Shown here piece by piece: positions 1 to 64,000 of a stretch of 64,000 nucleotides of DNA. Below the pieces are notes generated by a model. That model had not been told where the DNA came from. It saw only the letters and a program-made list of their open reading frames with translations, and ran no database searches. The position numbers were made by a program, and so were the translations under genes. The DNA lies in NCBI GenBank assembly GCA_965247115.1, contig CBDFGR010000002.1:1120001-1184000 (forward strand). The letters run 5' to 3'. The stretch is from Myxococcota bacterium (lineage in GTDB: Bacteria; Myxococcota_A; UBA9160; SZUA-336). Within the stretch, counting starts at the first letter, position 1. Each line of letters starts with the position of its first letter.

Positions 1-454
1 GCCCTTCCGGTGACACGTAATCCGGCCGAGGACTGATCGCAACGTGCTTTGGGGTCATGATCCCGGTGCGATCATCGATGAAGTTCTGGTCGGTGAACGA
101 GATCCGCGCATCTGGAAACCGAGCCAGAAGCTGCAACGAGTGCTCAAAGAAACCCGGGAGGACCAGATCGTCCGCTGAACCAAAGTACAGGAACTCGCTC
201 GTGGCGCTCTGAATACCTCGGTTGATCGCCGCGACCACTCCCCGGTTGCGATCGTTGCGCAGAAGGCGAACGCTCGGGTACTGCGTCGCGAACTTCTCGA
301 TTACCTGCACACTGTCGTCGGTGGACCCGTCATCAATGACGATGATCTCCCGGGCCGGCATCGACTGATCTACCAAGGCCTGCAGCGCGCTCTCAACGTA
401 CTGGGCGTGGTTGTAGTTCGGGAGAATCACGGAGAGCGTCGAAAGCTCACTCAT
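1..454 (-). CDS. Glycosyltransferase family 2 (partial, runs off the window start)
   Basis: Manual translation from ATG at 454: MSELSTLSVILPNYNHAQYV...IIVIDDGSTDDS...NRGVVAAINRG...FGSADD, a typical GT-A/GT2 N-terminus. Absent from the ORF track because it is truncated. Confidence 0.9.
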   Translation of the reverse strand, partial: MSELSTLSVILPNYNHAQYVESALQALVDQSMPAREIIVIDDGSTDDSVQVIEKFATQYPSVRLLRNDRNRGVVAAINRGIQSATSEFLYFGSADDLVLPGFFEHSLQLLARFPDARISFTDQNFIDDRTGIMTPKHVAISPRPDYVSPEG

Positions 455-484
455 TGACGATCCACCATTGAGGGCTAGAGGCGC

Positions 485-1474
485 TCAGGCGCGAAGCACG
501 TAGTCCGTCGGCCAGCTTCCGAGGACGTCGATGTACTTCTGCCCCCACTCGACCATCTCTCGGATACCCGCTTCGAGATCAATCTCGGGCTCCCAACCAA
601 CGTCCCGGCGGATCGCACTGCTATCCAGCCAGTACTGAGCATCCTGACCAAGTCGATCCCCTGTCACCTCGCAGAGATCGTCGAAGGGAATCTGCATCAC
701 CTGCGCAACCGTCGCCACGAGGTCTCGAATCGAGATGGGTTCGGGCGGCCCAGCGTTGTAGACCGTCCCCAGCGGTGCTTTTTGCGACGTGAGGTAAATC
801 GCACGGCCCAGGTCCCGCGCATGGATGTAGGACTTGCGCGCGCGCCCTCCCCCGTGGAGGGGCAGCTTCTGGCCTGTGAGACCCGCGACGACTGCCTTGG
901 GAATGACGCGATGCAGGAGCTGTCCGGGCGCGTACGCATTGGAGGGTCGGATGATGTTCATCGGGAAGTCGAGCACCTGCGAGATCGAGAGCAAGTGCAT
1001 GTCCCCGGCGGCCTTTGAGGCCGCATACGGGCTGGTCGGCTTCAGGGGGGTGTCCTCCTTCGCGGCGAAGTCCACGGCTCCATAAAGCTCGGAGGTTCCG
1101 ATCTGGATCCAGCGTTCGAGGTAGTCGCGGTCCATCAGCTCCTCGGTGACCCTCGCCAGGGCCATGGCGTTGGTCTCGAAGAACCGCCAGGACTTTTTCC
1201 AGGAAACGGCGCCCTCGCCCTGAGCGGCGAAGTTGATGATGACGCCCGGCCTCTCTTCATCGAGCAAGTCGAGGAGTCGGTCGAGCTCGTATGTAATGTG
1301 GATCGCGTGGTACGCGTAGCGCGGATCTCCTTTTCCAACGTTCAAGGAGAACGGCTCCGCCTTTTCGGGGTTCCGACCGACGCTGATCACCTTCTCGGGA
1401 TCCGCCCGCTCAAGCAAGTAGAATGCCGTTTGGATCCCGAATACTCCGCCTCCGCCAAGAATCACATACTTCAT
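485..1474 (-). CDS. NAD-dependent NDP-sugar epimerase/4,6-dehydratase (extended SDR)
   Basis: GGGGVFG Rossmann motif, TSELYG, catalytic YxxxK (SPYAASK), D-R-x-G-x-D-x-x-Y-type C-terminal motif. Confidence 0.88.
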   Translation of the reverse strand: MKYVILGGGGVFGIQTAFYLLERADPEKVISVGRNPEKAEPFSLNVGKGDPRYAYHAIHITYELDRLLDLLDEERPGVIINFAAQGEGAVSWKKSWRFFETNAMALARVTEELMDRDYLERWIQIGTSELYGAVDFAAKEDTPLKPTSPYAASKAAGDMHLLSISQVLDFPMNIIRPSNAYAPGQLLHRVIPKAVVAGLTGQKLPLHGGGRARKSYIHARDLGRAIYLTSQKAPLGTVYNAGPPEPISIRDLVATVAQVMQIPFDDLCEVTGDRLGQDAQYWLDSSAIRRDVGWEPEIDLEAGIREMVEWGQKYIDVLGSWPTDYVLRA

Positions 1475-1624
1475 CGTCTAACTCTCTCAGTCATGTACCA
1501 AACCAACGAACCCCGCGGATTATAGCCTATGAGAGGTCCCGCCCACATGCTCGGAGCGTGCAGCGTGCCAGGATGCGCGCCCGAGTGATATGATGCACCC
1601 TGACGAGTTCCACCAATCGCGCGC

Positions 1625-2542
1625 ATGAGTTCACCCAACAACGCACTGCCTGCACGATCCTCCGACGCAGCGCGGGATAGCGGGATCGAGTACGGCACGG
1701 CCGCTCTGTCAGGACGTCTCGCTCGTCTACCTGCGAAGCTCATCAAGAATCTGTGGGCTATGTTTCAGCTGATTCTCTCGAACCGTGGGTTGATCTGGCA
1801 ACTCACGGTCCATGAGCTGCGTTCGCGGTATGCCGCGACCCTGATCGGGTCGGTTTGGGCGGTCATCAACCCCGTCGTTGTGATCGTTGTCTTCTGGTTC
1901 GTGTGCTCCTATGGGCTTCGCATCACCTTCGAGAGCGGGCCACCGTACTTCCTTGTCCTGTTCTGCGGCCTCATCCCGTGGATGACCTTCAACGAAGCGC
2001 TCACCGGGGCGGCCGGAGCAGTTCTCCAGCACCAGTACCTTGTAAAGAGGGTCTCCTTTCCTCTCGAGATCCTGCCTATCGTGAACATCGTTTCCGCCGC
2101 GGTTGTGCACTTCTTTCTCGTAGCGCTGCTGATGATCATCCTGCTGCTGTCCGGGATCCGCATCACACCACACTCTTTTCAGGCAATCTACTTCCTGATA
2201 GCCATGGTGTCGCTGACGATCGGACTGAGCTGGGCCTTCGCTGCGCTGCAGGTATTCCATCGAGACCTCGGGCATGCACTCGCTGCGATCTTGACGATCT
2301 GGTTCTGGATCACCCCAATCGTATGGCCAGTACGCGACCTCTCCGATCGAGCGATGTGGTTGATCCAACTGAATCCACTCTTCTACGTGGTCCAGGGGTA
2401 CCGGAACGCCTTCCTCTATGAGGCACCCCTCTTCGCGATGTGGCCCCTCGACGTCTACTTCTGGGGGTTGACGGTCACGCTGCTTGTTCTCGGGGCAACC
2501 GTATTTCGACAGCTTCGGCCCCACCTTGCAGACGTCCTATGA
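1625..2542 (+). CDS. wzm: ABC-2 polysaccharide exporter permease
   Basis: LRSRYAATLIGSVWAVINP, RDLGH, WFWITPIVW, NPLFY motifs; about 6 TM helices; directly upstream of wzt. True start may be downstream. Confidence 0.92.
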   Translation: MSSPNNALPARSSDAARDSGIEYGTAALSGRLARLPAKLIKNLWAMFQLILSNRGLIWQLTVHELRSRYAATLIGSVWAVINPVVVIVVFWFVCSYGLRITFESGPPYFLVLFCGLIPWMTFNEALTGAAGAVLQHQYLVKRVSFPLEILPIVNIVSAAVVHFFLVALLMIILLLSGIRITPHSFQAIYFLIAMVSLTIGLSWAFAALQVFHRDLGHALAAILTIWFWITPIVWPVRDLSDRAMWLIQLNPLFYVVQGYRNAFLYEAPLFAMWPLDVYFWGLTVTLLVLGATVFRQLRPHLADVL

Positions 2543-2554
2543 GGGGTCGTTGCG

Positions 2555-3907
2555 ATGGCAACTGACGCAGCGATTAGAGTCACTCACCTTTCGAAGAAGT
2601 ATCAGCTCTTTGATTCCAAGGCCCATCGAGTCCGCGAGGCTCTCCATCCTCTCCGCCGCACCTATCACCGAGAATTCTGGGCCTTGAAGGACATCAACCT
2701 CGAGATCCCGAAAGGCCTCACCGTAGGCATCCTGGGTCTCAACGGCTCGGGGAAATCAACTCTTCTTCAGATCATTGCTTCGGTTCTCGAACCGACGGCC
2801 GGTACGGTCCAGGTCGACGGAAAGGTCGCTGCGCTTCTCGATCTCGGAGCCGGACTCAACCCGGATCTGACCGGACGTGAGAACGTAGTCCTGAGCGGAA
2901 CGATCATGGGGCTCAGCCGCGAGCAGATTCTCGAGCGCATGGACGAGATCGAGTCCTTTGCCGACATTGGGCAGTTCTTCGACCAGCCTATGAGGACCTA
3001 CTCGTCTGGCATGTTCATGCGCGTCGCCTTCTCGACCACGATCTACGTGGACCCCGAGATCCTACTGATCGACGAGGTCCTCTCCGTCGGAGACATCAAG
3101 TTTCAAGAGAAGTGTTTCCGCCGACTCAGAGGTCTGCAGGAAGCTGGGAAGACCATCCTCATTGCCACTCATGATCGCTCGATGGTGCCGCGAATCTGCG
3201 AGCTCGGCTTAGTGTTGCATCAGGGTGAGCTCGTCGAGCTAGGAGAGCCCGCTCGAATCATCGACCTGTACGGCCAACTGCTAGCCTTCGGTCAGGTTCA
3301 GGACGAGACCGCTGTTCCAGGAGTGAACCTGACTTCCGTTGAGAGTGTAGACGCCTGCACGCAACCGACTCGAGAAGTCGTCGACCCGATCAAGGCCTTT
3401 CTCGAGAATCCCTCAGTTGAGGATCGGTGTAATCTGAACCCCACGTATAACAAGTATGAGCAGCGAAGCGGCGACGGGCATTGCGAGATCATCGACTTCC
3501 TGATCCAGGAAGGATCCAACCTCAACCCGAGTAGTATCTACGCAGGTGGTCACGTGGACATCTATGCAAAAGTGCGCTTCCACTCAGAAGTCGAGAGTCC
3601 CATCTTCGGTCTCGAGTTCATGAACAAGGAAGGCGTCATCCTCTATGGAATCAATACCGAGATGATGATGAAGAGCCTCGAGTCCGGGAGGCCCGGCTCT
3701 ATTCGCTGCTATCGCTTCAGAGTACGGGCGGCACTCTCACCCGGTGATTGGTTCATCTACTTCTGCATTGCCCGATCCTCGACCGAACTCTGCGACTACC
3801 GCTGCGCCCTCTCGCATCTCCATGTCATGGAGCAGCATCGATACACCGGACTCACGAGGTTCGAGACGGAGTTTCGAGAGCTCGAGGCGACGGATCCCTT
3901 TCCCTGA
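2555..3907 (+). CDS. wzt: ABC polysaccharide exporter ATPase with C-terminal carbohydrate-binding (Wzt-C) domain
   Basis: FWALKDI, Walker A GLNGSGKST, signature YSSGM, Walker B ILLIDEVLSVGD, plus about 170 aa beta-rich C-terminal domain. Confidence 0.93.
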   Translation: MATDAAIRVTHLSKKYQLFDSKAHRVREALHPLRRTYHREFWALKDINLEIPKGLTVGILGLNGSGKSTLLQIIASVLEPTAGTVQVDGKVAALLDLGAGLNPDLTGRENVVLSGTIMGLSREQILERMDEIESFADIGQFFDQPMRTYSSGMFMRVAFSTTIYVDPEILLIDEVLSVGDIKFQEKCFRRLRGLQEAGKTILIATHDRSMVPRICELGLVLHQGELVELGEPARIIDLYGQLLAFGQVQDETAVPGVNLTSVESVDACTQPTREVVDPIKAFLENPSVEDRCNLNPTYNKYEQRSGDGHCEIIDFLIQEGSNLNPSSIYAGGHVDIYAKVRFHSEVESPIFGLEFMNKEGVILYGINTEMMMKSLESGRPGSIRCYRFRVRAALSPGDWFIYFCIARSSTELCDYRCALSHLHVMEQHRYTGLTRFETEFRELEATDPFP

Positions 3908-3913
3908 ACGGAG

Positions 3914-5596
3914 TCAATCAGCAGTCGGACTCTCGGGATGCGGGACCCTCGATACTGCAGGAAAGTCAGGCCACCAGCCATGGTAGGCAGCGACAAGTGA
4001 GATGTCCGGTAGCATCTCGTAGTCTTCTCCGTCGATGCAGCCGAGAATCACCCGGAAGGTGTTGACAGGAGAAATTCGGTCATAGAGTCGAGATCTGCAG
4101 GCGCCGGGCAGGCGAATACTGTTCAGAATCCCGAACACTTCCAGGACATCGTCAGAAGTCCATTCGGCCGCTGGACGCTCTCGCATCTTGTTGATCATCG
4201 TAGTCCCGTGATCTCCTTGAACGACGATGATCGCCTTCGGGTCGACCTCGATTATGGCGTCAATCGCATCACGAAGCTGAGCTTCCATGCACGGGACCTG
4301 CTCACGATAGGCGATCTCCAGGGCGGACCGAGTCGGTTTTGGAGTGCGCCCGTATATGCGTAGCGGGTGCTGATAGTCGCATTGGCTATCGAATGCCAGG
4401 TTGTGGACACCCATGAAGTGGACGAACCAAAAGAAGGGCCACTCGTCCTCACCCGGGATGTCCCCCACAACATCGCGAGGCTGATAGGAATGAAAGAACG
4501 CGATCGTTCCATCCCGCAAATCAGGCAAATGGTCATCGGGTCCCGTTTCTGTCCAATCGGGCTCGAACCGATCTAGAAGCCAGAGAATCGGAGTCGCCTT
4601 GACCAATCCGAGCTCCTGCATCGTTACGAGGCGGCTTCGCTTGCGGATACATCTATCCTCGTACCCGCCGCACTCAGTTGCGGGCAGAAACCCGTTGGTG
4701 GTGTGCAGGATTTTGTAGCCTCGGGCTCGAAAGGCGGCTGTCACCGGGCTGTTTCCTCTGAGCAGGGCCCCGCCATCTGCCGTGGTGTTGTATATGGCTT
4801 CGGGGCCCTCCTCTACGATGAAGTCCATGTTGAGTGTGCTGGAAATCGAGTAGGCCGTGACCGGGAAGTTGGAGTAGCTCTCATCAGCGACGAAGAAGCC
4901 ATTTGACTCGAGATAGTCGATGAACTCGGAGTAGTCTGACTCGTAGAACTTCTGAAAGGCGTCGTTGCGCACGAGCGAGTCAACAGTCAGATGGTAAACG
5001 TTAGGCCTTGATTCGGGGAGATTGCTGGGCTGGATGAGGGGCTGGCCGCGCCATGGCTTGTAGGTTCCCCTGGCCAAATGCCCTGGCATCTCTGGCAGCT
5101 CAGGGCCGGCGCGCTGAGCCACCGCGGAGGCAACGACAGATACACTCATAAGCAGGAGAACCGCCGGAAGGATTCTACGAATCATCGCGAACCGGGGCAC
5201 GAAGTAGAACGCGATGCAGAGGACGAGCGTGACCACACCCCAGGAGACGATCTTGCCGTGGTCCCACTCCTGCGGAAGCACACCGACCAGGCTGTGGTAG
5301 TTGAAGAACATCAGCGCAAGCGCTGCGGTCGCGTATAGGCACTTCACTGTCGACCGGAACAGCGTAAGTGCGAGGATGGCAACGTAGAGCGGAAGCGAAG
5401 CGAAGAGGCTGAAGACGAAAGCGGCGAGGAAACGCGGATTGTCTATGTACTCGGCGTCTGCATAGTTAAACGCCCAGAGATTGCAGAAGGGCCATGCGAG
5501 GGCCAGCACCAGGACAGCCACTCCGCCGAGGATCTGGCTTCCGCGTCCAGGTCTGCCGCCTGGGACACCTGGCTGTCCTCCTTCTGCTATCGTCAT
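3914..5596 (-). CDS. Membrane-anchored alkaline phosphatase/sulfatase-superfamily protein (LtaS/EptA-like architecture)
   Basis: About 5 N-terminal TM helices, then PNVYHLTVDS, SNFPVT (candidate Thr nucleophile), FVHFMGVH and IIVVQGDHG. Confidence 0.75.
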   Translation of the reverse strand: MTIAEGGQPGVPGGRPGRGSQILGGVAVLVLALAWPFCNLWAFNYADAEYIDNPRFLAAFVFSLFASLPLYVAILALTLFRSTVKCLYATAALALMFFNYHSLVGVLPQEWDHGKIVSWGVVTLVLCIAFYFVPRFAMIRRILPAVLLLMSVSVVASAVAQRAGPELPEMPGHLARGTYKPWRGQPLIQPSNLPESRPNVYHLTVDSLVRNDAFQKFYESDYSEFIDYLESNGFFVADESYSNFPVTAYSISSTLNMDFIVEEGPEAIYNTTADGGALLRGNSPVTAAFRARGYKILHTTNGFLPATECGGYEDRCIRKRSRLVTMQELGLVKATPILWLLDRFEPDWTETGPDDHLPDLRDGTIAFFHSYQPRDVVGDIPGEDEWPFFWFVHFMGVHNLAFDSQCDYQHPLRIYGRTPKPTRSALEIAYREQVPCMEAQLRDAIDAIIEVDPKAIIVVQGDHGTTMINKMRERPAAEWTSDDVLEVFGILNSIRLPGACRSRLYDRISPVNTFRVILGCIDGEDYEMLPDISLVAAYHGWWPDFPAVSRVPHPESPTAD

Positions 5597-5718
5597 CTCC
5601 TACTCAGCCGTCGGTTCGCTCAAGCAGGCCCCCTCGTATCGATTCAGCGACTAGGCGCTACCGTAGTGTATCATGATCACGAGCACTGGCTGCGTTCGTG
5701 CGCCAAGGAGACGTTTCG

Positions 5719-6054
5719 ATGACAAAGTATGTTGTTCTTGTCGGCCTCGTGTATTTCGCCTTGTTCCTGGTCCCCAGCGCGAACGCTGGGCTGCTGGTTC
5801 AGGACGGCCAGGTCACCATGGTGTCGAACACCACCGGAAACCAGTCCCAGTACAAGGTCGATGTCGTCGGAGGGACTGGCTTGTGCGCGGATACCACTCT
5901 CATCTTCAATGAGGCAAGGGCCGGAGATCATGAGGTCTTCAAGCGCGGTTTCGCCGTCGCTCTCACGGCGCTGGCAACGCGATTGCCGGTGACGGTCTAT
6001 TCCTATGACGACGATAACTGTTACAGCTCCGCCTACATTCACATCCGGGACTGA
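5719..6054 (+). CDS. Small secreted protein with two Cys (possible OB-fold)
   Basis: AAGGAG RBS at 5705-5710; signal peptide ending ANA; about 88 aa mature domain. Confidence 0.7.
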   Translation: MTKYVVLVGLVYFALFLVPSANAGLLVQDGQVTMVSNTTGNQSQYKVDVVGGTGLCADTTLIFNEARAGDHEVFKRGFAVALTALATRLPVTVYSYDDDNCYSSAYIHIRD

Positions 6055-6122
6055 GTCGGCGCTCCTAGGGCACCTCTCGCAGAGAGTCTGACGCCCTGAA
6101 GGCCTTCCTCGGCTCCAGAGGA

Positions 6123-7481
6123 ATGGGGATCACCGGGCCAGCAACCTACGCTCAGTGGCAGAGCCGGATCTTCGCGGTCTCTTGGGCAACATACTTCGCC
6201 TACTACCTGTGCCGACTGAACATGACGGTGGCGAGCACTCCTCTTCGAGAGACCTTCTCGTGGAGTGCTGCGGACCTCGGAAAGGTCTTCTCATCGCTGA
6301 CCCTCTTCTACGCCATCGGTCAATTCGTGAACGGTCAGCTCGGAGACCGATTCGGCGCTCGTATCATCACTTCCCTTGGAATTCTCGGTTCCATCGGGAT
6401 GAACTGCGCCGTCTTCGTCCTCAGCAGGTACGCGCCTCCAGACGTAGGCCCAGGAGGAGCGAGTTTGACCCTGCTCATCTGCTTCTGGGGTGCCAACGGG
6501 TTCTTTCAAGCGATGGGGTGGGCACCACTCGTAAAGGTGATGGCGAACTGGTTCCCGCTCCTCGGTCGCGGGAGGGTAATGGGATGGTTTGGTACCTCCT
6601 ATCAGCTTGGAGCGGCGGCCGCCGTGGCGCTCGCAACGTTTCTCACTGGCTACTACGCCCATGAGCTCAGTGGCGATTGGCGAATGGTCTTCCTTGTTCC
6701 TTCCGGCATCTTTGCGCTCGTCGGAGTGCTGTTCTTCTTGTTTGTAAGGGATTCTCCCGCTGACCTTGGAGTCGTAGATCCGAGCAGCACCGCCGCGAGC
6801 GAGATGCGAATCGAGCCACGGCCCATACTTCACAACATCCTTGCGACGGTCCGGGATCCGAAGCTGCTGATCATTGCGAGTGCGTTCTTTCTGCTCGACG
6901 TCAATCGCTACGGGTTCGTAAACTGGATGCCGGCGTTCCTCGATGATTCATCGCCCAGCAATTCCAGCCCATTGCTTGCAAACGTCGAGAAGGCCATCAA
7001 GCTTGTCATCCATCCTCTCGCCGGTTCCGTCGGAGCTATCGTCGCAGGCTGGGCCACGGATCGGTTCTTCGGGGGACGACGCGCGCCCGTCGTCGCGATC
7101 CTGCTGGTTGGACTGGGGATCTTCTCCTTCGCGTTCGTCTCCGTCGATCCCAACGACACGTTCTGGGTCGTCAGCATCGTTGCCATGGTGGGATTCTGTA
7201 CCTACGGGCCACACATCCTCATGGTCGGACATGCAGCGCAAGACTTTGGTCGTGAGCAGGGATCTGCTAGCGCGGCGGGGTTCATCGACTGCATGGGATA
7301 TATCGGGGCGACGCTCGCTGGCTGGGGCGCGGGGATCCTCATCGAGCGCGTGGGGTACGCCGTGACCTTTCAGACGTTCGGCTACGCTGCAATTGCCGGG
7401 GCCGCCCTGATCAGTTTGCTGTGGCGTACCAGGCCGGTCGCAACACGGCCCCACCAATCGATACGAGTTGGTGTCCGCTGA
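6123..7481 (+). CDS. MFS transporter, organophosphate:Pi antiporter (GlpT/UhpT) family
   Basis: YYLCRLN, GQLGDRFG, NGFFQAMGW, ANWFP..RG, AAGFIDCMGYIG; 12-TM pattern. Confidence 0.85.
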   Translation: MGITGPATYAQWQSRIFAVSWATYFAYYLCRLNMTVASTPLRETFSWSAADLGKVFSSLTLFYAIGQFVNGQLGDRFGARIITSLGILGSIGMNCAVFVLSRYAPPDVGPGGASLTLLICFWGANGFFQAMGWAPLVKVMANWFPLLGRGRVMGWFGTSYQLGAAAAVALATFLTGYYAHELSGDWRMVFLVPSGIFALVGVLFFLFVRDSPADLGVVDPSSTAASEMRIEPRPILHNILATVRDPKLLIIASAFFLLDVNRYGFVNWMPAFLDDSSPSNSSPLLANVEKAIKLVIHPLAGSVGAIVAGWATDRFFGGRRAPVVAILLVGLGIFSFAFVSVDPNDTFWVVSIVAMVGFCTYGPHILMVGHAAQDFGREQGSASAAGFIDCMGYIGATLAGWGAGILIERVGYAVTFQTFGYAAIAGAALISLLWRTRPVATRPHQSIRVGVR

Positions 7482-7488
7482 GCACGAC

Positions 7489-8640
7489 TCAAGCTCGTGG
7501 CGGAGCCAAGTTTTCAAAGGCCTCGATCAGTAGCTGACGCGCTCCGGCTTCGTCGATCGTCGCGAGATTGTTCCCTGCCCGCTCCGGTGCGATAAGCCGC
7601 CCCTTGAGTCCAGCAAGAGCGCCTCGGTCGGGAACGTGAGCTCTTACCAGCCCTGCGAGATCGGCTATCTGGAAGAGTCCGTCCAAGCGCTCGAGCGCCC
7701 GCTCCAGGCTCTCGCAGCCAAGGGACTCGATGACGAGACAGGTACGTTCGGCCGCGACGGAGTGGTTCAGGCGGAGGACCTGCGGCAGTGTGAAGCTGAC
7801 GGCCAGCCCGTGCGGCAAACCGAGCTCGGAAGTAATCGGATAGGAGATCGAGTGCGCGAGGGCGGTGCGGGTGTTGCTGATGGCCACTCCCGCAAAGTGA
7901 CTGGCGAGCTGGAGGGTCTCCCGGACCTCGAGGTTGCCCGGAGTCTGGAGCACGAGCTCCAATGCGTCCGGGATCCGGCTGATGGCATTTACGGCGAACA
8001 GGTCGGACACGGAGCTGGCATTCCGATTCCAGATTGACTCCATGGCGTGCGAGAGCGCGTCGAGAGCGCTCGCGATCGTGGCCTCTCTGGGGAGCGAGAC
8101 CGTCAGCTCGGGGTCCAGGATAGCCAGGTCGGGGAATAGTCCGGGATGAGTGAGGGAACACTTAGCCCCCGTATGTTCGTCCCAGAGCGTCGCAAAGGGT
8201 GTAACTTCGCTGCCCGTCCCCGCCGTGGTCGGGACCGCGATGAGCGGGCCCAGATCCAGTCCCTCAGCAAGTGGTCGACCGTCGCGAAGGTGGGCCTCGA
8301 AGTCCTCCTCGGAAACCTCGGGGGCCCTCAGAACTGTCACCGCCTTAGCCGTATCAATCGCGCTTCCGCCACCCACTGCGAGCAGAACGGGTCCCGGCCT
8401 TTCCTTCTCCAGCTCCCGCGCGGCGGCGAGACAGTCGTGAATGGTCGGGTTGGGTGATACTCCGGTGTACACATTTCGCAGCCGGGTCCCGAGTAGACGC
8501 TCGACCCGTTCCAACGTACCGCGGCGCAGCGCCCCTGCCGTCATCACAGCTACGGCGTCCCGTCCACCGAGCAGCTCCGGCAGCGCTCTCAGTGACGAGC
8601 GGCCGGTAACCAGCCTAACCGGATTTCGAAACTCTCTCAC
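7489..8640 (-). CDS. Phosphonoacetaldehyde reductase (group III Fe-containing alcohol dehydrogenase; makes 2-hydroxyethylphosphonate)
   Basis: GGGSAIDTAK, PTTAGTGSEVT, DALSHAMES, AHSISYPIT, HGLA; last gene of the pepM-ppd-mpnS operon (GTGA overlap). Confidence 0.88.
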   Translation of the reverse strand: MREFRNPVRLVTGRSSLRALPELLGGRDAVAVMTAGALRRGTLERVERLLGTRLRNVYTGVSPNPTIHDCLAAARELEKERPGPVLLAVGGGSAIDTAKAVTVLRAPEVSEEDFEAHLRDGRPLAEGLDLGPLIAVPTTAGTGSEVTPFATLWDEHTGAKCSLTHPGLFPDLAILDPELTVSLPREATIASALDALSHAMESIWNRNASSVSDLFAVNAISRIPDALELVLQTPGNLEVRETLQLASHFAGVAISNTRTALAHSISYPITSELGLPHGLAVSFTLPQVLRLNHSVAAERTCLVIESLGCESLERALERLDGLFQIADLAGLVRAHVPDRGALAGLKGRLIAPERAGNNLATIDEAGARQLLIEAFENLAPPRA

Positions 8641-10004
8641 GGCTCATCGATGCGATTGCGTCCTGCGGGATCGAACCACTGGACCGTTTCCGCGGCAACG
8701 CGTTCACGGCCCGCGGCATCGATCCGCGAGAGCTCTCGCATGGGGTCCCCAGCCATCCGACCTCCGACTCGCAGCGTGAGAACGGTCGCGCCATCGCCCG
8801 CGAAGGCGTGAGGGACGAACGGCTTCATGCAGAATGAGTCCCCGGGATGAAGCCGCTCGGAGAAGGCCTGGCTCTCGATTGTCCAATGCACTTCCAGCGG
8901 CCGATCGCCAACTACATAGCCGTATTGGTGCAGGCCGGCTCTCAGATCGAGCTCACGGAGTTCTGAGTCCAGAACGTTGACCTCCAGCGACTTCGAGTGA
9001 GCAAGGTGATGCGTGGAGGCTAGCTCGACCATCCGATATCGAGAGATTCCGTCGGGATAGGTCCAGGACGGGCATTCAGCATAGTGGCGGACTACCACGG
9101 GCTCCTCGACCTCGTTCGGCGGATGGAGCTCTCGCGAGTCCACGCCCAGAGCAGCCGCGAGGGCGTTCAGCTCTGCCCGGGTGGCAGCGCGAACGCCGGC
9201 GCGCAACTCTCCGAGACGTGTCGCAGAAATGGCAGAGCGCCGCTGCAGCTCCTCATGACTCATGGACAACGCCTCTCGGTGAAACTCCAGCAGGCGGGCG
9301 GCCGCCCGCTCGGGGGCGCTGAGATCGAGGACGTACGCCTCACGCTGCTCGACTCCGAGAGTTGAGAGCTCTTGGCGAGCATCCCCGGCGAGCTTGTCCC
9401 CGTAGGTCAGGGCCAGTATGCAGCCGGGCTCGCGAGCCTTGGTTGAGCGCACAGCGAAGCTGTGAGGAACGAAGGGCGTGATGTACATCGAATCGCCCGT
9501 GTTCATCACCGCCACCTGTTTCTGGCCATCCCGCCCCCGATGGTAGAAATTGACCGGGCCCACGAAGTAGGTGAACTGGTGCATGAAGTGGCCGTTATTC
9601 CACTGGATTGCTTGGTCCTCTGGGTCATCAGTCGTGACCTCGCAGAGCTCCTTGATCCACTCTGGCCGGAACGGGGCTACCGCGCTCATGGCTGTGTCAC
9701 GATATTCGTAGTAGGGCTTCCCGGCACGATCCATCACCCGGGCCGACTCGACCGACTCCGAAGCGCGCATGACGCGTAGGCCTTTCGGATTGTCGTCTAG
9801 CATCGGGAGGAAGTCCCGTAGGCTCATCGGCCAGATCTCCACTGCCCGCAAAACCAATTCGAAGGGGATCTCAACCCGCTCTTCAAGTAGGTCCTGCATC
9901 TCGGCCTCGGAGACTCCGAGCTCCAGGGCCGCGTCGGCCGGTCGACGCTTGAGGTCGTTCAGAATGCCTCGCAGGTGGTGTCCGGTCATGATCCGCTCAG
10001 ACAT
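8637..10004 (-). CDS. mpnS: Methylphosphonate synthase
   Basis: GILNDLKRRP, RAGKPYYEYRDTAMS, APFRPEWI, WNNGHFMHQFTYF, VNF, MNTGDSMYITPFVPH, ETVQWFDP are colinear with Nitrosopumilus MPnS as I recall it. Has the His/Gln/His iron triad plus the Phe162 and Ile184 equivalents. Start ATG 10004 overlaps the upstream stop. Confidence 0.92.
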   Translation of the reverse strand: MSERIMTGHHLRGILNDLKRRPADAALELGVSEAEMQDLLEERVEIPFELVLRAVEIWPMSLRDFLPMLDDNPKGLRVMRASESVESARVMDRAGKPYYEYRDTAMSAVAPFRPEWIKELCEVTTDDPEDQAIQWNNGHFMHQFTYFVGPVNFYHRGRDGQKQVAVMNTGDSMYITPFVPHSFAVRSTKAREPGCILALTYGDKLAGDARQELSTLGVEQREAYVLDLSAPERAAARLLEFHREALSMSHEELQRRSAISATRLGELRAGVRAATRAELNALAAALGVDSRELHPPNEVEEPVVVRHYAECPSWTYPDGISRYRMVELASTHHLAHSKSLEVNVLDSELRELDLRAGLHQYGYVVGDRPLEVHWTIESQAFSERLHPGDSFCMKPFVPHAFAGDGATVLTLRVGGRMAGDPMRELSRIDAAGRERVAAETVQWFDPAGRNRIDEP

Positions 10005-10740
10005 CGTCTCCTCCAGCGTTTCGGTAGTCCTCCAGCGTGTCGATCTCGGCCCACCCACCCCTTATGGGAAAGGTTCGAACGACTTGCCCAGAATCGATGA
10101 GCTCCTGGAACATGTCGGTCAAGTACGCCTTCCGGAACGTCGCCGCTTGCTGGAAGGGTCGATCCAACCCCTGGGCCTCGATCTCGTGGAAGGTCCGAAC
10201 GAGAACCTCTAGCCCTGCGCGCTCGATCTTGCAAAGCCCGATGAACTCGGAGTCTGATTCTGCCGGACTGAGGTGCTTGCCTATGCGCACGACGCAACCG
10301 TTCTCGCTAACGATGTTCTCAGCCTCCTCGACAGGGTGGTCGAGGCGACCGACATAGCCAGAGCGCCAGTCGAAGTCTGCGACGACACAGAAGGGTCCGT
10401 CGTTGCGCACCAGGCCCTGAGCAACCTCTGGCTCATAGACGATATCGGAGTAGCTGACCACCAAGTCATCATCGAACTCGGACTCCGCGTAGAACAGGGA
10501 GTGAAGGATATTGTTGTTCAGATAGTCCGGGTTCAGATAGGACCGAGTTCCAGGAACATGTAGCTTCTCAGCGCGATGTCCCTTGACGATAGCGATCTCC
10601 TCGATGCCGGCTGCACGCAGCGCGCGGATCTGATACTCGATGATGGCCTTCCCACGGACGCGCAGCGTACACTTTGGTCGCTCCAGCGTGAGTGGCGCCA
10701 GCCGACTCCCTGGCCCGGCCGCGACGATGATTCCCTTCAC
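9997..10740 (-). CDS. Stand-alone nucleotidyltransferase (LicC/PntC-like, probable phosphonate cytidylyltransferase)
   Basis: AAGPGSRL...PK, SYSDI, EFIGL, WAEIDT motifs; lies between ppd and mpnS. Confidence 0.82.
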   Translation of the reverse strand: MKGIIVAAGPGSRLAPLTLERPKCTLRVRGKAIIEYQIRALRAAGIEEIAIVKGHRAEKLHVPGTRSYLNPDYLNNNILHSLFYAESEFDDDLVVSYSDIVYEPEVAQGLVRNDGPFCVVADFDWRSGYVGRLDHPVEEAENIVSENGCVVRIGKHLSPAESDSEFIGLCKIERAGLEVLVRTFHEIEAQGLDRPFQQAATFRKAYLTDMFQELIDSGQVVRTFPIRGGWAEIDTLEDYRNAGGDDV

Positions 10741-11900
10741 GTCTCTGCCAGCCAGCTCATGAAGAGCTCCTTGACCTGCGGCGGAGCGAGCTTTGGTCGG
10801 CCGAGGTTAGGAATCGAGCCGGGTGCGACTTTGACATGGATCAGGTTTGGACCGGACATCTCACGGGCTTCGCGGACGTGGAGTGCGAGCGAGCCTATGG
10901 AGTCCACGCGCCAGACATGTCGATAGCCGCAACCCGCCGCGACCGTGGCAAAGTCGACGGTCGGGGAAACTGTGGGCTGCCCACCGGTGGAGTCGTGGAC
11001 CTCGTTGTCAATCACGACGTGCGTCAGGCCCGAGGGCCCATAGTGCCCGATGGTTCCTAGCACTCCCAGCTTCATGAGAGAGGCACCATCACCGTCCAGG
11101 ACGACGACGCGGCGTAGTCGTCCCACTCGCCGGCTCGCCTCGTGCAGGCCGAGACCAATCGCCGACGCGCAGCCCATGGACCCGACCACGTAGAGCTGAT
11201 TCGGTCGATGCCCAAGCGTGAAGAGTTCGCGGCCTATTTTGCCGGTTGTAGCAATCAACGCCTCATCGCCCTCCAGCGCACCACGAATCGTCCTGATCGC
11301 TTCGATTCTGGGCATCCGTTCCGGACCCGCGAGCTCAAACACGCCTACGGGGATGGCCTGGGCTCCCACCGACACGGGGGTAGCGGGAAGTGCGCGAGCG
11401 TCATGCAACGCCCCGTGCTTCACGATGAACGCGAACGGCCGACTAGAGGCATCGATCGCCTTCTCTGCCCGCTCCAGCGCTGGCTCAATCTCAGAGACCT
11501 GATCCGGGAACACCTCCCAGGGGACGTGGACGACCTCCAGCAACCGCTCGATGATTCTCCCCATAAGCTCGTGCTGCGGCTCATCGTCCAAACCGGGAGC
11601 GCCACGGTGGCTCACGAGAAGCAACGTAGGGATCCGGAACGGGTACTGAAGCGACGTCAGCGGATTGACCATGTTCCCCAGGCCGGAGTTCTGACACAAC
11701 GCGACGGACTTGCGTCCTGCGAGGTGCGCACCTGCAGCAATGCCAAGAGCCTCACCTTCGCTCGCAGCGCCGATATAGTCGAGGTCCACACCGCCACAAA
11801 CGCGGTTGATTAGCGGCGTCAGGAACGAGCACGGAACGCCAGACCAGAACGAGTACCCACGACGAAGGACTCGAACCACGAAGTCGTCGGCCTCGATCAT
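10737..11900 (-). CDS. ppd: Phosphonopyruvate decarboxylase (ThDP-dependent)
   Basis: [41 protein letters not shown] overlap with pepM. Confidence 0.95.
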
Positions 11901-13555
11901 CGCTCCGGCCTCTGCCCGGGCCCCCTGTAGCGATCCGCTGCGATGACATCCTGCCACTCATCGATGTCGAACCAGTGCCCAACGGTGTAGAGGCCATCGA
12001 TGGAGACGCCTGAATCGAGCAAGAGGTTGAAGAGCTCGGGCATGCGCATCTCGTCGACCCGATCTCTCACGCTAGGCTCCTCGAGCGCTTGTCGGATCCG
12101 ATGAAGACCCTCGGTGGAGAGTTTCATCATCCCGATCCACTCACCGTGAATCGGCTCCTCCACCTTTCCGTCGATCGCCGCCACCACTCTCTGGAGCGAG
12201 GTTGTTAGATCGAAGTCCTCTCGCCGATAAGGGTGCGCGCAGCGAACGAACTCGCCATATCGTCGGCGGTTCTGCGATTGCTCCCAGCTCGGATCGACGG
12301 CAAGACAGATGTCCGCCTCAGACTCGAGCAAATGCATGGGGATGAACTTCTGGAATAACACGTCCCCATAGCTAACCAGCACCGGCCCTTGAATGCTCTC
12401 CAGACCGGCGCGGAGAGAGTAGACAACCTGTGCGGTGTCGTAACGATCGTTGTCGACGTATCTCAAGTCGGGGAGATCGATAGCCTCCTTCTTGTACCCA
12501 CGAACCACAGTAATATCTTCGAGTCCCAGCTCCCGGAACGTATCGACCTGTTGTGAGAGGAGAGGCTGACCGCTGATTGAGACCATCGCCTTCGGGCGAT
12601 CCTGCGTCAGCTCTCCAAGCTCGGAGCCGCGAGAGGCAGCCAGCACGAGGGCCTGAGCTGAGGTCTTCCGAGGGAGGTAGCGCTTCTCTGCCTCCCTCAG
12701 CTCCTCTGCGCCCTGGAGGCGGAAGACCTCGGAGACAGGGACGATGCGCTCCTCGATGTCGAGAAGCGTCTCCTCATCGTGGAGCTGCAGTGCAACTCGC
12801 TGCATGCTCGTCATGCTCGCGCGCATCAGGTGGTTTGCCCAGATCACCACCCGGAAGCCCGCTTTTCGGAAGACATCAGTCGGAGTGCTGTAGTACATCG
12901 TCGGAACGATGATCACCGGGGAGCGTTCGCCCCACTCGCCCTTGAAGGCCAGAACCTCATCCGGGCGACGCAGCTTGGAGTGGATCAAGATAGCGTCGGC
13001 ACCCGCACGACGATACGCCTCCGCCCGCTTGAGCGCCTCCGCGAGTCCGAGTCCGGAGATGAGAGCTTCCACTCGAGCCACGATGCAGAAGTCGTCGTTG
13101 AGCTGCGCGTCCTTTCCAGCCTTGATCTTGCCTGCGAACTCGTCGATGTCCGCGAGGGGCTGCGTTCCGCCTTCGATGAACGAGTTGGTCTTCGGATACA
13201 GCTTGTCTTCGATGCAAACACCAGCCACGTCACGCGCCTCGAGTTTGCCAACGAGCCTCCGCATGTTGTTGAAATTCCCGTACCCCGTGTCGCCGTCCAA
13301 GAGCAACGGGATCGTCGTTGCGTCCGTGATGTACTCGAGGATGTCCAGGACCTGGGTCCAGCTGAGCTCGTTGTTGTCGCGTACTCCGCAGGCTGCGGAT
13401 ATAGACAGGCCGCTCCCCCAAAGGCCCTTGAACCCAGCCTCTTCGGCGATCTTGGCGCTCAGCCCGTTATGCGCCTCCATCAGGAAGCTCAGCGAGGGGC
13501 TGGCAATGAGCTCGCGCAGTCGTGTCGCCCTCGATGCAGCGGCCAGGTCAACCAT
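11897..13555 (-). CDS. pepM: Phosphoenolpyruvate mutase fused to a C-terminal nucleotidyltransferase domain
   Basis: [15 protein letters not shown], diagnostic EDKxxxxxNS ([10 protein letters not shown]); C-terminal LAASRG...PK, SYGDV, WFDID. Start at 13555 overlaps the upstream stop. Confidence 0.96.
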
Positions 13556-14723
13556 CTCCGCCTCGCTCTGCCCTCTCCGCAGCCTCGAGGATGCTCCGCG
13601 CGCCGACACTTCCACTCGTTCCGAGGTTGTAGACGCAGCGATCGCGAATCGCGCGCAGCCTCTCACGCTGACGCTCGGGAGTCGCACAGAGCTCGGCGAT
13701 CCGCTTGCGCGCCTCCGCAACATCGTCGGGAGCAACCACCGACCCGATTTCCGCTCGAATCCCGGCCTCTAGCGGCTCCATCCCCAGTTTCTCCCACCTC
13801 GGGTTGTTCACCTTCCGCGGAGTATCGACGAACAGCACGGGTCGTTCCAGCCCGAACGCGTACTCAAGGGCCGCTCCCGACCAGTCGCTGATCATGATGT
13901 CCGAGGTGTGTAGGGATTCCTGGCCGCTCACATCAGTTTCGACTGTGAGAGATCCGCCTCCTCCAAAGCGTGACCGCAGGCTCGCGGGCAGCTCAGGAAA
14001 CCGGCGAGTTGTCATCGGGTGAAGTCTCACAGTCAGCCTCAGACCCTCTTCCAGGAGTCCCGCGATCCAGTCGTCCGCCCACTCGGACTCGATGAGCGAG
14101 CCTCCTCCCCACGAAGGCGCCATGAGGACGTGAAGTCCTGAGCGGTCGGTTGGATCAGAAGCGGACCGTTTCGCGGCCTGCGCCCGAATCTCGTCGAGCC
14201 GCCCGTACCCGTGCTCGATGAGGCGCCGCTCAGGCAGCCCGTACACGTCCTCGGCTCTCCTGAGCTCCTCGACATGGTGAGGTCCGGCGCAGAGGAGCGT
14301 ATCATAATGATCAAACGCTCCTTCCCTGTAGATCATGTGCGTACTCACGAGCGAATGGAAGACGTATATGTAGTGGACGGGGTGAGAAGAGCGTTTCAGA
14401 TGAAAGCGGTCGAGATCGGGGAGCGTCATCACGAGCACCGAAGCCTTGAGCCCGCGAAACAGGATCGTCCGGATCGACCCTGAACCGATGCAGAAGGCCC
14501 GGACGTTCGGATGCCCGGCCCGGAAGATGGGATCGTCGGCCTCCGAGGTCAGATAGCAGATGGCATGGCCGCGCTGGCAGAGCTCGGAGATGATCGGTTG
14601 AAAGTGTGGCCAGTCGTGAAGACCTTCGGCATAGAACACGATGCGTCGCGCGTCCCTGGGCAGGGCCGAGAAGCGCCGCAGCTCGGACCATTCCGCACCA
14701 AGTCGCTTGAGCGCCGTGAACAT
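13548..14723 (-). CDS. CDP-glycerol glycerophosphotransferase (TagB/TagF-like) family protein
   Basis: [45 protein letters not shown]; coupled to pepM. Confidence 0.85.
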
Positions 14724-14778
14724 CCAGTCGCTTGTGCCCCGTCGGATCAGGTTTGATCACCGGACGTACCTGAGAAAC

Positions 14779-15030
14779 CTAGTCTGAGTCGTTGGCCGGG
14801 TGAACTTCTCGTCGGGCGTCGTCGCCTGCGGCCTTGCCGCCAAAGACTGCCTTGAGGCGACGCCAGTAGGCCTTTGCCAGGAACGCGGCTGCAGTGATGC
14901 TCGCGATTGCCGCCTGAAGGAGCATGCTGGTAGTTCCAGCATCGATATAGGCGAGCGCATCACGCGGGAAGGCTACGACCAAGACGGCCAGGGGAACGCC
15001 GCTCCAACGAGCAAATCGACGGAGGCTCAC
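14779..15030 (-). CDS. Small membrane protein with YIDxG motif
   Basis: Signal-like N-terminus, then AYIDAGTTSMLLQAAIA, a hydrophobic helix and WRRLK. GTG start inferred; the longer ORF-track call overlaps the GT2 gene. Confidence 0.65.
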   Translation of the reverse strand: MSLRRFARWSGVPLAVLVVAFPRDALAYIDAGTTSMLLQAAIASITAAAFLAKAYWRRLKAVFGGKAAGDDARREVHPANDSD

Positions 15031-15107
15031 CGGGGTGGGCGGGGGGGATGCGCGCACGAGCCCCATCGTATAGATGCTCCCGAATCGGATCAACTTCGAG
15101 CCTTGCA

Positions 15108-16202
15108 TCAGCTCTTCCAGGCCGGAGGAGTCAGAAGATCGAGCACCCTTGCTCCAGCCAAGCCCGCGATCGCCAGGAGCCTGAGGCCCAGCCTGCGTCC
15201 ACTGCTTGCGACGGCGGCTCGAGAGGCAAACACCTCCGCGCGGTGGCCCAGCATCCATTGCAGGTAGCGCCAACCCAGGCCCCAGTGGACGGGGTTCGTC
15301 ACCAGGACGGTGAGCATCTGACGGCCAAACGGCGAAAAGAGACCTGGGCGGGCTCTGAAGATCGGAGCCACATCTCGGTTTCGAGGCTCCTTTACCGCAC
15401 TCACAAGTGCCTTCAGCACTCGTCTTTGACGCACCGAATCGGACATCCCGGATCCGGAGTAGGTCCCGGGAGTCTCGCGCATCAGCGCTAGCGTCTCGGG
15501 TACCACACACGCTCCGTGACGCAGAGCGAGGATGTAGAAGACGAACCACTCCGAGTGCCATTGGAGCTCTGGGCGAAACGCACCTGCCTCGAGGAGGGCG
15601 CCCCGGCGAGCGAGCACGGTATTCCCCGACATCCACAAATAGCTGGTGGCAAGCCTGCGCTTCAGGGCAGCTGGAGGCAGAAAGCGAGCTTCCTTACCGA
15701 GGTCGAATGCCAGCCCGAGGTCGAATGCCAGCCCTGTGGCCGAGTCGCCCAGATACTCCCGAATGCGCTCCGTTCCATCCTCGAAGACAGCCAGCCGAGA
15801 GAAGCACACTCCCGCCTCCGGATGAGAGCGGAGGATCCTCATGTTGCGCTCCAGGAAGCGGGGGAGAAGCCGGTCGTCAGCAGATGCCCACACCACGAAG
15901 TCCATCGACGCCAGGGTCAGGGCGCGCTCGATGGAGGTCATGAGCCCTCGGTTCCTCTTGTTGCGGACAAGGGTGACGAAGGGAAATCGGCGCACGAATC
16001 CCTCGATCACAGCCACGCTGTCATCGGTGGAGCCGTCGTCCACCACGATGACCTCGTCCGGCTGGAGCGTCTGGCCACAGATCGCTCCCAGGGAGTCGGG
16101 GAGATATCTGGCGTGGTTGTAGTTGCACAAGAGGATCGACACCGTCGGTCGGCCTCGTGGCTCTCTGTGCGCTTCCACGGCCGACCGACTCAGCGGGCCC
16201 AT
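15108..16202 (-). CDS. Glycosyltransferase family 2
   Basis: VSILLCNYNHARYL, VIVVDDGSTDDS, WASADD; similar to the GT2 at 1-454. Confidence 0.9.
   Translation of the reverse strand: MGPLSRSAVEAHREPRGRPTVSILLCNYNHARYLPDSLGAICGQTLQPDEVIVVDDGSTDDSVAVIEGFVRRFPFVTLVRNKRNRGLMTSIERALTLASMDFVVWASADDRLLPRFLERNMRILRSHPEAGVCFSRLAVFEDGTERIREYLGDSATGLAFDLGLAFDLGKEARFLPPAALKRRLATSYLWMSGNTVLARRGALLEAGAFRPELQWHSEWFVFYILALRHGACVVPETLALMRETPGTYSGSGMSDSVRQRRVLKALVSAVKEPRNRDVAPIFRARPGLFSPFGRQMLTVLVTNPVHWGLGWRYLQWMLGHRAEVFASRAAVASSGRRLGLRLLAIAGLAGARVLDLLTPPAWKS
15697..15732. repeat. Perfect 18-bp in-frame tandem duplication
   Basis: CCGAGGTCGAATGCCAGC twice, encoding GLAFDL-GLAFDL in the GT2. Confidence 0.95.
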
Positions 16203-18805
16203 GCTCGCTCGAAGAAGCCCGGGTTGAGGGCGTCAGATCGCCGCATGACTACCCGCCACGGGGCCGGCAGCTTGTATGCCGAGCGCCTGATCAGCAACCC
16301 GTCGTGAGGGTTCACGTAGCGCCTGCGCTGCTTGATGTAGATCACGCTGCGAGTCTTCGCCGCCATGAGGCCCAGGTAATGGGCAATTTGCTCCCGCCGC
16401 ATCTCGTGCAGGGAGCTGACCGTAGCGCAGGCGTCGAAGTAGCCGTCCGGAAACATCTCGAGCTGGTTGGGGGTGAGAAACGCCAGATCCGCCTGCTCGA
16501 GCTCTTCTGCAACTTCAGCGTAGCTCGAGAACGCGCGAAACTTGAAGATACGACGGTCGCTAAAGAGCCTCGAGAGGTACCACTGCGACACATAGAGCGC
16601 CGGTGGAATGTCGAAGACGACGTATCGGCAGGGGGAGGTCGCAAGGAGCACGTGTCCGAGACGGCCGTACCCTGCCCCCAATTCGGCTATCAAGGTGGGT
16701 CGATCTCGTCCTGGCTCTGACTGAGTGTAGGAAACGTCCAGCGCGTCGACGATGGCGTTCCGCTCTCGCACCGAGTTCGCGAGATCCTGGGAGATCATCC
16801 GCCCATCGCGACGAACGCGGATCGGATTCCCTAACTCAGGCTCCTCCAACTGCGCGAGCACGCCCTCGCGATCGCTCCTGAGCACGTACTCATGAAGCGA
16901 GGCAACGTAGAGTTTGTACAGCTTCAGCCGACGCTCCCGATCGTCCTTGAAGATGTAGTAGTCCTCTACCCACGATAACCACAGCCGCGGGTCGCAATCG
17001 GGATCGTCGATCTCGTAGCGCACGAGTGCGGGCATCCCGCGCCTCAGCCAGAGCCTTACCAGGTTGACGATCTTTGGATCCCAAAGCGACGAAGGAACGA
17101 AGTTGAAATAGGCCTGATTGACCGTTCGCTTGAAGTGGGGCTCGCCACCAAAACCCAGCAGTGTGGTGTGGTCTCGATTCATCACTTCCCAGAACTTCGA
17201 AGGTCGGTAGATCTCGGGCGCCGACTCGAGCTCGCCCCGCATCCGTTCGATCTCCACTCGACCTTCCGCACTCAGTAGGTTCCGCTCCACGCCCCTTCTG
17301 TGCAGATAACGAACGACATCTCCGTGATGACCAGCACTAGCCAAGGAGAGGGCCTCTCCGCCTCGTGCAGCCGCATCCGCCCCGTTCTCATGCAGGTACC
17401 TCACCAGATCCAGGTGCCCAGCGTTCGCGGCTGCGCGTAGCGGTTCATCTTCCGCTTCTCGGATGTCGGCCCCGTGCTGGTACAGCGTCCGCACCGCCTC
17501 CAGGTACCCGCCGCTCGCCGCTGCCCGCAGCGCCGCGCCATGCCCTGCGTTGGCGTCGGCACCGATCTCGAGGAGCTTCCGAAGGCTGTCGAGATCCCCT
17601 GCGCCTGCCGTTCTAATGACAGCGCCCTCGTCGAACGCGCGAGGGTCTCCGCCTCCGAGCCGGATGTATCTGGCGACCTGCGGGTGGCCGCGCGCCTCGA
17701 CTTGACGGAGCAGCTCCGCACCACACGCGCTCAGGTTGGCCCCATTTTCATGGAGATACCGCACGACGCCCATGTGTCCGCCGAGTGCAGCTCCCCGAAG
17801 TGCGGCTTCCCCTCCGGCCCGCAGGTCGCCACCGCTCGCGTGCAGGTACCTCACTACCTCCTGGTGCCCGCTTGCTGCGGCAGCCTGAAGCGCTGCGTCC
17901 GATCCTGCCCGGATGTCCGCGCCGGCCGCGTGCAGATACTCCACTGCTCCCAGGTGGCCGTTCGATGCGGCCGCGCGCAGGGCGCGGCCATCCCCCGCGT
18001 TGGCATCGGCACCGATCTGTACGAGCTGCGCCAGACCCTCCAAGTCTCCCGACCGGGCCAGGGCAACGAGGGCGTCCTCATCGAACGCACGCGGATCGCC
18101 ACCTCCGCGGCTGATGTAGCGCGCTGTCTGGCGATGCCCGTGCTCTTCGATTTGACACAGCAGCTCTGCGTCGCACGCGCCCAGGTCCGCCCCGTTCTCG
18201 TGGAGATATCGCACAACGCCCAAGTGTCCGCCGAGTGCCGCTCCCTGAAGTGCGGCTTCCTCTCCGGCTCGCAGGTCGCCACCGCTCGCGTGCAGATACT
18301 CCACTACCCCCAGGTGGCCGTTCGACGCGGCCGCGCGCAGCGCCTCGTCCCCGCCGGCGTGGATGTCGACTCCGTTCGTGTGCAGATACATCACGACGCT
18401 CACGTGGCCATTGCACGCTGCGCCCTGGAGGGCAGGCTGCCCAGCAGCTCGGATGTTGACTCCGTTTTGATGCAGGTACTCGACCACCTCAAGATGCCCG
18501 CTGGCCGCCCCACCGCGCAGCGCAGAGTCGCCTCCTGCCCGAATGTCCCCGCCAGCACCGTGCACGTATCGCATCACCTCCAGGTGACCTCGGGAAGCCG
18601 CCTCGATGAGCGCAGCGTTATCTCCGGCTTCGACTGCGGCGCCTCGTTGAACCAGGGAGGTGGCGATCTCCAGATTGCCTGCAGCGGCTGCCGCTAGCAG
18701 CGCGTCATTCAGGTCGAGCTGGGAGCAAGTCCCGCTGCTGAGCATGCGATCCACACCAGGGAGATCCCCGGTCGAGGCAGCGGCACACAGCTCGTCGTGT
18801 GTCAT
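16190..18805 (-). CDS. Ankyrin-repeat protein fused to a putative sugar O-methyltransferase
   Basis: About 16-17 ankyrin-like repeats of about 30 aa (ALRAAAxxGHLxVVxYLHxxGAD), then PSKFW, FKRTV, SAM motif ELGAGYGRL, FDIPPALYVSQWYL, SLHEM. Confidence 0.85.
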   Translation of the reverse strand: MTHDELCAAASTGDLPGVDRMLSSGTCSQLDLNDALLAAAAAGNLEIATSLVQRGAAVEAGDNAALIEAASRGHLEVMRYVHGAGGDIRAGGDSALRGGAASGHLEVVEYLHQNGVNIRAAGQPALQGAACNGHVSVVMYLHTNGVDIHAGGDEALRAAASNGHLGVVEYLHASGGDLRAGEEAALQGAALGGHLGVVRYLHENGADLGACDAELLCQIEEHGHRQTARYISRGGGDPRAFDEDALVALARSGDLEGLAQLVQIGADANAGDGRALRAAASNGHLGAVEYLHAAGADIRAGSDAALQAAAASGHQEVVRYLHASGGDLRAGGEAALRGAALGGHMGVVRYLHENGANLSACGAELLRQVEARGHPQVARYIRLGGGDPRAFDEGAVIRTAGAGDLDSLRKLLEIGADANAGHGAALRAAASGGYLEAVRTLYQHGADIREAEDEPLRAAANAGHLDLVRYLHENGADAAARGGEALSLASAGHHGDVVRYLHRRGVERNLLSAEGRVEIERMRGELESAPEIYRPSKFWEVMNRDHTTLLGFGGEPHFKRTVNQAYFNFVPSSLWDPKIVNLVRLWLRRGMPALVRYEIDDPDCDPRLWLSWVEDYYIFKDDRERRLKLYKLYVASLHEYVLRSDREGVLAQLEEPELGNPIRVRRDGRMISQDLANSVRERNAIVDALDVSYTQSEPGRDRPTLIAELGAGYGRLGHVLLATSPCRYVVFDIPPALYVSQWYLSRLFSDRRIFKFRAFSSYAEVAEELEQADLAFLTPNQLEMFPDGYFDACATVSSLHEMRREQIAHYLGLMAAKTRSVIYIKQRRRYVNPHDGLLIRRSAYKLPAPWRVVMRRSDALNPGFFERAWAR
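17400..18300. repeat. Internal 450-bp (five-ankyrin) block duplication; ends approximate
   Basis: GCAGGTCGCCACCGCTCGCGTGCAG occurs at 17821 and 18271; the protein motif GGGDPRAFDE recurs 150 aa apart. Confidence 0.85.
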
Positions 18806-18830
18806 GAACGCGCTACTAGGCTGCCAGACG

Positions 18831-20024
18831 TCATTCGTAGGCGTTCAGAGTCTGGATGAGCCGATCGATCGTATTGGCCGGCAGCTCAGCGTGGGGCTGG
18901 CTCAGCGACGCAAGGAACTCTTTGTACAGGCGGTATTCTCGTCGTCGGCCACTCGTGGTCGCGGTGGAGACGGTCCGATCTCCTGCCAGTCGAAATCGTC
19001 GAACAAGCTCGTGCATCCGTGTCCCAGGGACGACGCGAGCTCGAGCTGCTCGTACGAGCCGAGCCAGGTGGCTGTTGCTGGGTTGCGAGGCGGCCGCGGC
19101 GAGGCGCGGCCAGTATCCTCGCATGATCTCTCCCCGTTCCTCATCCTTCATCAAGGCACTGACCAGGTAGTTCATGATCTCCGGGGTGATGTACTCGGAC
19201 AGGTACTTCAGGTGGATGAGATCGATCAGCTTCAGAAGCGCTGTCGGGGTAGTCTGATCGGATCCGTACTTGCCGAACGCCCGAAGTAGGATTGCACGAT
19301 ATCTCCCGTAGTCCGCAACCAGCTCCTCTGGCGAGGAGATCATGAATTCGACGGGGTGCCAGTGCTGATACGGCTCCGATGAACCGAGAGAACGCCCGTA
19401 GTAGAGGAGTGGCAACCTCGCGACCTTCCCCGCAACGGCCGTCAACGCACCTGCGAGAAGCTCCCGACCAAGCAGGCTTTGCACTCGTTGTACTTCGCGA
19501 AGAACCTCACGCGCCACATCAGTCCGATAGAGACCGTACGTTACGGCCTCGTATCCATTCATCGTTTCTCGCAGCCGCAGCAGCGGCTCGTCCTGATCAA
19601 AGGAGGGTCTCGAGTACACAATCGAAGTGATGCCGAAGTGAACGTTGTCGTAGAACGAGAAGTACCAACCGTGAGCTGCGCTATAGTCAGGACGGGCGTG
19701 GAGAAACTCAAGTAGAGGAGGGAGAGCGTCCAACACGACGACATCGTCGTCTGCGCATATCGAGCAGAACTCCGTCTTGACCTCCTGACATCCGCTCCAG
19801 AACTTCTCCCACGGCATGACCGAGGAGCCGTACGATACGAAACGAACATCCAGATCGATTCTGTCAGCCAGGCTGGAATTCGCCGTCTTGCTCTCATCGC
19901 TTCCCGAATCGAGCACGAGAATTGGGAAGTCGGCCGACTGACGGGCGAGATATTCGAGTAGTCGCGCCAGCTGGGACGTGCGATTGTAAGTGGGGATGAG
20001 GAGGGTGAAGTCCTTCGAGTTCAT
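18831..20024 (-). CDS. GT2-like glycosyltransferase
   Basis: FTLLIPTYNR, ILVLDSG, CADDD, AAHG, YGLYRT. Confidence 0.8.
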   Translation of the reverse strand: MNSKDFTLLIPTYNRTSQLARLLEYLARQSADFPILVLDSGSDESKTANSSLADRIDLDVRFVSYGSSVMPWEKFWSGCQEVKTEFCSICADDDVVVLDALPPLLEFLHARPDYSAAHGWYFSFYDNVHFGITSIVYSRPSFDQDEPLLRLRETMNGYEAVTYGLYRTDVAREVLREVQRVQSLLGRELLAGALTAVAGKVARLPLLYYGRSLGSSEPYQHWHPVEFMISSPEELVADYGRYRAILLRAFGKYGSDQTTPTALLKLIDLIHLKYLSEYITPEIMNYLVSALMKDEERGEIMRGYWPRLAAAASQPSNSHLARLVRAARARVVPGTRMHELVRRFRLAGDRTVSTATTSGRRREYRLYKEFLASLSQPHAELPANTIDRLIQTLNAYE

Positions 20025-20181
20025 CTAGCGCAGTTTATCGCGCGCAAGGGGATTGTAGCTCAGATGAGCCTAAGTAGTTGAAAACAAGGAACTCCCCGGC
20101 GGGGACCCGGGATCTCAGGTTCGCGATATACTCCGACCACGAGCTCATCGCAAGTCCCAGCTCGGCCCCCAGTAGATCCCA

Positions 20182-21807
20182 ATGAACCGACTCATCAGGT
20201 CCGCAGCATTAACGCTCCCTCCTATCCGCCGCCTCGTCGACGGACTAGACGAGGTCTCGCAGGAGCGCGATGTCCTGGCGCAGCATCGGGACATCGTTGC
20301 GCGGAACCTGGAGGCAGCCCTCCGCGAGCGTGACAGGCTCGCACTGGAGTTTGAGGCGCTACGCTCCTGCCTGCCTTCTGCGCCGGAGCTCGACCGGGTT
20401 GCGTGGGACTCCCTTCCAAAGGCGAACTTCGACGAGCTGGGACGGCTCGTAATGGTCGCCGAGAGCTGCGTGGATCGTGAGCGTAGGGACTTCCTGGAGA
20501 GACTCGACATACTCGGAGCGCAGTACGCGGCCGCGAGAGGGCCGTTGTCGATCGACGAGAAAATCAGACTGATCAAGGTCCTGAATCTCCTCGCGATCAA
20601 GTATGAGTACGTGAATCGATTTTCTTATGTCACAGCCCGACCGCTTGGATTTCTCCTGGATGCCAATAACTCGTGCCAGCTGGGATGTGAGGCGTGCATA
20701 CACACTTTTGACTCGGAGTTCGCAAAGAAGTTCTTCAACGTTCCCCGAAAAGGCGTAATGAAGCGCGACGTACACGACCGCATCATGGATGAGGCCGGGA
20801 TCTACAGCTTCCTCGCGTCCTACTACAACAAGAGCGAGTCCCTCCTCAACAAGAACATTCACGAATTCCTACGGGCCGCGAGCAAGCGCCGGATCTACAC
20901 GCGAATCAGCAGCAACCTCTCGTTTCCAAAGCTGGACGCGGACTCCATTGTCCTGTCAGGCTTGAATATGCTGGATGTATCCGTCGACGGGGCGACCCAG
21001 TCGACCTACGAGCAGTATCGCCGCGGCGGAAACATCGACTGGGTTTTCGAGAACGTCCGGCAGCTGGTGGCTGCAAGGAAGCGTCACTCGAGAACGACAC
21101 CTGTAATTCGCTGGAAATTCCTCACGTTTGAACACAATATCCACGAGGCAGAAGAGGCGTTCCGAAGGGCCGTAGATCTCGAGTTCGACGAGATCTCCTT
21201 CAGCATGCCCTACCCGGGACCGACAGTCGTTCCCGCGCCTCATCCAGCCTATACCCCTGACGGCACAGCCACGATTCACACGCTCAACAGGTCTCTTCAA
21301 GAGAGTTGGGTCTTTGAAACAGAGAACGGCGACATCTCCGAGGCGGTCGACGCCGCGCTCTCCGGGAAGTTCGTAGAGAGGTATGACCGGCTCAGGTCGG
21401 CGCACGGGAGCGGATTCGACGAGAGGGCTCCGGGACGAGACCATTGCGACTGGCTGCACTACAACACCGCCTTCGATGCTCATGGCGTCATTCGTCCATG
21501 CTGCGAAGGGGACTACAAGGACCGGGGAGGGTTTGACTTCAGCGATCTTCGCCGCGATGAGGACTTTCTCAATACACCGAGATACGTAGTCGCTCGAAAG
21601 TTCGCCATGGGGGAGCGAGCACTCAGTGGTGGGGCGGACCAGCTCGGCTGTTTCGGGTGCAAATACCGCCCGGGACCGGAGGCGAACCTGGGAGGCGTCG
21701 ATGGGTGGCTTCAGTTCTTTGGAAACAGGATCAGCGAAGATCTGTTGACCAACGATCCCCTCGTTGCCCTGTCCCAGTGGTCCAAGCACAACCATGAAGG
21801 GGTCTAG
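20182..21807 (+). CDS. Radical SAM protein with SPASM/twitch-like domain and N-terminal coiled coil
   Basis: CxxxCxxC (CQLGCEAC), SVDGATQSTYEQYRRGG, C-terminal CDW...G.IRPCC...CFGC. Confidence 0.85.
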   Translation: MNRLIRSAALTLPPIRRLVDGLDEVSQERDVLAQHRDIVARNLEAALRERDRLALEFEALRSCLPSAPELDRVAWDSLPKANFDELGRLVMVAESCVDRERRDFLERLDILGAQYAAARGPLSIDEKIRLIKVLNLLAIKYEYVNRFSYVTARPLGFLLDANNSCQLGCEACIHTFDSEFAKKFFNVPRKGVMKRDVHDRIMDEAGIYSFLASYYNKSESLLNKNIHEFLRAASKRRIYTRISSNLSFPKLDADSIVLSGLNMLDVSVDGATQSTYEQYRRGGNIDWVFENVRQLVAARKRHSRTTPVIRWKFLTFEHNIHEAEEAFRRAVDLEFDEISFSMPYPGPTVVPAPHPAYTPDGTATIHTLNRSLQESWVFETENGDISEAVDAALSGKFVERYDRLRSAHGSGFDERAPGRDHCDWLHYNTAFDAHGVIRPCCEGDYKDRGGFDFSDLRRDEDFLNTPRYVVARKFAMGERALSGGADQLGCFGCKYRPGPEANLGGVDGWLQFFGNRISEDLLTNDPLVALSQWSKHNHEGV

Positions 21808-21834
21808 GGATGAGCTGGCTCACGAAGGGAAGTC

Positions 21835-22536
21835 ATGAACGGACGCTGGGATAAGCTGCAAGTCGACGCCGACGAGATGCTCGCGTACACGACCGTCCCC
21901 CCTGGCGATGGTCCGTTCCCCGGGGTCCTCGTGTGCATACACGCGCCCGGAGTGGACGGGTTCATTCAAGGCATCGCGAGCCGGCTCGCGGATGCTGGGT
22001 TCGCGAGCATCGCGCCCGATCTCTACCACCGCCAGACGGAACCAGAGGAAGATCCACTCAAGCGAATGGCCAAGCTGTGCGACTCCGAGGTGCTCCGCGA
22101 TCTGGACACCGCGAGTGCCTTGCTGCGCAGCCTTCCGCGGGTAAGCTCAGACCGCACTGGAGTGATCGGCTTCTGCATGGGGGGTCGCCTCGCATACCTG
22201 ACCGCCGCGCGGGACGCCGCGCTACGCGCATCCGTGGTCTTCTACGGGGGCAACATCCAGGTCCCCTGGGGGGAGGGAGCGGCGCCCTTTGATCTGACCG
22301 AGCGGATCGCGTGCCCCGTGCTCGGCCTGTTTGGCGAGGACGACACGAATCCCAGTCCGGACGACGTCGCCAAGCTCGACAGTGAGCTCAACCGCTTCGG
22401 GAAGACCCACGAGTTCAAGAGCTATCCTGGCGCGGGTCACGCGTTCATGAACGCGGACCGTCCGAGCTATGTGGCGAAAGCTGCAGAGGACGCCTGGCAG
22501 CGCTGCACGGCCTGGCTGACGCAGTACCTCTCATAG
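21835..22536 (+). CDS. Dienelactone hydrolase family protein
   Basis: APDLYHR, GFCMGG nucleophile, YPGAGHAF. Confidence 0.92.
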   Translation: MNGRWDKLQVDADEMLAYTTVPPGDGPFPGVLVCIHAPGVDGFIQGIASRLADAGFASIAPDLYHRQTEPEEDPLKRMAKLCDSEVLRDLDTASALLRSLPRVSSDRTGVIGFCMGGRLAYLTAARDAALRASVVFYGGNIQVPWGEGAAPFDLTERIACPVLGLFGEDDTNPSPDDVAKLDSELNRFGKTHEFKSYPGAGHAFMNADRPSYVAKAAEDAWQRCTAWLTQYLS

Positions 22537-22539
22537 CGC

Positions 22540-22971
22540 CTACGTGAGCGAGAGACGCATCAGCGTCGCCGTCTCCGGACGCAGCTCTCGATACTCGCGG
22601 CTGTCCTGCATCTGGGCCGGTGCCCTGTCCAGGGGCACGCTTGCGAAGCCCAGCCTGTTGAAAAAGCCCTCGGCATCGACGGTCAGGAGAAAGAGCTCCT
22701 TCAGACCGAGCTCGTAGGCGCGGGCAAGCAGGCTGCGAAACAGCTCCCGGCCCAGGCCCTTGGCGCGCCGATCCGGAGCTACGACCATCGAACGCACCAA
22801 GCCCGAGCGCCCGTACGCCTCCAGTCCCACACACGCCACGACCTGGGAGTCGTCAAGCGCGACGATCAGGTTCGCGAGAACCGGGCTCACCTCCAGCGGG
22901 GGGAGCTCGGCCTCGGAGAGGAGCGACGAGACCTCTCCAAGCTCGTCCTCAGTGACTGCTCGAAATTTCAT
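22540..22971 (-). CDS. GNAT N-acetyltransferase (ArsN2-like)
   Basis: GLVRSMVV...RAKGLG, LFLLT..AEGFF..LGF. Confidence 0.8.
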   Translation of the reverse strand: MKFRAVTEDELGEVSSLLSEAELPPLEVSPVLANLIVALDDSQVVACVGLEAYGRSGLVRSMVVAPDRRAKGLGRELFRSLLARAYELGLKELFLLTVDAEGFFNRLGFASVPLDRAPAQMQDSREYRELRPETATLMRLSLT

Positions 22972-23107
22972 GCGTAGCAGATGTCCCCGACCGCGAGAGG
23001 CTGTGCGGCGACAGTATAGCTGGGGAGAGCTGCTCCCCCCGCACTCCCGGTTCTTCGCAGCGGGGCGGTCAGATTCGCGGGAGCGGCCCAGTGTAAAATC
23101 GCGGCCC

Positions 23108-23854
23108 ATGGATGAGCTCAAGGGAAAGGTCGCCCTCGTGACGGGGGGCTCGCGAGGGATCGGTCGGGGGATCGCCAGGCGCTTCATCGAGGCCGGGGCC
23201 AGCGTGATGATCGTCTCGCGCGGCGCGGAGGGCTGCGAGGCGGCGGCCAAGGAGATCGGCGGCGACATCGCCTGGAAGGCCGGTGATGTGGGCCGGCCGG
23301 AGGATGCGGAGGCCTGCCTGGACGCGACTCTGGAGCGGTTCGGGGCGATCGACATCCTGGTCAACAATGCGGCCGCGAACCCCTGTGCGGGACCGGTAAT
23401 CGACATCGACCTGTCGAGCTGGGAGAAGACGCTCCAGGTCAACATCACCGGAGCGCTCGTGTGGACGCAGCTGGCCTGGAGCAAGCACATGCAGGAGCAT
23501 GGCGGGAGCGTGATCAACGTCTCATCCAATGGCGCCTACATGACGAGCCCGATCCTCGGCGCCTACAACATCACGAAGATCGCGCTGATCCATCTGACCA
23601 AGCAGCTCGCGTCCGAGCTCGGACCCGGCGTCCGGGTGAACGCCATCGCGCCAGGCGTGGTCCGCACTGACTTCTCTCGGATCCTCTGGGAGGACGGCCG
23701 CGGCGAGCAGGTCGCGGCGCGCCTCCCATTAAAGCGGCTCGGCGAGCCGGAAGACATCGGCGACGCCGCCCTCTTCCTGGCATCGGATGCGAGCTCCTGG
23801 ATCACGGGCCAGACGCTGGTCGCGGACGGCGGCGCGCTCGTGGTCGACGCGTAG
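23108..23854 (+). CDS. Short-chain dehydrogenase/reductase
   Basis: TGGSRGIG, NNAA, YxxxK (YNITK), VNAIAPG. Confidence 0.93.
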   Translation: MDELKGKVALVTGGSRGIGRGIARRFIEAGASVMIVSRGAEGCEAAAKEIGGDIAWKAGDVGRPEDAEACLDATLERFGAIDILVNNAAANPCAGPVIDIDLSSWEKTLQVNITGALVWTQLAWSKHMQEHGGSVINVSSNGAYMTSPILGAYNITKIALIHLTKQLASELGPGVRVNAIAPGVVRTDFSRILWEDGRGEQVAARLPLKRLGEPEDIGDAALFLASDASSWITGQTLVADGGALVVDA

Positions 23855-23869
23855 AAGACTCGGAGCGCC

Positions 23870-24640
23870 TCAGGCGTCGATCAGACCGAAGCGGGTCCCA
23901 CAGACGTTCACGAGGTCGTCGGAGACCCGACGTCCACGCTTCTCCGCGGCTTCGAGCAGACGCTTGCGGTCCACCACCGCGAGATCGACGCCGCCAAGGC
24001 CCTCGCCGCGTCCGTCCGTCGCCTCGACAAAGCGGAGACGCGCGTTCTCGAGCGGCAGCTCCAGCCGCCCCTGCGCGTCGCGCCCGAGCTCGATCTGCGC
24101 GATTCCGCTCCAGCGCTCTGCGAGCGTCTTCGGGTCGGGACTCTGGAGCTCGGCCGCGAGGATCCTGCTCACCACGTCGGTGCGCACCGCCGGCTTCCAG
24201 TCCGGACCCGCGGGCGACCACGGACCTGCCGGGTCCTCGCCACCCTCGTGCCAGTCGATCTCGAAGAAGGCGCCGCCGGTGTCTTTCGGGTGCAGCTGCA
24301 TGCCGCGATGGTGGGTGGACTCTAGCGGCTGAGCGATCCGGACGCCGAGCTCCGCAACGCGTTGCTTGCGCGGCTCGACGTCGTCGCACTGCGTGATGAC
24401 CATGTAGCCACCGTCACCGCCGCGCCTGTCGAGATAGCGGCCGCCTGCGGTGTTCTCCTGGAAAGGCGCCACGACCTCGAGGAACTGGCTCCCGATCGGA
24501 AGTAGCGAGTTCTTGAGTCCAAACCGCTCGAGGCCAGGGTCGACGTAGCACACCTCTAGCCCGAAGATCGCCTTCAGCTCGTCGACGCTACTCGCGAGAT
24601 TGCGCGCAACCAAACAGATCTGTCGCAGTCGTAGCCACAT
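23870..24640 (-). CDS. VOC/glyoxalase-like protein
   Basis: LRLRQICLV, FLEVVAP, GDGGYMVI, QLHPKD. Confidence 0.8.
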   Translation of the reverse strand: MWLRLRQICLVARNLASSVDELKAIFGLEVCYVDPGLERFGLKNSLLPIGSQFLEVVAPFQENTAGGRYLDRRGGDGGYMVITQCDDVEPRKQRVAELGVRIAQPLESTHHRGMQLHPKDTGGAFFEIDWHEGGEDPAGPWSPAGPDWKPAVRTDVVSRILAAELQSPDPKTLAERWSGIAQIELGRDAQGRLELPLENARLRFVEATDGRGEGLGGVDLAVVDRKRLLEAAEKRGRRVSDDLVNVCGTRFGLIDA

Positions 24641-24688
24641 GTCGGTACCTCAGCGCGGCACACGGCCGCAACCCGACCATTAGAATGC

Positions 24689-26104
24689 ATGGGCCCGATG
24701 TCGGTCAATCCGTCGCGATTCCTCGAGCGCTACTTCGAGCTCCACGAGCGAGGCAGCGATGTCCGCACCGAGCTCGCCGCCGGGACGACGACGTTCCTGA
24801 CCATGGCCTACATCATCTTCGTGCAGCCGGCCGTGCTCTCGGGACGCATGTTCGGCATCGAGACGGGCCTCGACTTTGGCGCGGTGATGACGGCGACCTG
24901 CCTGGCGGCCGCGCTGGCCACCGTCATCATGGGTCTCTACGCGCGCGCTCCGATCGCACAGGCCCCGGGCATGGGCGCGAACTTCTTCCTCGTGTTGACC
25001 TTGATCCCCGCGGCAAGTGCAGCCGGGTACGCGAACGCGGGGCCGGTGGCACTGGGAGTGGTCTTCGTGGCTGGCGTGCTGTTCCTGCTGGTCACGCTCT
25101 CCGGGCTGCGCCGCGTCGTGGTGGACGCGATCAGCCCGAGCCTGCGGGGCGGAATTGCCGTCGGGATCGGGCTCTTCATCGCGTTCATCGGACTGCAGAA
25201 CGCCGGGCTCGTCGTCGTGGATCCTGTCACGGCAGTGCGGCTCAATCCGCTCTGGCTGTCGCCGGACCTGCTCGTGTTCTTCGCGGGGCTCTTTGCCTCC
25301 GCGGGGCTGCACGCGCGCGGGATCAGGGGCTCGATACTCGGTGGCATCGTCATCGCTGCCGTCGTCGCGCTGGTCCTGCGCTTCGCCCTGTCTCCGTTCG
25401 AGGTCGGAGGCGAGCGGCTTGCCGAGCTCTCGCTCCCCGGGTCAATCCTATCCATGCCTCCCGACCTGTCTCCGACGCTCTTCGTCTTCGACATCGCGGG
25501 TGCCCTGTCGCTGGCGATGCTGCCCTTCGTGCTCATCTTCCTGATCATGGACCTCTTCGACACCGTTGGAACACTTATCGGTGTCAGTTCCGCAGCTGAC
25601 CAGCCCGAGTCGAATATCCTGCCCGTTCCGGAGCGCGCCTACCTCTCTGATGCCGTCGGGACCGTTGCTGGGGCCGCGCTTGGAACCAGCACGGTCACGA
25701 GCTTCATCGAGAGCGCCACCGGTGTCGAGCAGGGCGGTCGCACGGGCTTGACCAGCGCAACCACGGCACTGCTCTTCCTGCTTGCGCTCTTCGCGAGCCC
25801 AGTCGTGGCCATGATCGGTAGCTACCCGCCGATCACCGCGCCGGCGCTGGTCCTCGTGGGCTCTCTGATGCTGCGCAACGCAGCCCGCGTCGAGTGGTCG
25901 GACGCCAGCGAGGCGATTCCCGGCTTTTTGATCGCGCTCGGCATCCCGCTTTTCTACTCGATCAGCGACGGTCTCGCGCTCGGCTTCATCTCCTACCCGG
26001 TGATCAAGGTTCTCGGTGGCCGGACCCGCGAGCTCCGCTGGCCCATGGTCGTCACTCCCGCTGTGATGCTCGCCTACGTACTGCTGCTGCGCGGCGGACT
26101 CTGA
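24689..26104 (+). CDS. NCS2-family (AzgA/PbuG-like) purine permease
   Basis: AGTTTFLTMAYII, APGMG, FDTVGT, FIESATGV..GGRTG, YSISDG. Start could be 24698. Confidence 0.93.
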   Translation: MGPMSVNPSRFLERYFELHERGSDVRTELAAGTTTFLTMAYIIFVQPAVLSGRMFGIETGLDFGAVMTATCLAAALATVIMGLYARAPIAQAPGMGANFFLVLTLIPAASAAGYANAGPVALGVVFVAGVLFLLVTLSGLRRVVVDAISPSLRGGIAVGIGLFIAFIGLQNAGLVVVDPVTAVRLNPLWLSPDLLVFFAGLFASAGLHARGIRGSILGGIVIAAVVALVLRFALSPFEVGGERLAELSLPGSILSMPPDLSPTLFVFDIAGALSLAMLPFVLIFLIMDLFDTVGTLIGVSSAADQPESNILPVPERAYLSDAVGTVAGAALGTSTVTSFIESATGVEQGGRTGLTSATTALLFLLALFASPVVAMIGSYPPITAPALVLVGSLMLRNAARVEWSDASEAIPGFLIALGIPLFYSISDGLALGFISYPVIKVLGGRTRELRWPMVVTPAVMLAYVLLLRGGL

Positions 26105-26131
26105 GGCTACGCCGGCGCTCGACACGCGTAC

Positions 26132-26137
26132 TAAGCT
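26132..26137 (+). promoter_or_regulatory. Putative -10 element of a leaderless RLP transcript
   Basis: TAAGCT 7 nt before ATG 26145 with no SD; the same geometry recurs at many genes (see findings). Confidence 0.45.
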
Positions 26138-26144
26138 TCTGAGC

Positions 26145-27236
26145 ATGGAGCAGCTTCGCGCCATCTATCGCGCGCGGGTCCACGCGCACCATGTGGAGGA
26201 GCGGGCCGAGGCGCTGCTTCTCGAGCAAACGGTCGAGCTGCCGCGCTCTGCGGTCCGGGACCCGTTCGTGAAGCGCGAGATCCTGCCGACGGTGGAGACG
26301 ATCGATCCGGATCCGGAGGGGGGCTTTCGGATCGCGCTCGGCGTTCCGGTCGCCACAACTGCGCTCGATCCGGCCCAGCTCCTGAACGTGCTGTTCGGGA
26401 ACTCGTCCCTGCAGCCCGATCTCGAGCTGCTCGACGTCGAGCTTCCGGAGGCGCTACTCGGGATCCTCGGGGGACCGCGCTTCGGGCTGGCGGGTTTCCG
26501 CTCGGCAGCGGACGTTGCGACGGGACCCCTCACGTGCACGGCCCTCAAACCCATGGGGCTCTCCGCGGAGGCACTCGGCGAGCTGTGCGAGACCTTTGCT
26601 CGGGCCGGGATCGACGTGATCAAGGACGACCACGGGCTCGCGGACCACTCCTTCTGCCGCTTCGAGGATCGAGTGACGGCCTGCCAGGCCGCTGTCGAGA
26701 GGGCCGCCGATGCCACGGGCCGGCGCGCGCTCTACGTGCCGACCCTCACGGGCACCCCGGGGTCGATCCGCCGCCAGCTCGGCTTTGCCCGGGGCCGTGG
26801 GGTGGGCGGAATCCTCGTCTCCCCCATGCTGGTGGGGTTGCCGGTTCTCTCCGAGCTCGTCCGAGACGGCGCGGGGCTGCCGATCCTGGCCCACCCGGCA
26901 TTCGGCGGGGCCCTGCGGATTGCCCCTGAGACGCTGCTGGGCAAGCTGTTTCGCGCGTTTGGCGCGGACGCGGTCATCTACCCCAACTGGGGCGGACGCT
27001 TCAGCTACAGCGCCGAGACCTGCCGGCGACTTGCGGCGGCGCTCAGGGACCCGTGGCAGCCGCTGCTACCGGCCCTGCCCGTTCCCGCCGGCGGAATGGC
27101 ACTCGAGCGCATACCCGAGCTGGTGGATTTCTACGGGCCAGACGCGATGCTGTTAGTCGGCGGCAGCCTGTACGAGGCCGGCGACGCGCTGCTCGAGCGA
27201 AGCCGCAGCTTTGTCGAGAGGGTACGCGACGCATGA
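26145..27236 (+). CDS. RuBisCO-like protein (form IV), probable methylthioribulose-1-phosphate isomerase type
   Basis: EQTVE, LLNVLFGN, GPRFG, ALKPMG, IKDDHG, AHPAF, PAGGM; short 363-aa RLP. Confidence 0.88.
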   Translation: MEQLRAIYRARVHAHHVEERAEALLLEQTVELPRSAVRDPFVKREILPTVETIDPDPEGGFRIALGVPVATTALDPAQLLNVLFGNSSLQPDLELLDVELPEALLGILGGPRFGLAGFRSAADVATGPLTCTALKPMGLSAEALGELCETFARAGIDVIKDDHGLADHSFCRFEDRVTACQAAVERAADATGRRALYVPTLTGTPGSIRRQLGFARGRGVGGILVSPMLVGLPVLSELVRDGAGLPILAHPAFGGALRIAPETLLGKLFRAFGADAVIYPNWGGRFSYSAETCRRLAAALRDPWQPLLPALPVPAGGMALERIPELVDFYGPDAMLLVGGSLYEAGDALLERSRSFVERVRDA

Positions 27237-27676
27237 AGCCCGTGACCAGGTACCGCGGCGGCTTCCGCTGGGACGGCGTCCCCGTCCAGCCCTACAAGCC
27301 GGAGGGGACGCACTTCCGCGACATCACGCGGCAGCTGCTGGTCGGGCCGGACGCGGGCCTGGGCTGCGAGCTGCGCTACTTCGAGCTCGAGCCCGCTGGC
27401 CACTCCAGCCTGGAGCGGCACGAGCACCCCCACGCCGTCGTGGTCGTGCGCGGAGAGGGTGGCGTGCTCGTCGGAAGCGAGGTCTTCACGATTCGACCCT
27501 TCGACCTGGTCCGGGTGCCCCCCGGAAGCTGGCACCAGTTCCGGGCCTCGGACGCGGTCGAGCTCGGCTTCCTGTGTCTGGTCGACGCCGAGCGCGATCG
27601 GCCGGCCCGACCGACGGAGGCCGAGCTCGTGGCGCTGCGCACAGACCCGGAGGTCGCGGCTTTCGTCCGGACCTGA
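27233..27676 (+). CDS. Cupin, probable methylthioxylulose-5-phosphate methylsulfurylase type
   Basis: FRWDGV...YK...RQ, LRYFE, SLERHEHPH, WHQFRA, GFLCLVDAERDRP; ATGA overlap with the RLP. Confidence 0.8.
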   Translation: MKPVTRYRGGFRWDGVPVQPYKPEGTHFRDITRQLLVGPDAGLGCELRYFELEPAGHSSLERHEHPHAVVVVRGEGGVLVGSEVFTIRPFDLVRVPPGSWHQFRASDAVELGFLCLVDAERDRPARPTEAELVALRTDPEVAAFVRT

Positions 27677-27703
27677 GAAACTCCTCGGAACGAGGAGGAC
27701 ACG

Positions 27704-28537
27704 ATGGCCTACGACTACGAGCTGGTTCGGGTGTCGGTACAAGACGGTGTGGCGGTCGCCACGATCGACAACCCGCCCATCAACCTGATGACGACCGCCC
27801 TCTTCGGCGACCTGCGGCACCTGGCCGAGGAGATCGAGGCCGACGAGGCGGTCCGGGTGGTGCTGCTGCGCAGCGCGAACCCGGATTTCTTCATCGCTCA
27901 CTTCGACGTAGAGGCGCTCATCGCCACTCCCATCGACACCCAGCCGCGGCGGGAGGAGCAGCTCAACGCGTTTCACCGCATGTGCGAGCGCTTCCGCTGC
28001 ATGCCAAAGGCGACGATCGCGCAGATCGAGGGACGCGTCGGGGGAGGGGGCAGCGAGCTCGCCTCTTCCTGCGACATGCGCTTCGGCGTCCGGGGCAAGA
28101 CCGTGGTCAACCAGATGGAGGTCCCGCTCGGGATCCTGCCGGGCGGGACCGGCACGCAGCGGCTGCCCCGTCTGCTCGGCCGCGGGCGCGCGCTCGAGGT
28201 CATCCTGGCCGGCGACGATCTGGACGCCGAGACCGCGGAGCGCTGGGGCTACCTGAACCGCGCCTTTCCGGCGGACGAGATCGGGCCGTTCGTGGACCGC
28301 CTGGCGCGCCGGATCGCCTCGTTTCCCGCAGACGCCGTCGGCGCCGCGAAGGCCTGCGTGGCCGCTGCGGAGAAGCCGCTCGAGGAGGGCCTGCTCGACG
28401 AGTCCTACCTGTTCCAGACCGTGCTGCGCAGCCCGGGCGCGCAGGAGAACATGCGACGCTTTCTCAAGCTCGGCGGCCAGACCGCCGAGGGGGAGCTTCG
28501 CATGGGGGACTTGTGCGAGGAGCTCGGACGGGGATGA
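27704..28537 (+). CDS. Enoyl-CoA hydratase/isomerase family
   Basis: DNPPINL, GGGSEL...CDMR, PGGTGTQRL; GAGGAGG RBS. Confidence 0.92.
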   Translation: MAYDYELVRVSVQDGVAVATIDNPPINLMTTALFGDLRHLAEEIEADEAVRVVLLRSANPDFFIAHFDVEALIATPIDTQPRREEQLNAFHRMCERFRCMPKATIAQIEGRVGGGGSELASSCDMRFGVRGKTVVNQMEVPLGILPGGTGTQRLPRLLGRGRALEVILAGDDLDAETAERWGYLNRAFPADEIGPFVDRLARRIASFPADAVGAAKACVAAAEKPLEEGLLDESYLFQTVLRSPGAQENMRRFLKLGGQTAEGELRMGDLCEELGRG

Positions 28538-29457
28538 CTCGACCGGTCCGCAGACCCCCCGCGGGTCGGCCGAGGGCACCGCGACCACGCGGCGCTCTCG
28601 CGCGCAAGCCGACGGCCCTCGATCGGCTCGTCGGCCGGGCGCTGGAGGCCCTGTACAACTGCCTCTACCCGCGCCTGGTGGGGCGCTGGCTCCGGCAGCG
28701 CCTGGAGCGTCAGCTGCGCCTCGAGCAGAGCTCCGTGGAGCTCGACCGCTGTGCGGGCGCGCTCGCGGATCTCCGGATCGCGCACCTCTCGGATCTGCAC
28801 GCCGGCCACTTCATGAGCGAGGCGGACCTGTCCCGGATCTTCGAGCAGGTCGCCAGCGAGGAGCCCGACCTCGTGCTCCTGGGTGGGGATCTGATCGAGC
28901 GCAACGCGGCTGAGATCCTGCTGCTCGGCAAGGCGCTCGCCCAGCTTCGCCCGCCACTCGGGATCTTCGCCGTGCCGGGCAACCACGAGTACAGCGCGGA
29001 GGCCGACCTCATGCTCTGGCGCAGCTTCCTGCAGGAGCACGGCGTCGAGCTCCTGCTGAATCGTGGGCTGCGCCTGGAGCGCAACGGCAAGAGCCTGTGG
29101 CTGGCAGGCGTCGACGACCTGACACACGGAGAGCCCGATCTCGCCGCGGCCCTCGCCGGAGCCAGGGAAGACGAGCCCATCGTGCTGCTCTCCCACCACC
29201 CGGACATGTTCCGCGAGGCCGCCTGGGTGGGTGTCGATCTGACGCTCTCCGGGCACACGCACGGTGGACAGATCACGTTCTACGGCAAGACGCCGCTACG
29301 ACAGACGCGCCTCGGCTACTGGCGCGGGCACTTCGACGTGGACGGCGCCCGACTCTACGTGAGCCGGGGGGCGGGAACGACCCATCTCCCGCTGCGGATT
29401 CAGGCGCCGGGCGAGGTTTCCCTGATCCGTCTGCGTCCTACGCGTCGAACTGAATGA
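28534..29457 (+). CDS. Metallophosphoesterase (YkuE/YaeI-like)
   Basis: SDLH, GGDL, GNHE, LSHHPD, SGHTHGGQ, VSRG. Confidence 0.9.
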   Translation: MTRPVRRPPAGRPRAPRPRGALARKPTALDRLVGRALEALYNCLYPRLVGRWLRQRLERQLRLEQSSVELDRCAGALADLRIAHLSDLHAGHFMSEADLSRIFEQVASEEPDLVLLGGDLIERNAAEILLLGKALAQLRPPLGIFAVPGNHEYSAEADLMLWRSFLQEHGVELLLNRGLRLERNGKSLWLAGVDDLTHGEPDLAAALAGAREDEPIVLLSHHPDMFREAAWVGVDLTLSGHTHGGQITFYGKTPLRQTRLGYWRGHFDVDGARLYVSRGAGTTHLPLRIQAPGEVSLIRLRPTRRTE

Positions 29458-30523
29458 CGCTGCGGGCCACCTCGCCCCGAGCCAGCTGCTCGAAGCCCCG
29501 ATTGATGTCCTCGAGCTTCAGATGCTGGGAGATCAGGTCGTCGAGGTTGAGCTTGCCGGAGAGGTAGAAGTCCACATACTTCGGCATGTCGCTGCGGAAG
29601 CGGTTCGACCCCATGTTGGAGCCCTGGATCTTCTTCTCGGCCAGAAACTCGACGCCGTCGAGCTCGACCTTGGTACCGATCGGGATCATCCCGATCACCG
29701 TCGCCGTGCCGCCCCGCTTCAGCATGCGGAAGGCCTGCTCTGCGGCGATCTTGAGGCCGATCGCCTCGAATGCGTAGTCGACACCCCCCTGTGTCAGGTC
29801 GAGCACGGCCTCAACGGGGTCCGCGGAGCTCGCGTTCACCACGTCGGTCGCGCCGAACTTGCGGGACAGCTCGAGCTTCGGCTCGAGCGTGTCGACAGCG
29901 ATAATTCGCCCGGCGCCAGCGATGTGCGCGCCCTGGATCGCACTCAGCCCGACACCGCCGCAGCCGATCACCGCCACCGTGCTCCCGACCTCGATCTTCG
30001 CGGTGATGAACACGGCGCCCATTCCCGTCGTCACCCCGCAGCCGATCAGCGCGGCCTTGTCGAGCGGCATGTCCTTGCGGATCTTCACGATGGCGTGCTC
30101 GTGCACGAGCATCTGCTCGGCGAAGGACGACAGGTCCAGGAACTGGTTCACGACCTCGTCGCCCTTCGAGAGGCGCGGCGCCTGGTCAGGGGCGCGCCGG
30201 GTCTCTTGCTTGCTGCACAGCGAGGGGCGCCCGCCAAGGCAGTACTCGCAGTGTCCGCAGAAGACGGAGAGGCACGTGATGACGTGGTCTCCCTTCTCCA
30301 CGTAGCGAACTTCGGAGCCGACTTCCTCGACGATCCCCGCCGACTCGTGGCCCAGCACCGCGGGCATGGGGTACTGGTAGGCGCCGCTGTGAAAGTGGAG
30401 ATCGCTGTGGCAGATACCGGCGTGAGCGGTGCGGATGAGCACCTCGTGGGGGCTGGGCTTGGCGATGTCGATGGTCTCTATCTCGAGGGGCACGTTGATG
30501 CCCCGAAGGACTGCAGCTCTCAT
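29438..30523 (-). CDS. Zn-dependent alcohol dehydrogenase (class III-like)
   Basis: CHSD, GHE, structural Zn CxxCxxC...C, GCGVTTG, GCGGVG. Confidence 0.93.
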   Translation of the reverse strand: MRAAVLRGINVPLEIETIDIAKPSPHEVLIRTAHAGICHSDLHFHSGAYQYPMPAVLGHESAGIVEEVGSEVRYVEKGDHVITCLSVFCGHCEYCLGGRPSLCSKQETRRAPDQAPRLSKGDEVVNQFLDLSSFAEQMLVHEHAIVKIRKDMPLDKAALIGCGVTTGMGAVFITAKIEVGSTVAVIGCGGVGLSAIQGAHIAGAGRIIAVDTLEPKLELSRKFGATDVVNASSADPVEAVLDLTQGGVDYAFEAIGLKIAAEQAFRMLKRGGTATVIGMIPIGTKVELDGVEFLAEKKIQGSNMGSNRFRSDMPKYVDFYLSGKLNLDDLISQHLKLEDINRGFEQLARGEVARSVIQFDA

Positions 30524-30577
30524 GACGGGCATTCTACCCGACGTGTACAATCGCGGAGTGGGTGAGGGAGGCGCTCG

Positions 30578-31183
30578 GTGAACCAGGACGTGCTGGCGAC
30601 GCTGCAAGACGAGATGCGCGAGTGCCGACGCTGCAGCGACGCCGGCTTTCCGATCGTGCCCGGCGCGATCCTGTCAGGGGAGGCGAGCGCGAAGATCCTG
30701 CTGGTGGGCCAGGCACCTGGCGCCACAGAGGTGGCGACGAACCGTCCGTTCGACGGTCCAGCCGGTCGGCGACTCTTTCGCTGGCTCGAGCGCGCCGGCT
30801 TCGCGGAGGACGAGTTTCGCAAGCGCCACTACATCGCCGCGGTCACGCGCTGCTATCCCGGCAGACGCGAATCCGGCCGCGGGGACCGATCCCCCAGCCG
30901 CGAAGAGCAGGCTCTGTGCAGACCCTATCTCGACAGGGAGCTGGAGCTCATCGCCCCCGAACTCATCATCCCGGTCGGTCGGCTGGCCATTCGCGCGTTC
31001 CTCGGGGCGAAGGCGCTGAACGAGGTCGTCGGCAGCGTGACCCAGGATCCCGAGGGGTGCTGGATCGTGCCCCTTCCCCACCCGTCCGGCGCGAGTCGCT
31101 GGTTCAATGCCCCGGAGAACGCTGCGCACGTGGACCGCGCGCTCCGCCATCTGGCGCGGCTGCGACGGCAACTCGGCCTCTAG
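30578..31183 (+). CDS. Uracil-DNA glycosylase (Fe-S, family 4/5-like)
   Basis: CRRC, VGQAPG, RCYP, HPS motifs. Confidence 0.87.
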   Translation: MNQDVLATLQDEMRECRRCSDAGFPIVPGAILSGEASAKILLVGQAPGATEVATNRPFDGPAGRRLFRWLERAGFAEDEFRKRHYIAAVTRCYPGRRESGRGDRSPSREEQALCRPYLDRELELIAPELIIPVGRLAIRAFLGAKALNEVVGSVTQDPEGCWIVPLPHPSGASRWFNAPENAAHVDRALRHLARLRRQLGL

Positions 31184-31196
31184 TACACTCGCGCGC

Positions 31197-32081
31197 GTGC
31201 AGCTGGACGTGGTGCGGAGCCGGGTAGAGCTCCCCGAGCGGGGCGTGGAGCTCGGCATTCTGGACTTTGGCGGTGACGGCCCCCTGGCCCTGTTCGCCCA
31301 CGCGAACGGATTCTGCGCCGGCATCTACGGGCTTCTGGCCGAGTCGCTCCGCGAGCAGTTCCGGGTCGTCGCCTTCGACGCGCGCGGACACGGCGACTCC
31401 TCCAAGCCGCCGCTCGACGCGTACGACTGGGGCGAGTTCGCCCTGGATCTGCTCGCGCTGGTGGAACGCCTCTGTAAAGAGCTGGGCTACGCGCGCGCGG
31501 ACTACGGCATCGGCCACTCCTTCGGGGGTACCGCCACGCTGACGGCGGCGGCGGAGCGACCGGACCTGTTCGGACGCGTCGCTCTGCTGGACCCGGTCGT
31601 CATGCCACCGGTAGAGGAGCGTCCCCCGAACCTGTCAGAACGCCGCAACATCATGGCGGACATCGCCCGGAACCGGCGACGGGTCTGGTCGTCACGAGAC
31701 GAGCTGCGTGAGAGCTGGGGCGCACGTGAGGCCTTCGCGGAGTGGGATCGCCGCGTCCTCGACTTGTACATCGACGAGGGATTCCGCGATCGGGAGGACG
31801 GTCAGGTGGAGCTCAAGTGTTCCGGTGAGATCGAGGCCACGATCTTCGAGGCGAGCCCCCATTTCGACCTGTTCGCGCGCACAAAGAGAGAGGTGCCTAC
31901 TCCCGGACTCCTGCTGAGCGGCGGTGAGGGACATCTGCCGGCAGCGCTGCACAAACGCCTGGCCGAGAGCATCCCGAGCCTGGAGATCGAGACGATTCCC
32001 TCGGGTCACCTGATGCCTATGACCGACCCCGACCTCGTTGCGGAGCGGGTGCTGGCCTTCGCCGCCAGGACTCCGCTCTAG
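31197..32081 (+). CDS. Alpha/beta hydrolase
   Basis: HANGF, DARGHG, GHSFGG, C-terminal GH. Confidence 0.88.
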   Translation: MQLDVVRSRVELPERGVELGILDFGGDGPLALFAHANGFCAGIYGLLAESLREQFRVVAFDARGHGDSSKPPLDAYDWGEFALDLLALVERLCKELGYARADYGIGHSFGGTATLTAAAERPDLFGRVALLDPVVMPPVEERPPNLSERRNIMADIARNRRRVWSSRDELRESWGAREAFAEWDRRVLDLYIDEGFRDREDGQVELKCSGEIEATIFEASPHFDLFARTKREVPTPGLLLSGGEGHLPAALHKRLAESIPSLEIETIPSGHLMPMTDPDLVAERVLAFAARTPL

Positions 32082-32090
32082 AACGACGGT

Positions 32091-32300
32091 CTAGAACAGC
32101 GTGTAGATGAAGGGCGCGGCGGCCGTCCCGCCAAGCAGCACGAGCGCGCCGAACAGCAGCAGGCACACGATGATCGGGGTGAGCCACCACTTCTTGCTGT
32201 CCTTGAGGAAGTCCCAGAACTCCCTCATCAAGCTCGAACGGCTCTCCGCCGCAGCCTGATCCACGAAGTCCTTCGCGCCGTCTGTCTGCTTCTCGTCCAC
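32091..32300 (-). CDS. SxtK-like (DUF5989) small membrane protein
   Basis: EFWDFLKDSKKWWLTPII...AAPFIYTLF. Confidence 0.88.
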   Translation of the reverse strand: MDEKQTDGAKDFVDQAAAESRSSLMREFWDFLKDSKKWWLTPIIVCLLLFGALVLLGGTAAAPFIYTLF

Positions 32301-32309
32301 TCGCCTGCC

Positions 32310-32756
32310 TCAGAACTGCTTGAAGTAGCTCTCCTTGGAGCGCGGCGGTCGCGCATCGACCCAGTAGCTCGACTCGCCCCTCAGGAAGCGCCGGTCCATC
32401 GGATCGCGACCGGTCAGGCGCAGGAGCAGCCCGACGGGCGTGATCACCAGGTAGAAGAGGCCGCCCAGTATCACATACGACAGCACGAAACCGATCGGGA
32501 GCGCGATCAGCGTGAGCGCAACGTAGAGCGGCCGGTTCGCCGCCGGCGCCAGCACCGCGAGCAGCGCCGACAGCAGGCCGATCCCACCGAGCGTCGCCGC
32601 GACCCAGGTGCGGGCCTCCCCCAGACCGAGCGCGAAGATCGCGGTCTCGAGCCAGGCGAGCAGCGCCAGCAGCCCGAAGCCCACCAGGGCGATGAACCCG
32701 AACTGGCGCAGCGTGCGCCGATCTGGACGGAGGTCAATGTCGATCAGCTTGCTCAT
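32310..32756 (-). CDS. SxtJ-family membrane protein
   Basis: LRQFG, PIGFV, FYLVITPVG, RDPM, SYW, KQF. Confidence 0.88.
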   Translation of the reverse strand: MSKLIDIDLRPDRRTLRQFGFIALVGFGLLALLAWLETAIFALGLGEARTWVAATLGGIGLLSALLAVLAPAANRPLYVALTLIALPIGFVLSYVILGGLFYLVITPVGLLLRLTGRDPMDRRFLRGESSYWVDARPPRSKESYFKQF

Positions 32757-32759
32757 GGA

Positions 32760-34589
32760 CTAGTCGAGCTCGAACTCGGCCAGGTAGGCCTGCCGGTCGA
32801 TCTCGCCCGCCTCTGGCTGGTCGGCCTTCCGGAGCAGCACGTTCTCGATCACGAGCGCGTCCATGTCGGTGGCCATGAAGCAGCGATACGCGTCCTCGGG
32901 CGTGCAGACGATCGGCTCGCCCCGGACATTGAAGCTGGTGTTGATGACGATGGGGGTCCCGGTCTTCTGCTTGAAGGCGCGCAGGATCCGCGTGAAGCGG
33001 GGGAAGCGCTCCGGATCAACAGTCTGCACGCGCGCGGAGTAGTCCACGTGCGTGATGGCGGGCACGACGGATCGCACCTTGTGCACACGGTCGAGTCCGC
33101 CCGTCGGAGCTCCGTCTGACGGCTCCCTCTTGTCCTCGCGCACCGGCGCCACGATGAGCATGTAGGGGCTGTCTTCCTCCGGCCGCACCTCGAAGTAGCG
33201 GTCCACGTCCTCGCGCAGCACTGCGGGCGCGAACGGGCGGAACGACTCGCGGAACTTGATCTTGAGGTTCATCACGGACTGCATCTCGGGCGAGCGCGCA
33301 TCTCCGAGGATCGAGCGACTCCCGAGCGCGCGGGGCCCAAACTCCATCCGGCCCTCCATGTGGCCCACGACGTGCCCGCTCGCAATCAGCTCCGCGATCT
33401 CGTCTACGAGCTTGTCCTCGTCGTCCATGACCCGGTACACGGCCCCGGCGGCGTCGAGCAAGGCCCGTACCTCGTCCGAGCTGTAGCGCGGGCCGAGCAG
33501 CGAGCCCTGCTGTATGTCTCGACCTCGGTTGTCCCGCGCGTGCTCGAGCAGTTGGTGCCAGACGAACAGGGCCGCGCCGAGCGCACCGCCCGCGTCGCCC
33601 GCGGCGGGCTGGATCCAGACCCGCTCGAACGCAGACTCGCGCAGGATGCGGCCGTTTCCCACACAGTTGAGTGCCACCCCGCCCGCCAGCGCGAGGTTGG
33701 GGGAGCCCGTGAGCTCATGAGCGTAGTGAGCGACGCGCAGCATGATCTCTTCGGTCACGGCCTGGATCGAGGCGGCGAGGTCCATTTCGCGCTGCGTGAT
33801 CGGCGACTCGGGCGCGCGGGGCGGTCCGTCGAGGAGGCGCTCCAGCTTCCGCGACGTCATCACGTCCCGGTGCGTGTACGCGAAGTAGGACATGTCCATC
33901 CGGAACGAGCCGTCCGGCTTCAGGTCCAGGAGCTTCTCCAGGATGAGATCGCGGTAGATCGGCTCGCCGTACGGAGCCAACCCCATCAGCTTGTACTCGC
34001 CGCTGTTCACCTTGAAGCCGGTGAAGTACGTGAAGGCGGAGTACAGCAAGCCCAGCGAATGAGGAAAGCGCAGCTCCTTCCGCATGCGGAGCTCGTTGCC
34101 GCGTCCTACCGAGATGCTGCCGGTCGTCCACTCTCCCACGCCGTCGAGCGTCACGACGGCTGCCTCGTCGAAGGGAGACGGGAAGAAGGCGCTGGCCGCG
34201 TGGGACTCATGGTGCTCCAGGAAGACGTAGCGGCGCGAGTAGCGGCCCCCGAGCTCGCGGTCGAGCTCGCGCGGCGTGTACAGCTTCTGCTTGAGCCAGA
34301 GCGGGAGCCCCAGCAGGAACAGCTTCAGGCCGACGGGCGCGAAGGACGCGTAGGTCTCCAGGATGCGGTCGAATTTGAGCAGCGGCTTGTCGTAGAACGC
34401 GACGAAGTCGAGCCCTTCGGGGCTGAGCCCGCCCTCGGCCAGGCAGTAGTCGACGGCATGGCGCGGGAACCCCGGGTCGTGCTTCCGGCGAGTGAAGCGC
34501 TCCTCCTGAGCCGCGGCGACGATCTCCCCGTCGACCACCAGACAGGCAGCGCTGTCGTGGTAGTACGCAGAGATACCCAGGATATTCAC
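32760..34589 (-). CDS. O-carbamoyltransferase (NodU/CmcH/SxtI family)
   Basis: GISAYYHDSAA, EERFTR.KH, HHESHAASAF, DGVGE, GEYKLMGLAPYG, EFGPRALG, FRESFRPFAP, NTSFN. Confidence 0.96.
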   Translation of the reverse strand: MNILGISAYYHDSAACLVVDGEIVAAAQEERFTRRKHDPGFPRHAVDYCLAEGGLSPEGLDFVAFYDKPLLKFDRILETYASFAPVGLKLFLLGLPLWLKQKLYTPRELDRELGGRYSRRYVFLEHHESHAASAFFPSPFDEAAVVTLDGVGEWTTGSISVGRGNELRMRKELRFPHSLGLLYSAFTYFTGFKVNSGEYKLMGLAPYGEPIYRDLILEKLLDLKPDGSFRMDMSYFAYTHRDVMTSRKLERLLDGPPRAPESPITQREMDLAASIQAVTEEIMLRVAHYAHELTGSPNLALAGGVALNCVGNGRILRESAFERVWIQPAAGDAGGALGAALFVWHQLLEHARDNRGRDIQQGSLLGPRYSSDEVRALLDAAGAVYRVMDDEDKLVDEIAELIASGHVVGHMEGRMEFGPRALGSRSILGDARSPEMQSVMNLKIKFRESFRPFAPAVLREDVDRYFEVRPEEDSPYMLIVAPVREDKREPSDGAPTGGLDRVHKVRSVVPAITHVDYSARVQTVDPERFPRFTRILRAFKQKTGTPIVINTSFNVRGEPIVCTPEDAYRCFMATDMDALVIENVLLRKADQPEAGEIDRQAYLAEFELD

Positions 34590-34631
34590 CCATGGACTGT
34601 AGCACGGCGCAGAAGTAGGCTCTGCGCGCCC

Positions 34632-36149
34632 ATGCTCGCTCGACGGTTGCCGGTGCCCCAGTGGCTGCTCTTGCTCTCTCTCGGCCTGGTGGCTCTAGCG
34701 TTGCGCACGGTCCACTGGTGGCGGACGCCGGCCATGTTCAACGACGGGCCGGTCTTCATCGAGCTCGGGCGTGCGATGGCGGCGGGGGACTGGACGACCG
34801 CGCTCGGGTACGACCAGCACCCGGGCTACTCGTTTCTCACCATGCTGGTGCAGGGCGTGAGCGGCGACTGGGTCGCGGCGGCGGTGGTGGTGTCGATCGT
34901 CTCGGGCGTCGCTGCGGTCCTGTTCCTGTACGCCCTCCTGCACGACACCTTCGACCGGCGCGTTGCGTGGGTCGGCGGGTTGCTCCTTGCAGCGCACCCC
35001 TATGCGGTTGCGTACTCGGCCGACGTGCAGAGCGACGGCCTGTATCTGGCGGCCTTCGTCGGCGCTCTGGCACTGCTCTGGAAGGCTCTCGACAGGCGCA
35101 GCAGCAGGTTTGCTGTAGCGGCGGGTCTGGCCGCGGGCGCCGCGTACCTCGTCCGACCCGAAGGCGCGGGTGTCGTGCTGATCGGGCTCGGGCTCGTGGG
35201 CCTGGAGCTGGCGCGACGCCGCTGGCCCTTCCCGAGCGCCGCCCGCTGGGTGGTCGCGCTGGGACTCGGAGCGGCCCTCGCGATGGCGCCGTACGCGACG
35301 CTGCTCAGCGTGAGGAACGGGACCCTCACCTTCAGCCAGAAGAAGTCGATCGAGAGGCTCCTGGGGGTCGGAGATCTCCAGCGCTGGATGGGGCTGAGCG
35401 TCGTGCCCGCTCCCGATGGCCCCGATGCCTCTGCGCTCTCGGAGCTGACGCAGAACACACTCTCGTCCGCGCGCTACCAGATCGCTCTCCTGGCTCTGCT
35501 GGGCGTGATCGCGCTGCGGGGTCGGCCCGGACTGCGCGGGCGCTTCGTGCTCGTATCCCTTGGGCTGTACAGCCTGGTCCTCTACGCCCTGATCAGAGAG
35601 GCCGGCTACGTGAGCCGGCGCCACACGCTCCCGCTCGCCGTTCTCATGCTGGGCTACGCAGCCGTCGGGGTCCCGGTCCTCGGACACTGGATCCTCCGCG
35701 CGGGCCAAGCCGCGGCGCGGAGCCACCGTTCGATCGGGGCGGGGGCGGCGCTCGTTGCAGGCCTCGTCGTGGCGCTCGGGCTCGAGCTCGGCAAGGGGCT
35801 GCGTCCCCATCGCCTGAACGCGGTCTCGGAGCGCAGGGCGGCGGAGTGGCTGCGGGAGACCTCGACCTCCGGGGCTGCGGTGGCCGCCGGCAAGCACAGG
35901 ATCGCGTTCTACGCCGAGGCGCCGTTCGTGAACCTCGCGCACCTCCCAGCGGACACGACTTTGCTTCCGCGTCTCCGCCGCAGTGGGGTGCGCTACCTGG
36001 TGCTGGACGAGGACGGGCACCAGGTCCTGCTCGCGAGCACGACGGATCCCGAGACGGCGGTGCGTCTGCTCCACCAGGAGGAGGCACACGGCCACGCCGC
36101 GTTCGTGTACGAGCTGCTCCCGCCGGCCTCGACTCAGATCTTGGAGTAG
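34632..36149 (+). CDS. GT-C fold membrane glycosyltransferase (ArnT/PMT-like)
   Basis: Multi-TM; FNDG, HPGY, QSDGLY, YLVRPEG; divergent from the carbamoyltransferase. Confidence 0.75.
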   Translation: MLARRLPVPQWLLLLSLGLVALALRTVHWWRTPAMFNDGPVFIELGRAMAAGDWTTALGYDQHPGYSFLTMLVQGVSGDWVAAAVVVSIVSGVAAVLFLYALLHDTFDRRVAWVGGLLLAAHPYAVAYSADVQSDGLYLAAFVGALALLWKALDRRSSRFAVAAGLAAGAAYLVRPEGAGVVLIGLGLVGLELARRRWPFPSAARWVVALGLGAALAMAPYATLLSVRNGTLTFSQKKSIERLLGVGDLQRWMGLSVVPAPDGPDASALSELTQNTLSSARYQIALLALLGVIALRGRPGLRGRFVLVSLGLYSLVLYALIREAGYVSRRHTLPLAVLMLGYAAVGVPVLGHWILRAGQAAARSHRSIGAGAALVAGLVVALGLELGKGLRPHRLNAVSERRAAEWLRETSTSGAAVAAGKHRIAFYAEAPFVNLAHLPADTTLLPRLRRSGVRYLVLDEDGHQVLLASTTDPETAVRLLHQEEAHGHAAFVYELLPPASTQILE

Positions 36150-36979
36150 CCCGAGCCGTCCATGTCGACTCCGATGCCCGAGGCCTTCTCGATCCAGGCG
36201 AACTCGTGCAGGATCTCCTGCGAGTACGTGACCCGGCCTGTGACCTTCTCGAGCGGCTCGGTCGCGAGCAGCAGAGCAGAGCGCGCCATCAGCTCCACGG
36301 GCTCTGCGCGCGGGTCGTCCTCGCGCTCGAGCAACCGGTGGTGGAGCACGCCGGGCGTTGCCACGATCTGGGAGGGACTCACGCACGTGACCGAGATGCC
36401 GTCGGGGTAGACCTCCTCGGCCAGTCCTTGCGTGAAGCGCTCGAGCGCGGCCTTCTCCGCACCGTACAGCGTCCCGCCTCGCATGGGCGGCCCATCGTAG
36501 GGCCCCCGACCCGGACCGATCGCAGCACCGCTCGAGATGTTCACGATGGCGCCGCTCTTGGCCGGAATCATGTCCTCCAGCACCAGGCGGCTCAGCAGGA
36601 AGGGCGCGTGGAAGTTCACCGCGACAGAACGCAGCCACTTGTTCTCCGGGAACTGCGCCACCGGGATGAAGTACGTGAGCGCCGCATTGTTCACGAGCAC
36701 CTGTGCGGGTCCGTAGGCCTGGCGCGTCTCCTCGACGACGCGCCGACACTCGTCGAACTGCGAAATGTCGGCCGCAATGGGGGTCGCCTCACCACCGGCA
36801 GCGTGGATCTCCTTTAGCGTCGTCGCGAGAGACCCCCCGAGCGGATGGCTTCCCTCCTCGAGCGTCCTGGCCACACAGACCACGCGGGCTCCCTCCGCCG
36901 CAAAGAGGAGGGCCACCTCTTTCCCGATTCCTCGGCTCGTCCCCGTAACGAGTGCGACCTTTCCGTCGAGCTTTCCCAT
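36134..36979 (-). CDS. Short-chain dehydrogenase/reductase
   Basis: TGTSRGIG, NNAA, YGAEK. Confidence 0.92.
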   Translation of the reverse strand: MGKLDGKVALVTGTSRGIGKEVALLFAAEGARVVCVARTLEEGSHPLGGSLATTLKEIHAAGGEATPIAADISQFDECRRVVEETRQAYGPAQVLVNNAALTYFIPVAQFPENKWLRSVAVNFHAPFLLSRLVLEDMIPAKSGAIVNISSGAAIGPGRGPYDGPPMRGGTLYGAEKAALERFTQGLAEEVYPDGISVTCVSPSQIVATPGVLHHRLLEREDDPRAEPVELMARSALLLATEPLEKVTGRVTYSQEILHEFAWIEKASGIGVDMDGSGYSKI

Positions 36980-37000
36980 GGCGCACCTCCTGCGTCGATT

Positions 37001-37561
37001 CTACCGTGAGCGCGCTACGACTTGTGCCACCGCGTGATCGGCGATCCAACCCTCGCGGTAGTAGACGACCTCCAGCGGGGCGACCAGCTCGAGCAGCTCG
37101 TTGGCCTCGACCAGAAAACGCTCGCCCGGCTTGCGATGGCGCTCCAGATTGCGGCGCGTCGGGAGCTCCGCGACCAGGCAACCGCCCGGCCCCAGTCGCC
37201 TCCGCAGCAGAGGGAACAGGTCGCGCTGCAGATAGGAGAAGCAGCTGATGAGCGAGAAGGGACCCCGGGGAAGCGCCTCGGACTCCAGGTCGAGCACGCT
37301 CGCCGAGAGCTCCAGACCCTCGGCCAGGGCGTTGGACCTGCACAGGCGGATCGCCTCGCCGGACACGTCCACGGCCAGCGTCTCCAGTCCCCGGCGAGCG
37401 AGCCAGAGCGCCAGCCGGCCCGAGCCCGCCGCAACGTCCAGGGCACGTCCCGAGCGCGGGAGCTCTTCATCGACGGCCGCGAGCCAGTCGGGCACCGGAG
37501 TGGCCGCGTGAGAGCCAGCACGATAGCGGCGGTCCCAGCGCTCGCGGTCCGCCTCGGCCAT
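37001..37561 (-). CDS. Class I SAM-dependent methyltransferase (TehB-like)
   Basis: RWDRRY, ALDVAAGSGR, VDVS, YLQRDL. Confidence 0.87.
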   Translation of the reverse strand: MAEADRERWDRRYRAGSHAATPVPDWLAAVDEELPRSGRALDVAAGSGRLALWLARRGLETLAVDVSGEAIRLCRSNALAEGLELSASVLDLESEALPRGPFSLISCFSYLQRDLFPLLRRRLGPGGCLVAELPTRRNLERHRKPGERFLVEANELLELVAPLEVVYYREGWIADHAVAQVVARSR

Positions 37562-37564
37562 GGA

Positions 37565-38722
37565 CTAGTGGTGAAACAGACGCAAGTTGGTGTGGACCAT
37601 GGTGATCCCGTACTCCTCGCAGGCCGCCAGGATCTCGGCGTCACGCGTGGAGCCTCCGGGCTGTGCGATGCTCCGCACGCCGTGCTGCACAGCGTGGTCC
37701 ACGTTGTCACGGAAGGGGATGAACCCGTCCGAGACCAGCGAGACTCCGTCGAGTCCCTTGATCCAGCTGGCCTTCTCTTCTGCGCTGAGCAGCTCGAGCG
37801 GCTGTGCTAGCGCCTCGCCAAGCGCCTTCTCCTCGGCAGGCAGCAGGTCGCCCTCGATGTAGCGCACGCGCCAGTTGATCCGCTCCTGGCGCCTGACGCC
37901 CTTCTGGAACTCGAGCCCGAGCACCTTGGGGTGACGGCCGAGGTACCACACGTCCGCCTTCGCACCGGCCAGCTTCGTACAGTCGACCCGCGACTGCTGG
38001 CCCGCGCCGATCCCGATCATCTGACCACCGAGCGCAAAGCCCATCGAGTTCGACTGCGTGTATTTCAGGGTGATCAGCCCGAGGGTCAGGTCGCGGCGAG
38101 CCTCGTCGTCGAGCTTCCCACACACAACAGTGTCGAGATGGGAGGGCAATATCGGCTGGCTGTTGCGATCCTGGGCGAGCCGCATGCCGAAGAGCTCGCG
38201 GGACTCGCGCTGTGGAGGCCGATAGCCGGGATCAGCCTGCAAGACGATGAACGACCCCCCCTTCTTGGCGCGGAGCGTCCGGAGCGCCTCCGTGTCGTAA
38301 CCCGGCGCGACGATACCGTCGGAGACCACCCCCTTCAGGACGTCCGCGGTGGCCTGATCGACGGGATCGGAGAGGGCGACGATATCGCCAAACGAGCACT
38401 TGGGATCAGCGCCGCGGGCGCGCACATACGCTGTCGCGGCGGGGGTGAGCTCCTTGCCTTCGACCTCGTAGGCGCGAACAAGGTCGGGGGCCAGGTCTAC
38501 CGCGACTGCGGCCCCGGCGGGCGACACGTGCTTGAAGCTGGCCGCTGCGGGCAGCTCGAGCGCTACGCGCAGCTCGGAGACGAGCTGCCAGGCGTTCAGC
38601 GCGTCGAGCAGGTTGATCATCGACGGCGTTCCGTTCAAGAGGCTGACGGCGGCGCGCCCGCCCTCGAGGGGTTCCGCCACCGCATAGGCCTGGTGGGGAT
38701 TGCAACCGTACTTCAACTGCAT
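37565..38722 (-). CDS. purH: AICAR formyltransferase (PurH transformylase domain only)
   Basis: Begins LKYGCNPHQ; SFKHVSPAG, KYTQSNS, GAGQQSR, SDGFIPF.DN, QPGGS, RLFHH; no N-terminal IMP cyclohydrolase domain. Confidence 0.92.
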   Translation of the reverse strand: MQLKYGCNPHQAYAVAEPLEGGRAAVSLLNGTPSMINLLDALNAWQLVSELRVALELPAAASFKHVSPAGAAVAVDLAPDLVRAYEVEGKELTPAATAYVRARGADPKCSFGDIVALSDPVDQATADVLKGVVSDGIVAPGYDTEALRTLRAKKGGSFIVLQADPGYRPPQRESRELFGMRLAQDRNSQPILPSHLDTVVCGKLDDEARRDLTLGLITLKYTQSNSMGFALGGQMIGIGAGQQSRVDCTKLAGAKADVWYLGRHPKVLGLEFQKGVRRQERINWRVRYIEGDLLPAEEKALGEALAQPLELLSAEEKASWIKGLDGVSLVSDGFIPFRDNVDHAVQHGVRSIAQPGGSTRDAEILAACEEYGITMVHTNLRLFHH

Positions 38723-38843
38723 GCTTCGGAAGCTACCACACGGACTCCATGCCGCCTGCAGCGCTGTCGCTGCACCCATTCTCGCTGGACGGCGCCCACT
38801 GGACCCCCCTTCTGGCACCGCGATTGCACACGCAGGAGTCACC

Positions 38844-38966
38844 ATGGCCGGCACCACGACCGAGACAGACCGAGTTCGCAAGCAGCTGGTGGCGAGCGCG
38901 CTGGCGGGAGTCTTCTGGGCGCTCGTCGTTCTGCTCGTCACCCTCTCGAGCAGGCTCCTCATGTAA
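38844..38966 (+). CDS. Putative 40-aa single-TM protein
   Basis: AGGAG RBS 5 nt upstream; MAGTTTETDRVRKQLVASALAGVFWALVVLLVTLSSRLLM. Confidence 0.5.
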   Translation: MAGTTTETDRVRKQLVASALAGVFWALVVLLVTLSSRLLM

Positions 38967-38998
38967 GATCCGTCTCAGACGGACACGGAGGAGAAGGC

Positions 38999-39736
38999 GT
39001 GGACCTAGGTATTGCAGGCAAGACAGCCGCCGTGGCTGCGGCTTCGACAGGGCTCGGCTTCGGCGTGGCTGCCGCGCTCGCGGCCGAGGGTGTACGGGTC
39101 GCGATCTGCAGTCGGGACTCATCTCGCATCAAGGACGCCGCCAAGCGCCTCGGAGAGCCAGCGGTCGGCCTCGTGGCCGACCTGTCGAGCCCCGAGGGGG
39201 CCTCAGGCTTCGTGCGCGAAGCGCGCGAGGCCCTGGGCCCGCTCGACATCCTGATTCCGAACGCCGGAGGGCCGCCCCGGGGGACCTTCGCCTCTACCAG
39301 CCAGAAGGCCTATCAAGAAGCCCTCGACCTGAACCTGCACTCGACCATCGCCATGTGCCGGGAGGCCGTTCCGGAGATGCAGAGGCGTGGCTGGGGCCGG
39401 GTCGTGGCCATCACCTCGATGGGCGCGCGGGAGCCTATCCCCGTCCTTGCCGCCTCGTCGACAGCACGGGCGGCGGTGACCGCGTTCCTGAAGGTGCTCG
39501 CCGGCGAGGTCGCGGTCGACGGCGTCACCGTGACGTCTATCCAGCCTGGTGCACACGCCACCCAGCGCATGGCGGGTCGAGACCTGAACGAGGTCGCAAA
39601 GGGCATTCCCGTGGGCTTCGTGGGCACGGCAGAGGACTTCGGCCAGGCTGTGGCCTTCCTGTGCTCCCAGCAGGCGCGCTTCATCACCGGCACGGGCCTC
39701 CTCATCGACGGAGGGGTTGGTAGGGGCCTCCTCTAA
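38999..39736 (+). CDS. Short-chain dehydrogenase/reductase
   Basis: DLGIAGK, AASTGLG, NAGGPP, FITG; GGAGG RBS. Confidence 0.9.
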   Translation: MDLGIAGKTAAVAAASTGLGFGVAAALAAEGVRVAICSRDSSRIKDAAKRLGEPAVGLVADLSSPEGASGFVREAREALGPLDILIPNAGGPPRGTFASTSQKAYQEALDLNLHSTIAMCREAVPEMQRRGWGRVVAITSMGAREPIPVLAASSTARAAVTAFLKVLAGEVAVDGVTVTSIQPGAHATQRMAGRDLNEVAKGIPVGFVGTAEDFGQAVAFLCSQQARFITGTGLLIDGGVGRGLL

Positions 39737-39747
39737 GGGTCTCGACT

Positions 39748-40959
39748 TCAGGGGAGAGGCGGCTCGGGGTAGACCTCCACATCGCTTTCGCGACGGGAGG
39801 CTGTCGCGGCCTGCGATGCTAGCTCGGTCTCTGCGGCCCGATGGCGCAGCTCGACGAGCATGCGGGCAGCGCGCCTCCGGTCATCGAGCGACTCGACCTC
39901 CGGCTTCTCGTAGAACACGCGGCGCTCGACCCGAACGCGGTCCCCGTCGGGATCGAGCGCGGACACCTCGAGCCGATTCCAGCCAGGCACGAGCGGGACG
40001 AAGCCGTCGAAGCTGCCGTCGGTAAAGACGCGGACGGCCCGCGCGACCTGCTCCGTCGTGAGGTTGCGAATCCGCAGCCCCGCCGGCTTCACGAACTCGA
40101 CCTTTGCGAGCTCCTCCAGTACTCGCGCAGGGTGCTCCACCTCGACAAAACGCCCACCCGTTACCTCTGCGATCTCCTTCAGCACACCGGGGTCCTCGCG
40201 CGCGTTTTCGCCGAAAGCCAGGGTGTACACCTGTACTCCCTCCTCCGTGAGTTCTCGCGCTGCGCGCATGGCGTTCCTTTCGGCGGTGTACTCGCTGCGC
40301 GGAGCGGTCGGCTTGCCGTCCGAAAAGAGCAGCACGATGCGCGGCCGGCTGGGACCCCGCTTGCGGGGAGCATCAAGCAGCATGTCTCGCGCGAGCCATA
40401 GGGCACGGGAGATGTCCGTCCCCGTCCAGTCGACCGTGATGCGGATACGCTCCAGCGCAACGATCGCCTGCTCTGGCGAGCCCACCTTCCCGCGAGCGCG
40501 AGGCTTGCCCGTATAGGTGAGAACGCCCAGCCGCGCGCGCCGCGCCCCGAGACGATCCACGAGCGTTCGGGCCGCGACCAGCTCCGACTGGATGATCGTG
40601 TCGCCAGAGTCGGTCGTCCAGGCGCGATGCGACCGTGGCCAACCGTAGAGAGGCCGCCGGTTCCGGCCGACCTTGCCGTCGCCGTCGATGTCGACGCCCA
40701 TGGCCATCAAGCTCGTGTTCGACAGGTCGAGAGCGAGCACCACGTCGGCGCTCACGAGCTCATGGATCGCGGCGGCCGAGCCGGATTCGTCCGGCTCCCC
40801 GATCAGTGTTCGACCCCGCACCTCTACGAGCGGCGCGGACAGACGTACCTGCTGGTCCTCGGTGGGGCGCTCCAGCGTGAGCGAGAGCGTCTCTTCGGCG
40901 GGCGCCCAGGCCGCCAGCCCGAGCACAGCCACGCCGACACCGATTGCGAGACAGCGCAC
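39748..40959 (-). CDS. Exported von Willebrand factor A domain protein
   Basis: Signal peptide; MIDAS-like DLSNTS, T, FSDG; embedded DIDGDG Ca-binding-like loop. Confidence 0.82.
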   Translation of the reverse strand: MRCLAIGVGVAVLGLAAWAPAEETLSLTLERPTEDQQVRLSAPLVEVRGRTLIGEPDESGSAAAIHELVSADVVLALDLSNTSLMAMGVDIDGDGKVGRNRRPLYGWPRSHRAWTTDSGDTIIQSELVAARTLVDRLGARRARLGVLTYTGKPRARGKVGSPEQAIVALERIRITVDWTGTDISRALWLARDMLLDAPRKRGPSRPRIVLLFSDGKPTAPRSEYTAERNAMRAARELTEEGVQVYTLAFGENAREDPGVLKEIAEVTGGRFVEVEHPARVLEELAKVEFVKPAGLRIRNLTTEQVARAVRVFTDGSFDGFVPLVPGWNRLEVSALDPDGDRVRVERRVFYEKPEVESLDDRRRAARMLVELRHRAAETELASQAATASRRESDVEVYPEPPLP

Positions 40960-41027
40960 GCCGCCATTCTATCCGTTGGGCGGACTCAGAAGCGGAGAAG
41001 CTTGCTCGCGCTTGTTATCCTCGGCTC

Positions 41028-41579
41028 GTGGCTATCTCGCTCCGCTTCCACGCCGTCGCCGCCGCTCTGCTCGCGCTCTCTGCGTTTGGCACGCTGACTG
41101 CGTGCGGCACGATGACTGCTGGAAAATGCGTCCAGGGTGACTGCACCAGTGGCGAGGGGACGTTTCGCTGGCCGAGCGGCGAGGTCCACAGAGGGCTGTG
41201 GGAGGAGGCGCTGCCGAACGGTCTGGGCGAGCACGAGTGGCCCGATGGTCGCAACTTCAACGGGGGCTTCGCGGACGGCGGGATCCACGGACGCGGGGTC
41301 ATGCGCTTTCCGGATGGCGGTAGCTATGACGGCGACTGGCATAGGGGTCTGATGCACGGTTGGGGCATCAGGATCTGGGAGAACGCCGAGAAGTACGCCG
41401 GCGACTGGTTCGAGGGTCGCAGGTCGGGCTGGGGGGTCATGACCTGGCCCAACGGGCGGAGCTTCGAAGGCGAGTTCAAAGAAGACGTGGCCAGTGGTCG
41501 CGGAACGCTCACCGACGCCGACGGTACGGTCGTTAGCGGTCGGTGGAAGGACGGCCAGCTCGAGAGTATGAGCCCCTGA
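41028..41579 (+). CDS. MORN-repeat lipoprotein
   Basis: LTAC lipobox; repeats of G..YxGxWxxGxxHGxG. Confidence 0.88.
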   Translation: MAISLRFHAVAAALLALSAFGTLTACGTMTAGKCVQGDCTSGEGTFRWPSGEVHRGLWEEALPNGLGEHEWPDGRNFNGGFADGGIHGRGVMRFPDGGSYDGDWHRGLMHGWGIRIWENAEKYAGDWFEGRRSGWGVMTWPNGRSFEGEFKEDVASGRGTLTDADGTVVSGRWKDGQLESMSP

Positions 41580-41583
41580 CTGC

Positions 41584-42378
41584 GTGCCTCCCCTGCTCCC
41601 CCACTTCGAGGTCCATCCCGGCCGGGGTCCCTACGTGCTGCTGGTGCACGGGATCATCTCGAGCCGCGAGCAGTGGTGCCTCAACCTCGGCGCCCTTTCC
41701 GAGGTCTGCAGCCCGGTGGTGGTCGAGCTGTTCGGGCACGGCCGCTCTCCCGCTCCCGACGAGCTCGCCGCCTACCACCCCGACCGCTACATCGACGCCT
41801 TCGAGCAGATCCGTGCGGAGCTGGGACAGGAGCGCTGGATCGCGGTCGGTCAGTCGCTCGGTGCCGCCCTCACGCTGCGTTACGCGCTACACCACCCGGC
41901 GCGCGTGGCGGCCCACATCCTCACGAACTCCAGCTCGGCCTTCGCCGAGCCCGCGTGGGAAGAGCGGCTCAAACCCGCCATGGAGGCCTTGCTGCGAGAC
42001 GTGGAGCGCGAGGGCGCAGCAGCCCTCGAGCGGATGCCGATCCATCCCCGACACGGCCGGCGCCTTCCCGCGCACGTCAAGTCGCGCCTGCTCGAGGAGA
42101 CGAAGCTGCACGACCCGCGGGGCGTAGCTCTCGGGCTGCTCGGGACGGCTGCGAAGTCGGGCATGGGGGATCAGCTGGAGCGCAACCGGGTACCGACGCT
42201 CTTGCTGTGCGGCGCACAGGAGAAGCGCTTCGAGGCGCATCGACGCAGGGCGGAGGAGCGCATGCCGCTGCTCGAGGTCGTGGAGCTCGCCGCCGCCCAC
42301 GCCGTGAACCTGGAGGCGCACGCGGAGTTCAACCGCAGAGCCGTGGAGTTCGTGTCGCGTCACGCACGCGGGCTATGA
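41584..42378 (+). CDS. Alpha/beta hydrolase (MenH-like)
   Basis: LVHG, GHGRS, GQSLG, AHAVNLE. Confidence 0.85.
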   Translation: MPPLLPHFEVHPGRGPYVLLVHGIISSREQWCLNLGALSEVCSPVVVELFGHGRSPAPDELAAYHPDRYIDAFEQIRAELGQERWIAVGQSLGAALTLRYALHHPARVAAHILTNSSSAFAEPAWEERLKPAMEALLRDVEREGAAALERMPIHPRHGRRLPAHVKSRLLEETKLHDPRGVALGLLGTAAKSGMGDQLERNRVPTLLLCGAQEKRFEAHRRRAEERMPLLEVVELAAAHAVNLEAHAEFNRRAVEFVSRHARGL

Positions 42379-42409
42379 TGCCCGCACCGAACACGAGGAG
42401 AAGCAGAGC

Positions 42410-43555
42410 GTGAACCATCCCGTGATCTCGGCCGATGGCCACATCGACTTCCCCCTGCTCCCCGAGACACTCTGGATCGACAACGCACCCGAAAAGCTGC
42501 GAGGCCGGATGCCGAAGGTCGTCGACTCGGAGCGGGGACGCATCTGGCAGGCCGCCAATGGCACATCGCTGGGGCTCGTCGGCGGCATGGGCTCCGCGGG
42601 TCGGCCCTACTTGCCAGGCGAGATCCATCGCTCCGACCGCATGGCCGAGCAGGGACTCTACCGGGACCAGAGCAGCGGGGTCATGCGACCCGCGATTCCC
42701 GAGCTGCGTGTTCGCGATCAGGAGCTCGACGGTGTCCGAGGGGAGGTGATCTACGGGATCCTCGGCGCGGCATCCCGCCTGAACGATGCGGAGGTCACGG
42801 ACGCGGTCGTGCGCATCTACAACGACTGGCTGTCCGAGTTCTGCCGCAAGGCGCCGGGGCGTTTTGCCGGAATCGGCTGTCTGTCTTCGGGCTCTCCCGA
42901 TGCTGCGGCCGTGGAGCTGCGCCGCTGCGCGGAGCTCGGGCTCAAGGGAGCCGAGCTCGGCATGTCCCACGACATGCTGCCGCTCTGGCACCCGGACTGG
43001 GAGCCCATCTGGGTCGCGGCCGCCGAGACGGGGGTTCCCGTTCACATCCACACGATCGGACCGCAAGCCGACACGCGCTGGCTGCGCGACCCGAGCACGT
43101 ATCGCCCCTGGCTGGCCACGCACATGAGCGCCTTCCAGATCCCGATGATGGCGGTCACCGCAGCCGTGATCTTCGGGGGAGCCCTCGATCGACACCCCGC
43201 GCTTCGCGTGGTGATCGGAGAGGCGGGGATCGGCTGGCTCCCGTACGCGCTCGAACGCTTCGATGTCGAGTGGGAGGAGCAGTTCCAGGACCTGATCCCA
43301 CGCCCGCCCAGCGAGTACTGGCGCGGCCAGATGTTCGCCACCTTCCAGATCGACCGGACCGGACTGGCCAACCTGGAAGGGATCGGCGAGGACACCGTGA
43401 TGTGGGGCTCGGACTTCCCGCACCCGGATGGGACCTGGCCCGACTCGCTGGAGATCCTGGAGCCTCAGCTCGCGGGGTTGGGGGAATCCACACGGCGCAA
43501 GGTCCTGTACGAGAACGCTCGCCGGCTTTACGGCTTCCCGAGCGAGACGGTCTGA
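42410..43555 (+). CDS. Amidohydrolase_2 family protein
   Basis: ISADGH, YNDW, HIH, EAGIGW, WGSDFPH. Confidence 0.92.
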   Translation: MNHPVISADGHIDFPLLPETLWIDNAPEKLRGRMPKVVDSERGRIWQAANGTSLGLVGGMGSAGRPYLPGEIHRSDRMAEQGLYRDQSSGVMRPAIPELRVRDQELDGVRGEVIYGILGAASRLNDAEVTDAVVRIYNDWLSEFCRKAPGRFAGIGCLSSGSPDAAAVELRRCAELGLKGAELGMSHDMLPLWHPDWEPIWVAAAETGVPVHIHTIGPQADTRWLRDPSTYRPWLATHMSAFQIPMMAVTAAVIFGGALDRHPALRVVIGEAGIGWLPYALERFDVEWEEQFQDLIPRPPSEYWRGQMFATFQIDRTGLANLEGIGEDTVMWGSDFPHPDGTWPDSLEILEPQLAGLGESTRRKVLYENARRLYGFPSETV

Positions 43556-43558
43556 ACC

Positions 43559-44830
43559 ATCCGCGAGCTCCCACCCACTTCGACCCGGGGCTGGCGCTCC
43601 GCGGTCGCGTCGCTGTCGAACGTCCAGTTCCGCTGGCTCTATTCCAGCAACATGGCCTTCTTCTTCGCGATGAGCGGGCAGGGCCTGGTTCGCTCCTGGC
43701 TGGCCTTCGAGCTGACCGGTAGCGAGCTGGCGCTCGGTCTCATGGGCGCGGCGGTGGCCGCCCCCATGCTCCTGGTCGCGCCCGTCGGGGGCGTGATCGC
43801 GGATCGCCTCGAGCGCCGCAACTTGATCCTCGCCGGACAGGCATTGGTGGTCGCGACCGAGCTCGGGATCCTGCTGCTCCTCATCGCCGGCGCGCTTGAG
43901 TTCTGGCACCTCCTCGCGGCCGCTACGCTGATGGGCTGCGTGTTCCCGTTCATCATGCCTGCGCGTCAGGCGATCGTCGTGAACATCGTCGGCAAAGTCG
44001 GGCTCCCGAACGCCATGGCGCTACACATGGGCGGTATGAATGCCTCCCGCGTCGTCGGTCCCGCCTCCGCCGGCTTACTGATCGGCGCGCTCGGCATCGA
44101 GGGAACCTACATCATGGGCCTCGGCCTCTACCTCGTCGGGGTCGGGTGCATGCTCCGGGTCCATCGCTCCCACCCGATCGGGGTCTCGGGACCCCTCGCC
44201 ATCGGCGAGGACATGCTCGACGGTCTGCGCTATCTGGGGCAGCAGCGGCAGGTCGCCGTGCTGCTCCTGTTCGGACTGGTACCGATGTTCCTGGCGATGC
44301 CCTTTCAGACGCTGCTGGTGGTCTTCGCCACGGAGGTCTGGGACGAGGGCCCCACAGGCCTGGGCATCCTCAGCGCCGTCGCGGGGACGGGAGGCGTCCT
44401 GGGCTCCGTCATCCTCGCCTGGCAGGGACCCACGAATCGCAGGCTCAGGCAGATGATGACGAGCGTGCTCCTCTTCGGCTCGTTCCTGCTCCTGTTCTCG
44501 GTCTCGCCCTACTTTCTGCTCGCGCTGCCATTGGTCTTCATTGCCAACATTTTTGGCAGTATCTTCTCTACAGTGAACAACACCGCGATCCAGCTGATCA
44601 TTCCAGATCATGTCCGAGGTCGAATCTCGAGCTTCCTCATGATGTCGTTCTCGCTGCCGCTGTTGGGAACGCTGCCGCTGAGCGCAGTCGCCGAGATCTA
44701 CGGCGCGCCACTCGCTGTTGGACTGTCTTCTCTCCTCGCGATGGGCGTTGCCCTCATCTTTTACGCTGCAAGCCCTGCGCTCCGGAACCTGGACCGGGGG
44801 GTGCGCCGGGCGCTCGAGGAGGGATCGTGA
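43559..44830 (+). CDS. MFS transporter (DHA3/EntS-like); start uncertain (ATC 43559 or ATG 43652)
   Basis: GGVIADRLERR, PARQA, RVVGPA, RGRISS. Homologous-looking ASLSNVQFRWLY lies in frame upstream of the first ATG. Confidence 0.85.
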   Translation: MRELPPTSTRGWRSAVASLSNVQFRWLYSSNMAFFFAMSGQGLVRSWLAFELTGSELALGLMGAAVAAPMLLVAPVGGVIADRLERRNLILAGQALVVATELGILLLLIAGALEFWHLLAAATLMGCVFPFIMPARQAIVVNIVGKVGLPNAMALHMGGMNASRVVGPASAGLLIGALGIEGTYIMGLGLYLVGVGCMLRVHRSHPIGVSGPLAIGEDMLDGLRYLGQQRQVAVLLLFGLVPMFLAMPFQTLLVVFATEVWDEGPTGLGILSAVAGTGGVLGSVILAWQGPTNRRLRQMMTSVLLFGSFLLLFSVSPYFLLALPLVFIANIFGSIFSTVNNTAIQLIIPDHVRGRISSFLMMSFSLPLLGTLPLSAVAEIYGAPLAVGLSSLLAMGVALIFYAASPALRNLDRGVRRALEEGS

Positions 44831-45465
44831 TCATCACCATCTCGCGTCAGTACGCATGTGGAAGTACAGAGATCGCGCAACTGGTGGCCGACGTGCTCGG
44901 CTGGAACGTGGTCGACAACCGCTTCGTCGAAGAGGTCGGCGCCCGCGCGGACCTCCCACCCGAAGAGGTTGCGCTCCATGAGGAACGGGCGCCGACCTTC
45001 GTAGAGCGCTTCGCGCGCTCTACCGCCCTGGCGTCCCCCGAGCTCTTCCTGCCGGCCACCGGCGCGCTCGAGGAGTTCGGAGAGGACAAGCTGATCAAGA
45101 TCACCCGCAGCCTCGTCGCCGAGCTCGCGGTCGAGGGACGCGTCGTCATCGTGGGAAGGGCGGGCGCCGCCGTCCTGGAGACGAAAGAGGGCGTCATGCA
45201 CACGCGCCTCGTCGCGCCCCGTGAGGTTCGGATCCGCCGGGCGATCGAGCGTGCGGGCCACGCCCCCGCCGAGGCGCCGCGCATCGTGGACGAGTGGGAC
45301 CGGAACCGGCAGCGCTACTACAGGGAATACTACGATCGGGACTGGAACGATCCGGCGATCTACCACATGGTTCTGAACACCGGGGTGCTCGGGTTCCAGG
45401 GCGCCGCGGACCTGATCGTGTCGCACGCGCGCGCGCTGGGTTGGTGCGAAGCGGGGGGGAGTTGA
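44827..45465 (+). CDS. Cytidylate kinase-like family protein
   Basis: IITISRQYACG, VIVGRAG, YHMVLNT. Confidence 0.87.
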   Translation: MIITISRQYACGSTEIAQLVADVLGWNVVDNRFVEEVGARADLPPEEVALHEERAPTFVERFARSTALASPELFLPATGALEEFGEDKLIKITRSLVAELAVEGRVVIVGRAGAAVLETKEGVMHTRLVAPREVRIRRAIERAGHAPAEAPRIVDEWDRNRQRYYREYYDRDWNDPAIYHMVLNTGVLGFQGAADLIVSHARALGWCEAGGS

Positions 45466-47063
45466 TGACGAGGGTCGGGATCTATGGCTGGGGAATCGTG
45501 GCGCCACGCTCACCGAACGTGGAGGCCTTTGCCGCGAACCTGGAGAGCTCCGACAGCTGGCTCTCCCCCTTCGACGGCTTCGGCCCGAGCACGTTCCTCG
45601 CAGGCGAGCCGGAGTTCGACTTCGCAACCTACCGCCCCTGGATCGACGAGCGCTTTCCCGCCAGCAAGTTCCCGCAGCTCGAGCAGAAGATGGGGATGAT
45701 GATCCAGTACGGGCTTGGCGCGTTCATCCAGGCCCTGGGACAAAATCCTGGACTCGAGCAGACGCTGCAGGAGCTCGGCACGGAGACGCAAATCCTGATC
45801 GGAACGGGCTTGGGTCAGCTCCCGACGGACTACGACTGCAGCATCGAGCTCTACCGGGCGCAGCGGCGCTGGGATCGCTTCTGGGCCGACGCCTCGCGCA
45901 ACTCGGACAGGAACCGCTACGAGGGGCTCGACGCCAGCGGCCGGCGCAGCCTGCAGGAGGAGTGGAACATACCGGCGGATCCCGCCAGCGCCGAAGCGTC
46001 CGCGCACGACGTAGAGGAGCGCGAGGATCTCGAGGCAGAATGGAACGCCTTCTGGCTGCGCCGCTCCGACGGGCTCGCCGAGTACCTGCAGGCCTTCAAC
46101 GAGATCGAGTCGGAGGGCGTGGTGGGCGCCGTCGAGCGGGGGAAGCTCGGACTCATCCGCCGCAAGCGAGCCGCGCTGGATCGACTGCAGAGCAAGTGGA
46201 GCTGTCCCACGCCTCCCTGGCTGTCCGTCTCTCCCGACCTGCTCTGGAACATCTCCAACATCCCGGCTGCGCAGATCTCGATGCTGGGACGCCTCACGGG
46301 CCCGGCCTACGCGCCCGTTGCCGCCTGCTCGAGCTTCGGCGTGGGCCTGGACCTGGGCCGCCGGGCGATCCAGTCAGGGGTCGCAAAAGCGGTTGTCGTG
46401 GGCGCGACGGATCCGCCGCCGCACCCGCTCACCGTGGGCGCCTTCTACAGGGCCAACGTGCTGGCCGCGAACCGCAGCGCCTCGGTCCCGATGACCGACC
46501 TGCGCGGCACTCACGTGGCGGGCGGCGCCTGCGTCTGGATCCTGGGCGATCGGGACTACATGAGCGCGCGCGGCTACCAGCCGCTAGGCCTAGAGATCCT
46601 CGGGACGGGCGTTACCTCCGACGCCGACCACATCATCACGCCGTCCGAGAGGGGTCCCCAGGAGGCCATGCAGGCGGCACTCGCGAGTGCCGGGGTCGAC
46701 GACGTCTCGGAGCTCGGGTCCTGGGACCTGCATGCCACGGGCACCCCTGGCGACTTTCGCGAGGTCGCGAATCTCAAGGAGATCCTGCCGGAGGTGGTCG
46801 CAATCACGGCGCGCAAAGGCACCTTCGGGCACGGCATGTCGGTGGGCGGTGGCTGGGAGCTGACGGCCCAGCACCTTGGGCTGGTGAACGGACAACTCTT
46901 CCCATCGCCTCTCACCGCGGAAACGCTGAATGCCGAGATCGGCGCGCTGCCCTTCCGCTACGTGCTCAGCGCCTCCCAGCCTGAGTCCGGCAGCATCGCC
47001 GGAAAGCTCTCGATGGGGATCGGCGGGATCAACGCCTGCGTCATCTCGCGCCGCTGGTCATGA
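45465..47063 (+). CDS. Stand-alone beta-ketoacyl synthase (FabB/FabF-like) with large insertion
   Basis: Cys-His-His triad AACSS, LHATGT, KGTFGH; C-terminal SMGIGGIN. Confidence 0.85.
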   Translation: MTRVGIYGWGIVAPRSPNVEAFAANLESSDSWLSPFDGFGPSTFLAGEPEFDFATYRPWIDERFPASKFPQLEQKMGMMIQYGLGAFIQALGQNPGLEQTLQELGTETQILIGTGLGQLPTDYDCSIELYRAQRRWDRFWADASRNSDRNRYEGLDASGRRSLQEEWNIPADPASAEASAHDVEEREDLEAEWNAFWLRRSDGLAEYLQAFNEIESEGVVGAVERGKLGLIRRKRAALDRLQSKWSCPTPPWLSVSPDLLWNISNIPAAQISMLGRLTGPAYAPVAACSSFGVGLDLGRRAIQSGVAKAVVVGATDPPPHPLTVGAFYRANVLAANRSASVPMTDLRGTHVAGGACVWILGDRDYMSARGYQPLGLEILGTGVTSDADHIITPSERGPQEAMQAALASAGVDDVSELGSWDLHATGTPGDFREVANLKEILPEVVAITARKGTFGHGMSVGGGWELTAQHLGLVNGQLFPSPLTAETLNAEIGALPFRYVLSASQPESGSIAGKLSMGIGGINACVISRRWS

Positions 47064-47104
47064 AATCAGCTCCTCTTCGCGCTGGACCCGGTATCATTCC
47101 CCAC

Positions 47105-47353
47105 GTGCTGCCCCGTCTGGCCCTCGCGAGCGTGATCCTGCTTACAGGCTGCTTCCTCTGGGGAGGAGGCGAGGAGGAGCCGCGCAAGCGAACGGTCCTG
47201 TTCAGCGGCGGCGAAGAGGTCGAGGTCGTCGAGAGCCCGGGGCCCTGCCAGTGGGAGGGCCGCGCACACAGCGTGCGGACCAGGCGTTGTGACGAGGGGA
47301 CGTCCCGGGAGTGCCTCGAGGACGGCATCTGGCGCGTCACGGGGACCTGCTAG
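47105..47353 (+). CDS. Small Cys-containing lipoprotein
   Basis: LLTGC lipobox and four further Cys; start could be 47060. Confidence 0.55.
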   Translation: MLPRLALASVILLTGCFLWGGGEEEPRKRTVLFSGGEEVEVVESPGPCQWEGRAHSVRTRRCDEGTSRECLEDGIWRVTGTC

Positions 47354-47356
47354 CGC

Positions 47357-48169
<813 letters not shown>

Positions 48170-48276
48170 GCTCGCACCCCAGGATCTTGGAGCAGCATGC
48201 GCCTCTGCGAGGGCGCCGAGCGTCTGCTACGGTCCTACAAGACTCGGGTGATCGCCCGAGCAAGGGGGGAGAGCAC

Positions 48277-48771
48277 ATGCTTGGCTGGCTACGTCGCTTC
48301 TCAGCGGTTTTCGTTCTCGTCGGCTTCGTTCCCGTCGCCACGACGAGCTGCTTCGGGACGTTCCAGCTCACGAGGAACCTCTACCAATTCAATCAAGAGG
48401 TGAATCCCGACAAGTGGATCCAGTGGTTCGTATTCCTGGTGCTCAGTATCAGCTACGGCCTGGCCTTCGTGATCGATGCTGTGGTCGCGAACTCCATGGA
48501 GTTCTGGAGCGGCCAGAACCCCATCACAGCCGACGCTGGGAGCGTGAAGGTGGTGAGAGGACCCAAGGGGGAAGTCGCCACGTTCACGTGGACGGAGGAG
48601 GGAACGGTGAACGTCGTCGTCGAGGGCGTGGCACCGGAGCCGCTCCACCTGACGCTCCGCACGGAGGCAAGGTCGCTCGGGGCCTGGGACGACGAGGGCA
48701 ACCTGCTCGCTCGCGTGACCGACGTCGGCGGCCAGCCCATGCTCGTCGGAGGCTCGGCGCTCGGGCGCTAG
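48277..48771 (+). CDS. DUF3332-like lipoprotein/membrane protein
   Basis: SCFGTFQLTR..Y.FN, DAVVANSMEFWSGQNP. Confidence 0.8.
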   Translation: MLGWLRRFSAVFVLVGFVPVATTSCFGTFQLTRNLYQFNQEVNPDKWIQWFVFLVLSISYGLAFVIDAVVANSMEFWSGQNPITADAGSVKVVRGPKGEVATFTWTEEGTVNVVVEGVAPEPLHLTLRTEARSLGAWDDEGNLLARVTDVGGQPMLVGGSALGR

Positions 48772-48937
48772 TCTCAGCGCAGTATTCGCGACCGCCCTCG
48801 ATCGGTACGTGTCCTGCGGCGCGCTCCACCACGTCGGCACGAGCGCAGCCCGACTATACTGCCGGGAGTTCCTGTTGAACTCGGATGGACGCTGGCCGCA
48901 TCATGGTCGCCAGGTGAGAGCAGGTCATCGCCGCAAC

Positions 48938-50752
48938 ATGGGAAACGAGGTCGGGGGGTTTGGGGGGCAAGCCGGGCGTATCGTCCCGCGCCGAACCATC
49001 AGCCAGGAACAGGACGTCGAGAGCCTCGATGTGTGGGGGTTTCGCGACAGTGCCTTCCGTATCAATGCGCTGGGCCATGTCGAGCTCACCGGCGCGCGCT
49101 ACGCGCTGAGCGGTCAGCAGCTGCCAGAGCTGCTGCCCTGGGTGCGCAGGACCATTGGGCTGGAGCTCGATCCACGCGACACCCATCCTTCGCAGTACCC
49201 GCCCGCCGTACCGCCCTCGCGCGCGAAGCCCGAGCTCACCGAGGAGCTGCGGAAGCTCCTCGGTCTTGACGCGGTCTCCGAAGAGCCGCTGCTCCGACTC
49301 CGCCACGCGCACGGACACACGCAGCAGGAGATGTACGCGATCAAGTACGGCGGGCTGGAGCGCGTTCCGGATCTGGTCGTCTTCCCTGGCCGCGAGGAAC
49401 AGGTCCTGGCGCTCGTGGAGCTCGCGACCACGCATGACGTTTGCCTCATCCCCTTCGGAGGCGGCACGAACGTGACCGAGGCCCTGCGCTGCCCCGCGCA
49501 CGACGAACGCACGATCGTCTCCGTCGATATGCGGCGTATGAACAGGATCTTGTGGATCGATCCGGAGAACCACGTCGCGCGCATCGAGGCAGGGGCCGTA
49601 GGGCGCGACATCGTCGCACAGCTCGAGAGCTTCGGCTTCACGATGGGCCACGAGCCCGATTCCATCGAGCTCTCCACGCTTGGCGGCTGGGTAGCAACCC
49701 ACGCCAGCGGGATGAAGAAGAACCGCTACGGGAACATCGAGGAGCTCGTGCTCGACGTGAACGTGGTCACGCCTCGCGGTCTGCTGTCGCGCTCGAGCGT
49801 CGCGCCCCGAGAATCGGTCGGAGCCGACCCACGTCGCTGGCTGCTCGGCTCGGAGGGAACTCTCGGCATCATCACGAGCGCAGCGGTCAAGATCTTCCCC
49901 ACGCCCGAGGTACAGCGCTACGGCTCCATCGCGTTCCCGAGCTTCTCCGCTGGAGTCGCCTTCATGTTCGAGCTGACACGCGAGGGGTCGCCGCCCGCCA
50001 GCGTTCGCCTGGTCGACAACCTGCAGTTCCAGTTCGGCCAGGTGCTCAAGCCGAGGGTGGAGGGCTGGCGCGCGCTCAGGAGCAGAGCCGAACGCTGGTT
50101 CGTGACGCGTGTGCGCGGCTTCGATCCAGATTCGATGGTCGCCTGCACGCTTGTCTTCGAGGGGCATGCGAGCGACGTCCGCGTACAGGAGAAGAGCGTC
50201 TACCGGATCGCGTCGCGCCACGGCGGCATGAAAGCCGGGAGCGAGAACGGCGAGCGCGGCTACCAGCTGACCTTCGGCATCGCGTACATCCGCGACTTCG
50301 TGATGAACCACTACATCCTCGGCGAATCTTTCGAGACCTCCGTCCCGTGGAGCCAGGTCGCCTCCCTGTGCGACAACGTGAAGCGGCGCCTGCGCGACGA
50401 GTACGAACAGCGGGGACTGCCCGGCAAGCCCTTCCTGACCTGCCGGATCACGCAGATCTACGAGACCGGTGCATGCGTGTACTTCTATTTCGCCTACTAC
50501 CACAAGGGCGTGGACCGACCGAGTGAGGTCTACGCCGAGATGGAACGAGCGGCCCGAGACGAGATCCTCCGCTCCGGCGGCTCTCTTTCTCACCATCACG
50601 GAGTGGGCAAGCTGCGCCAGGAATTCCTGCCAGAGATCATGTCGCCGGCTGCACTCGAGTGGACCCAGGAGCTCAAGCGAGCGATCGACCCGCAGAACAT
50701 CTTTGGATGCGCGAATCAACAGCCTCGCGGCGCAGGCGGAATCGAGCCTTGA
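48938..50752 (+). CDS. agps: Alkyl-dihydroxyacetonephosphate synthase (FAD-linked)
   Basis: WGFRDS, HAHGHT, IPFGGGT, GHEPDS.ELSTLGGW, ASGMKKNRYGNIE, GSEGTLG, ESFETS, RITQIY, SHHHGVGK. Confidence 0.92.
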   Translation: MGNEVGGFGGQAGRIVPRRTISQEQDVESLDVWGFRDSAFRINALGHVELTGARYALSGQQLPELLPWVRRTIGLELDPRDTHPSQYPPAVPPSRAKPELTEELRKLLGLDAVSEEPLLRLRHAHGHTQQEMYAIKYGGLERVPDLVVFPGREEQVLALVELATTHDVCLIPFGGGTNVTEALRCPAHDERTIVSVDMRRMNRILWIDPENHVARIEAGAVGRDIVAQLESFGFTMGHEPDSIELSTLGGWVATHASGMKKNRYGNIEELVLDVNVVTPRGLLSRSSVAPRESVGADPRRWLLGSEGTLGIITSAAVKIFPTPEVQRYGSIAFPSFSAGVAFMFELTREGSPPASVRLVDNLQFQFGQVLKPRVEGWRALRSRAERWFVTRVRGFDPDSMVACTLVFEGHASDVRVQEKSVYRIASRHGGMKAGSENGERGYQLTFGIAYIRDFVMNHYILGESFETSVPWSQVASLCDNVKRRLRDEYEQRGLPGKPFLTCRITQIYETGACVYFYFAYYHKGVDRPSEVYAEMERAARDEILRSGGSLSHHHGVGKLRQEFLPEIMSPAALEWTQELKRAIDPQNIFGCANQQPRGAGGIEP

Positions 50753-50765
50753 GCCCGAGCCGGCC

Positions 50766-53468
50766 GTGAGCCCCCCGACGCAAGCCAGGGAGTTCCTGCT
50801 CACCGGTGTCACCGGATTCCTGGGCAAGGTCGTGCTGTCCGAGCTGTTGCGCCGGCGCGAAGAGCTCGAGCTCGAGACCGTTCACGTCCTGATCCGACCG
50901 GGGCACGGGACCTCTGCAGAGCAGCGCTTTCAGCGCCGCGTCCTGAGCTCGGCCTGCTTTTCCGAGCTGCCCGTCGGCTGGCAGGACCACGTGCGGCCCG
51001 TGTCGGGCGACCTGTCGCTCGACAGCTGCGGGCTAACGGACGAGCGGCGCGCCGAGCTACTGCACCGCGTAACCCACGTCATCCACTGCGCGGCCTCCAT
51101 CGACTTCGATCTCCCGCTTGCCGAAGCGGCCGGGGCGAATATCACCAGCAGCTTGAACGTGCTCCAGCTCGCCAGAACCTGTGAGCGGCTGGAATCGATG
51201 CTTTCGGTGTCGACCGCCTACGTGACCCCGAGCACGCGAGGAGTGGGGACCGTACACGAGCGGCTGGCGCAGCTCCCGCGGCCCGCGGCGTCGATCTACG
51301 AGGACATCCTGAACGACAAGATCAGCCAGGAGGACCTGCTCGACGAGACCGACCAGCCGAACTGCTACACGCTCACCAAGTGTCTGGCGGAGCACCTGCT
51401 CTGGGAGCAGCGCGGGGACGTGCGGCTCACGATCGTTCGACCCAGCATCATCTCCGCCTGCTGGCGCTATCCGTTCGCGGGCTGGATCGACAGCCACGCT
51501 GCGTTCGCCGTCTTCGTGACGATGGTGGGCGCGGGTCAGCTGCGGGCCATCGTGGCCGAGCCGGCAGCGCGCATGGACATCGTGCCGTGCGACGAGGTGG
51601 CCACGCGCATCATCGATGGAAGCGTGTCGAATGGCGCGAGCGCGGAGCCCCGGATCATCCACGCCACAGCGGGCATCGAGAACTGCTCCCGCGTCGACAC
51701 GTGCCGCGACGTGATCACCGAATTCTTTGCACGCCAATGGATCGCGCGGCGGCCAAAGGTCACGTACCTCGGCCCGAAATGCCTGCAGTTCCGCCTGCGC
51801 GACTGGTTCCACCACCGGCTGCGCGCGGCGACGGCATGGCTCTGGTACGGGCTGACCGGGCAGCTGCACCTGCGACGCCGGGTCCGGAGCCTGGTGGAGC
51901 GCCTCGACTACCTGAACCGCGTGTTCCCGTACTTCACCCAGCGGACCTTCGACTTCCACTCCTCGGCGCCGCTGGACCGCGCGTCGTTTGACGCAACGGC
52001 TTATCTGCGGGCCGTATGTCGGGGCGTGAATCACCACCTGCTGCGGCGAGACGAGAGCGAGACGAGCTTTGCCGGCCGTCTCCACCAGGGCGTGCGCAGC
52101 GACCTGCGCTGGGTCGTCACACAGCCGCGGGGAAACTGGGTGGTGCGCGCTGCGGCGTACCTGGTCACAAAGGCGCTTCGAAGGTGCGCGGACCGCTTCA
52201 CCGTCGACCTGCCCGCCTTCGAGGCCGCTCGCACGGCGGCAGGCGACCGCCCGCTGGTGATCATTCCGTCGCACCGCAGCTACATGGACTTCGTGCTCTG
52301 CTCGTTCCTGTTCTTTGCGCGGCCCGATCTCGAGATCCCGATCCCCCGCATCGCCGCGACGGATGACTTCGCGCGCATCCCCGTACTGGGTCGGCTGTTC
52401 ACCAAGCTCGGGGCGTTCTACCTGACACGCGGGCTCGGGGCGGAAGACACCGAGCTCACGCGGAAGGTGCGTGCGCTCACCAGCAGCGGGGAAACGCTCC
52501 AGTTCTTCATCGAGGGCAGCCGCAGCCGCTCCAGGCAGTTTCTGCCGCCGCGGCGAGGCCTGCTGCGCTGCCTGCAGGGGACGGGTGACGCCCACGCGAT
52601 CCTGCCGGTAGCGTTCACCTACGACCACGTGCCCGAAGAGGCCGCCTTTGTGGAGGAGCTCGAGGGCGCTCCCAAGCCGAAGATGCGTCTGCGCCCTCTG
52701 CTCGGCTGGACGCTTCGCCTGTTCGGGAGAGGGATCGACCTGGGGCGTATCCACGTAAGCTGCGCCCAACCGGTCCTGATCGACAAGACGAGCGACGTGC
52801 ACTCGGTGAGTCGCCGCGTGATCGCCGCGCTGCGAAGCGAGACGGCGACCACGACGCATCAGCTGCGCTGCTTCCTCGCGCACAATCCGATCGAGGGTGT
52901 CGACCTGCCCTGGCTGCGGAACAGCGTCCTCGCGCGTGGGTCTCAGGTCCTCACGAGCGACCTCACGAACGAGGAGCAGGTCAGTCCCTTGATCGAGCGC
53001 TGCATGCGCTACGACTGGACGCACGTGTTCTACCCCGAACTCGTGCATGCGTTTCCCGAGCACCCCGTCGTGCGCTCTCACGTGCGAAGGAACGGCCCCG
53101 TCCCCGAACGGCCGGGTGACCCGCAGGTCGAGCCTGACTCGAGGCTCCGGCACCTGTTGCTCGAGCTTCTCGAGCCGCTGTGTCGCGACTACCTCACCGT
53201 CGTCGCCTCGCTCGGATCTCCTTCCGCCACGCCCGCGGTTCCCTCCGCACAGGAACTCGTGCGCCAGTCGCCAGACTCGCACCTGCCCTCGCTCGAGGAA
53301 GCCTTCGAAGACCTGGTGGAGCGCCAGATTCTCCGGCGCGACGCGGCTCTAGGCGAGGGCTACGTATGGGGATCGCGAGCGTCCGACCTCGCGGACTACA
53401 GGAAGGCGTGCGCCTGGCCCGGGCTCTCCGTGCAGGCGGCGGAAGGCTCGATCGCGCGGCAAGGCTAG
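50766..53468 (+). CDS. Fatty acyl-CoA reductase fused to a DHAP/glycerol-3-phosphate acyltransferase (FARAT-like)
   Basis: N-terminal TGVTGFLGK, HCAAS, VSTAYV, YTLTK, RPSII; C-terminal HxxxxD (HRSYMD), GAFYL.R, FFIEGSRSR. Confidence 0.9.
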   Translation: MSPPTQAREFLLTGVTGFLGKVVLSELLRRREELELETVHVLIRPGHGTSAEQRFQRRVLSSACFSELPVGWQDHVRPVSGDLSLDSCGLTDERRAELLHRVTHVIHCAASIDFDLPLAEAAGANITSSLNVLQLARTCERLESMLSVSTAYVTPSTRGVGTVHERLAQLPRPAASIYEDILNDKISQEDLLDETDQPNCYTLTKCLAEHLLWEQRGDVRLTIVRPSIISACWRYPFAGWIDSHAAFAVFVTMVGAGQLRAIVAEPAARMDIVPCDEVATRIIDGSVSNGASAEPRIIHATAGIENCSRVDTCRDVITEFFARQWIARRPKVTYLGPKCLQFRLRDWFHHRLRAATAWLWYGLTGQLHLRRRVRSLVERLDYLNRVFPYFTQRTFDFHSSAPLDRASFDATAYLRAVCRGVNHHLLRRDESETSFAGRLHQGVRSDLRWVVTQPRGNWVVRAAAYLVTKALRRCADRFTVDLPAFEAARTAAGDRPLVIIPSHRSYMDFVLCSFLFFARPDLEIPIPRIAATDDFARIPVLGRLFTKLGAFYLTRGLGAEDTELTRKVRALTSSGETLQFFIEGSRSRSRQFLPPRRGLLRCLQGTGDAHAILPVAFTYDHVPEEAAFVEELEGAPKPKMRLRPLLGWTLRLFGRGIDLGRIHVSCAQPVLIDKTSDVHSVSRRVIAALRSETATTTHQLRCFLAHNPIEGVDLPWLRNSVLARGSQVLTSDLTNEEQVSPLIERCMRYDWTHVFYPELVHAFPEHPVVRSHVRRNGPVPERPGDPQVEPDSRLRHLLLELLEPLCRDYLTVVASLGSPSATPAVPSAQELVRQSPDSHLPSLEEAFEDLVERQILRRDAALGEGYVWGSRASDLADYRKACAWPGLSVQAAEGSIARQG

Positions 53469-54493
53469 TGGACGGTCCCGTTCTCATCTCCGGAGCCAGC
53501 GGCTTTCTCGGCCGGCACTTGCTCGAGACGTACCAGGCGGGGGACGTGGGGACGTCAGTCCTCGCGCTGGTCCGCGATACCGAGGCGTGGCAACGGGAGG
53601 ACTGGACCGGAGCGCTCGGGGAGGTCGAGTGCATCGAGGGCTCCGTGACCGAGCCGGAGCGCTGGCTGGACGACGAGCGCTTGAAGGGGCTCTCGGGCAT
53701 CTATCACCTCGCGGCGGTGGTCAAGCACAGCCGCTGGCAGAGCGGCGACGTCTACGAGACCAACGTCGACGGAACTCTGAACATGGTACGCCTGGCAGCA
53801 GCCCAGGGCTGTCGCCTGGTGTTCCTGTCGACATCGGGCACCGTAGGCTGCTTTCGTTCTCCAGAGGAGTGTGCAGACGAGCGTTCCCCTCACTGCGAGT
53901 CCGAGGTGTCCTCGTGGCCGTATTACCACTCGAAGCTCGTCGCGGAGCGTCGGGCGCGCGGACTCGCAGAGGAGCTCGGCGTCGAGCTCGTGATTCTGCG
54001 ACCACCCGTCCTGCTCGGACCGAAAGACCACCGCCTGCGCTCGTCGTCGAACGTGCTGCGCTTCTTGCAGGGCAGGCTCCCGTTTCTGATCCGCGGCGGG
54101 ATTCATTTCGCCGACGTCCGAGACGTAGCCCGCGCCGTCCAAAACGCCATGACGTGTGCGCGCCCGCGCCCCGTCTATCATCTATGCGGAACGGCTTGCA
54201 GCATCGAGTCCTTCTTCGCGCAGCTAGAAGAGATCGCCGGCGCCCCGGCACCGCACATCGTCCTGCCCTTCCGCCCGGCCTGGTTGCTCGCGTCGGCAAC
54301 GCAGCGCCTCGGCGTGCTGCTGCGGGGAGAGCCCCTGACACTCTTGCCAGATCCCGTCGTGGTGGAGATGGCGTCGCGCTACTGGGACACGCGCTCCCTC
54401 TACGCGGCAAAAGACCTGGCCTACAGCTCGCGAGACGCGCGGGAGACCCTCGCCGACACGGTGAGCTGGCTGCGGGAGGCGGGAGCCGCCTAG
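53468..54493 (+). CDS. NAD-dependent epimerase/dehydratase-type extended SDR
   Basis: SGASGFLG, HLAA, YYHSK; start overlaps the FARAT stop. Confidence 0.88.
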   Translation: MDGPVLISGASGFLGRHLLETYQAGDVGTSVLALVRDTEAWQREDWTGALGEVECIEGSVTEPERWLDDERLKGLSGIYHLAAVVKHSRWQSGDVYETNVDGTLNMVRLAAAQGCRLVFLSTSGTVGCFRSPEECADERSPHCESEVSSWPYYHSKLVAERRARGLAEELGVELVILRPPVLLGPKDHRLRSSSNVLRFLQGRLPFLIRGGIHFADVRDVARAVQNAMTCARPRPVYHLCGTACSIESFFAQLEEIAGAPAPHIVLPFRPAWLLASATQRLGVLLRGEPLTLLPDPVVVEMASRYWDTRSLYAAKDLAYSSRDARETLADTVSWLREAGAA

Positions 54494-54494
54494 C

Positions 54495-55298
54495 TCAGTC
54501 GCCGGGTATGAGCGCGATCGCGCGCAGGGGACCGCCGCTGCCGCCGCGGATCTTCATGGGTAACGCCACGACGATGAAGCCCCCGCTGGGCAGCTCTTGC
54601 AGCCCAGCGAGATTCTCGAAGATCGGAACGTCGCTCGCGGACAGGATCTGATGGCTTTCGAAGCGGCTGGACTGCCCCGCGTCAATGCTCGCGGTGTCCA
54701 GCCCAATCGCCTTGATCGCGCGCTTCTGCGTGAGCCAGCGCGCCGCAGCGGGATCGAGGCCAGGAAAGTGGAGCAGCGGCACCGCTTCGGGCCCGCCGGC
54801 AGCGGTGCCGAGGTAGCGTAGGCGGTTCCCCCAATGCTCTCCGTACCCCGTTCGAAGCAGCACGATCGACCCATCGGCGATCCTCCCGTGGACCGCCTCC
54901 CATGCCTGCAGATCCGAGACCGCGATCCGATAGTCGGGATCGGCCGCGCACGGCGCGGACATGTCGACCACGATGCCGTCACCGATCAGGCGCTCGAGCG
55001 GAATCTCGTCGACCGAGGTGTGACCCTCGGCGAAGTGGATCGGGGCATCGAGATGCGTCCCGCCGTGCTCCGCCGCCCGGAAGCGGTTCGCGGAGTAGTA
55101 GTAGCCCTGCTCGGTCAGACCAGCCGCAACTACCTCGAGCACGAAGCCCTCGGTGTCGGTCGGCCAGAAGATCGTGTCGGCATCGTAGGCGTGGCTCAGG
55201 TCCACGATCGTTGCGCTCGTTAGGTCGCCGCGCGGCTCACACGCGGCAATCGACGCGCACACGAGAAGCAGCGCACCGGTTCGCAAGGACAGGCGCAT
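54495..55298 (-). CDS. Cyclase family (kynurenine formamidase-like) lipoprotein
   Basis: IAAC lipobox; EHGGTHLDAP.H, GLDTAS, ENL, GGPLRA. Confidence 0.9.
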   Translation of the reverse strand: MRLSLRTGALLLVCASIAACEPRGDLTSATIVDLSHAYDADTIFWPTDTEGFVLEVVAAGLTEQGYYYSANRFRAAEHGGTHLDAPIHFAEGHTSVDEIPLERLIGDGIVVDMSAPCAADPDYRIAVSDLQAWEAVHGRIADGSIVLLRTGYGEHWGNRLRYLGTAAGGPEAVPLLHFPGLDPAAARWLTQKRAIKAIGLDTASIDAGQSSRFESHQILSASDVPIFENLAGLQELPSGGFIVVALPMKIRGGSGGPLRAIALIPGD

Positions 55299-55477
55299 GG
55301 GATCTCCTTACAGGTCGGAATCCCGCCAGGCTATCAGAGCGGCCGCCAACCCGGCCCGATCACGGCATGATACGGTTGGGCGTTGCGGCCCAAGCGGACT
55401 TCCGGACCATCATCGTCCGAATACTCGGTGTTTCGTTAGGCTCCACCTCGACGAGAGCTGGAGAAGGAGACCATCGC

Positions 55478-56554
55478 ATGCTCGACCGCTTCCGTGTTCC
55501 CGACGAGATCGCCGTTCGTGTCGACGCGGACGACATGCGCGCGACGGTCGAGCGGATGTTCGAGAGCCTGGGTTCGCCGCCGGACGACGCGGTACGCTGC
55601 GCGAATGCGCTGCTCTACGCCGATCTGCGTGGCATCGACTCTCACGGCGTGAGCAACATGATGCCCATCTACGTGACGGGCGTGAAGGAGGGCTGGATCA
55701 ATCTCGCCCCTACCTGGAGGGTCGTTCGGGACGCTCCCGCGGTGGCGACGATCGACAGCGACAAGGGCCTCGGACTCACCGTGGGGCCGCAGGCCATGGA
55801 GCTGGCCATGGACAAGGCCGAGGCCTGCGGTGTCGGCGCGGTCGCGGTCACGAACGGCCAGCACCTGGGCGCGGCCGCGTACCACGCGCACATGGCGCTC
55901 GAGCGCGACATGATCGGCGTCGCCATGACCGTGGGGGGGCTCCAGGTCGCCCCGACCTTCGGGGCCAGGGCCATGGTCGGCCTCAACCCGATCGCCATCG
56001 CCGCTCCCGCGCGCAACGAGGCCCCGTTTCTCTTCGACGCCTCCATGAGCTCTGTCGCGGGGAACAAGATCCGGATCGCACGGCGCCTGGGGGCTCCGGT
56101 GGCGCCCGGCTGGATCGCGGAGGCAGACGGAACGCCAATCATGGAAGAGGTCCCGGTTCCCGAGGAGTTCCTGATGCTACCGCTCGGGGGGACGCGCGAG
56201 ATCGGGTCGCACAAGGGCTACAGCCTGGCTGTGGTCGTCGACATCCTCTCGGGGCTGCTCTCGGGCACAGGCCCGGGCTTCTTGCATCAGCAGGGCCACT
56301 CCCACCACTTCCTCGCGTATCGGATCGACGCGTTCACGGAGCTCGACTCCTTCAAGAACGACATGGACGTCTTCATGAAAGCTCTGCGCGAGACCCCGCC
56401 CGCGCCGGGGCACGAGCGCGTGGTCTACGCCGGCCTCCAGGCGCACGAAGCGGAGCTGGAACGCAGAGCGCAGGGCATCCCCTATCATCCGGAGGTTGTC
56501 GAGTGGTTCAAGAAGACGGCGGCAGAGCTGGGTGTTCGCCACGAGCTCGGCTGA
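55478..56554 (+). CDS. Ldh_2 family (type 2 malate/L-lactate dehydrogenase-like) oxidoreductase
   Basis: ADLRGIDSHG, GLNPIA, GSHKGYSL. Confidence 0.9.
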   Translation: MLDRFRVPDEIAVRVDADDMRATVERMFESLGSPPDDAVRCANALLYADLRGIDSHGVSNMMPIYVTGVKEGWINLAPTWRVVRDAPAVATIDSDKGLGLTVGPQAMELAMDKAEACGVGAVAVTNGQHLGAAAYHAHMALERDMIGVAMTVGGLQVAPTFGARAMVGLNPIAIAAPARNEAPFLFDASMSSVAGNKIRIARRLGAPVAPGWIAEADGTPIMEEVPVPEEFLMLPLGGTREIGSHKGYSLAVVVDILSGLLSGTGPGFLHQQGHSHHFLAYRIDAFTELDSFKNDMDVFMKALRETPPAPGHERVVYAGLQAHEAELERRAQGIPYHPEVVEWFKKTAAELGVRHELG

Positions 56555-56562
56555 GGAGAAGG

Positions 56563-57552
56563 ATGTCCCGAGCTGCGTCCCCGTTCCCAAAGGTCTGCAT
56601 CGCGTTGCCCCTGGCTGATCACCTGAACGAGAAGATCGATTCTCTCTGCAAGGCGAGTCGGATCGAGATACGCGCGCCTCGGGGCGAGCTCCTCGCCAAG
56701 CTGTCCGATGTGGAAGGCGTGCTCCTCAGCAACGGCGTCCGCGTCGACGCCGAGTTCTTCGACGCAGCTCCCGCTCTACGCGTGGTGGCCGGCGTTGGCG
56801 TCGGCTACAACAACTTCGACATCGCAGAGGGCACGAAGCGGGGCGTGGCCGTCTGCAACACACCCGACGTGCTCACGCCAGCTGTCGCCGACCTCACCGT
56901 CGGTCTCATCCTCTCGCTCTCGAAGCGCCTCTTCGAGAACGAAGCCCACGCCCGCAGCGGCGCATGGGCCGCACGCAAGCCGCTCCCACCGCTGGGCTTC
57001 GACGTCAAGGGCAAGACCCTGGGCATCGTCGGGTTTGGCCGCATCGGGACCGAGGTCACGCGTCGCATGAAGGTGTTCGGCATGCGGACCATCTGGAACG
57101 ACGTGTTCACAGAGTCGCCCGCGGGTGCACCGGAGAGCAGCTACCGGCCGCTCGACGACCTGCTGCGCGAGGCGGACATCGTCTCGCTGCACACGGACCT
57201 CAACGCGACCTCTCACCACCTGATCGGCGAGCGCGAGCTCGGGCTGATGAAGCCAAGCGCCTACCTGATCAATACGTCTCGCGGACCCGTGGTCGACCAG
57301 CCAGCGCTCACGGCGGCGCTGAGCAGCTCCGCCATCGCGGGCGCGGCCCTCGACGTGCTCGAGAAGGAGCCGCCGGATGCGCAGGAACCGATCGTGACGC
57401 TGCCCAACGTTCTCACGTTCCCACACATCGGGACCGCGACGACCGAGACGCGCCACGCAATGGCGGAGCTCGCCGTGGAGAATCTGCTCGCGGTCGTGCG
57501 CGGGGAAACCCCGCGGGCGTGTATCAATCCCGAGGTGCTCGAGAAGCGATAG
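56563..57552 (+). CDS. D-2-hydroxyacid dehydrogenase (glyoxylate/hydroxypyruvate reductase-like)
   Basis: NTPDVLT, GFGRIG, INTSRG, DV..EP, PHIG. Confidence 0.92.
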   Translation: MSRAASPFPKVCIALPLADHLNEKIDSLCKASRIEIRAPRGELLAKLSDVEGVLLSNGVRVDAEFFDAAPALRVVAGVGVGYNNFDIAEGTKRGVAVCNTPDVLTPAVADLTVGLILSLSKRLFENEAHARSGAWAARKPLPPLGFDVKGKTLGIVGFGRIGTEVTRRMKVFGMRTIWNDVFTESPAGAPESSYRPLDDLLREADIVSLHTDLNATSHHLIGERELGLMKPSAYLINTSRGPVVDQPALTAALSSSAIAGAALDVLEKEPPDAQEPIVTLPNVLTFPHIGTATTETRHAMAELAVENLLAVVRGETPRACINPEVLEKR

Positions 57553-57561
57553 GTCCGGGGG

Positions 57562-58656
57562 CTACGCTCCCGCGATGAAACGCTCCGTGGCCTGGCACGC
57601 CTCGTCGTCGGTGGCCTGGTTGGGCGGATGCTTCATGAAGTACGACGATGGACCGTGCACGACCCCGCCCTGCCCTCGCTCTAGCGCAAGCTTGCAGCAG
57701 CGGATGGCGTCGACAGCCACTCCTGCCGAGTTCGGCGAGTCCTCGACCGAGAGCCTGAGCTCCAGGTTCATGGGCACGTCACCGAACAGCTTGCCCTCCA
57801 TACGCAGGAAGCAGACCTTGTTGTCGTTCTGCCAGGCCACGTAGTCGCTCGGACCCACGTGGATGTGCCGGTTGTCGATCCGTTCTGCCGCGACGGACTG
57901 CACCGCCTCGGTCTTGGAGATCTTCTTCGAGACCAGCCGGCGATGGTTCAGCATGTTCAGGAAGTCGGTGTTCCCGCCCGTGTTGAGCTGATAGGTGTTC
58001 TCGAGCTTCACGCCTCGCTTGGCGAACAGGTCGGTGAGCGTACGGTGCACGATCGTCGCGCCGAGCTGCGCCTTGATGTCATCGCCGATGATCGGGAGGT
58101 TCATCTGTTCGAAACGGCGCGCCCACTCGGGATCGCTCGCAATGAAGACGGGCATGCAGTTGACGAGCGCGACTCCCGCCTCGAGGGCGCACTCCGCGTA
58201 GAAGCGGGCGGCCCTCTCCGAACCGACGGGCAGGTAGTTCAGCAGGACCTCCGCCCGCGAGTCCCTGAGCACATGGACGACTTCGAGCTTGTCGGCCTCC
58301 ATCGCGTCCGAAAGGAGGAAGGTCCGCTCGTCCGGGTACGAGCCCATGTGCTCCGAGTAGCCGTCGAGGATCCTCCCCATCCGCACCGGAACGCCCGCCT
58401 TGGGGACGTCGGAACAGAACACGGTCGTGCAGTTGGGCTCCGCGAAGATCGCCTCGGCCACGTCTCTTCCGACCTTGCGCCGATCGATATCGAAGGCCGC
58501 AACGACATCGATGTCGCTCGGGCCATAGCCGCCGATCCATGGATGCATCAGCCCGACGGCGGCTCCTGGATCCGTGTTCTTGTAGGACTCGATTCCCTGA
58601 ACGAGCGAGCTGGCGCAGTTCCCGATCCCGACCAGAGCGATTCTGATCTTGTTCAT
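57562..58656 (-). CDS. ino1: myo-Inositol-1-phosphate synthase
   Basis: GIGNCASS, NYLPVGS, GDDIK, YQLNTGGNTDF, SKTEAV, DSPNSAG. Confidence 0.95.
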   Translation of the reverse strand: MNKIRIALVGIGNCASSLVQGIESYKNTDPGAAVGLMHPWIGGYGPSDIDVVAAFDIDRRKVGRDVAEAIFAEPNCTTVFCSDVPKAGVPVRMGRILDGYSEHMGSYPDERTFLLSDAMEADKLEVVHVLRDSRAEVLLNYLPVGSERAARFYAECALEAGVALVNCMPVFIASDPEWARRFEQMNLPIIGDDIKAQLGATIVHRTLTDLFAKRGVKLENTYQLNTGGNTDFLNMLNHRRLVSKKISKTEAVQSVAAERIDNRHIHVGPSDYVAWQNDNKVCFLRMEGKLFGDVPMNLELRLSVEDSPNSAGVAVDAIRCCKLALERGQGGVVHGPSSYFMKHPPNQATDDEACQATERFIAGA

Positions 58657-58809
58657 TTCCGTTTCATGGTGAGAGAGCAATCAGACGCAGCGGGACCTGC
58701 CAACCATCCGGATTAGCTCTCGAACACTCTCATCCGACAGGCCTTCCCGTCAACCCCGGGAGGGCGCGGGCTTGCACTGCCACTGGAATCTATAAGGACG
58801 AACGACGGA

Positions 58810-59637
58810 TCAGGGCTGCGGGACGGGGATCCCCAGTGCAAGCGCCAGCTCGCGCAGCTTGGTCTGGACCATGCGCACATTTCTGGGGCCCATGCGCAGG
58901 AAGTGGCGCTGGGCCGCGTCGAGTCCCTCCAGCTCGGGGTCGCTCCACTCGTAGGTCACGACCCCCCGACTCACGGGGACTCTGCCCCGGACGACCGGGA
59001 CTTCCAGCAAGCGCTCGACCGCCAGCGCGAGAGCCCCGTCGAAGTCGTCGTCGTAGCCGAGATCCCGATATGCCTCCACGATGAGCGGATGCACAGTCCT
59101 GTACAGCTGCACGGTCCCGCGCTCGTCGAGCGATGCAAAGACGTCCGCCTGCAGATCGTACCGAGAGTAGCTCTGCGGAGCAACGTAGAGCCCGGCCTCC
59201 GTCTCCCCAACCGCGAAACGCTCGTCCGGAGCCAGAAAGTCGAGGTGGGCGGAGGGGCTTTCTCCCAGGGAGATGTTGGCAACGACCGCCGCGAACCTGC
59301 GGATCAGCTCATCCGTCACGAGCCAGCGCGAGAGCTGCGGGTTGGCCGAGATGCCGCTCACGAGGCCCCGTACGAAGGGATCACTCTCGGCGATGGGCGG
59401 CAGCGGCACCTCAGGGGCTGGCAGCCGCTCGGGCGGGGCTGCGCTCACCAGCGGCGGCGTCGGGTCCCGTGGAACGGCAGCGCTCGGAGCGGGCGACGGA
59501 ACCGGGGCGGGGCGCCACGCATAGAGGTAGACGAAGACGGCTGCCACGAGAACCGCGGCTGCGAGGGCCACCGCTCCAACCCACCGGCGCAGTACCGGTC
59601 GCCTCGTAGAGCCGCGGTTCTGCATACAAAGAACCAT
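58810..59637 (-). CDS. DUF3014-like membrane-anchored protein
   Basis: N-terminal TM, Pro-rich linker, ESDPFV, SYSRYD, AY..LGY, LRMGP.N. Confidence 0.82.
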   Translation of the reverse strand: MVLCMQNRGSTRRPVLRRWVGAVALAAAVLVAAVFVYLYAWRPAPVPSPAPSAAVPRDPTPPLVSAAPPERLPAPEVPLPPIAESDPFVRGLVSGISANPQLSRWLVTDELIRRFAAVVANISLGESPSAHLDFLAPDERFAVGETEAGLYVAPQSYSRYDLQADVFASLDERGTVQLYRTVHPLIVEAYRDLGYDDDFDGALALAVERLLEVPVVRGRVPVSRGVVTYEWSDPELEGLDAAQRHFLRMGPRNVRMVQTKLRELALALGIPVPQP

Positions 59638-59724
59638 AGCATGGACCGCTGCCAGGAAAGAGGCGGCTTTTCGCGTTCCTGCCGATGCCGTAGGCTGTCA
59701 CGCTCATACAAGGAGTGCTGCGTC

Positions 59725-60027
59725 GTGTACATCGCGATGAATCGGTTCCGCATCCACGCCGGTCATGAGGACGACTTCGAGAAGATCTGGTCGGAGCGGG
59801 ATTCCTACCTGGACGAGGTGCCCGGCTTCCGTACGTTCCAGCTGCTGCGCGGTGAGACGGTGGACGAGATCACGACCTACGTCTCGCACTCCGTCTGGGA
59901 GTCCCGCGAGAGCTTCCAGGACTGGACTCGCTCCGAGTCCTTCCGGAAGTCGCACGCCCGCGCTCAGTCCCCAGCGGGCACACTCGAAGGCCACCCGAAG
60001 TTCGAGGGCTACGAGACCGTCATCTGA
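59725..60027 (+). CDS. Antibiotic biosynthesis monooxygenase (IsdG/HmoA-like heme-degrading family)
   Basis: YIAMNRF, VPGF, W.S.ESF.DWT.SE.F...H; AAGGAG RBS. Confidence 0.87.
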   Translation: MYIAMNRFRIHAGHEDDFEKIWSERDSYLDEVPGFRTFQLLRGETVDEITTYVSHSVWESRESFQDWTRSESFRKSHARAQSPAGTLEGHPKFEGYETVI

Positions 60028-60043
60028 CAGGGAGGGATCAGCC

Positions 60044-60682
60044 ATCAAAGGCATCATCTGCATCTCGCACGCCACTGGAGCAGGAGGAGAGAGCATCGGA
60101 CGCGCCGTCTCCGCACGCCTTCACTATCGCTACGTCGACGAGGAGATCGTCGTGACGGCGGCCGCGAGGGAGAACCTGGATCCGAAAGTGATCCAGGACG
60201 TGGAGAGTCGCCAGTCCTTCATGAGTCGCCTGCTCGATTCGCTGGAGCGCGGCGCGGCCCTCGACGCGCTGGATCCCGAGGGTCTGCCCCACCCCGACGT
60301 CGTGGAGGCCGCGCTCGAGCTGAGCAAGCAGGACCATCGCGCCCTGATCCGGGAGGTCATCGCGGAGACGGCGGATCAGGGCGAGGTGGTCATCGTCGCC
60401 CACGCCGCGTCGATGGCCCTCGCGGGTCGCGACTCGGTCCTGCGCGTCCTCGTGACCGCGTCAACCGAAACGAGGGCCGGGCGCCTCGCGAAGGCGGGAC
60501 GCTTGAGTGACGCCGACGCCGCCAAGCTGGTGCGGGAGACGGACCGGGCGCGTGTCGACTACTTCAAGCGCTTCTACAAGATCAGCCACGAGGAGCCCAC
60601 GCACTACGATCTGGTCATCAATACCGACGTGCTCACCGTCGACCAGACGGTGAGTATCATCGCCAGCGCGGCCGAGGACTGA
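60044..60682 (+). CDS. Cytidylate kinase-like family protein (probable ATC start)
   Basis: IICISHATGAGG, YDLVINTD; GGAGG at 60031-60035, 8 nt before ATC. Confidence 0.83.
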   Translation: MKGIICISHATGAGGESIGRAVSARLHYRYVDEEIVVTAAARENLDPKVIQDVESRQSFMSRLLDSLERGAALDALDPEGLPHPDVVEAALELSKQDHRALIREVIAETADQGEVVIVAHAASMALAGRDSVLRVLVTASTETRAGRLAKAGRLSDADAAKLVRETDRARVDYFKRFYKISHEEPTHYDLVINTDVLTVDQTVSIIASAAED

Positions 60683-60690
60683 GATAGGGA

Positions 60691-61497
60691 TCACGTACCG
60701 CGCGCCGGACCCGCAACGGTCACGCCACCGTCGACCACGAGCACCTGGCCCGTGATGTAGCGGGCACGGGCCGACGCCAGGAAGCAGACGGCGTTGCCGA
60801 TGTCCCAGCCCGTTCCCTCAATACCGAGCAGGGACGCCTTGCGCCGACGCTCCCGCGCCTCGTCGCTCATGCCTCCGGCTGTGACCATGGGCGTGTAGAC
60901 GGGACCCGGCGCAACGCAGTTCACGCGAATGCCGGCGGGAGCATGATCCACGGCCATCGCACGCGTGAGTGCGATCACTGCCCCCTTCGAGGTCGAGTAC
61001 GCCGTGAGCCCGCGGGGTCGCAAGGCCGAGATCGAGGAAACGTTCACGATCGCGCCGCCGTCGTCACCCGAGCTCATCGCCGGCACCGCGTGCTTGGAAG
61101 CCAAGAACATGGTGGCCACGTTGATGCGCATGACGCGGTCCCAGCGCTCCTGCGTTTCTTCGACCACGCTGCCCCGACTCCCGATCCCTACGTTGTTGTC
61201 CAGCACGTCGAGGCGACCCCAGCGCTCGAGGGCAGTGCGCACCATGGCCGCACAGCCCTCATCGGTCGCTACATCAACCTCGAGCGCCGCCGCCGCCGCG
61301 CCGTCGTGCTCCTCGATCATGGCGACCGTGCGTTCGGCGGCTTTTCCTTCGCGATCGACCACGAGAACGTGCGCGCCCGCGCGCGCAAGCAGGATCGCAG
61401 CAGCGCGGCCGTTTCCGATCCCATCGCCCCGCGCCCCTCCACCCGTGACGATCGCGACCTTGCCCGCAAGACCCTGCTCGTCCGGTGGGCTCGCCAT
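60691..61497 (-). CDS. Short-chain dehydrogenase/reductase
   Basis: TGGG..GIGNG, NNVG, YSTSK, VNCVAPG. Confidence 0.92.
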   Translation of the reverse strand: MASPPDEQGLAGKVAIVTGGGARGDGIGNGRAAAILLARAGAHVLVVDREGKAAERTVAMIEEHDGAAAAALEVDVATDEGCAAMVRTALERWGRLDVLDNNVGIGSRGSVVEETQERWDRVMRINVATMFLASKHAVPAMSSGDDGGAIVNVSSISALRPRGLTAYSTSKGAVIALTRAMAVDHAPAGIRVNCVAPGPVYTPMVTAGGMSDEARERRRKASLLGIEGTGWDIGNAVCFLASARARYITGQVLVVDGGVTVAGPARGT

Positions 61498-61506
61498 TCC
61501 GGCGTC

Positions 61507-62349
61507 CTACGGCAGCCCGGCGCCGGGCACGTCGACGCGGGTGTACTCGATGCGTCCTGCCCGCGCCTCGGCGGCGGCCGGGCCGGACGTGGCGTTCGTG
61601 CAGACGAACAGCGTACGTCGGTCCTCGCCGCCGAGCATGCAGGCGTACGCGCCGAGCTCTCCCGACGAGATGCGTTGTACGACCTCTCCTCCCTCGAGCA
61701 CGCGGAGGATCTCGTTGTTCCGCGGATCTGCGGACCACACCGCTCCCTCCGCATCGAGACAGATTCCGTCGGGCACGTTCTGCCCGAGGTCCGCAAAGAC
61801 GCGTCGCCGTGACAGGCTGCCGTCGGGGGCGCGATCCCAGGCGGTGAGCCGTGCCGCTCGCGTCTCGCCGACGATGAGCGTCCGTCCGTCCGGAGTGATG
61901 ACGCAGCCGTTGGGAAACCAGAGCTCTTCGTCCGCGACGGTCACGCGGCCGTCCGGATCGACCCGTGCGAGTACGGCCGTCCGGGGCTCTTCGCCCTGAT
62001 GGCGATCGAAGCCGAAGTTGCCGACGTACGCCCGCCCCTCCGCGTCGACGACCATGTCGTTGCAGGGCCCAGTCGCCAGCGACGAGAGGTCTGCCACCTC
62101 GACCAGGCCGGCCTCATCAAGGCGCAGCAGCCGGCGGTCCAGCATCGAGACCACCAGCAGCCTGCCGTCAGGGAGCCAGCCAAGACCCGATGGCTGCCCG
62201 GGCACCTCGACGATGCTCTCGCGCCTTCCCTCCAGATCGACGGCCACCACTTCGTGCGCGTAGAAGTCCGAGAACCAGAGGCGTCCGTCGCGCCAGCGTG
62301 GTCCCTCGGGAAACGTGAGTCCGTCGAGGAGCAGCGTCAGCTCGGCCAT
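61507..62349 (-). CDS. SMP-30/gluconolactonase/LRE family protein
   Basis: FPEGPRW, NDMVVD, FPNG, PDGICLD. Confidence 0.92.
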   Translation of the reverse strand: MAELTLLLDGLTFPEGPRWRDGRLWFSDFYAHEVVAVDLEGRRESIVEVPGQPSGLGWLPDGRLLVVSMLDRRLLRLDEAGLVEVADLSSLATGPCNDMVVDAEGRAYVGNFGFDRHQGEEPRTAVLARVDPDGRVTVADEELWFPNGCVITPDGRTLIVGETRAARLTAWDRAPDGSLSRRRVFADLGQNVPDGICLDAEGAVWSADPRNNEILRVLEGGEVVQRISSGELGAYACMLGGEDRRTLFVCTNATSGPAAAEARAGRIEYTRVDVPGAGLP

Positions 62350-62406
62350 TGCGCGCAGCACTCTACCTCACCTGACGCTCGCGGCGCTCGACGAGGGTGT
62401 TTGCAG

Positions 62407-63063
62407 CTAGCGCTGGACCGGGGCGTTGGCTGCGCTTGCGGACGCGTAGGCCGTGCGGGACGTCGCCCGCTCCAGGTAGGCCTCGAGGGACTCGGAGAGG
62501 GAGAGCTTGTAGAACCGCGCCCATGCGAGGCACGTCGCGAGCAGCATGTCCGCGCCCGTGAAGTGCCCGCCCAGCAGGAACTGTCGGCCGTCAGCCAGGG
62601 TGATCTCCGCGGCACGCACCTGCTTCTGGAAGCCCTCCTCCGCTGCCTTAATCGCGTTGGGCGCCTCCCCGTACAGGTTCGCAAGGTCGTTGTGCTTGCG
62701 CATGACGTAGAGGGTGTGCGCGTCCAGCTCGGTCATGATGAAGAAGCACCACTGGTAGTACATGGCCCGCTCGGGCGTGCGCGGCGCCGGAATCAGCTCC
62801 GTACCCTCGCCGTAGCTCTCCGCCAGGTAGGAGATGATCGCCGCGCTCTCCACGAGCGTGAGCGAGCCGTCCTGCAAGACAGGGATCTTCTGCCTCGGGT
62901 TCAGCCTGGTGAACTCGGGGGTCAGCGTCTCCCCCGTGCGTGAGCCGATCGGCCGCGACTCATAGTCGAGACCGAGCTCGTGCAACATCCAGTGAGCTCG
63001 CAGCGTGCGCGAGGTCCCGTTTCCCCACAGAATCCGCGCTTCGCCCCCGATCTGCTCGACCAT
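62407..63063 (-). CDS. Glutathione S-transferase family
   Basis: SRTLR..WML.ELG, NPRQKIPVL, ESAAI, FTGAD. Start could be 63099. Confidence 0.9.
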   Translation of the reverse strand: MVEQIGGEARILWGNGTSRTLRAHWMLHELGLDYESRPIGSRTGETLTPEFTRLNPRQKIPVLQDGSLTLVESAAIISYLAESYGEGTELIPAPRTPERAMYYQWCFFIMTELDAHTLYVMRKHNDLANLYGEAPNAIKAAEEGFQKQVRAAEITLADGRQFLLGGHFTGADMLLATCLAWARFYKLSLSESLEAYLERATSRTAYASASAANAPVQR

Positions 63064-63114
63064 GGCATCCTCGCTGGTCAAGGGCGGTTCGACGCCCACT
63101 CCTATGGTAAACGA

Positions 63115-64000
63115 CTAGTCGTCGTCCGAGTCATCTTCCGCGGCGTCGTCGGAGTCGATCTCCGAGTCGTCGTCCGAGTCGGTGTCCGAGTCGGTGTCCG
63201 AGTCGTCGTCCGAGTCGGTGTCGGAGTCCTCGGAGCCATCCGAGTCCTCCGCGTCGTCAGAGACGTCGGTCTCGTCGTCGGAGTCGTCGTCGGAGTCATC
63301 TGTGTCGTCTGGGCCCTCGGCCGGGTCGCCATCCGTTCCCATGCTCGAGCTGCCTTCCGAGTCACCGTCGGAGTCGTCATCGGAGTCCAGCGCCTTCGCT
63401 GGACGGACTGACTCGTCGCCAGGCTCCTGCGGCGCGGAGCGCTCGCGAGGCGCAGCGTGCTCCTCCCGCTCCTCGGACCGGGCACGGAGTGAAATCCAGC
63501 CACCCCGCTCCTCGTCCTCGAAGTCGATCTGCAGCGCGGCGACACGGTGGCCGGCGTGGAGCCTGCCGCTCACCCGGACGCGGACACCCCCGTCGACGCG
63601 CGGCAACTGCCGCCGCTCCTCGTCTTCCAGCTCTGACAGATCCACTTCCAGCCCGTGGAGCCGGAAGAAGCCATTGCGGCGCCTGTCCGTCGCGTAGCCC
63701 TCAACAGAGATCTCCTCGAGAGGGGCGGAGAACAGCTCCTCAGGTTCGGGGCGGACGTGCACGGCACGCAGCTTCCCTCGCTCCCAGAGTCCCGAGACGA
63801 TCACCCTCTTCCCAGGTGCGATGGCCGATACCTCGGGGAGGAAACCGAGCCTCAGGCGTGCCAGCCGGAACGCCCCTGACTCGACCTTGGTGACGGGTCC
63901 TGAGAGCCGGACCTCGCGCTGGGGCGGGCCACGCTCGAGCCTCGACGCGACGATGACGCCGTCGCCCCTGCGCAATCCGCTCACGCGGACGAAGTCACCC
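63115..64000 (-). CDS. DUF5666-like domain protein with acidic Asp/Ser tail (5' end outside the window)
   Basis: Repeated G..V.V.G beta modules followed by about 90 aa of D/S/T-rich sequence. Confidence 0.7.
   Translation of the reverse strand, partial: GDFVRVSGLRRGDGVIVASRLERGPPQREVRLSGPVTKVESGAFRLARLRLGFLPEVSAIAPGKRVIVSGLWERGKLRAVHVRPEPEELFSAPLEEISVEGYATDRRRNGFFRLHGLEVDLSELEDEERRQLPRVDGGVRVRVSGRLHAGHRVAALQIDFEDEERGGWISLRARSEEREEHAAPRERSAPQEPGDESVRPAKALDSDDDSDGDSEGSSSMGTDGDPAEGPDDTDDSDDDSDDETDVSDDAEDSDGSEDSDTDSDDDSDTDSDTDSDDDSEIDSDDAAEDDSDDD
63118..63390. repeat. Low-complexity 12-bp-unit repeats encoding DSDD/DSDT
   Basis: Recurring GTCGGTGTCCGA / GTCGTCGTCCGA units. Confidence 0.85.

Follow-up and report, generated by a model that had tools for sequence, protein, structure and literature searches.

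A stretch of 64,000 nucleotides from a Myxococcota bacterium (hereafter the window) raises the question of whether a compact gene cluster makes methylphosphonate (MPn) and, if so, what becomes of the product. We conclude that the cluster probably makes MPn from PEP, likely activates it as CMP-MPn and esterifies it to a cell-surface glycan. The original prediction described six minus-strand genes with overlapping start and stop codons, and all six open reading frames lie where it placed them, with ORF coordinates giving gaps of -8, -4, -4, -8 and -4 nt between neighbours from the tagF-like gene to the Fe-ADH gene. This block stands as described, within a longer co-directional run of ten genes (7489-20024, minus strand; gaps of at most 55 nt) that includes a small gene overlooked at first (14779-15066), a GT2 glycosyltransferase (15108-16202), a fusion of ankyrin repeats to a NanM-type putative sugar O-methyltransferase (16190-18805) and, as the run's first gene, a GT2/TIGR04440 glycosyltransferase (18831-20024). 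Promoter and terminator scans gave signals at or below chance level.

The claim of a complete PEP-to-MPn gene set is supported, and its four steps are predicted from family membership and established chemistry. PepM, fused in one protein of 552 aa to a C-terminal PF12804 nucleotidyltransferase domain (11897-13555, minus strand), would convert PEP to phosphonopyruvate; it scores 372 against TIGR02320 (cut-off 319.55), and the motif first noticed in it, confirmed at residues 116-125, is the EDK(X)5NS motif that serves as a criterion for PEP mutases (bioRxiv 2020.11.04.368217). Ppd (387 aa; 10737-11900, minus strand), which scores 395 against TIGR03297 (cut-off 312.5), would decarboxylate phosphonopyruvate to phosphonoacetaldehyde. 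The Fe-ADH (7489-8640, minus strand) is the likely phosphonoacetaldehyde reductase (Pdh/PhpC), yielding 2-hydroxyethylphosphonate (HEP), an assignment from context and from its top match, the phosphonate-type TIGR03405, to which its score of 338 falls below the cut-off of 423.7. The linkage to pepM, ppd and a phosphonoacetaldehyde reductase expected of an MPnS gene is therefore present, the last with this below-cut-off match. MpnS, using Fe(II) and O2, would then convert HEP to MPn and CO2.

The identity of this last enzyme (455 aa; 8637-10004, minus strand) decides what the cluster makes. As the original prediction held, it aligns without gaps to the N. maritimus enzyme (PDB 6b9s; residues 5-186, offset +9), and H139/Q143/H181 with F153/I175 correspond to N. 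maritimus H148/Q152/H190 and F162/I184; K19 is a further marked residue. The 2-His-1-Gln iron triad of MPnS is thus in place, and the predicted model has the tandem HTH-cupin repeat fold over its full length (pLDDT 86; TM 0.94 and rmsd 1.8 Å to 6B9T, TM 0.89 to 6B9R); this model is alignment-based, the single-sequence version reaching a pLDDT of only 36. By the published sequence criterion of triad plus Phe plus Ile, as given in PMC11978286, the protein is supported as MPnS-type. It reaches 482 bits with MPnS but 300 with class II HEPD, and the class II enzyme of S. albus (6b9r) combines the Gln triad with Tyr163 and Gly184, where MpnS has Phe and Ile. Class I HEPD (PhpD) has a 2-His-1-Glu iron triad, whereas MpnS has Gln143, and only 23 bits and 20% identity link it to 3g7d.

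Product specificity, as read from the sequence, rests on two residues. Class II HEPDs yield hydroxymethylphosphonate, and the cluster would do so as well if its dioxygenase were a class II or mixed-product enzyme. We consider this very unlikely: the triad and fold are indeed common to MpnS and S. albus HEPD (38% identity, TM 0.89), and Tyr/Gly proteins nested among thaumarchaeal Phe/Ile proteins imply that an evolutionary switch is easy, but MpnS has both Phe153 and Ile175, as do all its nearest relatives (P0002, P0003, the Acidobacteriota locus L010 and the nucleotidyltransferase fusions described below). A tree, put forward at the outset as a check, failed to tell MPnS and HEPD apart, which the two residues do. 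The smallest supported clades around MpnS consist largely of Phe/Ile proteins, with those of Nitrosopumilus among them (15 of 19 rows). Proteins with Tyr/Gly reach 47-52% identity to MpnS and nest within the thaumarchaeal Phe/Ile group, the IQ-TREE analysis being of the quick kind only, so that placement is not diagnostic. We rejected the tree as a discriminator, the Tyr/Gly label requiring five changes, four of them forced by supported branches. Some Tyr/Gly proteins, such as P0044, are labelled 'methylphosphonate synthase'; MPnS and HEPD are thus misassigned by tree placement or by automatic names.

The nearest characterized system is that of N. maritimus, whose MPnS (6B9S/6B9T; EC 1.13.11.73) shares about 49% identity over the full length, a TM of 0.94 and the same triad and Phe/Ile pair, and whose PepM-Ppd-Pdh-MpnS cluster comprises the same four enzymes plus a nucleotidyltransferase. 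Unlike it, the present cluster is a single translationally coupled run in a high-GC bacterial host, with a fused PepM::nucleotidyltransferase, a TagF-like gene and a Tyr-bearing peptide; conversely, it has no counterpart of the soluble sulfatase-fold gene found immediately after mpnS in the Nitrosopumilaceae loci examined. PMC9381506 gives the N. maritimus product as an MPn-modified exopolysaccharide.

The cluster has two nucleotidyltransferase domains, the PepM-fused one and a stand-alone LicC/PntC-like protein (9997-10740, minus strand). In 23 of the 119 other best MpnS homologues a nucleotidyltransferase is fused to MpnS, and these parts are 51-58% identical to the stand-alone protein and 26-32% to the PepM-fused domain; PDB matches of the stand-alone protein include LicC and T. 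denticola 6pd1, and it has the PF12804/LicC-like domain linked to ppm that characterizes PntC. Because of the fusions and the LicC/PntC likeness, we infer that the stand-alone enzyme, rather than the PepM-fused domain, acts on MPn as its cytidylylating enzyme. PntC cytidylyltransferase chemistry is described in PMC6697681, whose enzymes (PntC: Tde1415, Ari1348) share with LicC and the present protein the PF12804 domain, fusion or linkage to ppm and a cell-surface glycan context. Those enzymes were tested on 2-aminoethylphosphonate, whereas MPn is proposed here, and the terms methylphosphonate, MPn, TagF and PF04464 have no occurrence in that paper.

This coupling of activation to synthesis bears on whether MPn might instead be a small molecule left free, or a store of phosphorus, moved by the convergent UhpC/GlpT/PgtP-type MFS transporter (6123-7481, plus strand), with the nucleotidyltransferase and TagF-like enzyme acting on other substrates. 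An organophosphate-antiporter-type MFS does abut the operon, and a storage role for MPn is raised in PMC9381506. We nevertheless regard this as highly improbable, given a nucleotidyltransferase translationally coupled to mpnS here and MpnS-fused in 23 homologues, an MFS protein without homologues in any mpnS locus searched, and a host in which the reuse genes phnJ and a PhnZ-type HD gene were not found.

The candidate for transfer of activated MPn is the TagF/TarL-like phosphotransferase (391 aa, without a transmembrane segment; 13548-14723, minus strand), which would move the MPn group off its CMP carrier. It matches PF04464 at 31 bits (cut-off 22.1), and His123 (80/80) and His235 (69/69) are invariant in homologue alignments; we take these to be the catalytic histidines of TagF/TarL. 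The single protein found no match in the PDB, and the family profile was needed to match TarL and TagF, and only these (3L7I, 8VA1; E 1e-6, 7e-5). TagF-type motifs and the two histidines are common to both groups, but the homology is remote and confined to the C-terminal part, the hosts of the TagF-like proteins are Gram-negative or archaeal, and the donor is probably a CMP-phosphonate in place of CDP-glycerol or CDP-ribitol; no CDP-glycerol/ribitol or teichoic-acid pathway genes were seen in the annotated locus. We say that the enzyme works like TagF/TarL and do not count it as a member. TagF-like genes are present in 9 of 49 mpnS loci and were not seen in the other 40, many of the loci being short, and attachment hence differs between carriers. 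Among relatives of the host, 4 of 8 pepM regions have a TagF-like gene, the place of mpnS beside it being taken by a class V aminotransferase (G005) or an Fe-ADH (G046). Of 17 long TagF-like loci, no more than 8 carry phosphonate core genes, so the clade may also move other groups.

As to the acceptor, the cluster sits within a variable surface-sugar region of glycosyltransferases, nucleotide-sugar genes and a Wzm/Wzt ABC polysaccharide exporter with a Wzt_C domain (1625-3907, plus strand). The acceptor would probably be the Wzm/Wzt-exported polysaccharide of this glycan locus of about 41 kb, reached directly or via a peptide. Alternatively, activated MPn could end up on a lipid, on a surface protein or on the peptide itself as the final product; the six-gene cassette in L010 adjoins regulators, not glycan genes, so cassette and acceptor need not go together, next to the present locus lies a large Ig/Calx-beta surface protein, and the peptide combines a near-invariant Tyr with conserved Ser/Thr. 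Against this stand the embedding of the cluster here among glycosyltransferases and Wzm/Wzt and the MPn-modified exopolysaccharide of N. maritimus, and we judge it unlikely.

Attachment to the glycan may involve further partners. The gene at 14779-15066 (minus strand) encodes a small membrane peptide (95 aa counted from ATG, the start being uncertain) with an A-Y-[IL]-D-x-G-[TS] motif, a TM helix and a basic tail; in 37 of 62 loci its gene sits immediately upstream of TagF-like genes, and it matches no Pfam or NCBIfam family above cut-off. It travels with a nearby Thr-type sulfatase-fold membrane protein, represented here at 3914-5596 (minus strand), a membrane-anchored protein of the alkaline-phosphatase/sulfatase fold and a candidate outward-facing transferase. 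Thr247 occupies its nucleophile position, which is Thr in 23 and Ser in 3 of 26 homologues, with D206 conserved in 26/26 and D462 in 27/27; it has 4 TM segments, where EptA/LtaS-type membrane phosphotransferases are marked by an N-terminal TM region, an alkaline-phosphatase-fold domain, a Thr nucleophile and metal-binding Asp/His, and its profile matches sulfatases and EptA alike. The peptide, TagF-like enzyme and sulfatase-fold protein may form an attachment relay. The only YidC-like gene found in the host is distant from the cluster, and a dedicated insertase is accordingly not part of this copy; searches by title and abstract start found nothing relevant linking TagF, YidC or sulfatases to phosphonates. 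A complex prediction for TagF-like enzyme and peptide scored 0.00 without controls and is not evidence either way.

The host carries a second trio of peptide, methyltransferase and sulfatase-fold protein (C3:2467638-2470828). A comparable trio of small ORF, NoeA and NoeB with an alkaline-phosphatase-fold member, conserved like that of this cluster, is seen in S. meliloti nodL-noeA-noeB and L. anisa Lani_1193-1195 (PMC9758233); the position of its kinase-methyltransferase is held here by the TagF-like enzyme and phosphonate pathway. With these parts in hand, we tentatively propose, as a possibility well short of even, that the cluster carries the complete machinery for attaching biological MPn: that the TagF-like enzyme transfers MPn from CMP-MPn to the near-invariant Tyr of the peptide, that the peptide presents it at the outer face of the membrane, and that the sulfatase-fold Thr protein passes it to the surface glycan, peptide and outer transferase pairing with interchangeable loaders (TagF-like with AEP, HEP or MPn pathways, or a NoeA-like kinase-methyltransferase). 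The NoeA/NoeB label for the trio is presumptive. If the proposal is true, a peptide shuttle would serve as a general route by which envelopes, from SAR11 and Thaumarchaeota to Myxococcota, receive phospho- and phosphonate decoration.

Aerobic methane formation is fed by MPn esters, and attachment of MPn to polymers is not established in the literature covered. The pathway is already known; what the cluster adds is a set of testable candidates for the attachment step, and the compact, translationally coupled cluster offers activation and transfer enzymes that can be co-expressed. In this host the MPn product is probably esterified to polymer, and phnJ was not found. Since C-P lyase was not found, any methane is indirect and would depend on other microbes first releasing the MPn and then cleaving it; for this host alone the methane claim carries little weight. 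The original prediction is supported on the MPnS type and the complete gene set, and overstated the producer lineage considered below. Two haem-copper oxidase-like genes, below cut-off, suggest an aerobic host. A sequencing-run search yielded 4 runs, all of a single sample and none of them RNA, with no bearing on expression or habitat.

The host is Myxococcota-like, as first proposed (16S 87% to a Myxococcota-titled genome against 80% to Acidobacteriota and 75% to Elusimicrobiota, in three genomes compared). An under-recognised producer lineage was not borne out: mpnS was found in none of 60 relatives and, across the phylum, in 2 of 401 genomes including this one, and the cluster is therefore accessory DNA and not a lineage trait. 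Four weak matches in the phylum (E 5e-4 to 1e-3), confined to the HTH part, were not accepted as mpnS. MPnS-type proteins are already widespread, making up 100 of the best 150 clusters at 50% identity; a published survey places mpnS in Delta- and Gammaproteobacteria, Chloroflexi and Flavobacteriia, and PMC9381506 includes two Deltaproteobacteria mpnS genomes. A literature search for mpnS in Myxococcota, with most subscription journals outside its coverage, gave unrelated mentions only, and the plasmid and phage collections searched held no mpnS match. The six-gene order recurs in L010 at 47-65% identity, and mpnS thus travels as a cassette from one phylum to another and is distributed patchily inside a lineage, making lineage abundance a poor proxy for MPn supply. 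Judged by sequence, this is accessory DNA at strain level that has moved horizontally: the cluster has no match in the same-genus genomes G001 and G002, and positions 23085-40000 of the window are syntenic in G002 at 83-88%. The GC content here is low, at 60.9% where the genome averages 65.7%, with lower values in only 2 of 257 windows.

MPn (methylphosphonate) synthesis from PEP by way of HEP (2-hydroxyethylphosphonate) is an established pathway. Its genes lie here at 7489-14723 on the minus strand (Fe-ADH, mpnS, NTase, ppd, pepM and a TagF-like gene), and the original prediction of six overlapping genes holds, neighbours sharing 4-8 nt; the minus-strand run extends further, with a 95-aa ORF, two GT2 genes and an ankyrin::methyltransferase fusion upstream and no gap above 55 nt in the extended run. 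PepM and Ppd score above curated family cut-offs, while the Fe-ADH matches the phosphonate-type model best, yet below its cut-off. PepM has a C-terminal PF12804 domain, and no other ORF in a six-frame translation of the host genome (48,067 ORFs) carries its EDK(X)5NS motif. The ankyrin fusion (16190-18805, within the glycan run) consists of a long ankyrin-repeat array and a putative sugar O-methyltransferase of the NanM type (TIGR04371). Convergent with the operon end, across a 7-nt gap, is a UhpC/GlpT/PgtP-type MFS transporter (6123-7481) with no counterpart seen in the other mpnS loci searched.

Against PDB, the product of 8637-10004 scores 482 bits with MPn synthase (MPnS, 6b9s), 300 with the HEP dioxygenase (HEPD) of S. 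albus (6b9r) and 22-29 with PhpD and HppE. Its predicted MPnS signature is present (H139, Q143, F153, I175 and H181, equivalent to positions 148, 152, 162, 184 and 190), and it is 6b9r that has the Tyr and Gly expected of Gln-type HEPDs (Tyr163 and Gly184); PMC11978286 gives the triad plus Phe and Ile as the criterion for MPn synthesis. A model built from the alignment (pLDDT 86) has TM scores of 0.94 to 6B9T and 0.89 to 6B9R, so the fold barely separates the two enzymes. In 169 partly redundant rows (the query, 49 loci and 119 proteins), the signature reads H-Q-F-I-H in 155, H-Q-Y-G-H in 10, H-Q-Y-I-H in 3 and is partial in 1; the 150 best representatives at 50% identity comprise 100 with Phe/Ile, 26 with Tyr/Gly and 24 with another or an incomplete pair. 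A FastTree of 124 rows (rows shorter than 330 aa or with a gap in the signature excluded) places the query as sister to the homologue P0002, near L010 (an Acidobacteriota locus) and the NTase fusions, all Phe/Ile. The proposed tree test thus places the query among Phe/Ile relatives but does not split MPnS from HEPD, since Tyr/Gly requires five changes and one Tyr/Gly pair nests among Nitrosopumilus-type proteins; a quick 73-row tree agrees. The MPnS assignment is carried by residues, not by the tree. HEPD-type Tyr/Gly proteins nest among marine thaumarchaeal MPnS, with Tyr/Ile intermediates in SAR202 (together L023, L030, L031, L035, P0026, P0027, P0033, P0043, P0044, P0055, P0078, P0083 and P0110); P0044 is labelled methylphosphonate synthase at source. 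In P0218, P0220, P0161, P0190, P0132 and P0173, the two specificity positions hold Val/Met, Leu/Gly, Leu/Phe or His/Thr instead.

The host genome (5.17 Mb, 3 contigs, 98% complete) has 16S identities of 87%, 80% and 75% to a Myxococcota-titled, an Acidobacteriota and an Elusimicrobiota genome; the predicted Myxococcota-like host is therefore likely in the broad sense, as a placement from three genomes rather than a formal classification. The distribution of mpnS is patchy: a search with the host query found none in 60 relatives (pepM exceeds its cut-off in 11), and among 401 phylum genomes only the host and G420, of the same class and another family, carry it (49% identity). A Myxococcota-titled locus, L027, holds mpnS in another gene order and clade, and is not counted as independent of G420. 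Archaea, SAR11, Gammaproteobacteria, Chloroflexota, Balneolota and Elusimicrobiota are all represented among the 49 related loci. PMC9381506 records 37 mpnS genomes, two of them Deltaproteobacteria, and the parts of its supplement covered show mpnS in 0 of 19 Myxococcales rows. The pathway itself is already known; the present cluster adds a further phylum. All six genes recur in unchanged order in L010 (47-65% identity), where they are not part of a glycan locus; the mpnS there (L010:10001-11327) is frameshifted near residues 350-360, probably an assembly error, and the close homologue P0003 is intact. Contigs whose titles name Nanoarchaeota, Woesearchaeota or Methanosarcinales (L002-L006, L016, L019, L021, L026, L032, L034 and L043) also carry Phe/Ile-type mpnS, unexpectedly for an O2-dependent enzyme; errors of binning or naming may account for these titles. 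As to the suggested source of aerobic methane, the host could act only indirectly: neither phnJ nor a PhnZ-type HD gene was found in its genome, which has two haem-copper oxidase-like genes.

The cluster ends a glycan locus of ~41 kb (contig C2, ~1,100,800-1,141,800). Positions 1-22000 have 60.9% GC where the genome averages 65.7 +/- 1.6%, and GC3 is 0.69-0.76 in cluster genes, 0.83-0.85 in four of six flanking ORFs and 0.64-0.66 in the other two. Positions 1-20000 have no match in the two same-genus genomes, while 23085-40000 is syntenic in one of them, G002. A radical-SAM gene (20182-21807) with AT-richer sequence lies at the right-hand end of this low-GC stretch. Also on C2, after tRNA-Phe, an 84-nt repeat occurs three times (L068:1047-1130, 2559-2642 and 11792-11875); pieces of the sequence around it match many G002 sites at 88-99%, a pattern resembling that of dispersed mobile elements or cassettes.

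We propose that MPn would be activated to CMP-MPn, which the TagF-like enzyme would transfer to a glycan acceptor. Of the 119 best homologues besides the query, 23 are NTase::MpnS fusions, whose NTase part shares 51-58% identity with 9997-10740 and 26-32% with the PepM-fused domain. PDB matches of this NTase include LicC and T. denticola 6pd1; in PMC6697681, enzymes of this kind cytidylylate AEP (2-aminoethylphosphonate), whereas the substrate here would be MPn. The TagF-like family profile matches only TarL and TagF, with His123 kept in 80/80 and His235 in 69/69 of the alignments covering each. The gene is present in 9 of 49 mpnS loci, 7 of 401 phylum genomes and 4 of the 8 pepM regions from relatives; in these regions an aminotransferase (G005) or Fe-ADH (G046) takes the place of mpnS. 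This replacement suggests, from gene content, that one transfer enzyme family serves interchangeable phosphonate head groups. The cluster is a useful handle on MPn attachment.

The original prediction, in treating six genes as complete, overlooked the 95-aa membrane peptide (14779-15066, minus strand) and its module. Its family has no established name (Atlas scores of 0.90-0.91, a lead only). Among 77 metagenomic TagF-like loci, on which its profile was also refined, the peptide occurs in 57, and of the 62 that extend 400 nt or more upstream, 37 have it immediately before TagF-like in the same orientation; homologues of the sulfatase-fold protein (3914-5596, minus strand) occur in 30 of the 77, 29 of them with the peptide, although these counts are not independent events because the loci are related. 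As a control, the peptide profile picked out 2 of 48,067 host ORFs, and both are true copies. Of its 90 hits, 87 were parsed; 85 of these conserve Tyr+1, and the figure for Asp+3 is also 85. The sulfatase-fold family profile matches sulfatases and EptA, with Thr at the nucleophile position in 23 of 26 and Ser in 3. Speculatively, the peptide could be a shuttle, its Tyr loaded with MPn by the TagF-like enzyme and relieved of it by the sulfatase-fold protein, which would pass it to a surface glycan. With the Tyr predicted on the outer side and no TM segment in the TagF-like enzyme, a shuttle faces a topology problem; where peptide and TagF-like are fused in a single reading frame (L023 and L139), a plain anchor is the simpler reading. 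A fixed role is disfavoured by gene content: only 4 of 49 mpnS loci have the peptide (3 the sulfatase-fold gene), L010 has neither near its cassette, and phosphonate core genes occur in only 8 of the 17 long TagF-like loci. Four of five tested genomes whose mpnS locus is without a nearby peptide carry it elsewhere.

The peptide occurs in 25 of 401 phylum genomes (27 matches), followed by a homologue of the host NoeA-like gene in 18 of these matches, TagF-like in 2 and the sulfatase-fold gene in 1; four of the remaining six stand before long membrane ORFs. PMC9758233 describes a conserved NoeA/NoeB-type trio without giving it a chemistry. A YidC-like gene, absent from the host's own cluster, adjoins peptide and TagF-like in several phosphonate loci (L070:11405-12577; L093, L127, L144, L151 and L152). 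A second copy of the Tyr peptide lies in a further low-GC glycan region, on host contig C3 (2467638-2470828; L089:9638-12780), upstream of genes for a NoeA-like methyltransferase-domain protein and a sulfatase-fold membrane protein.
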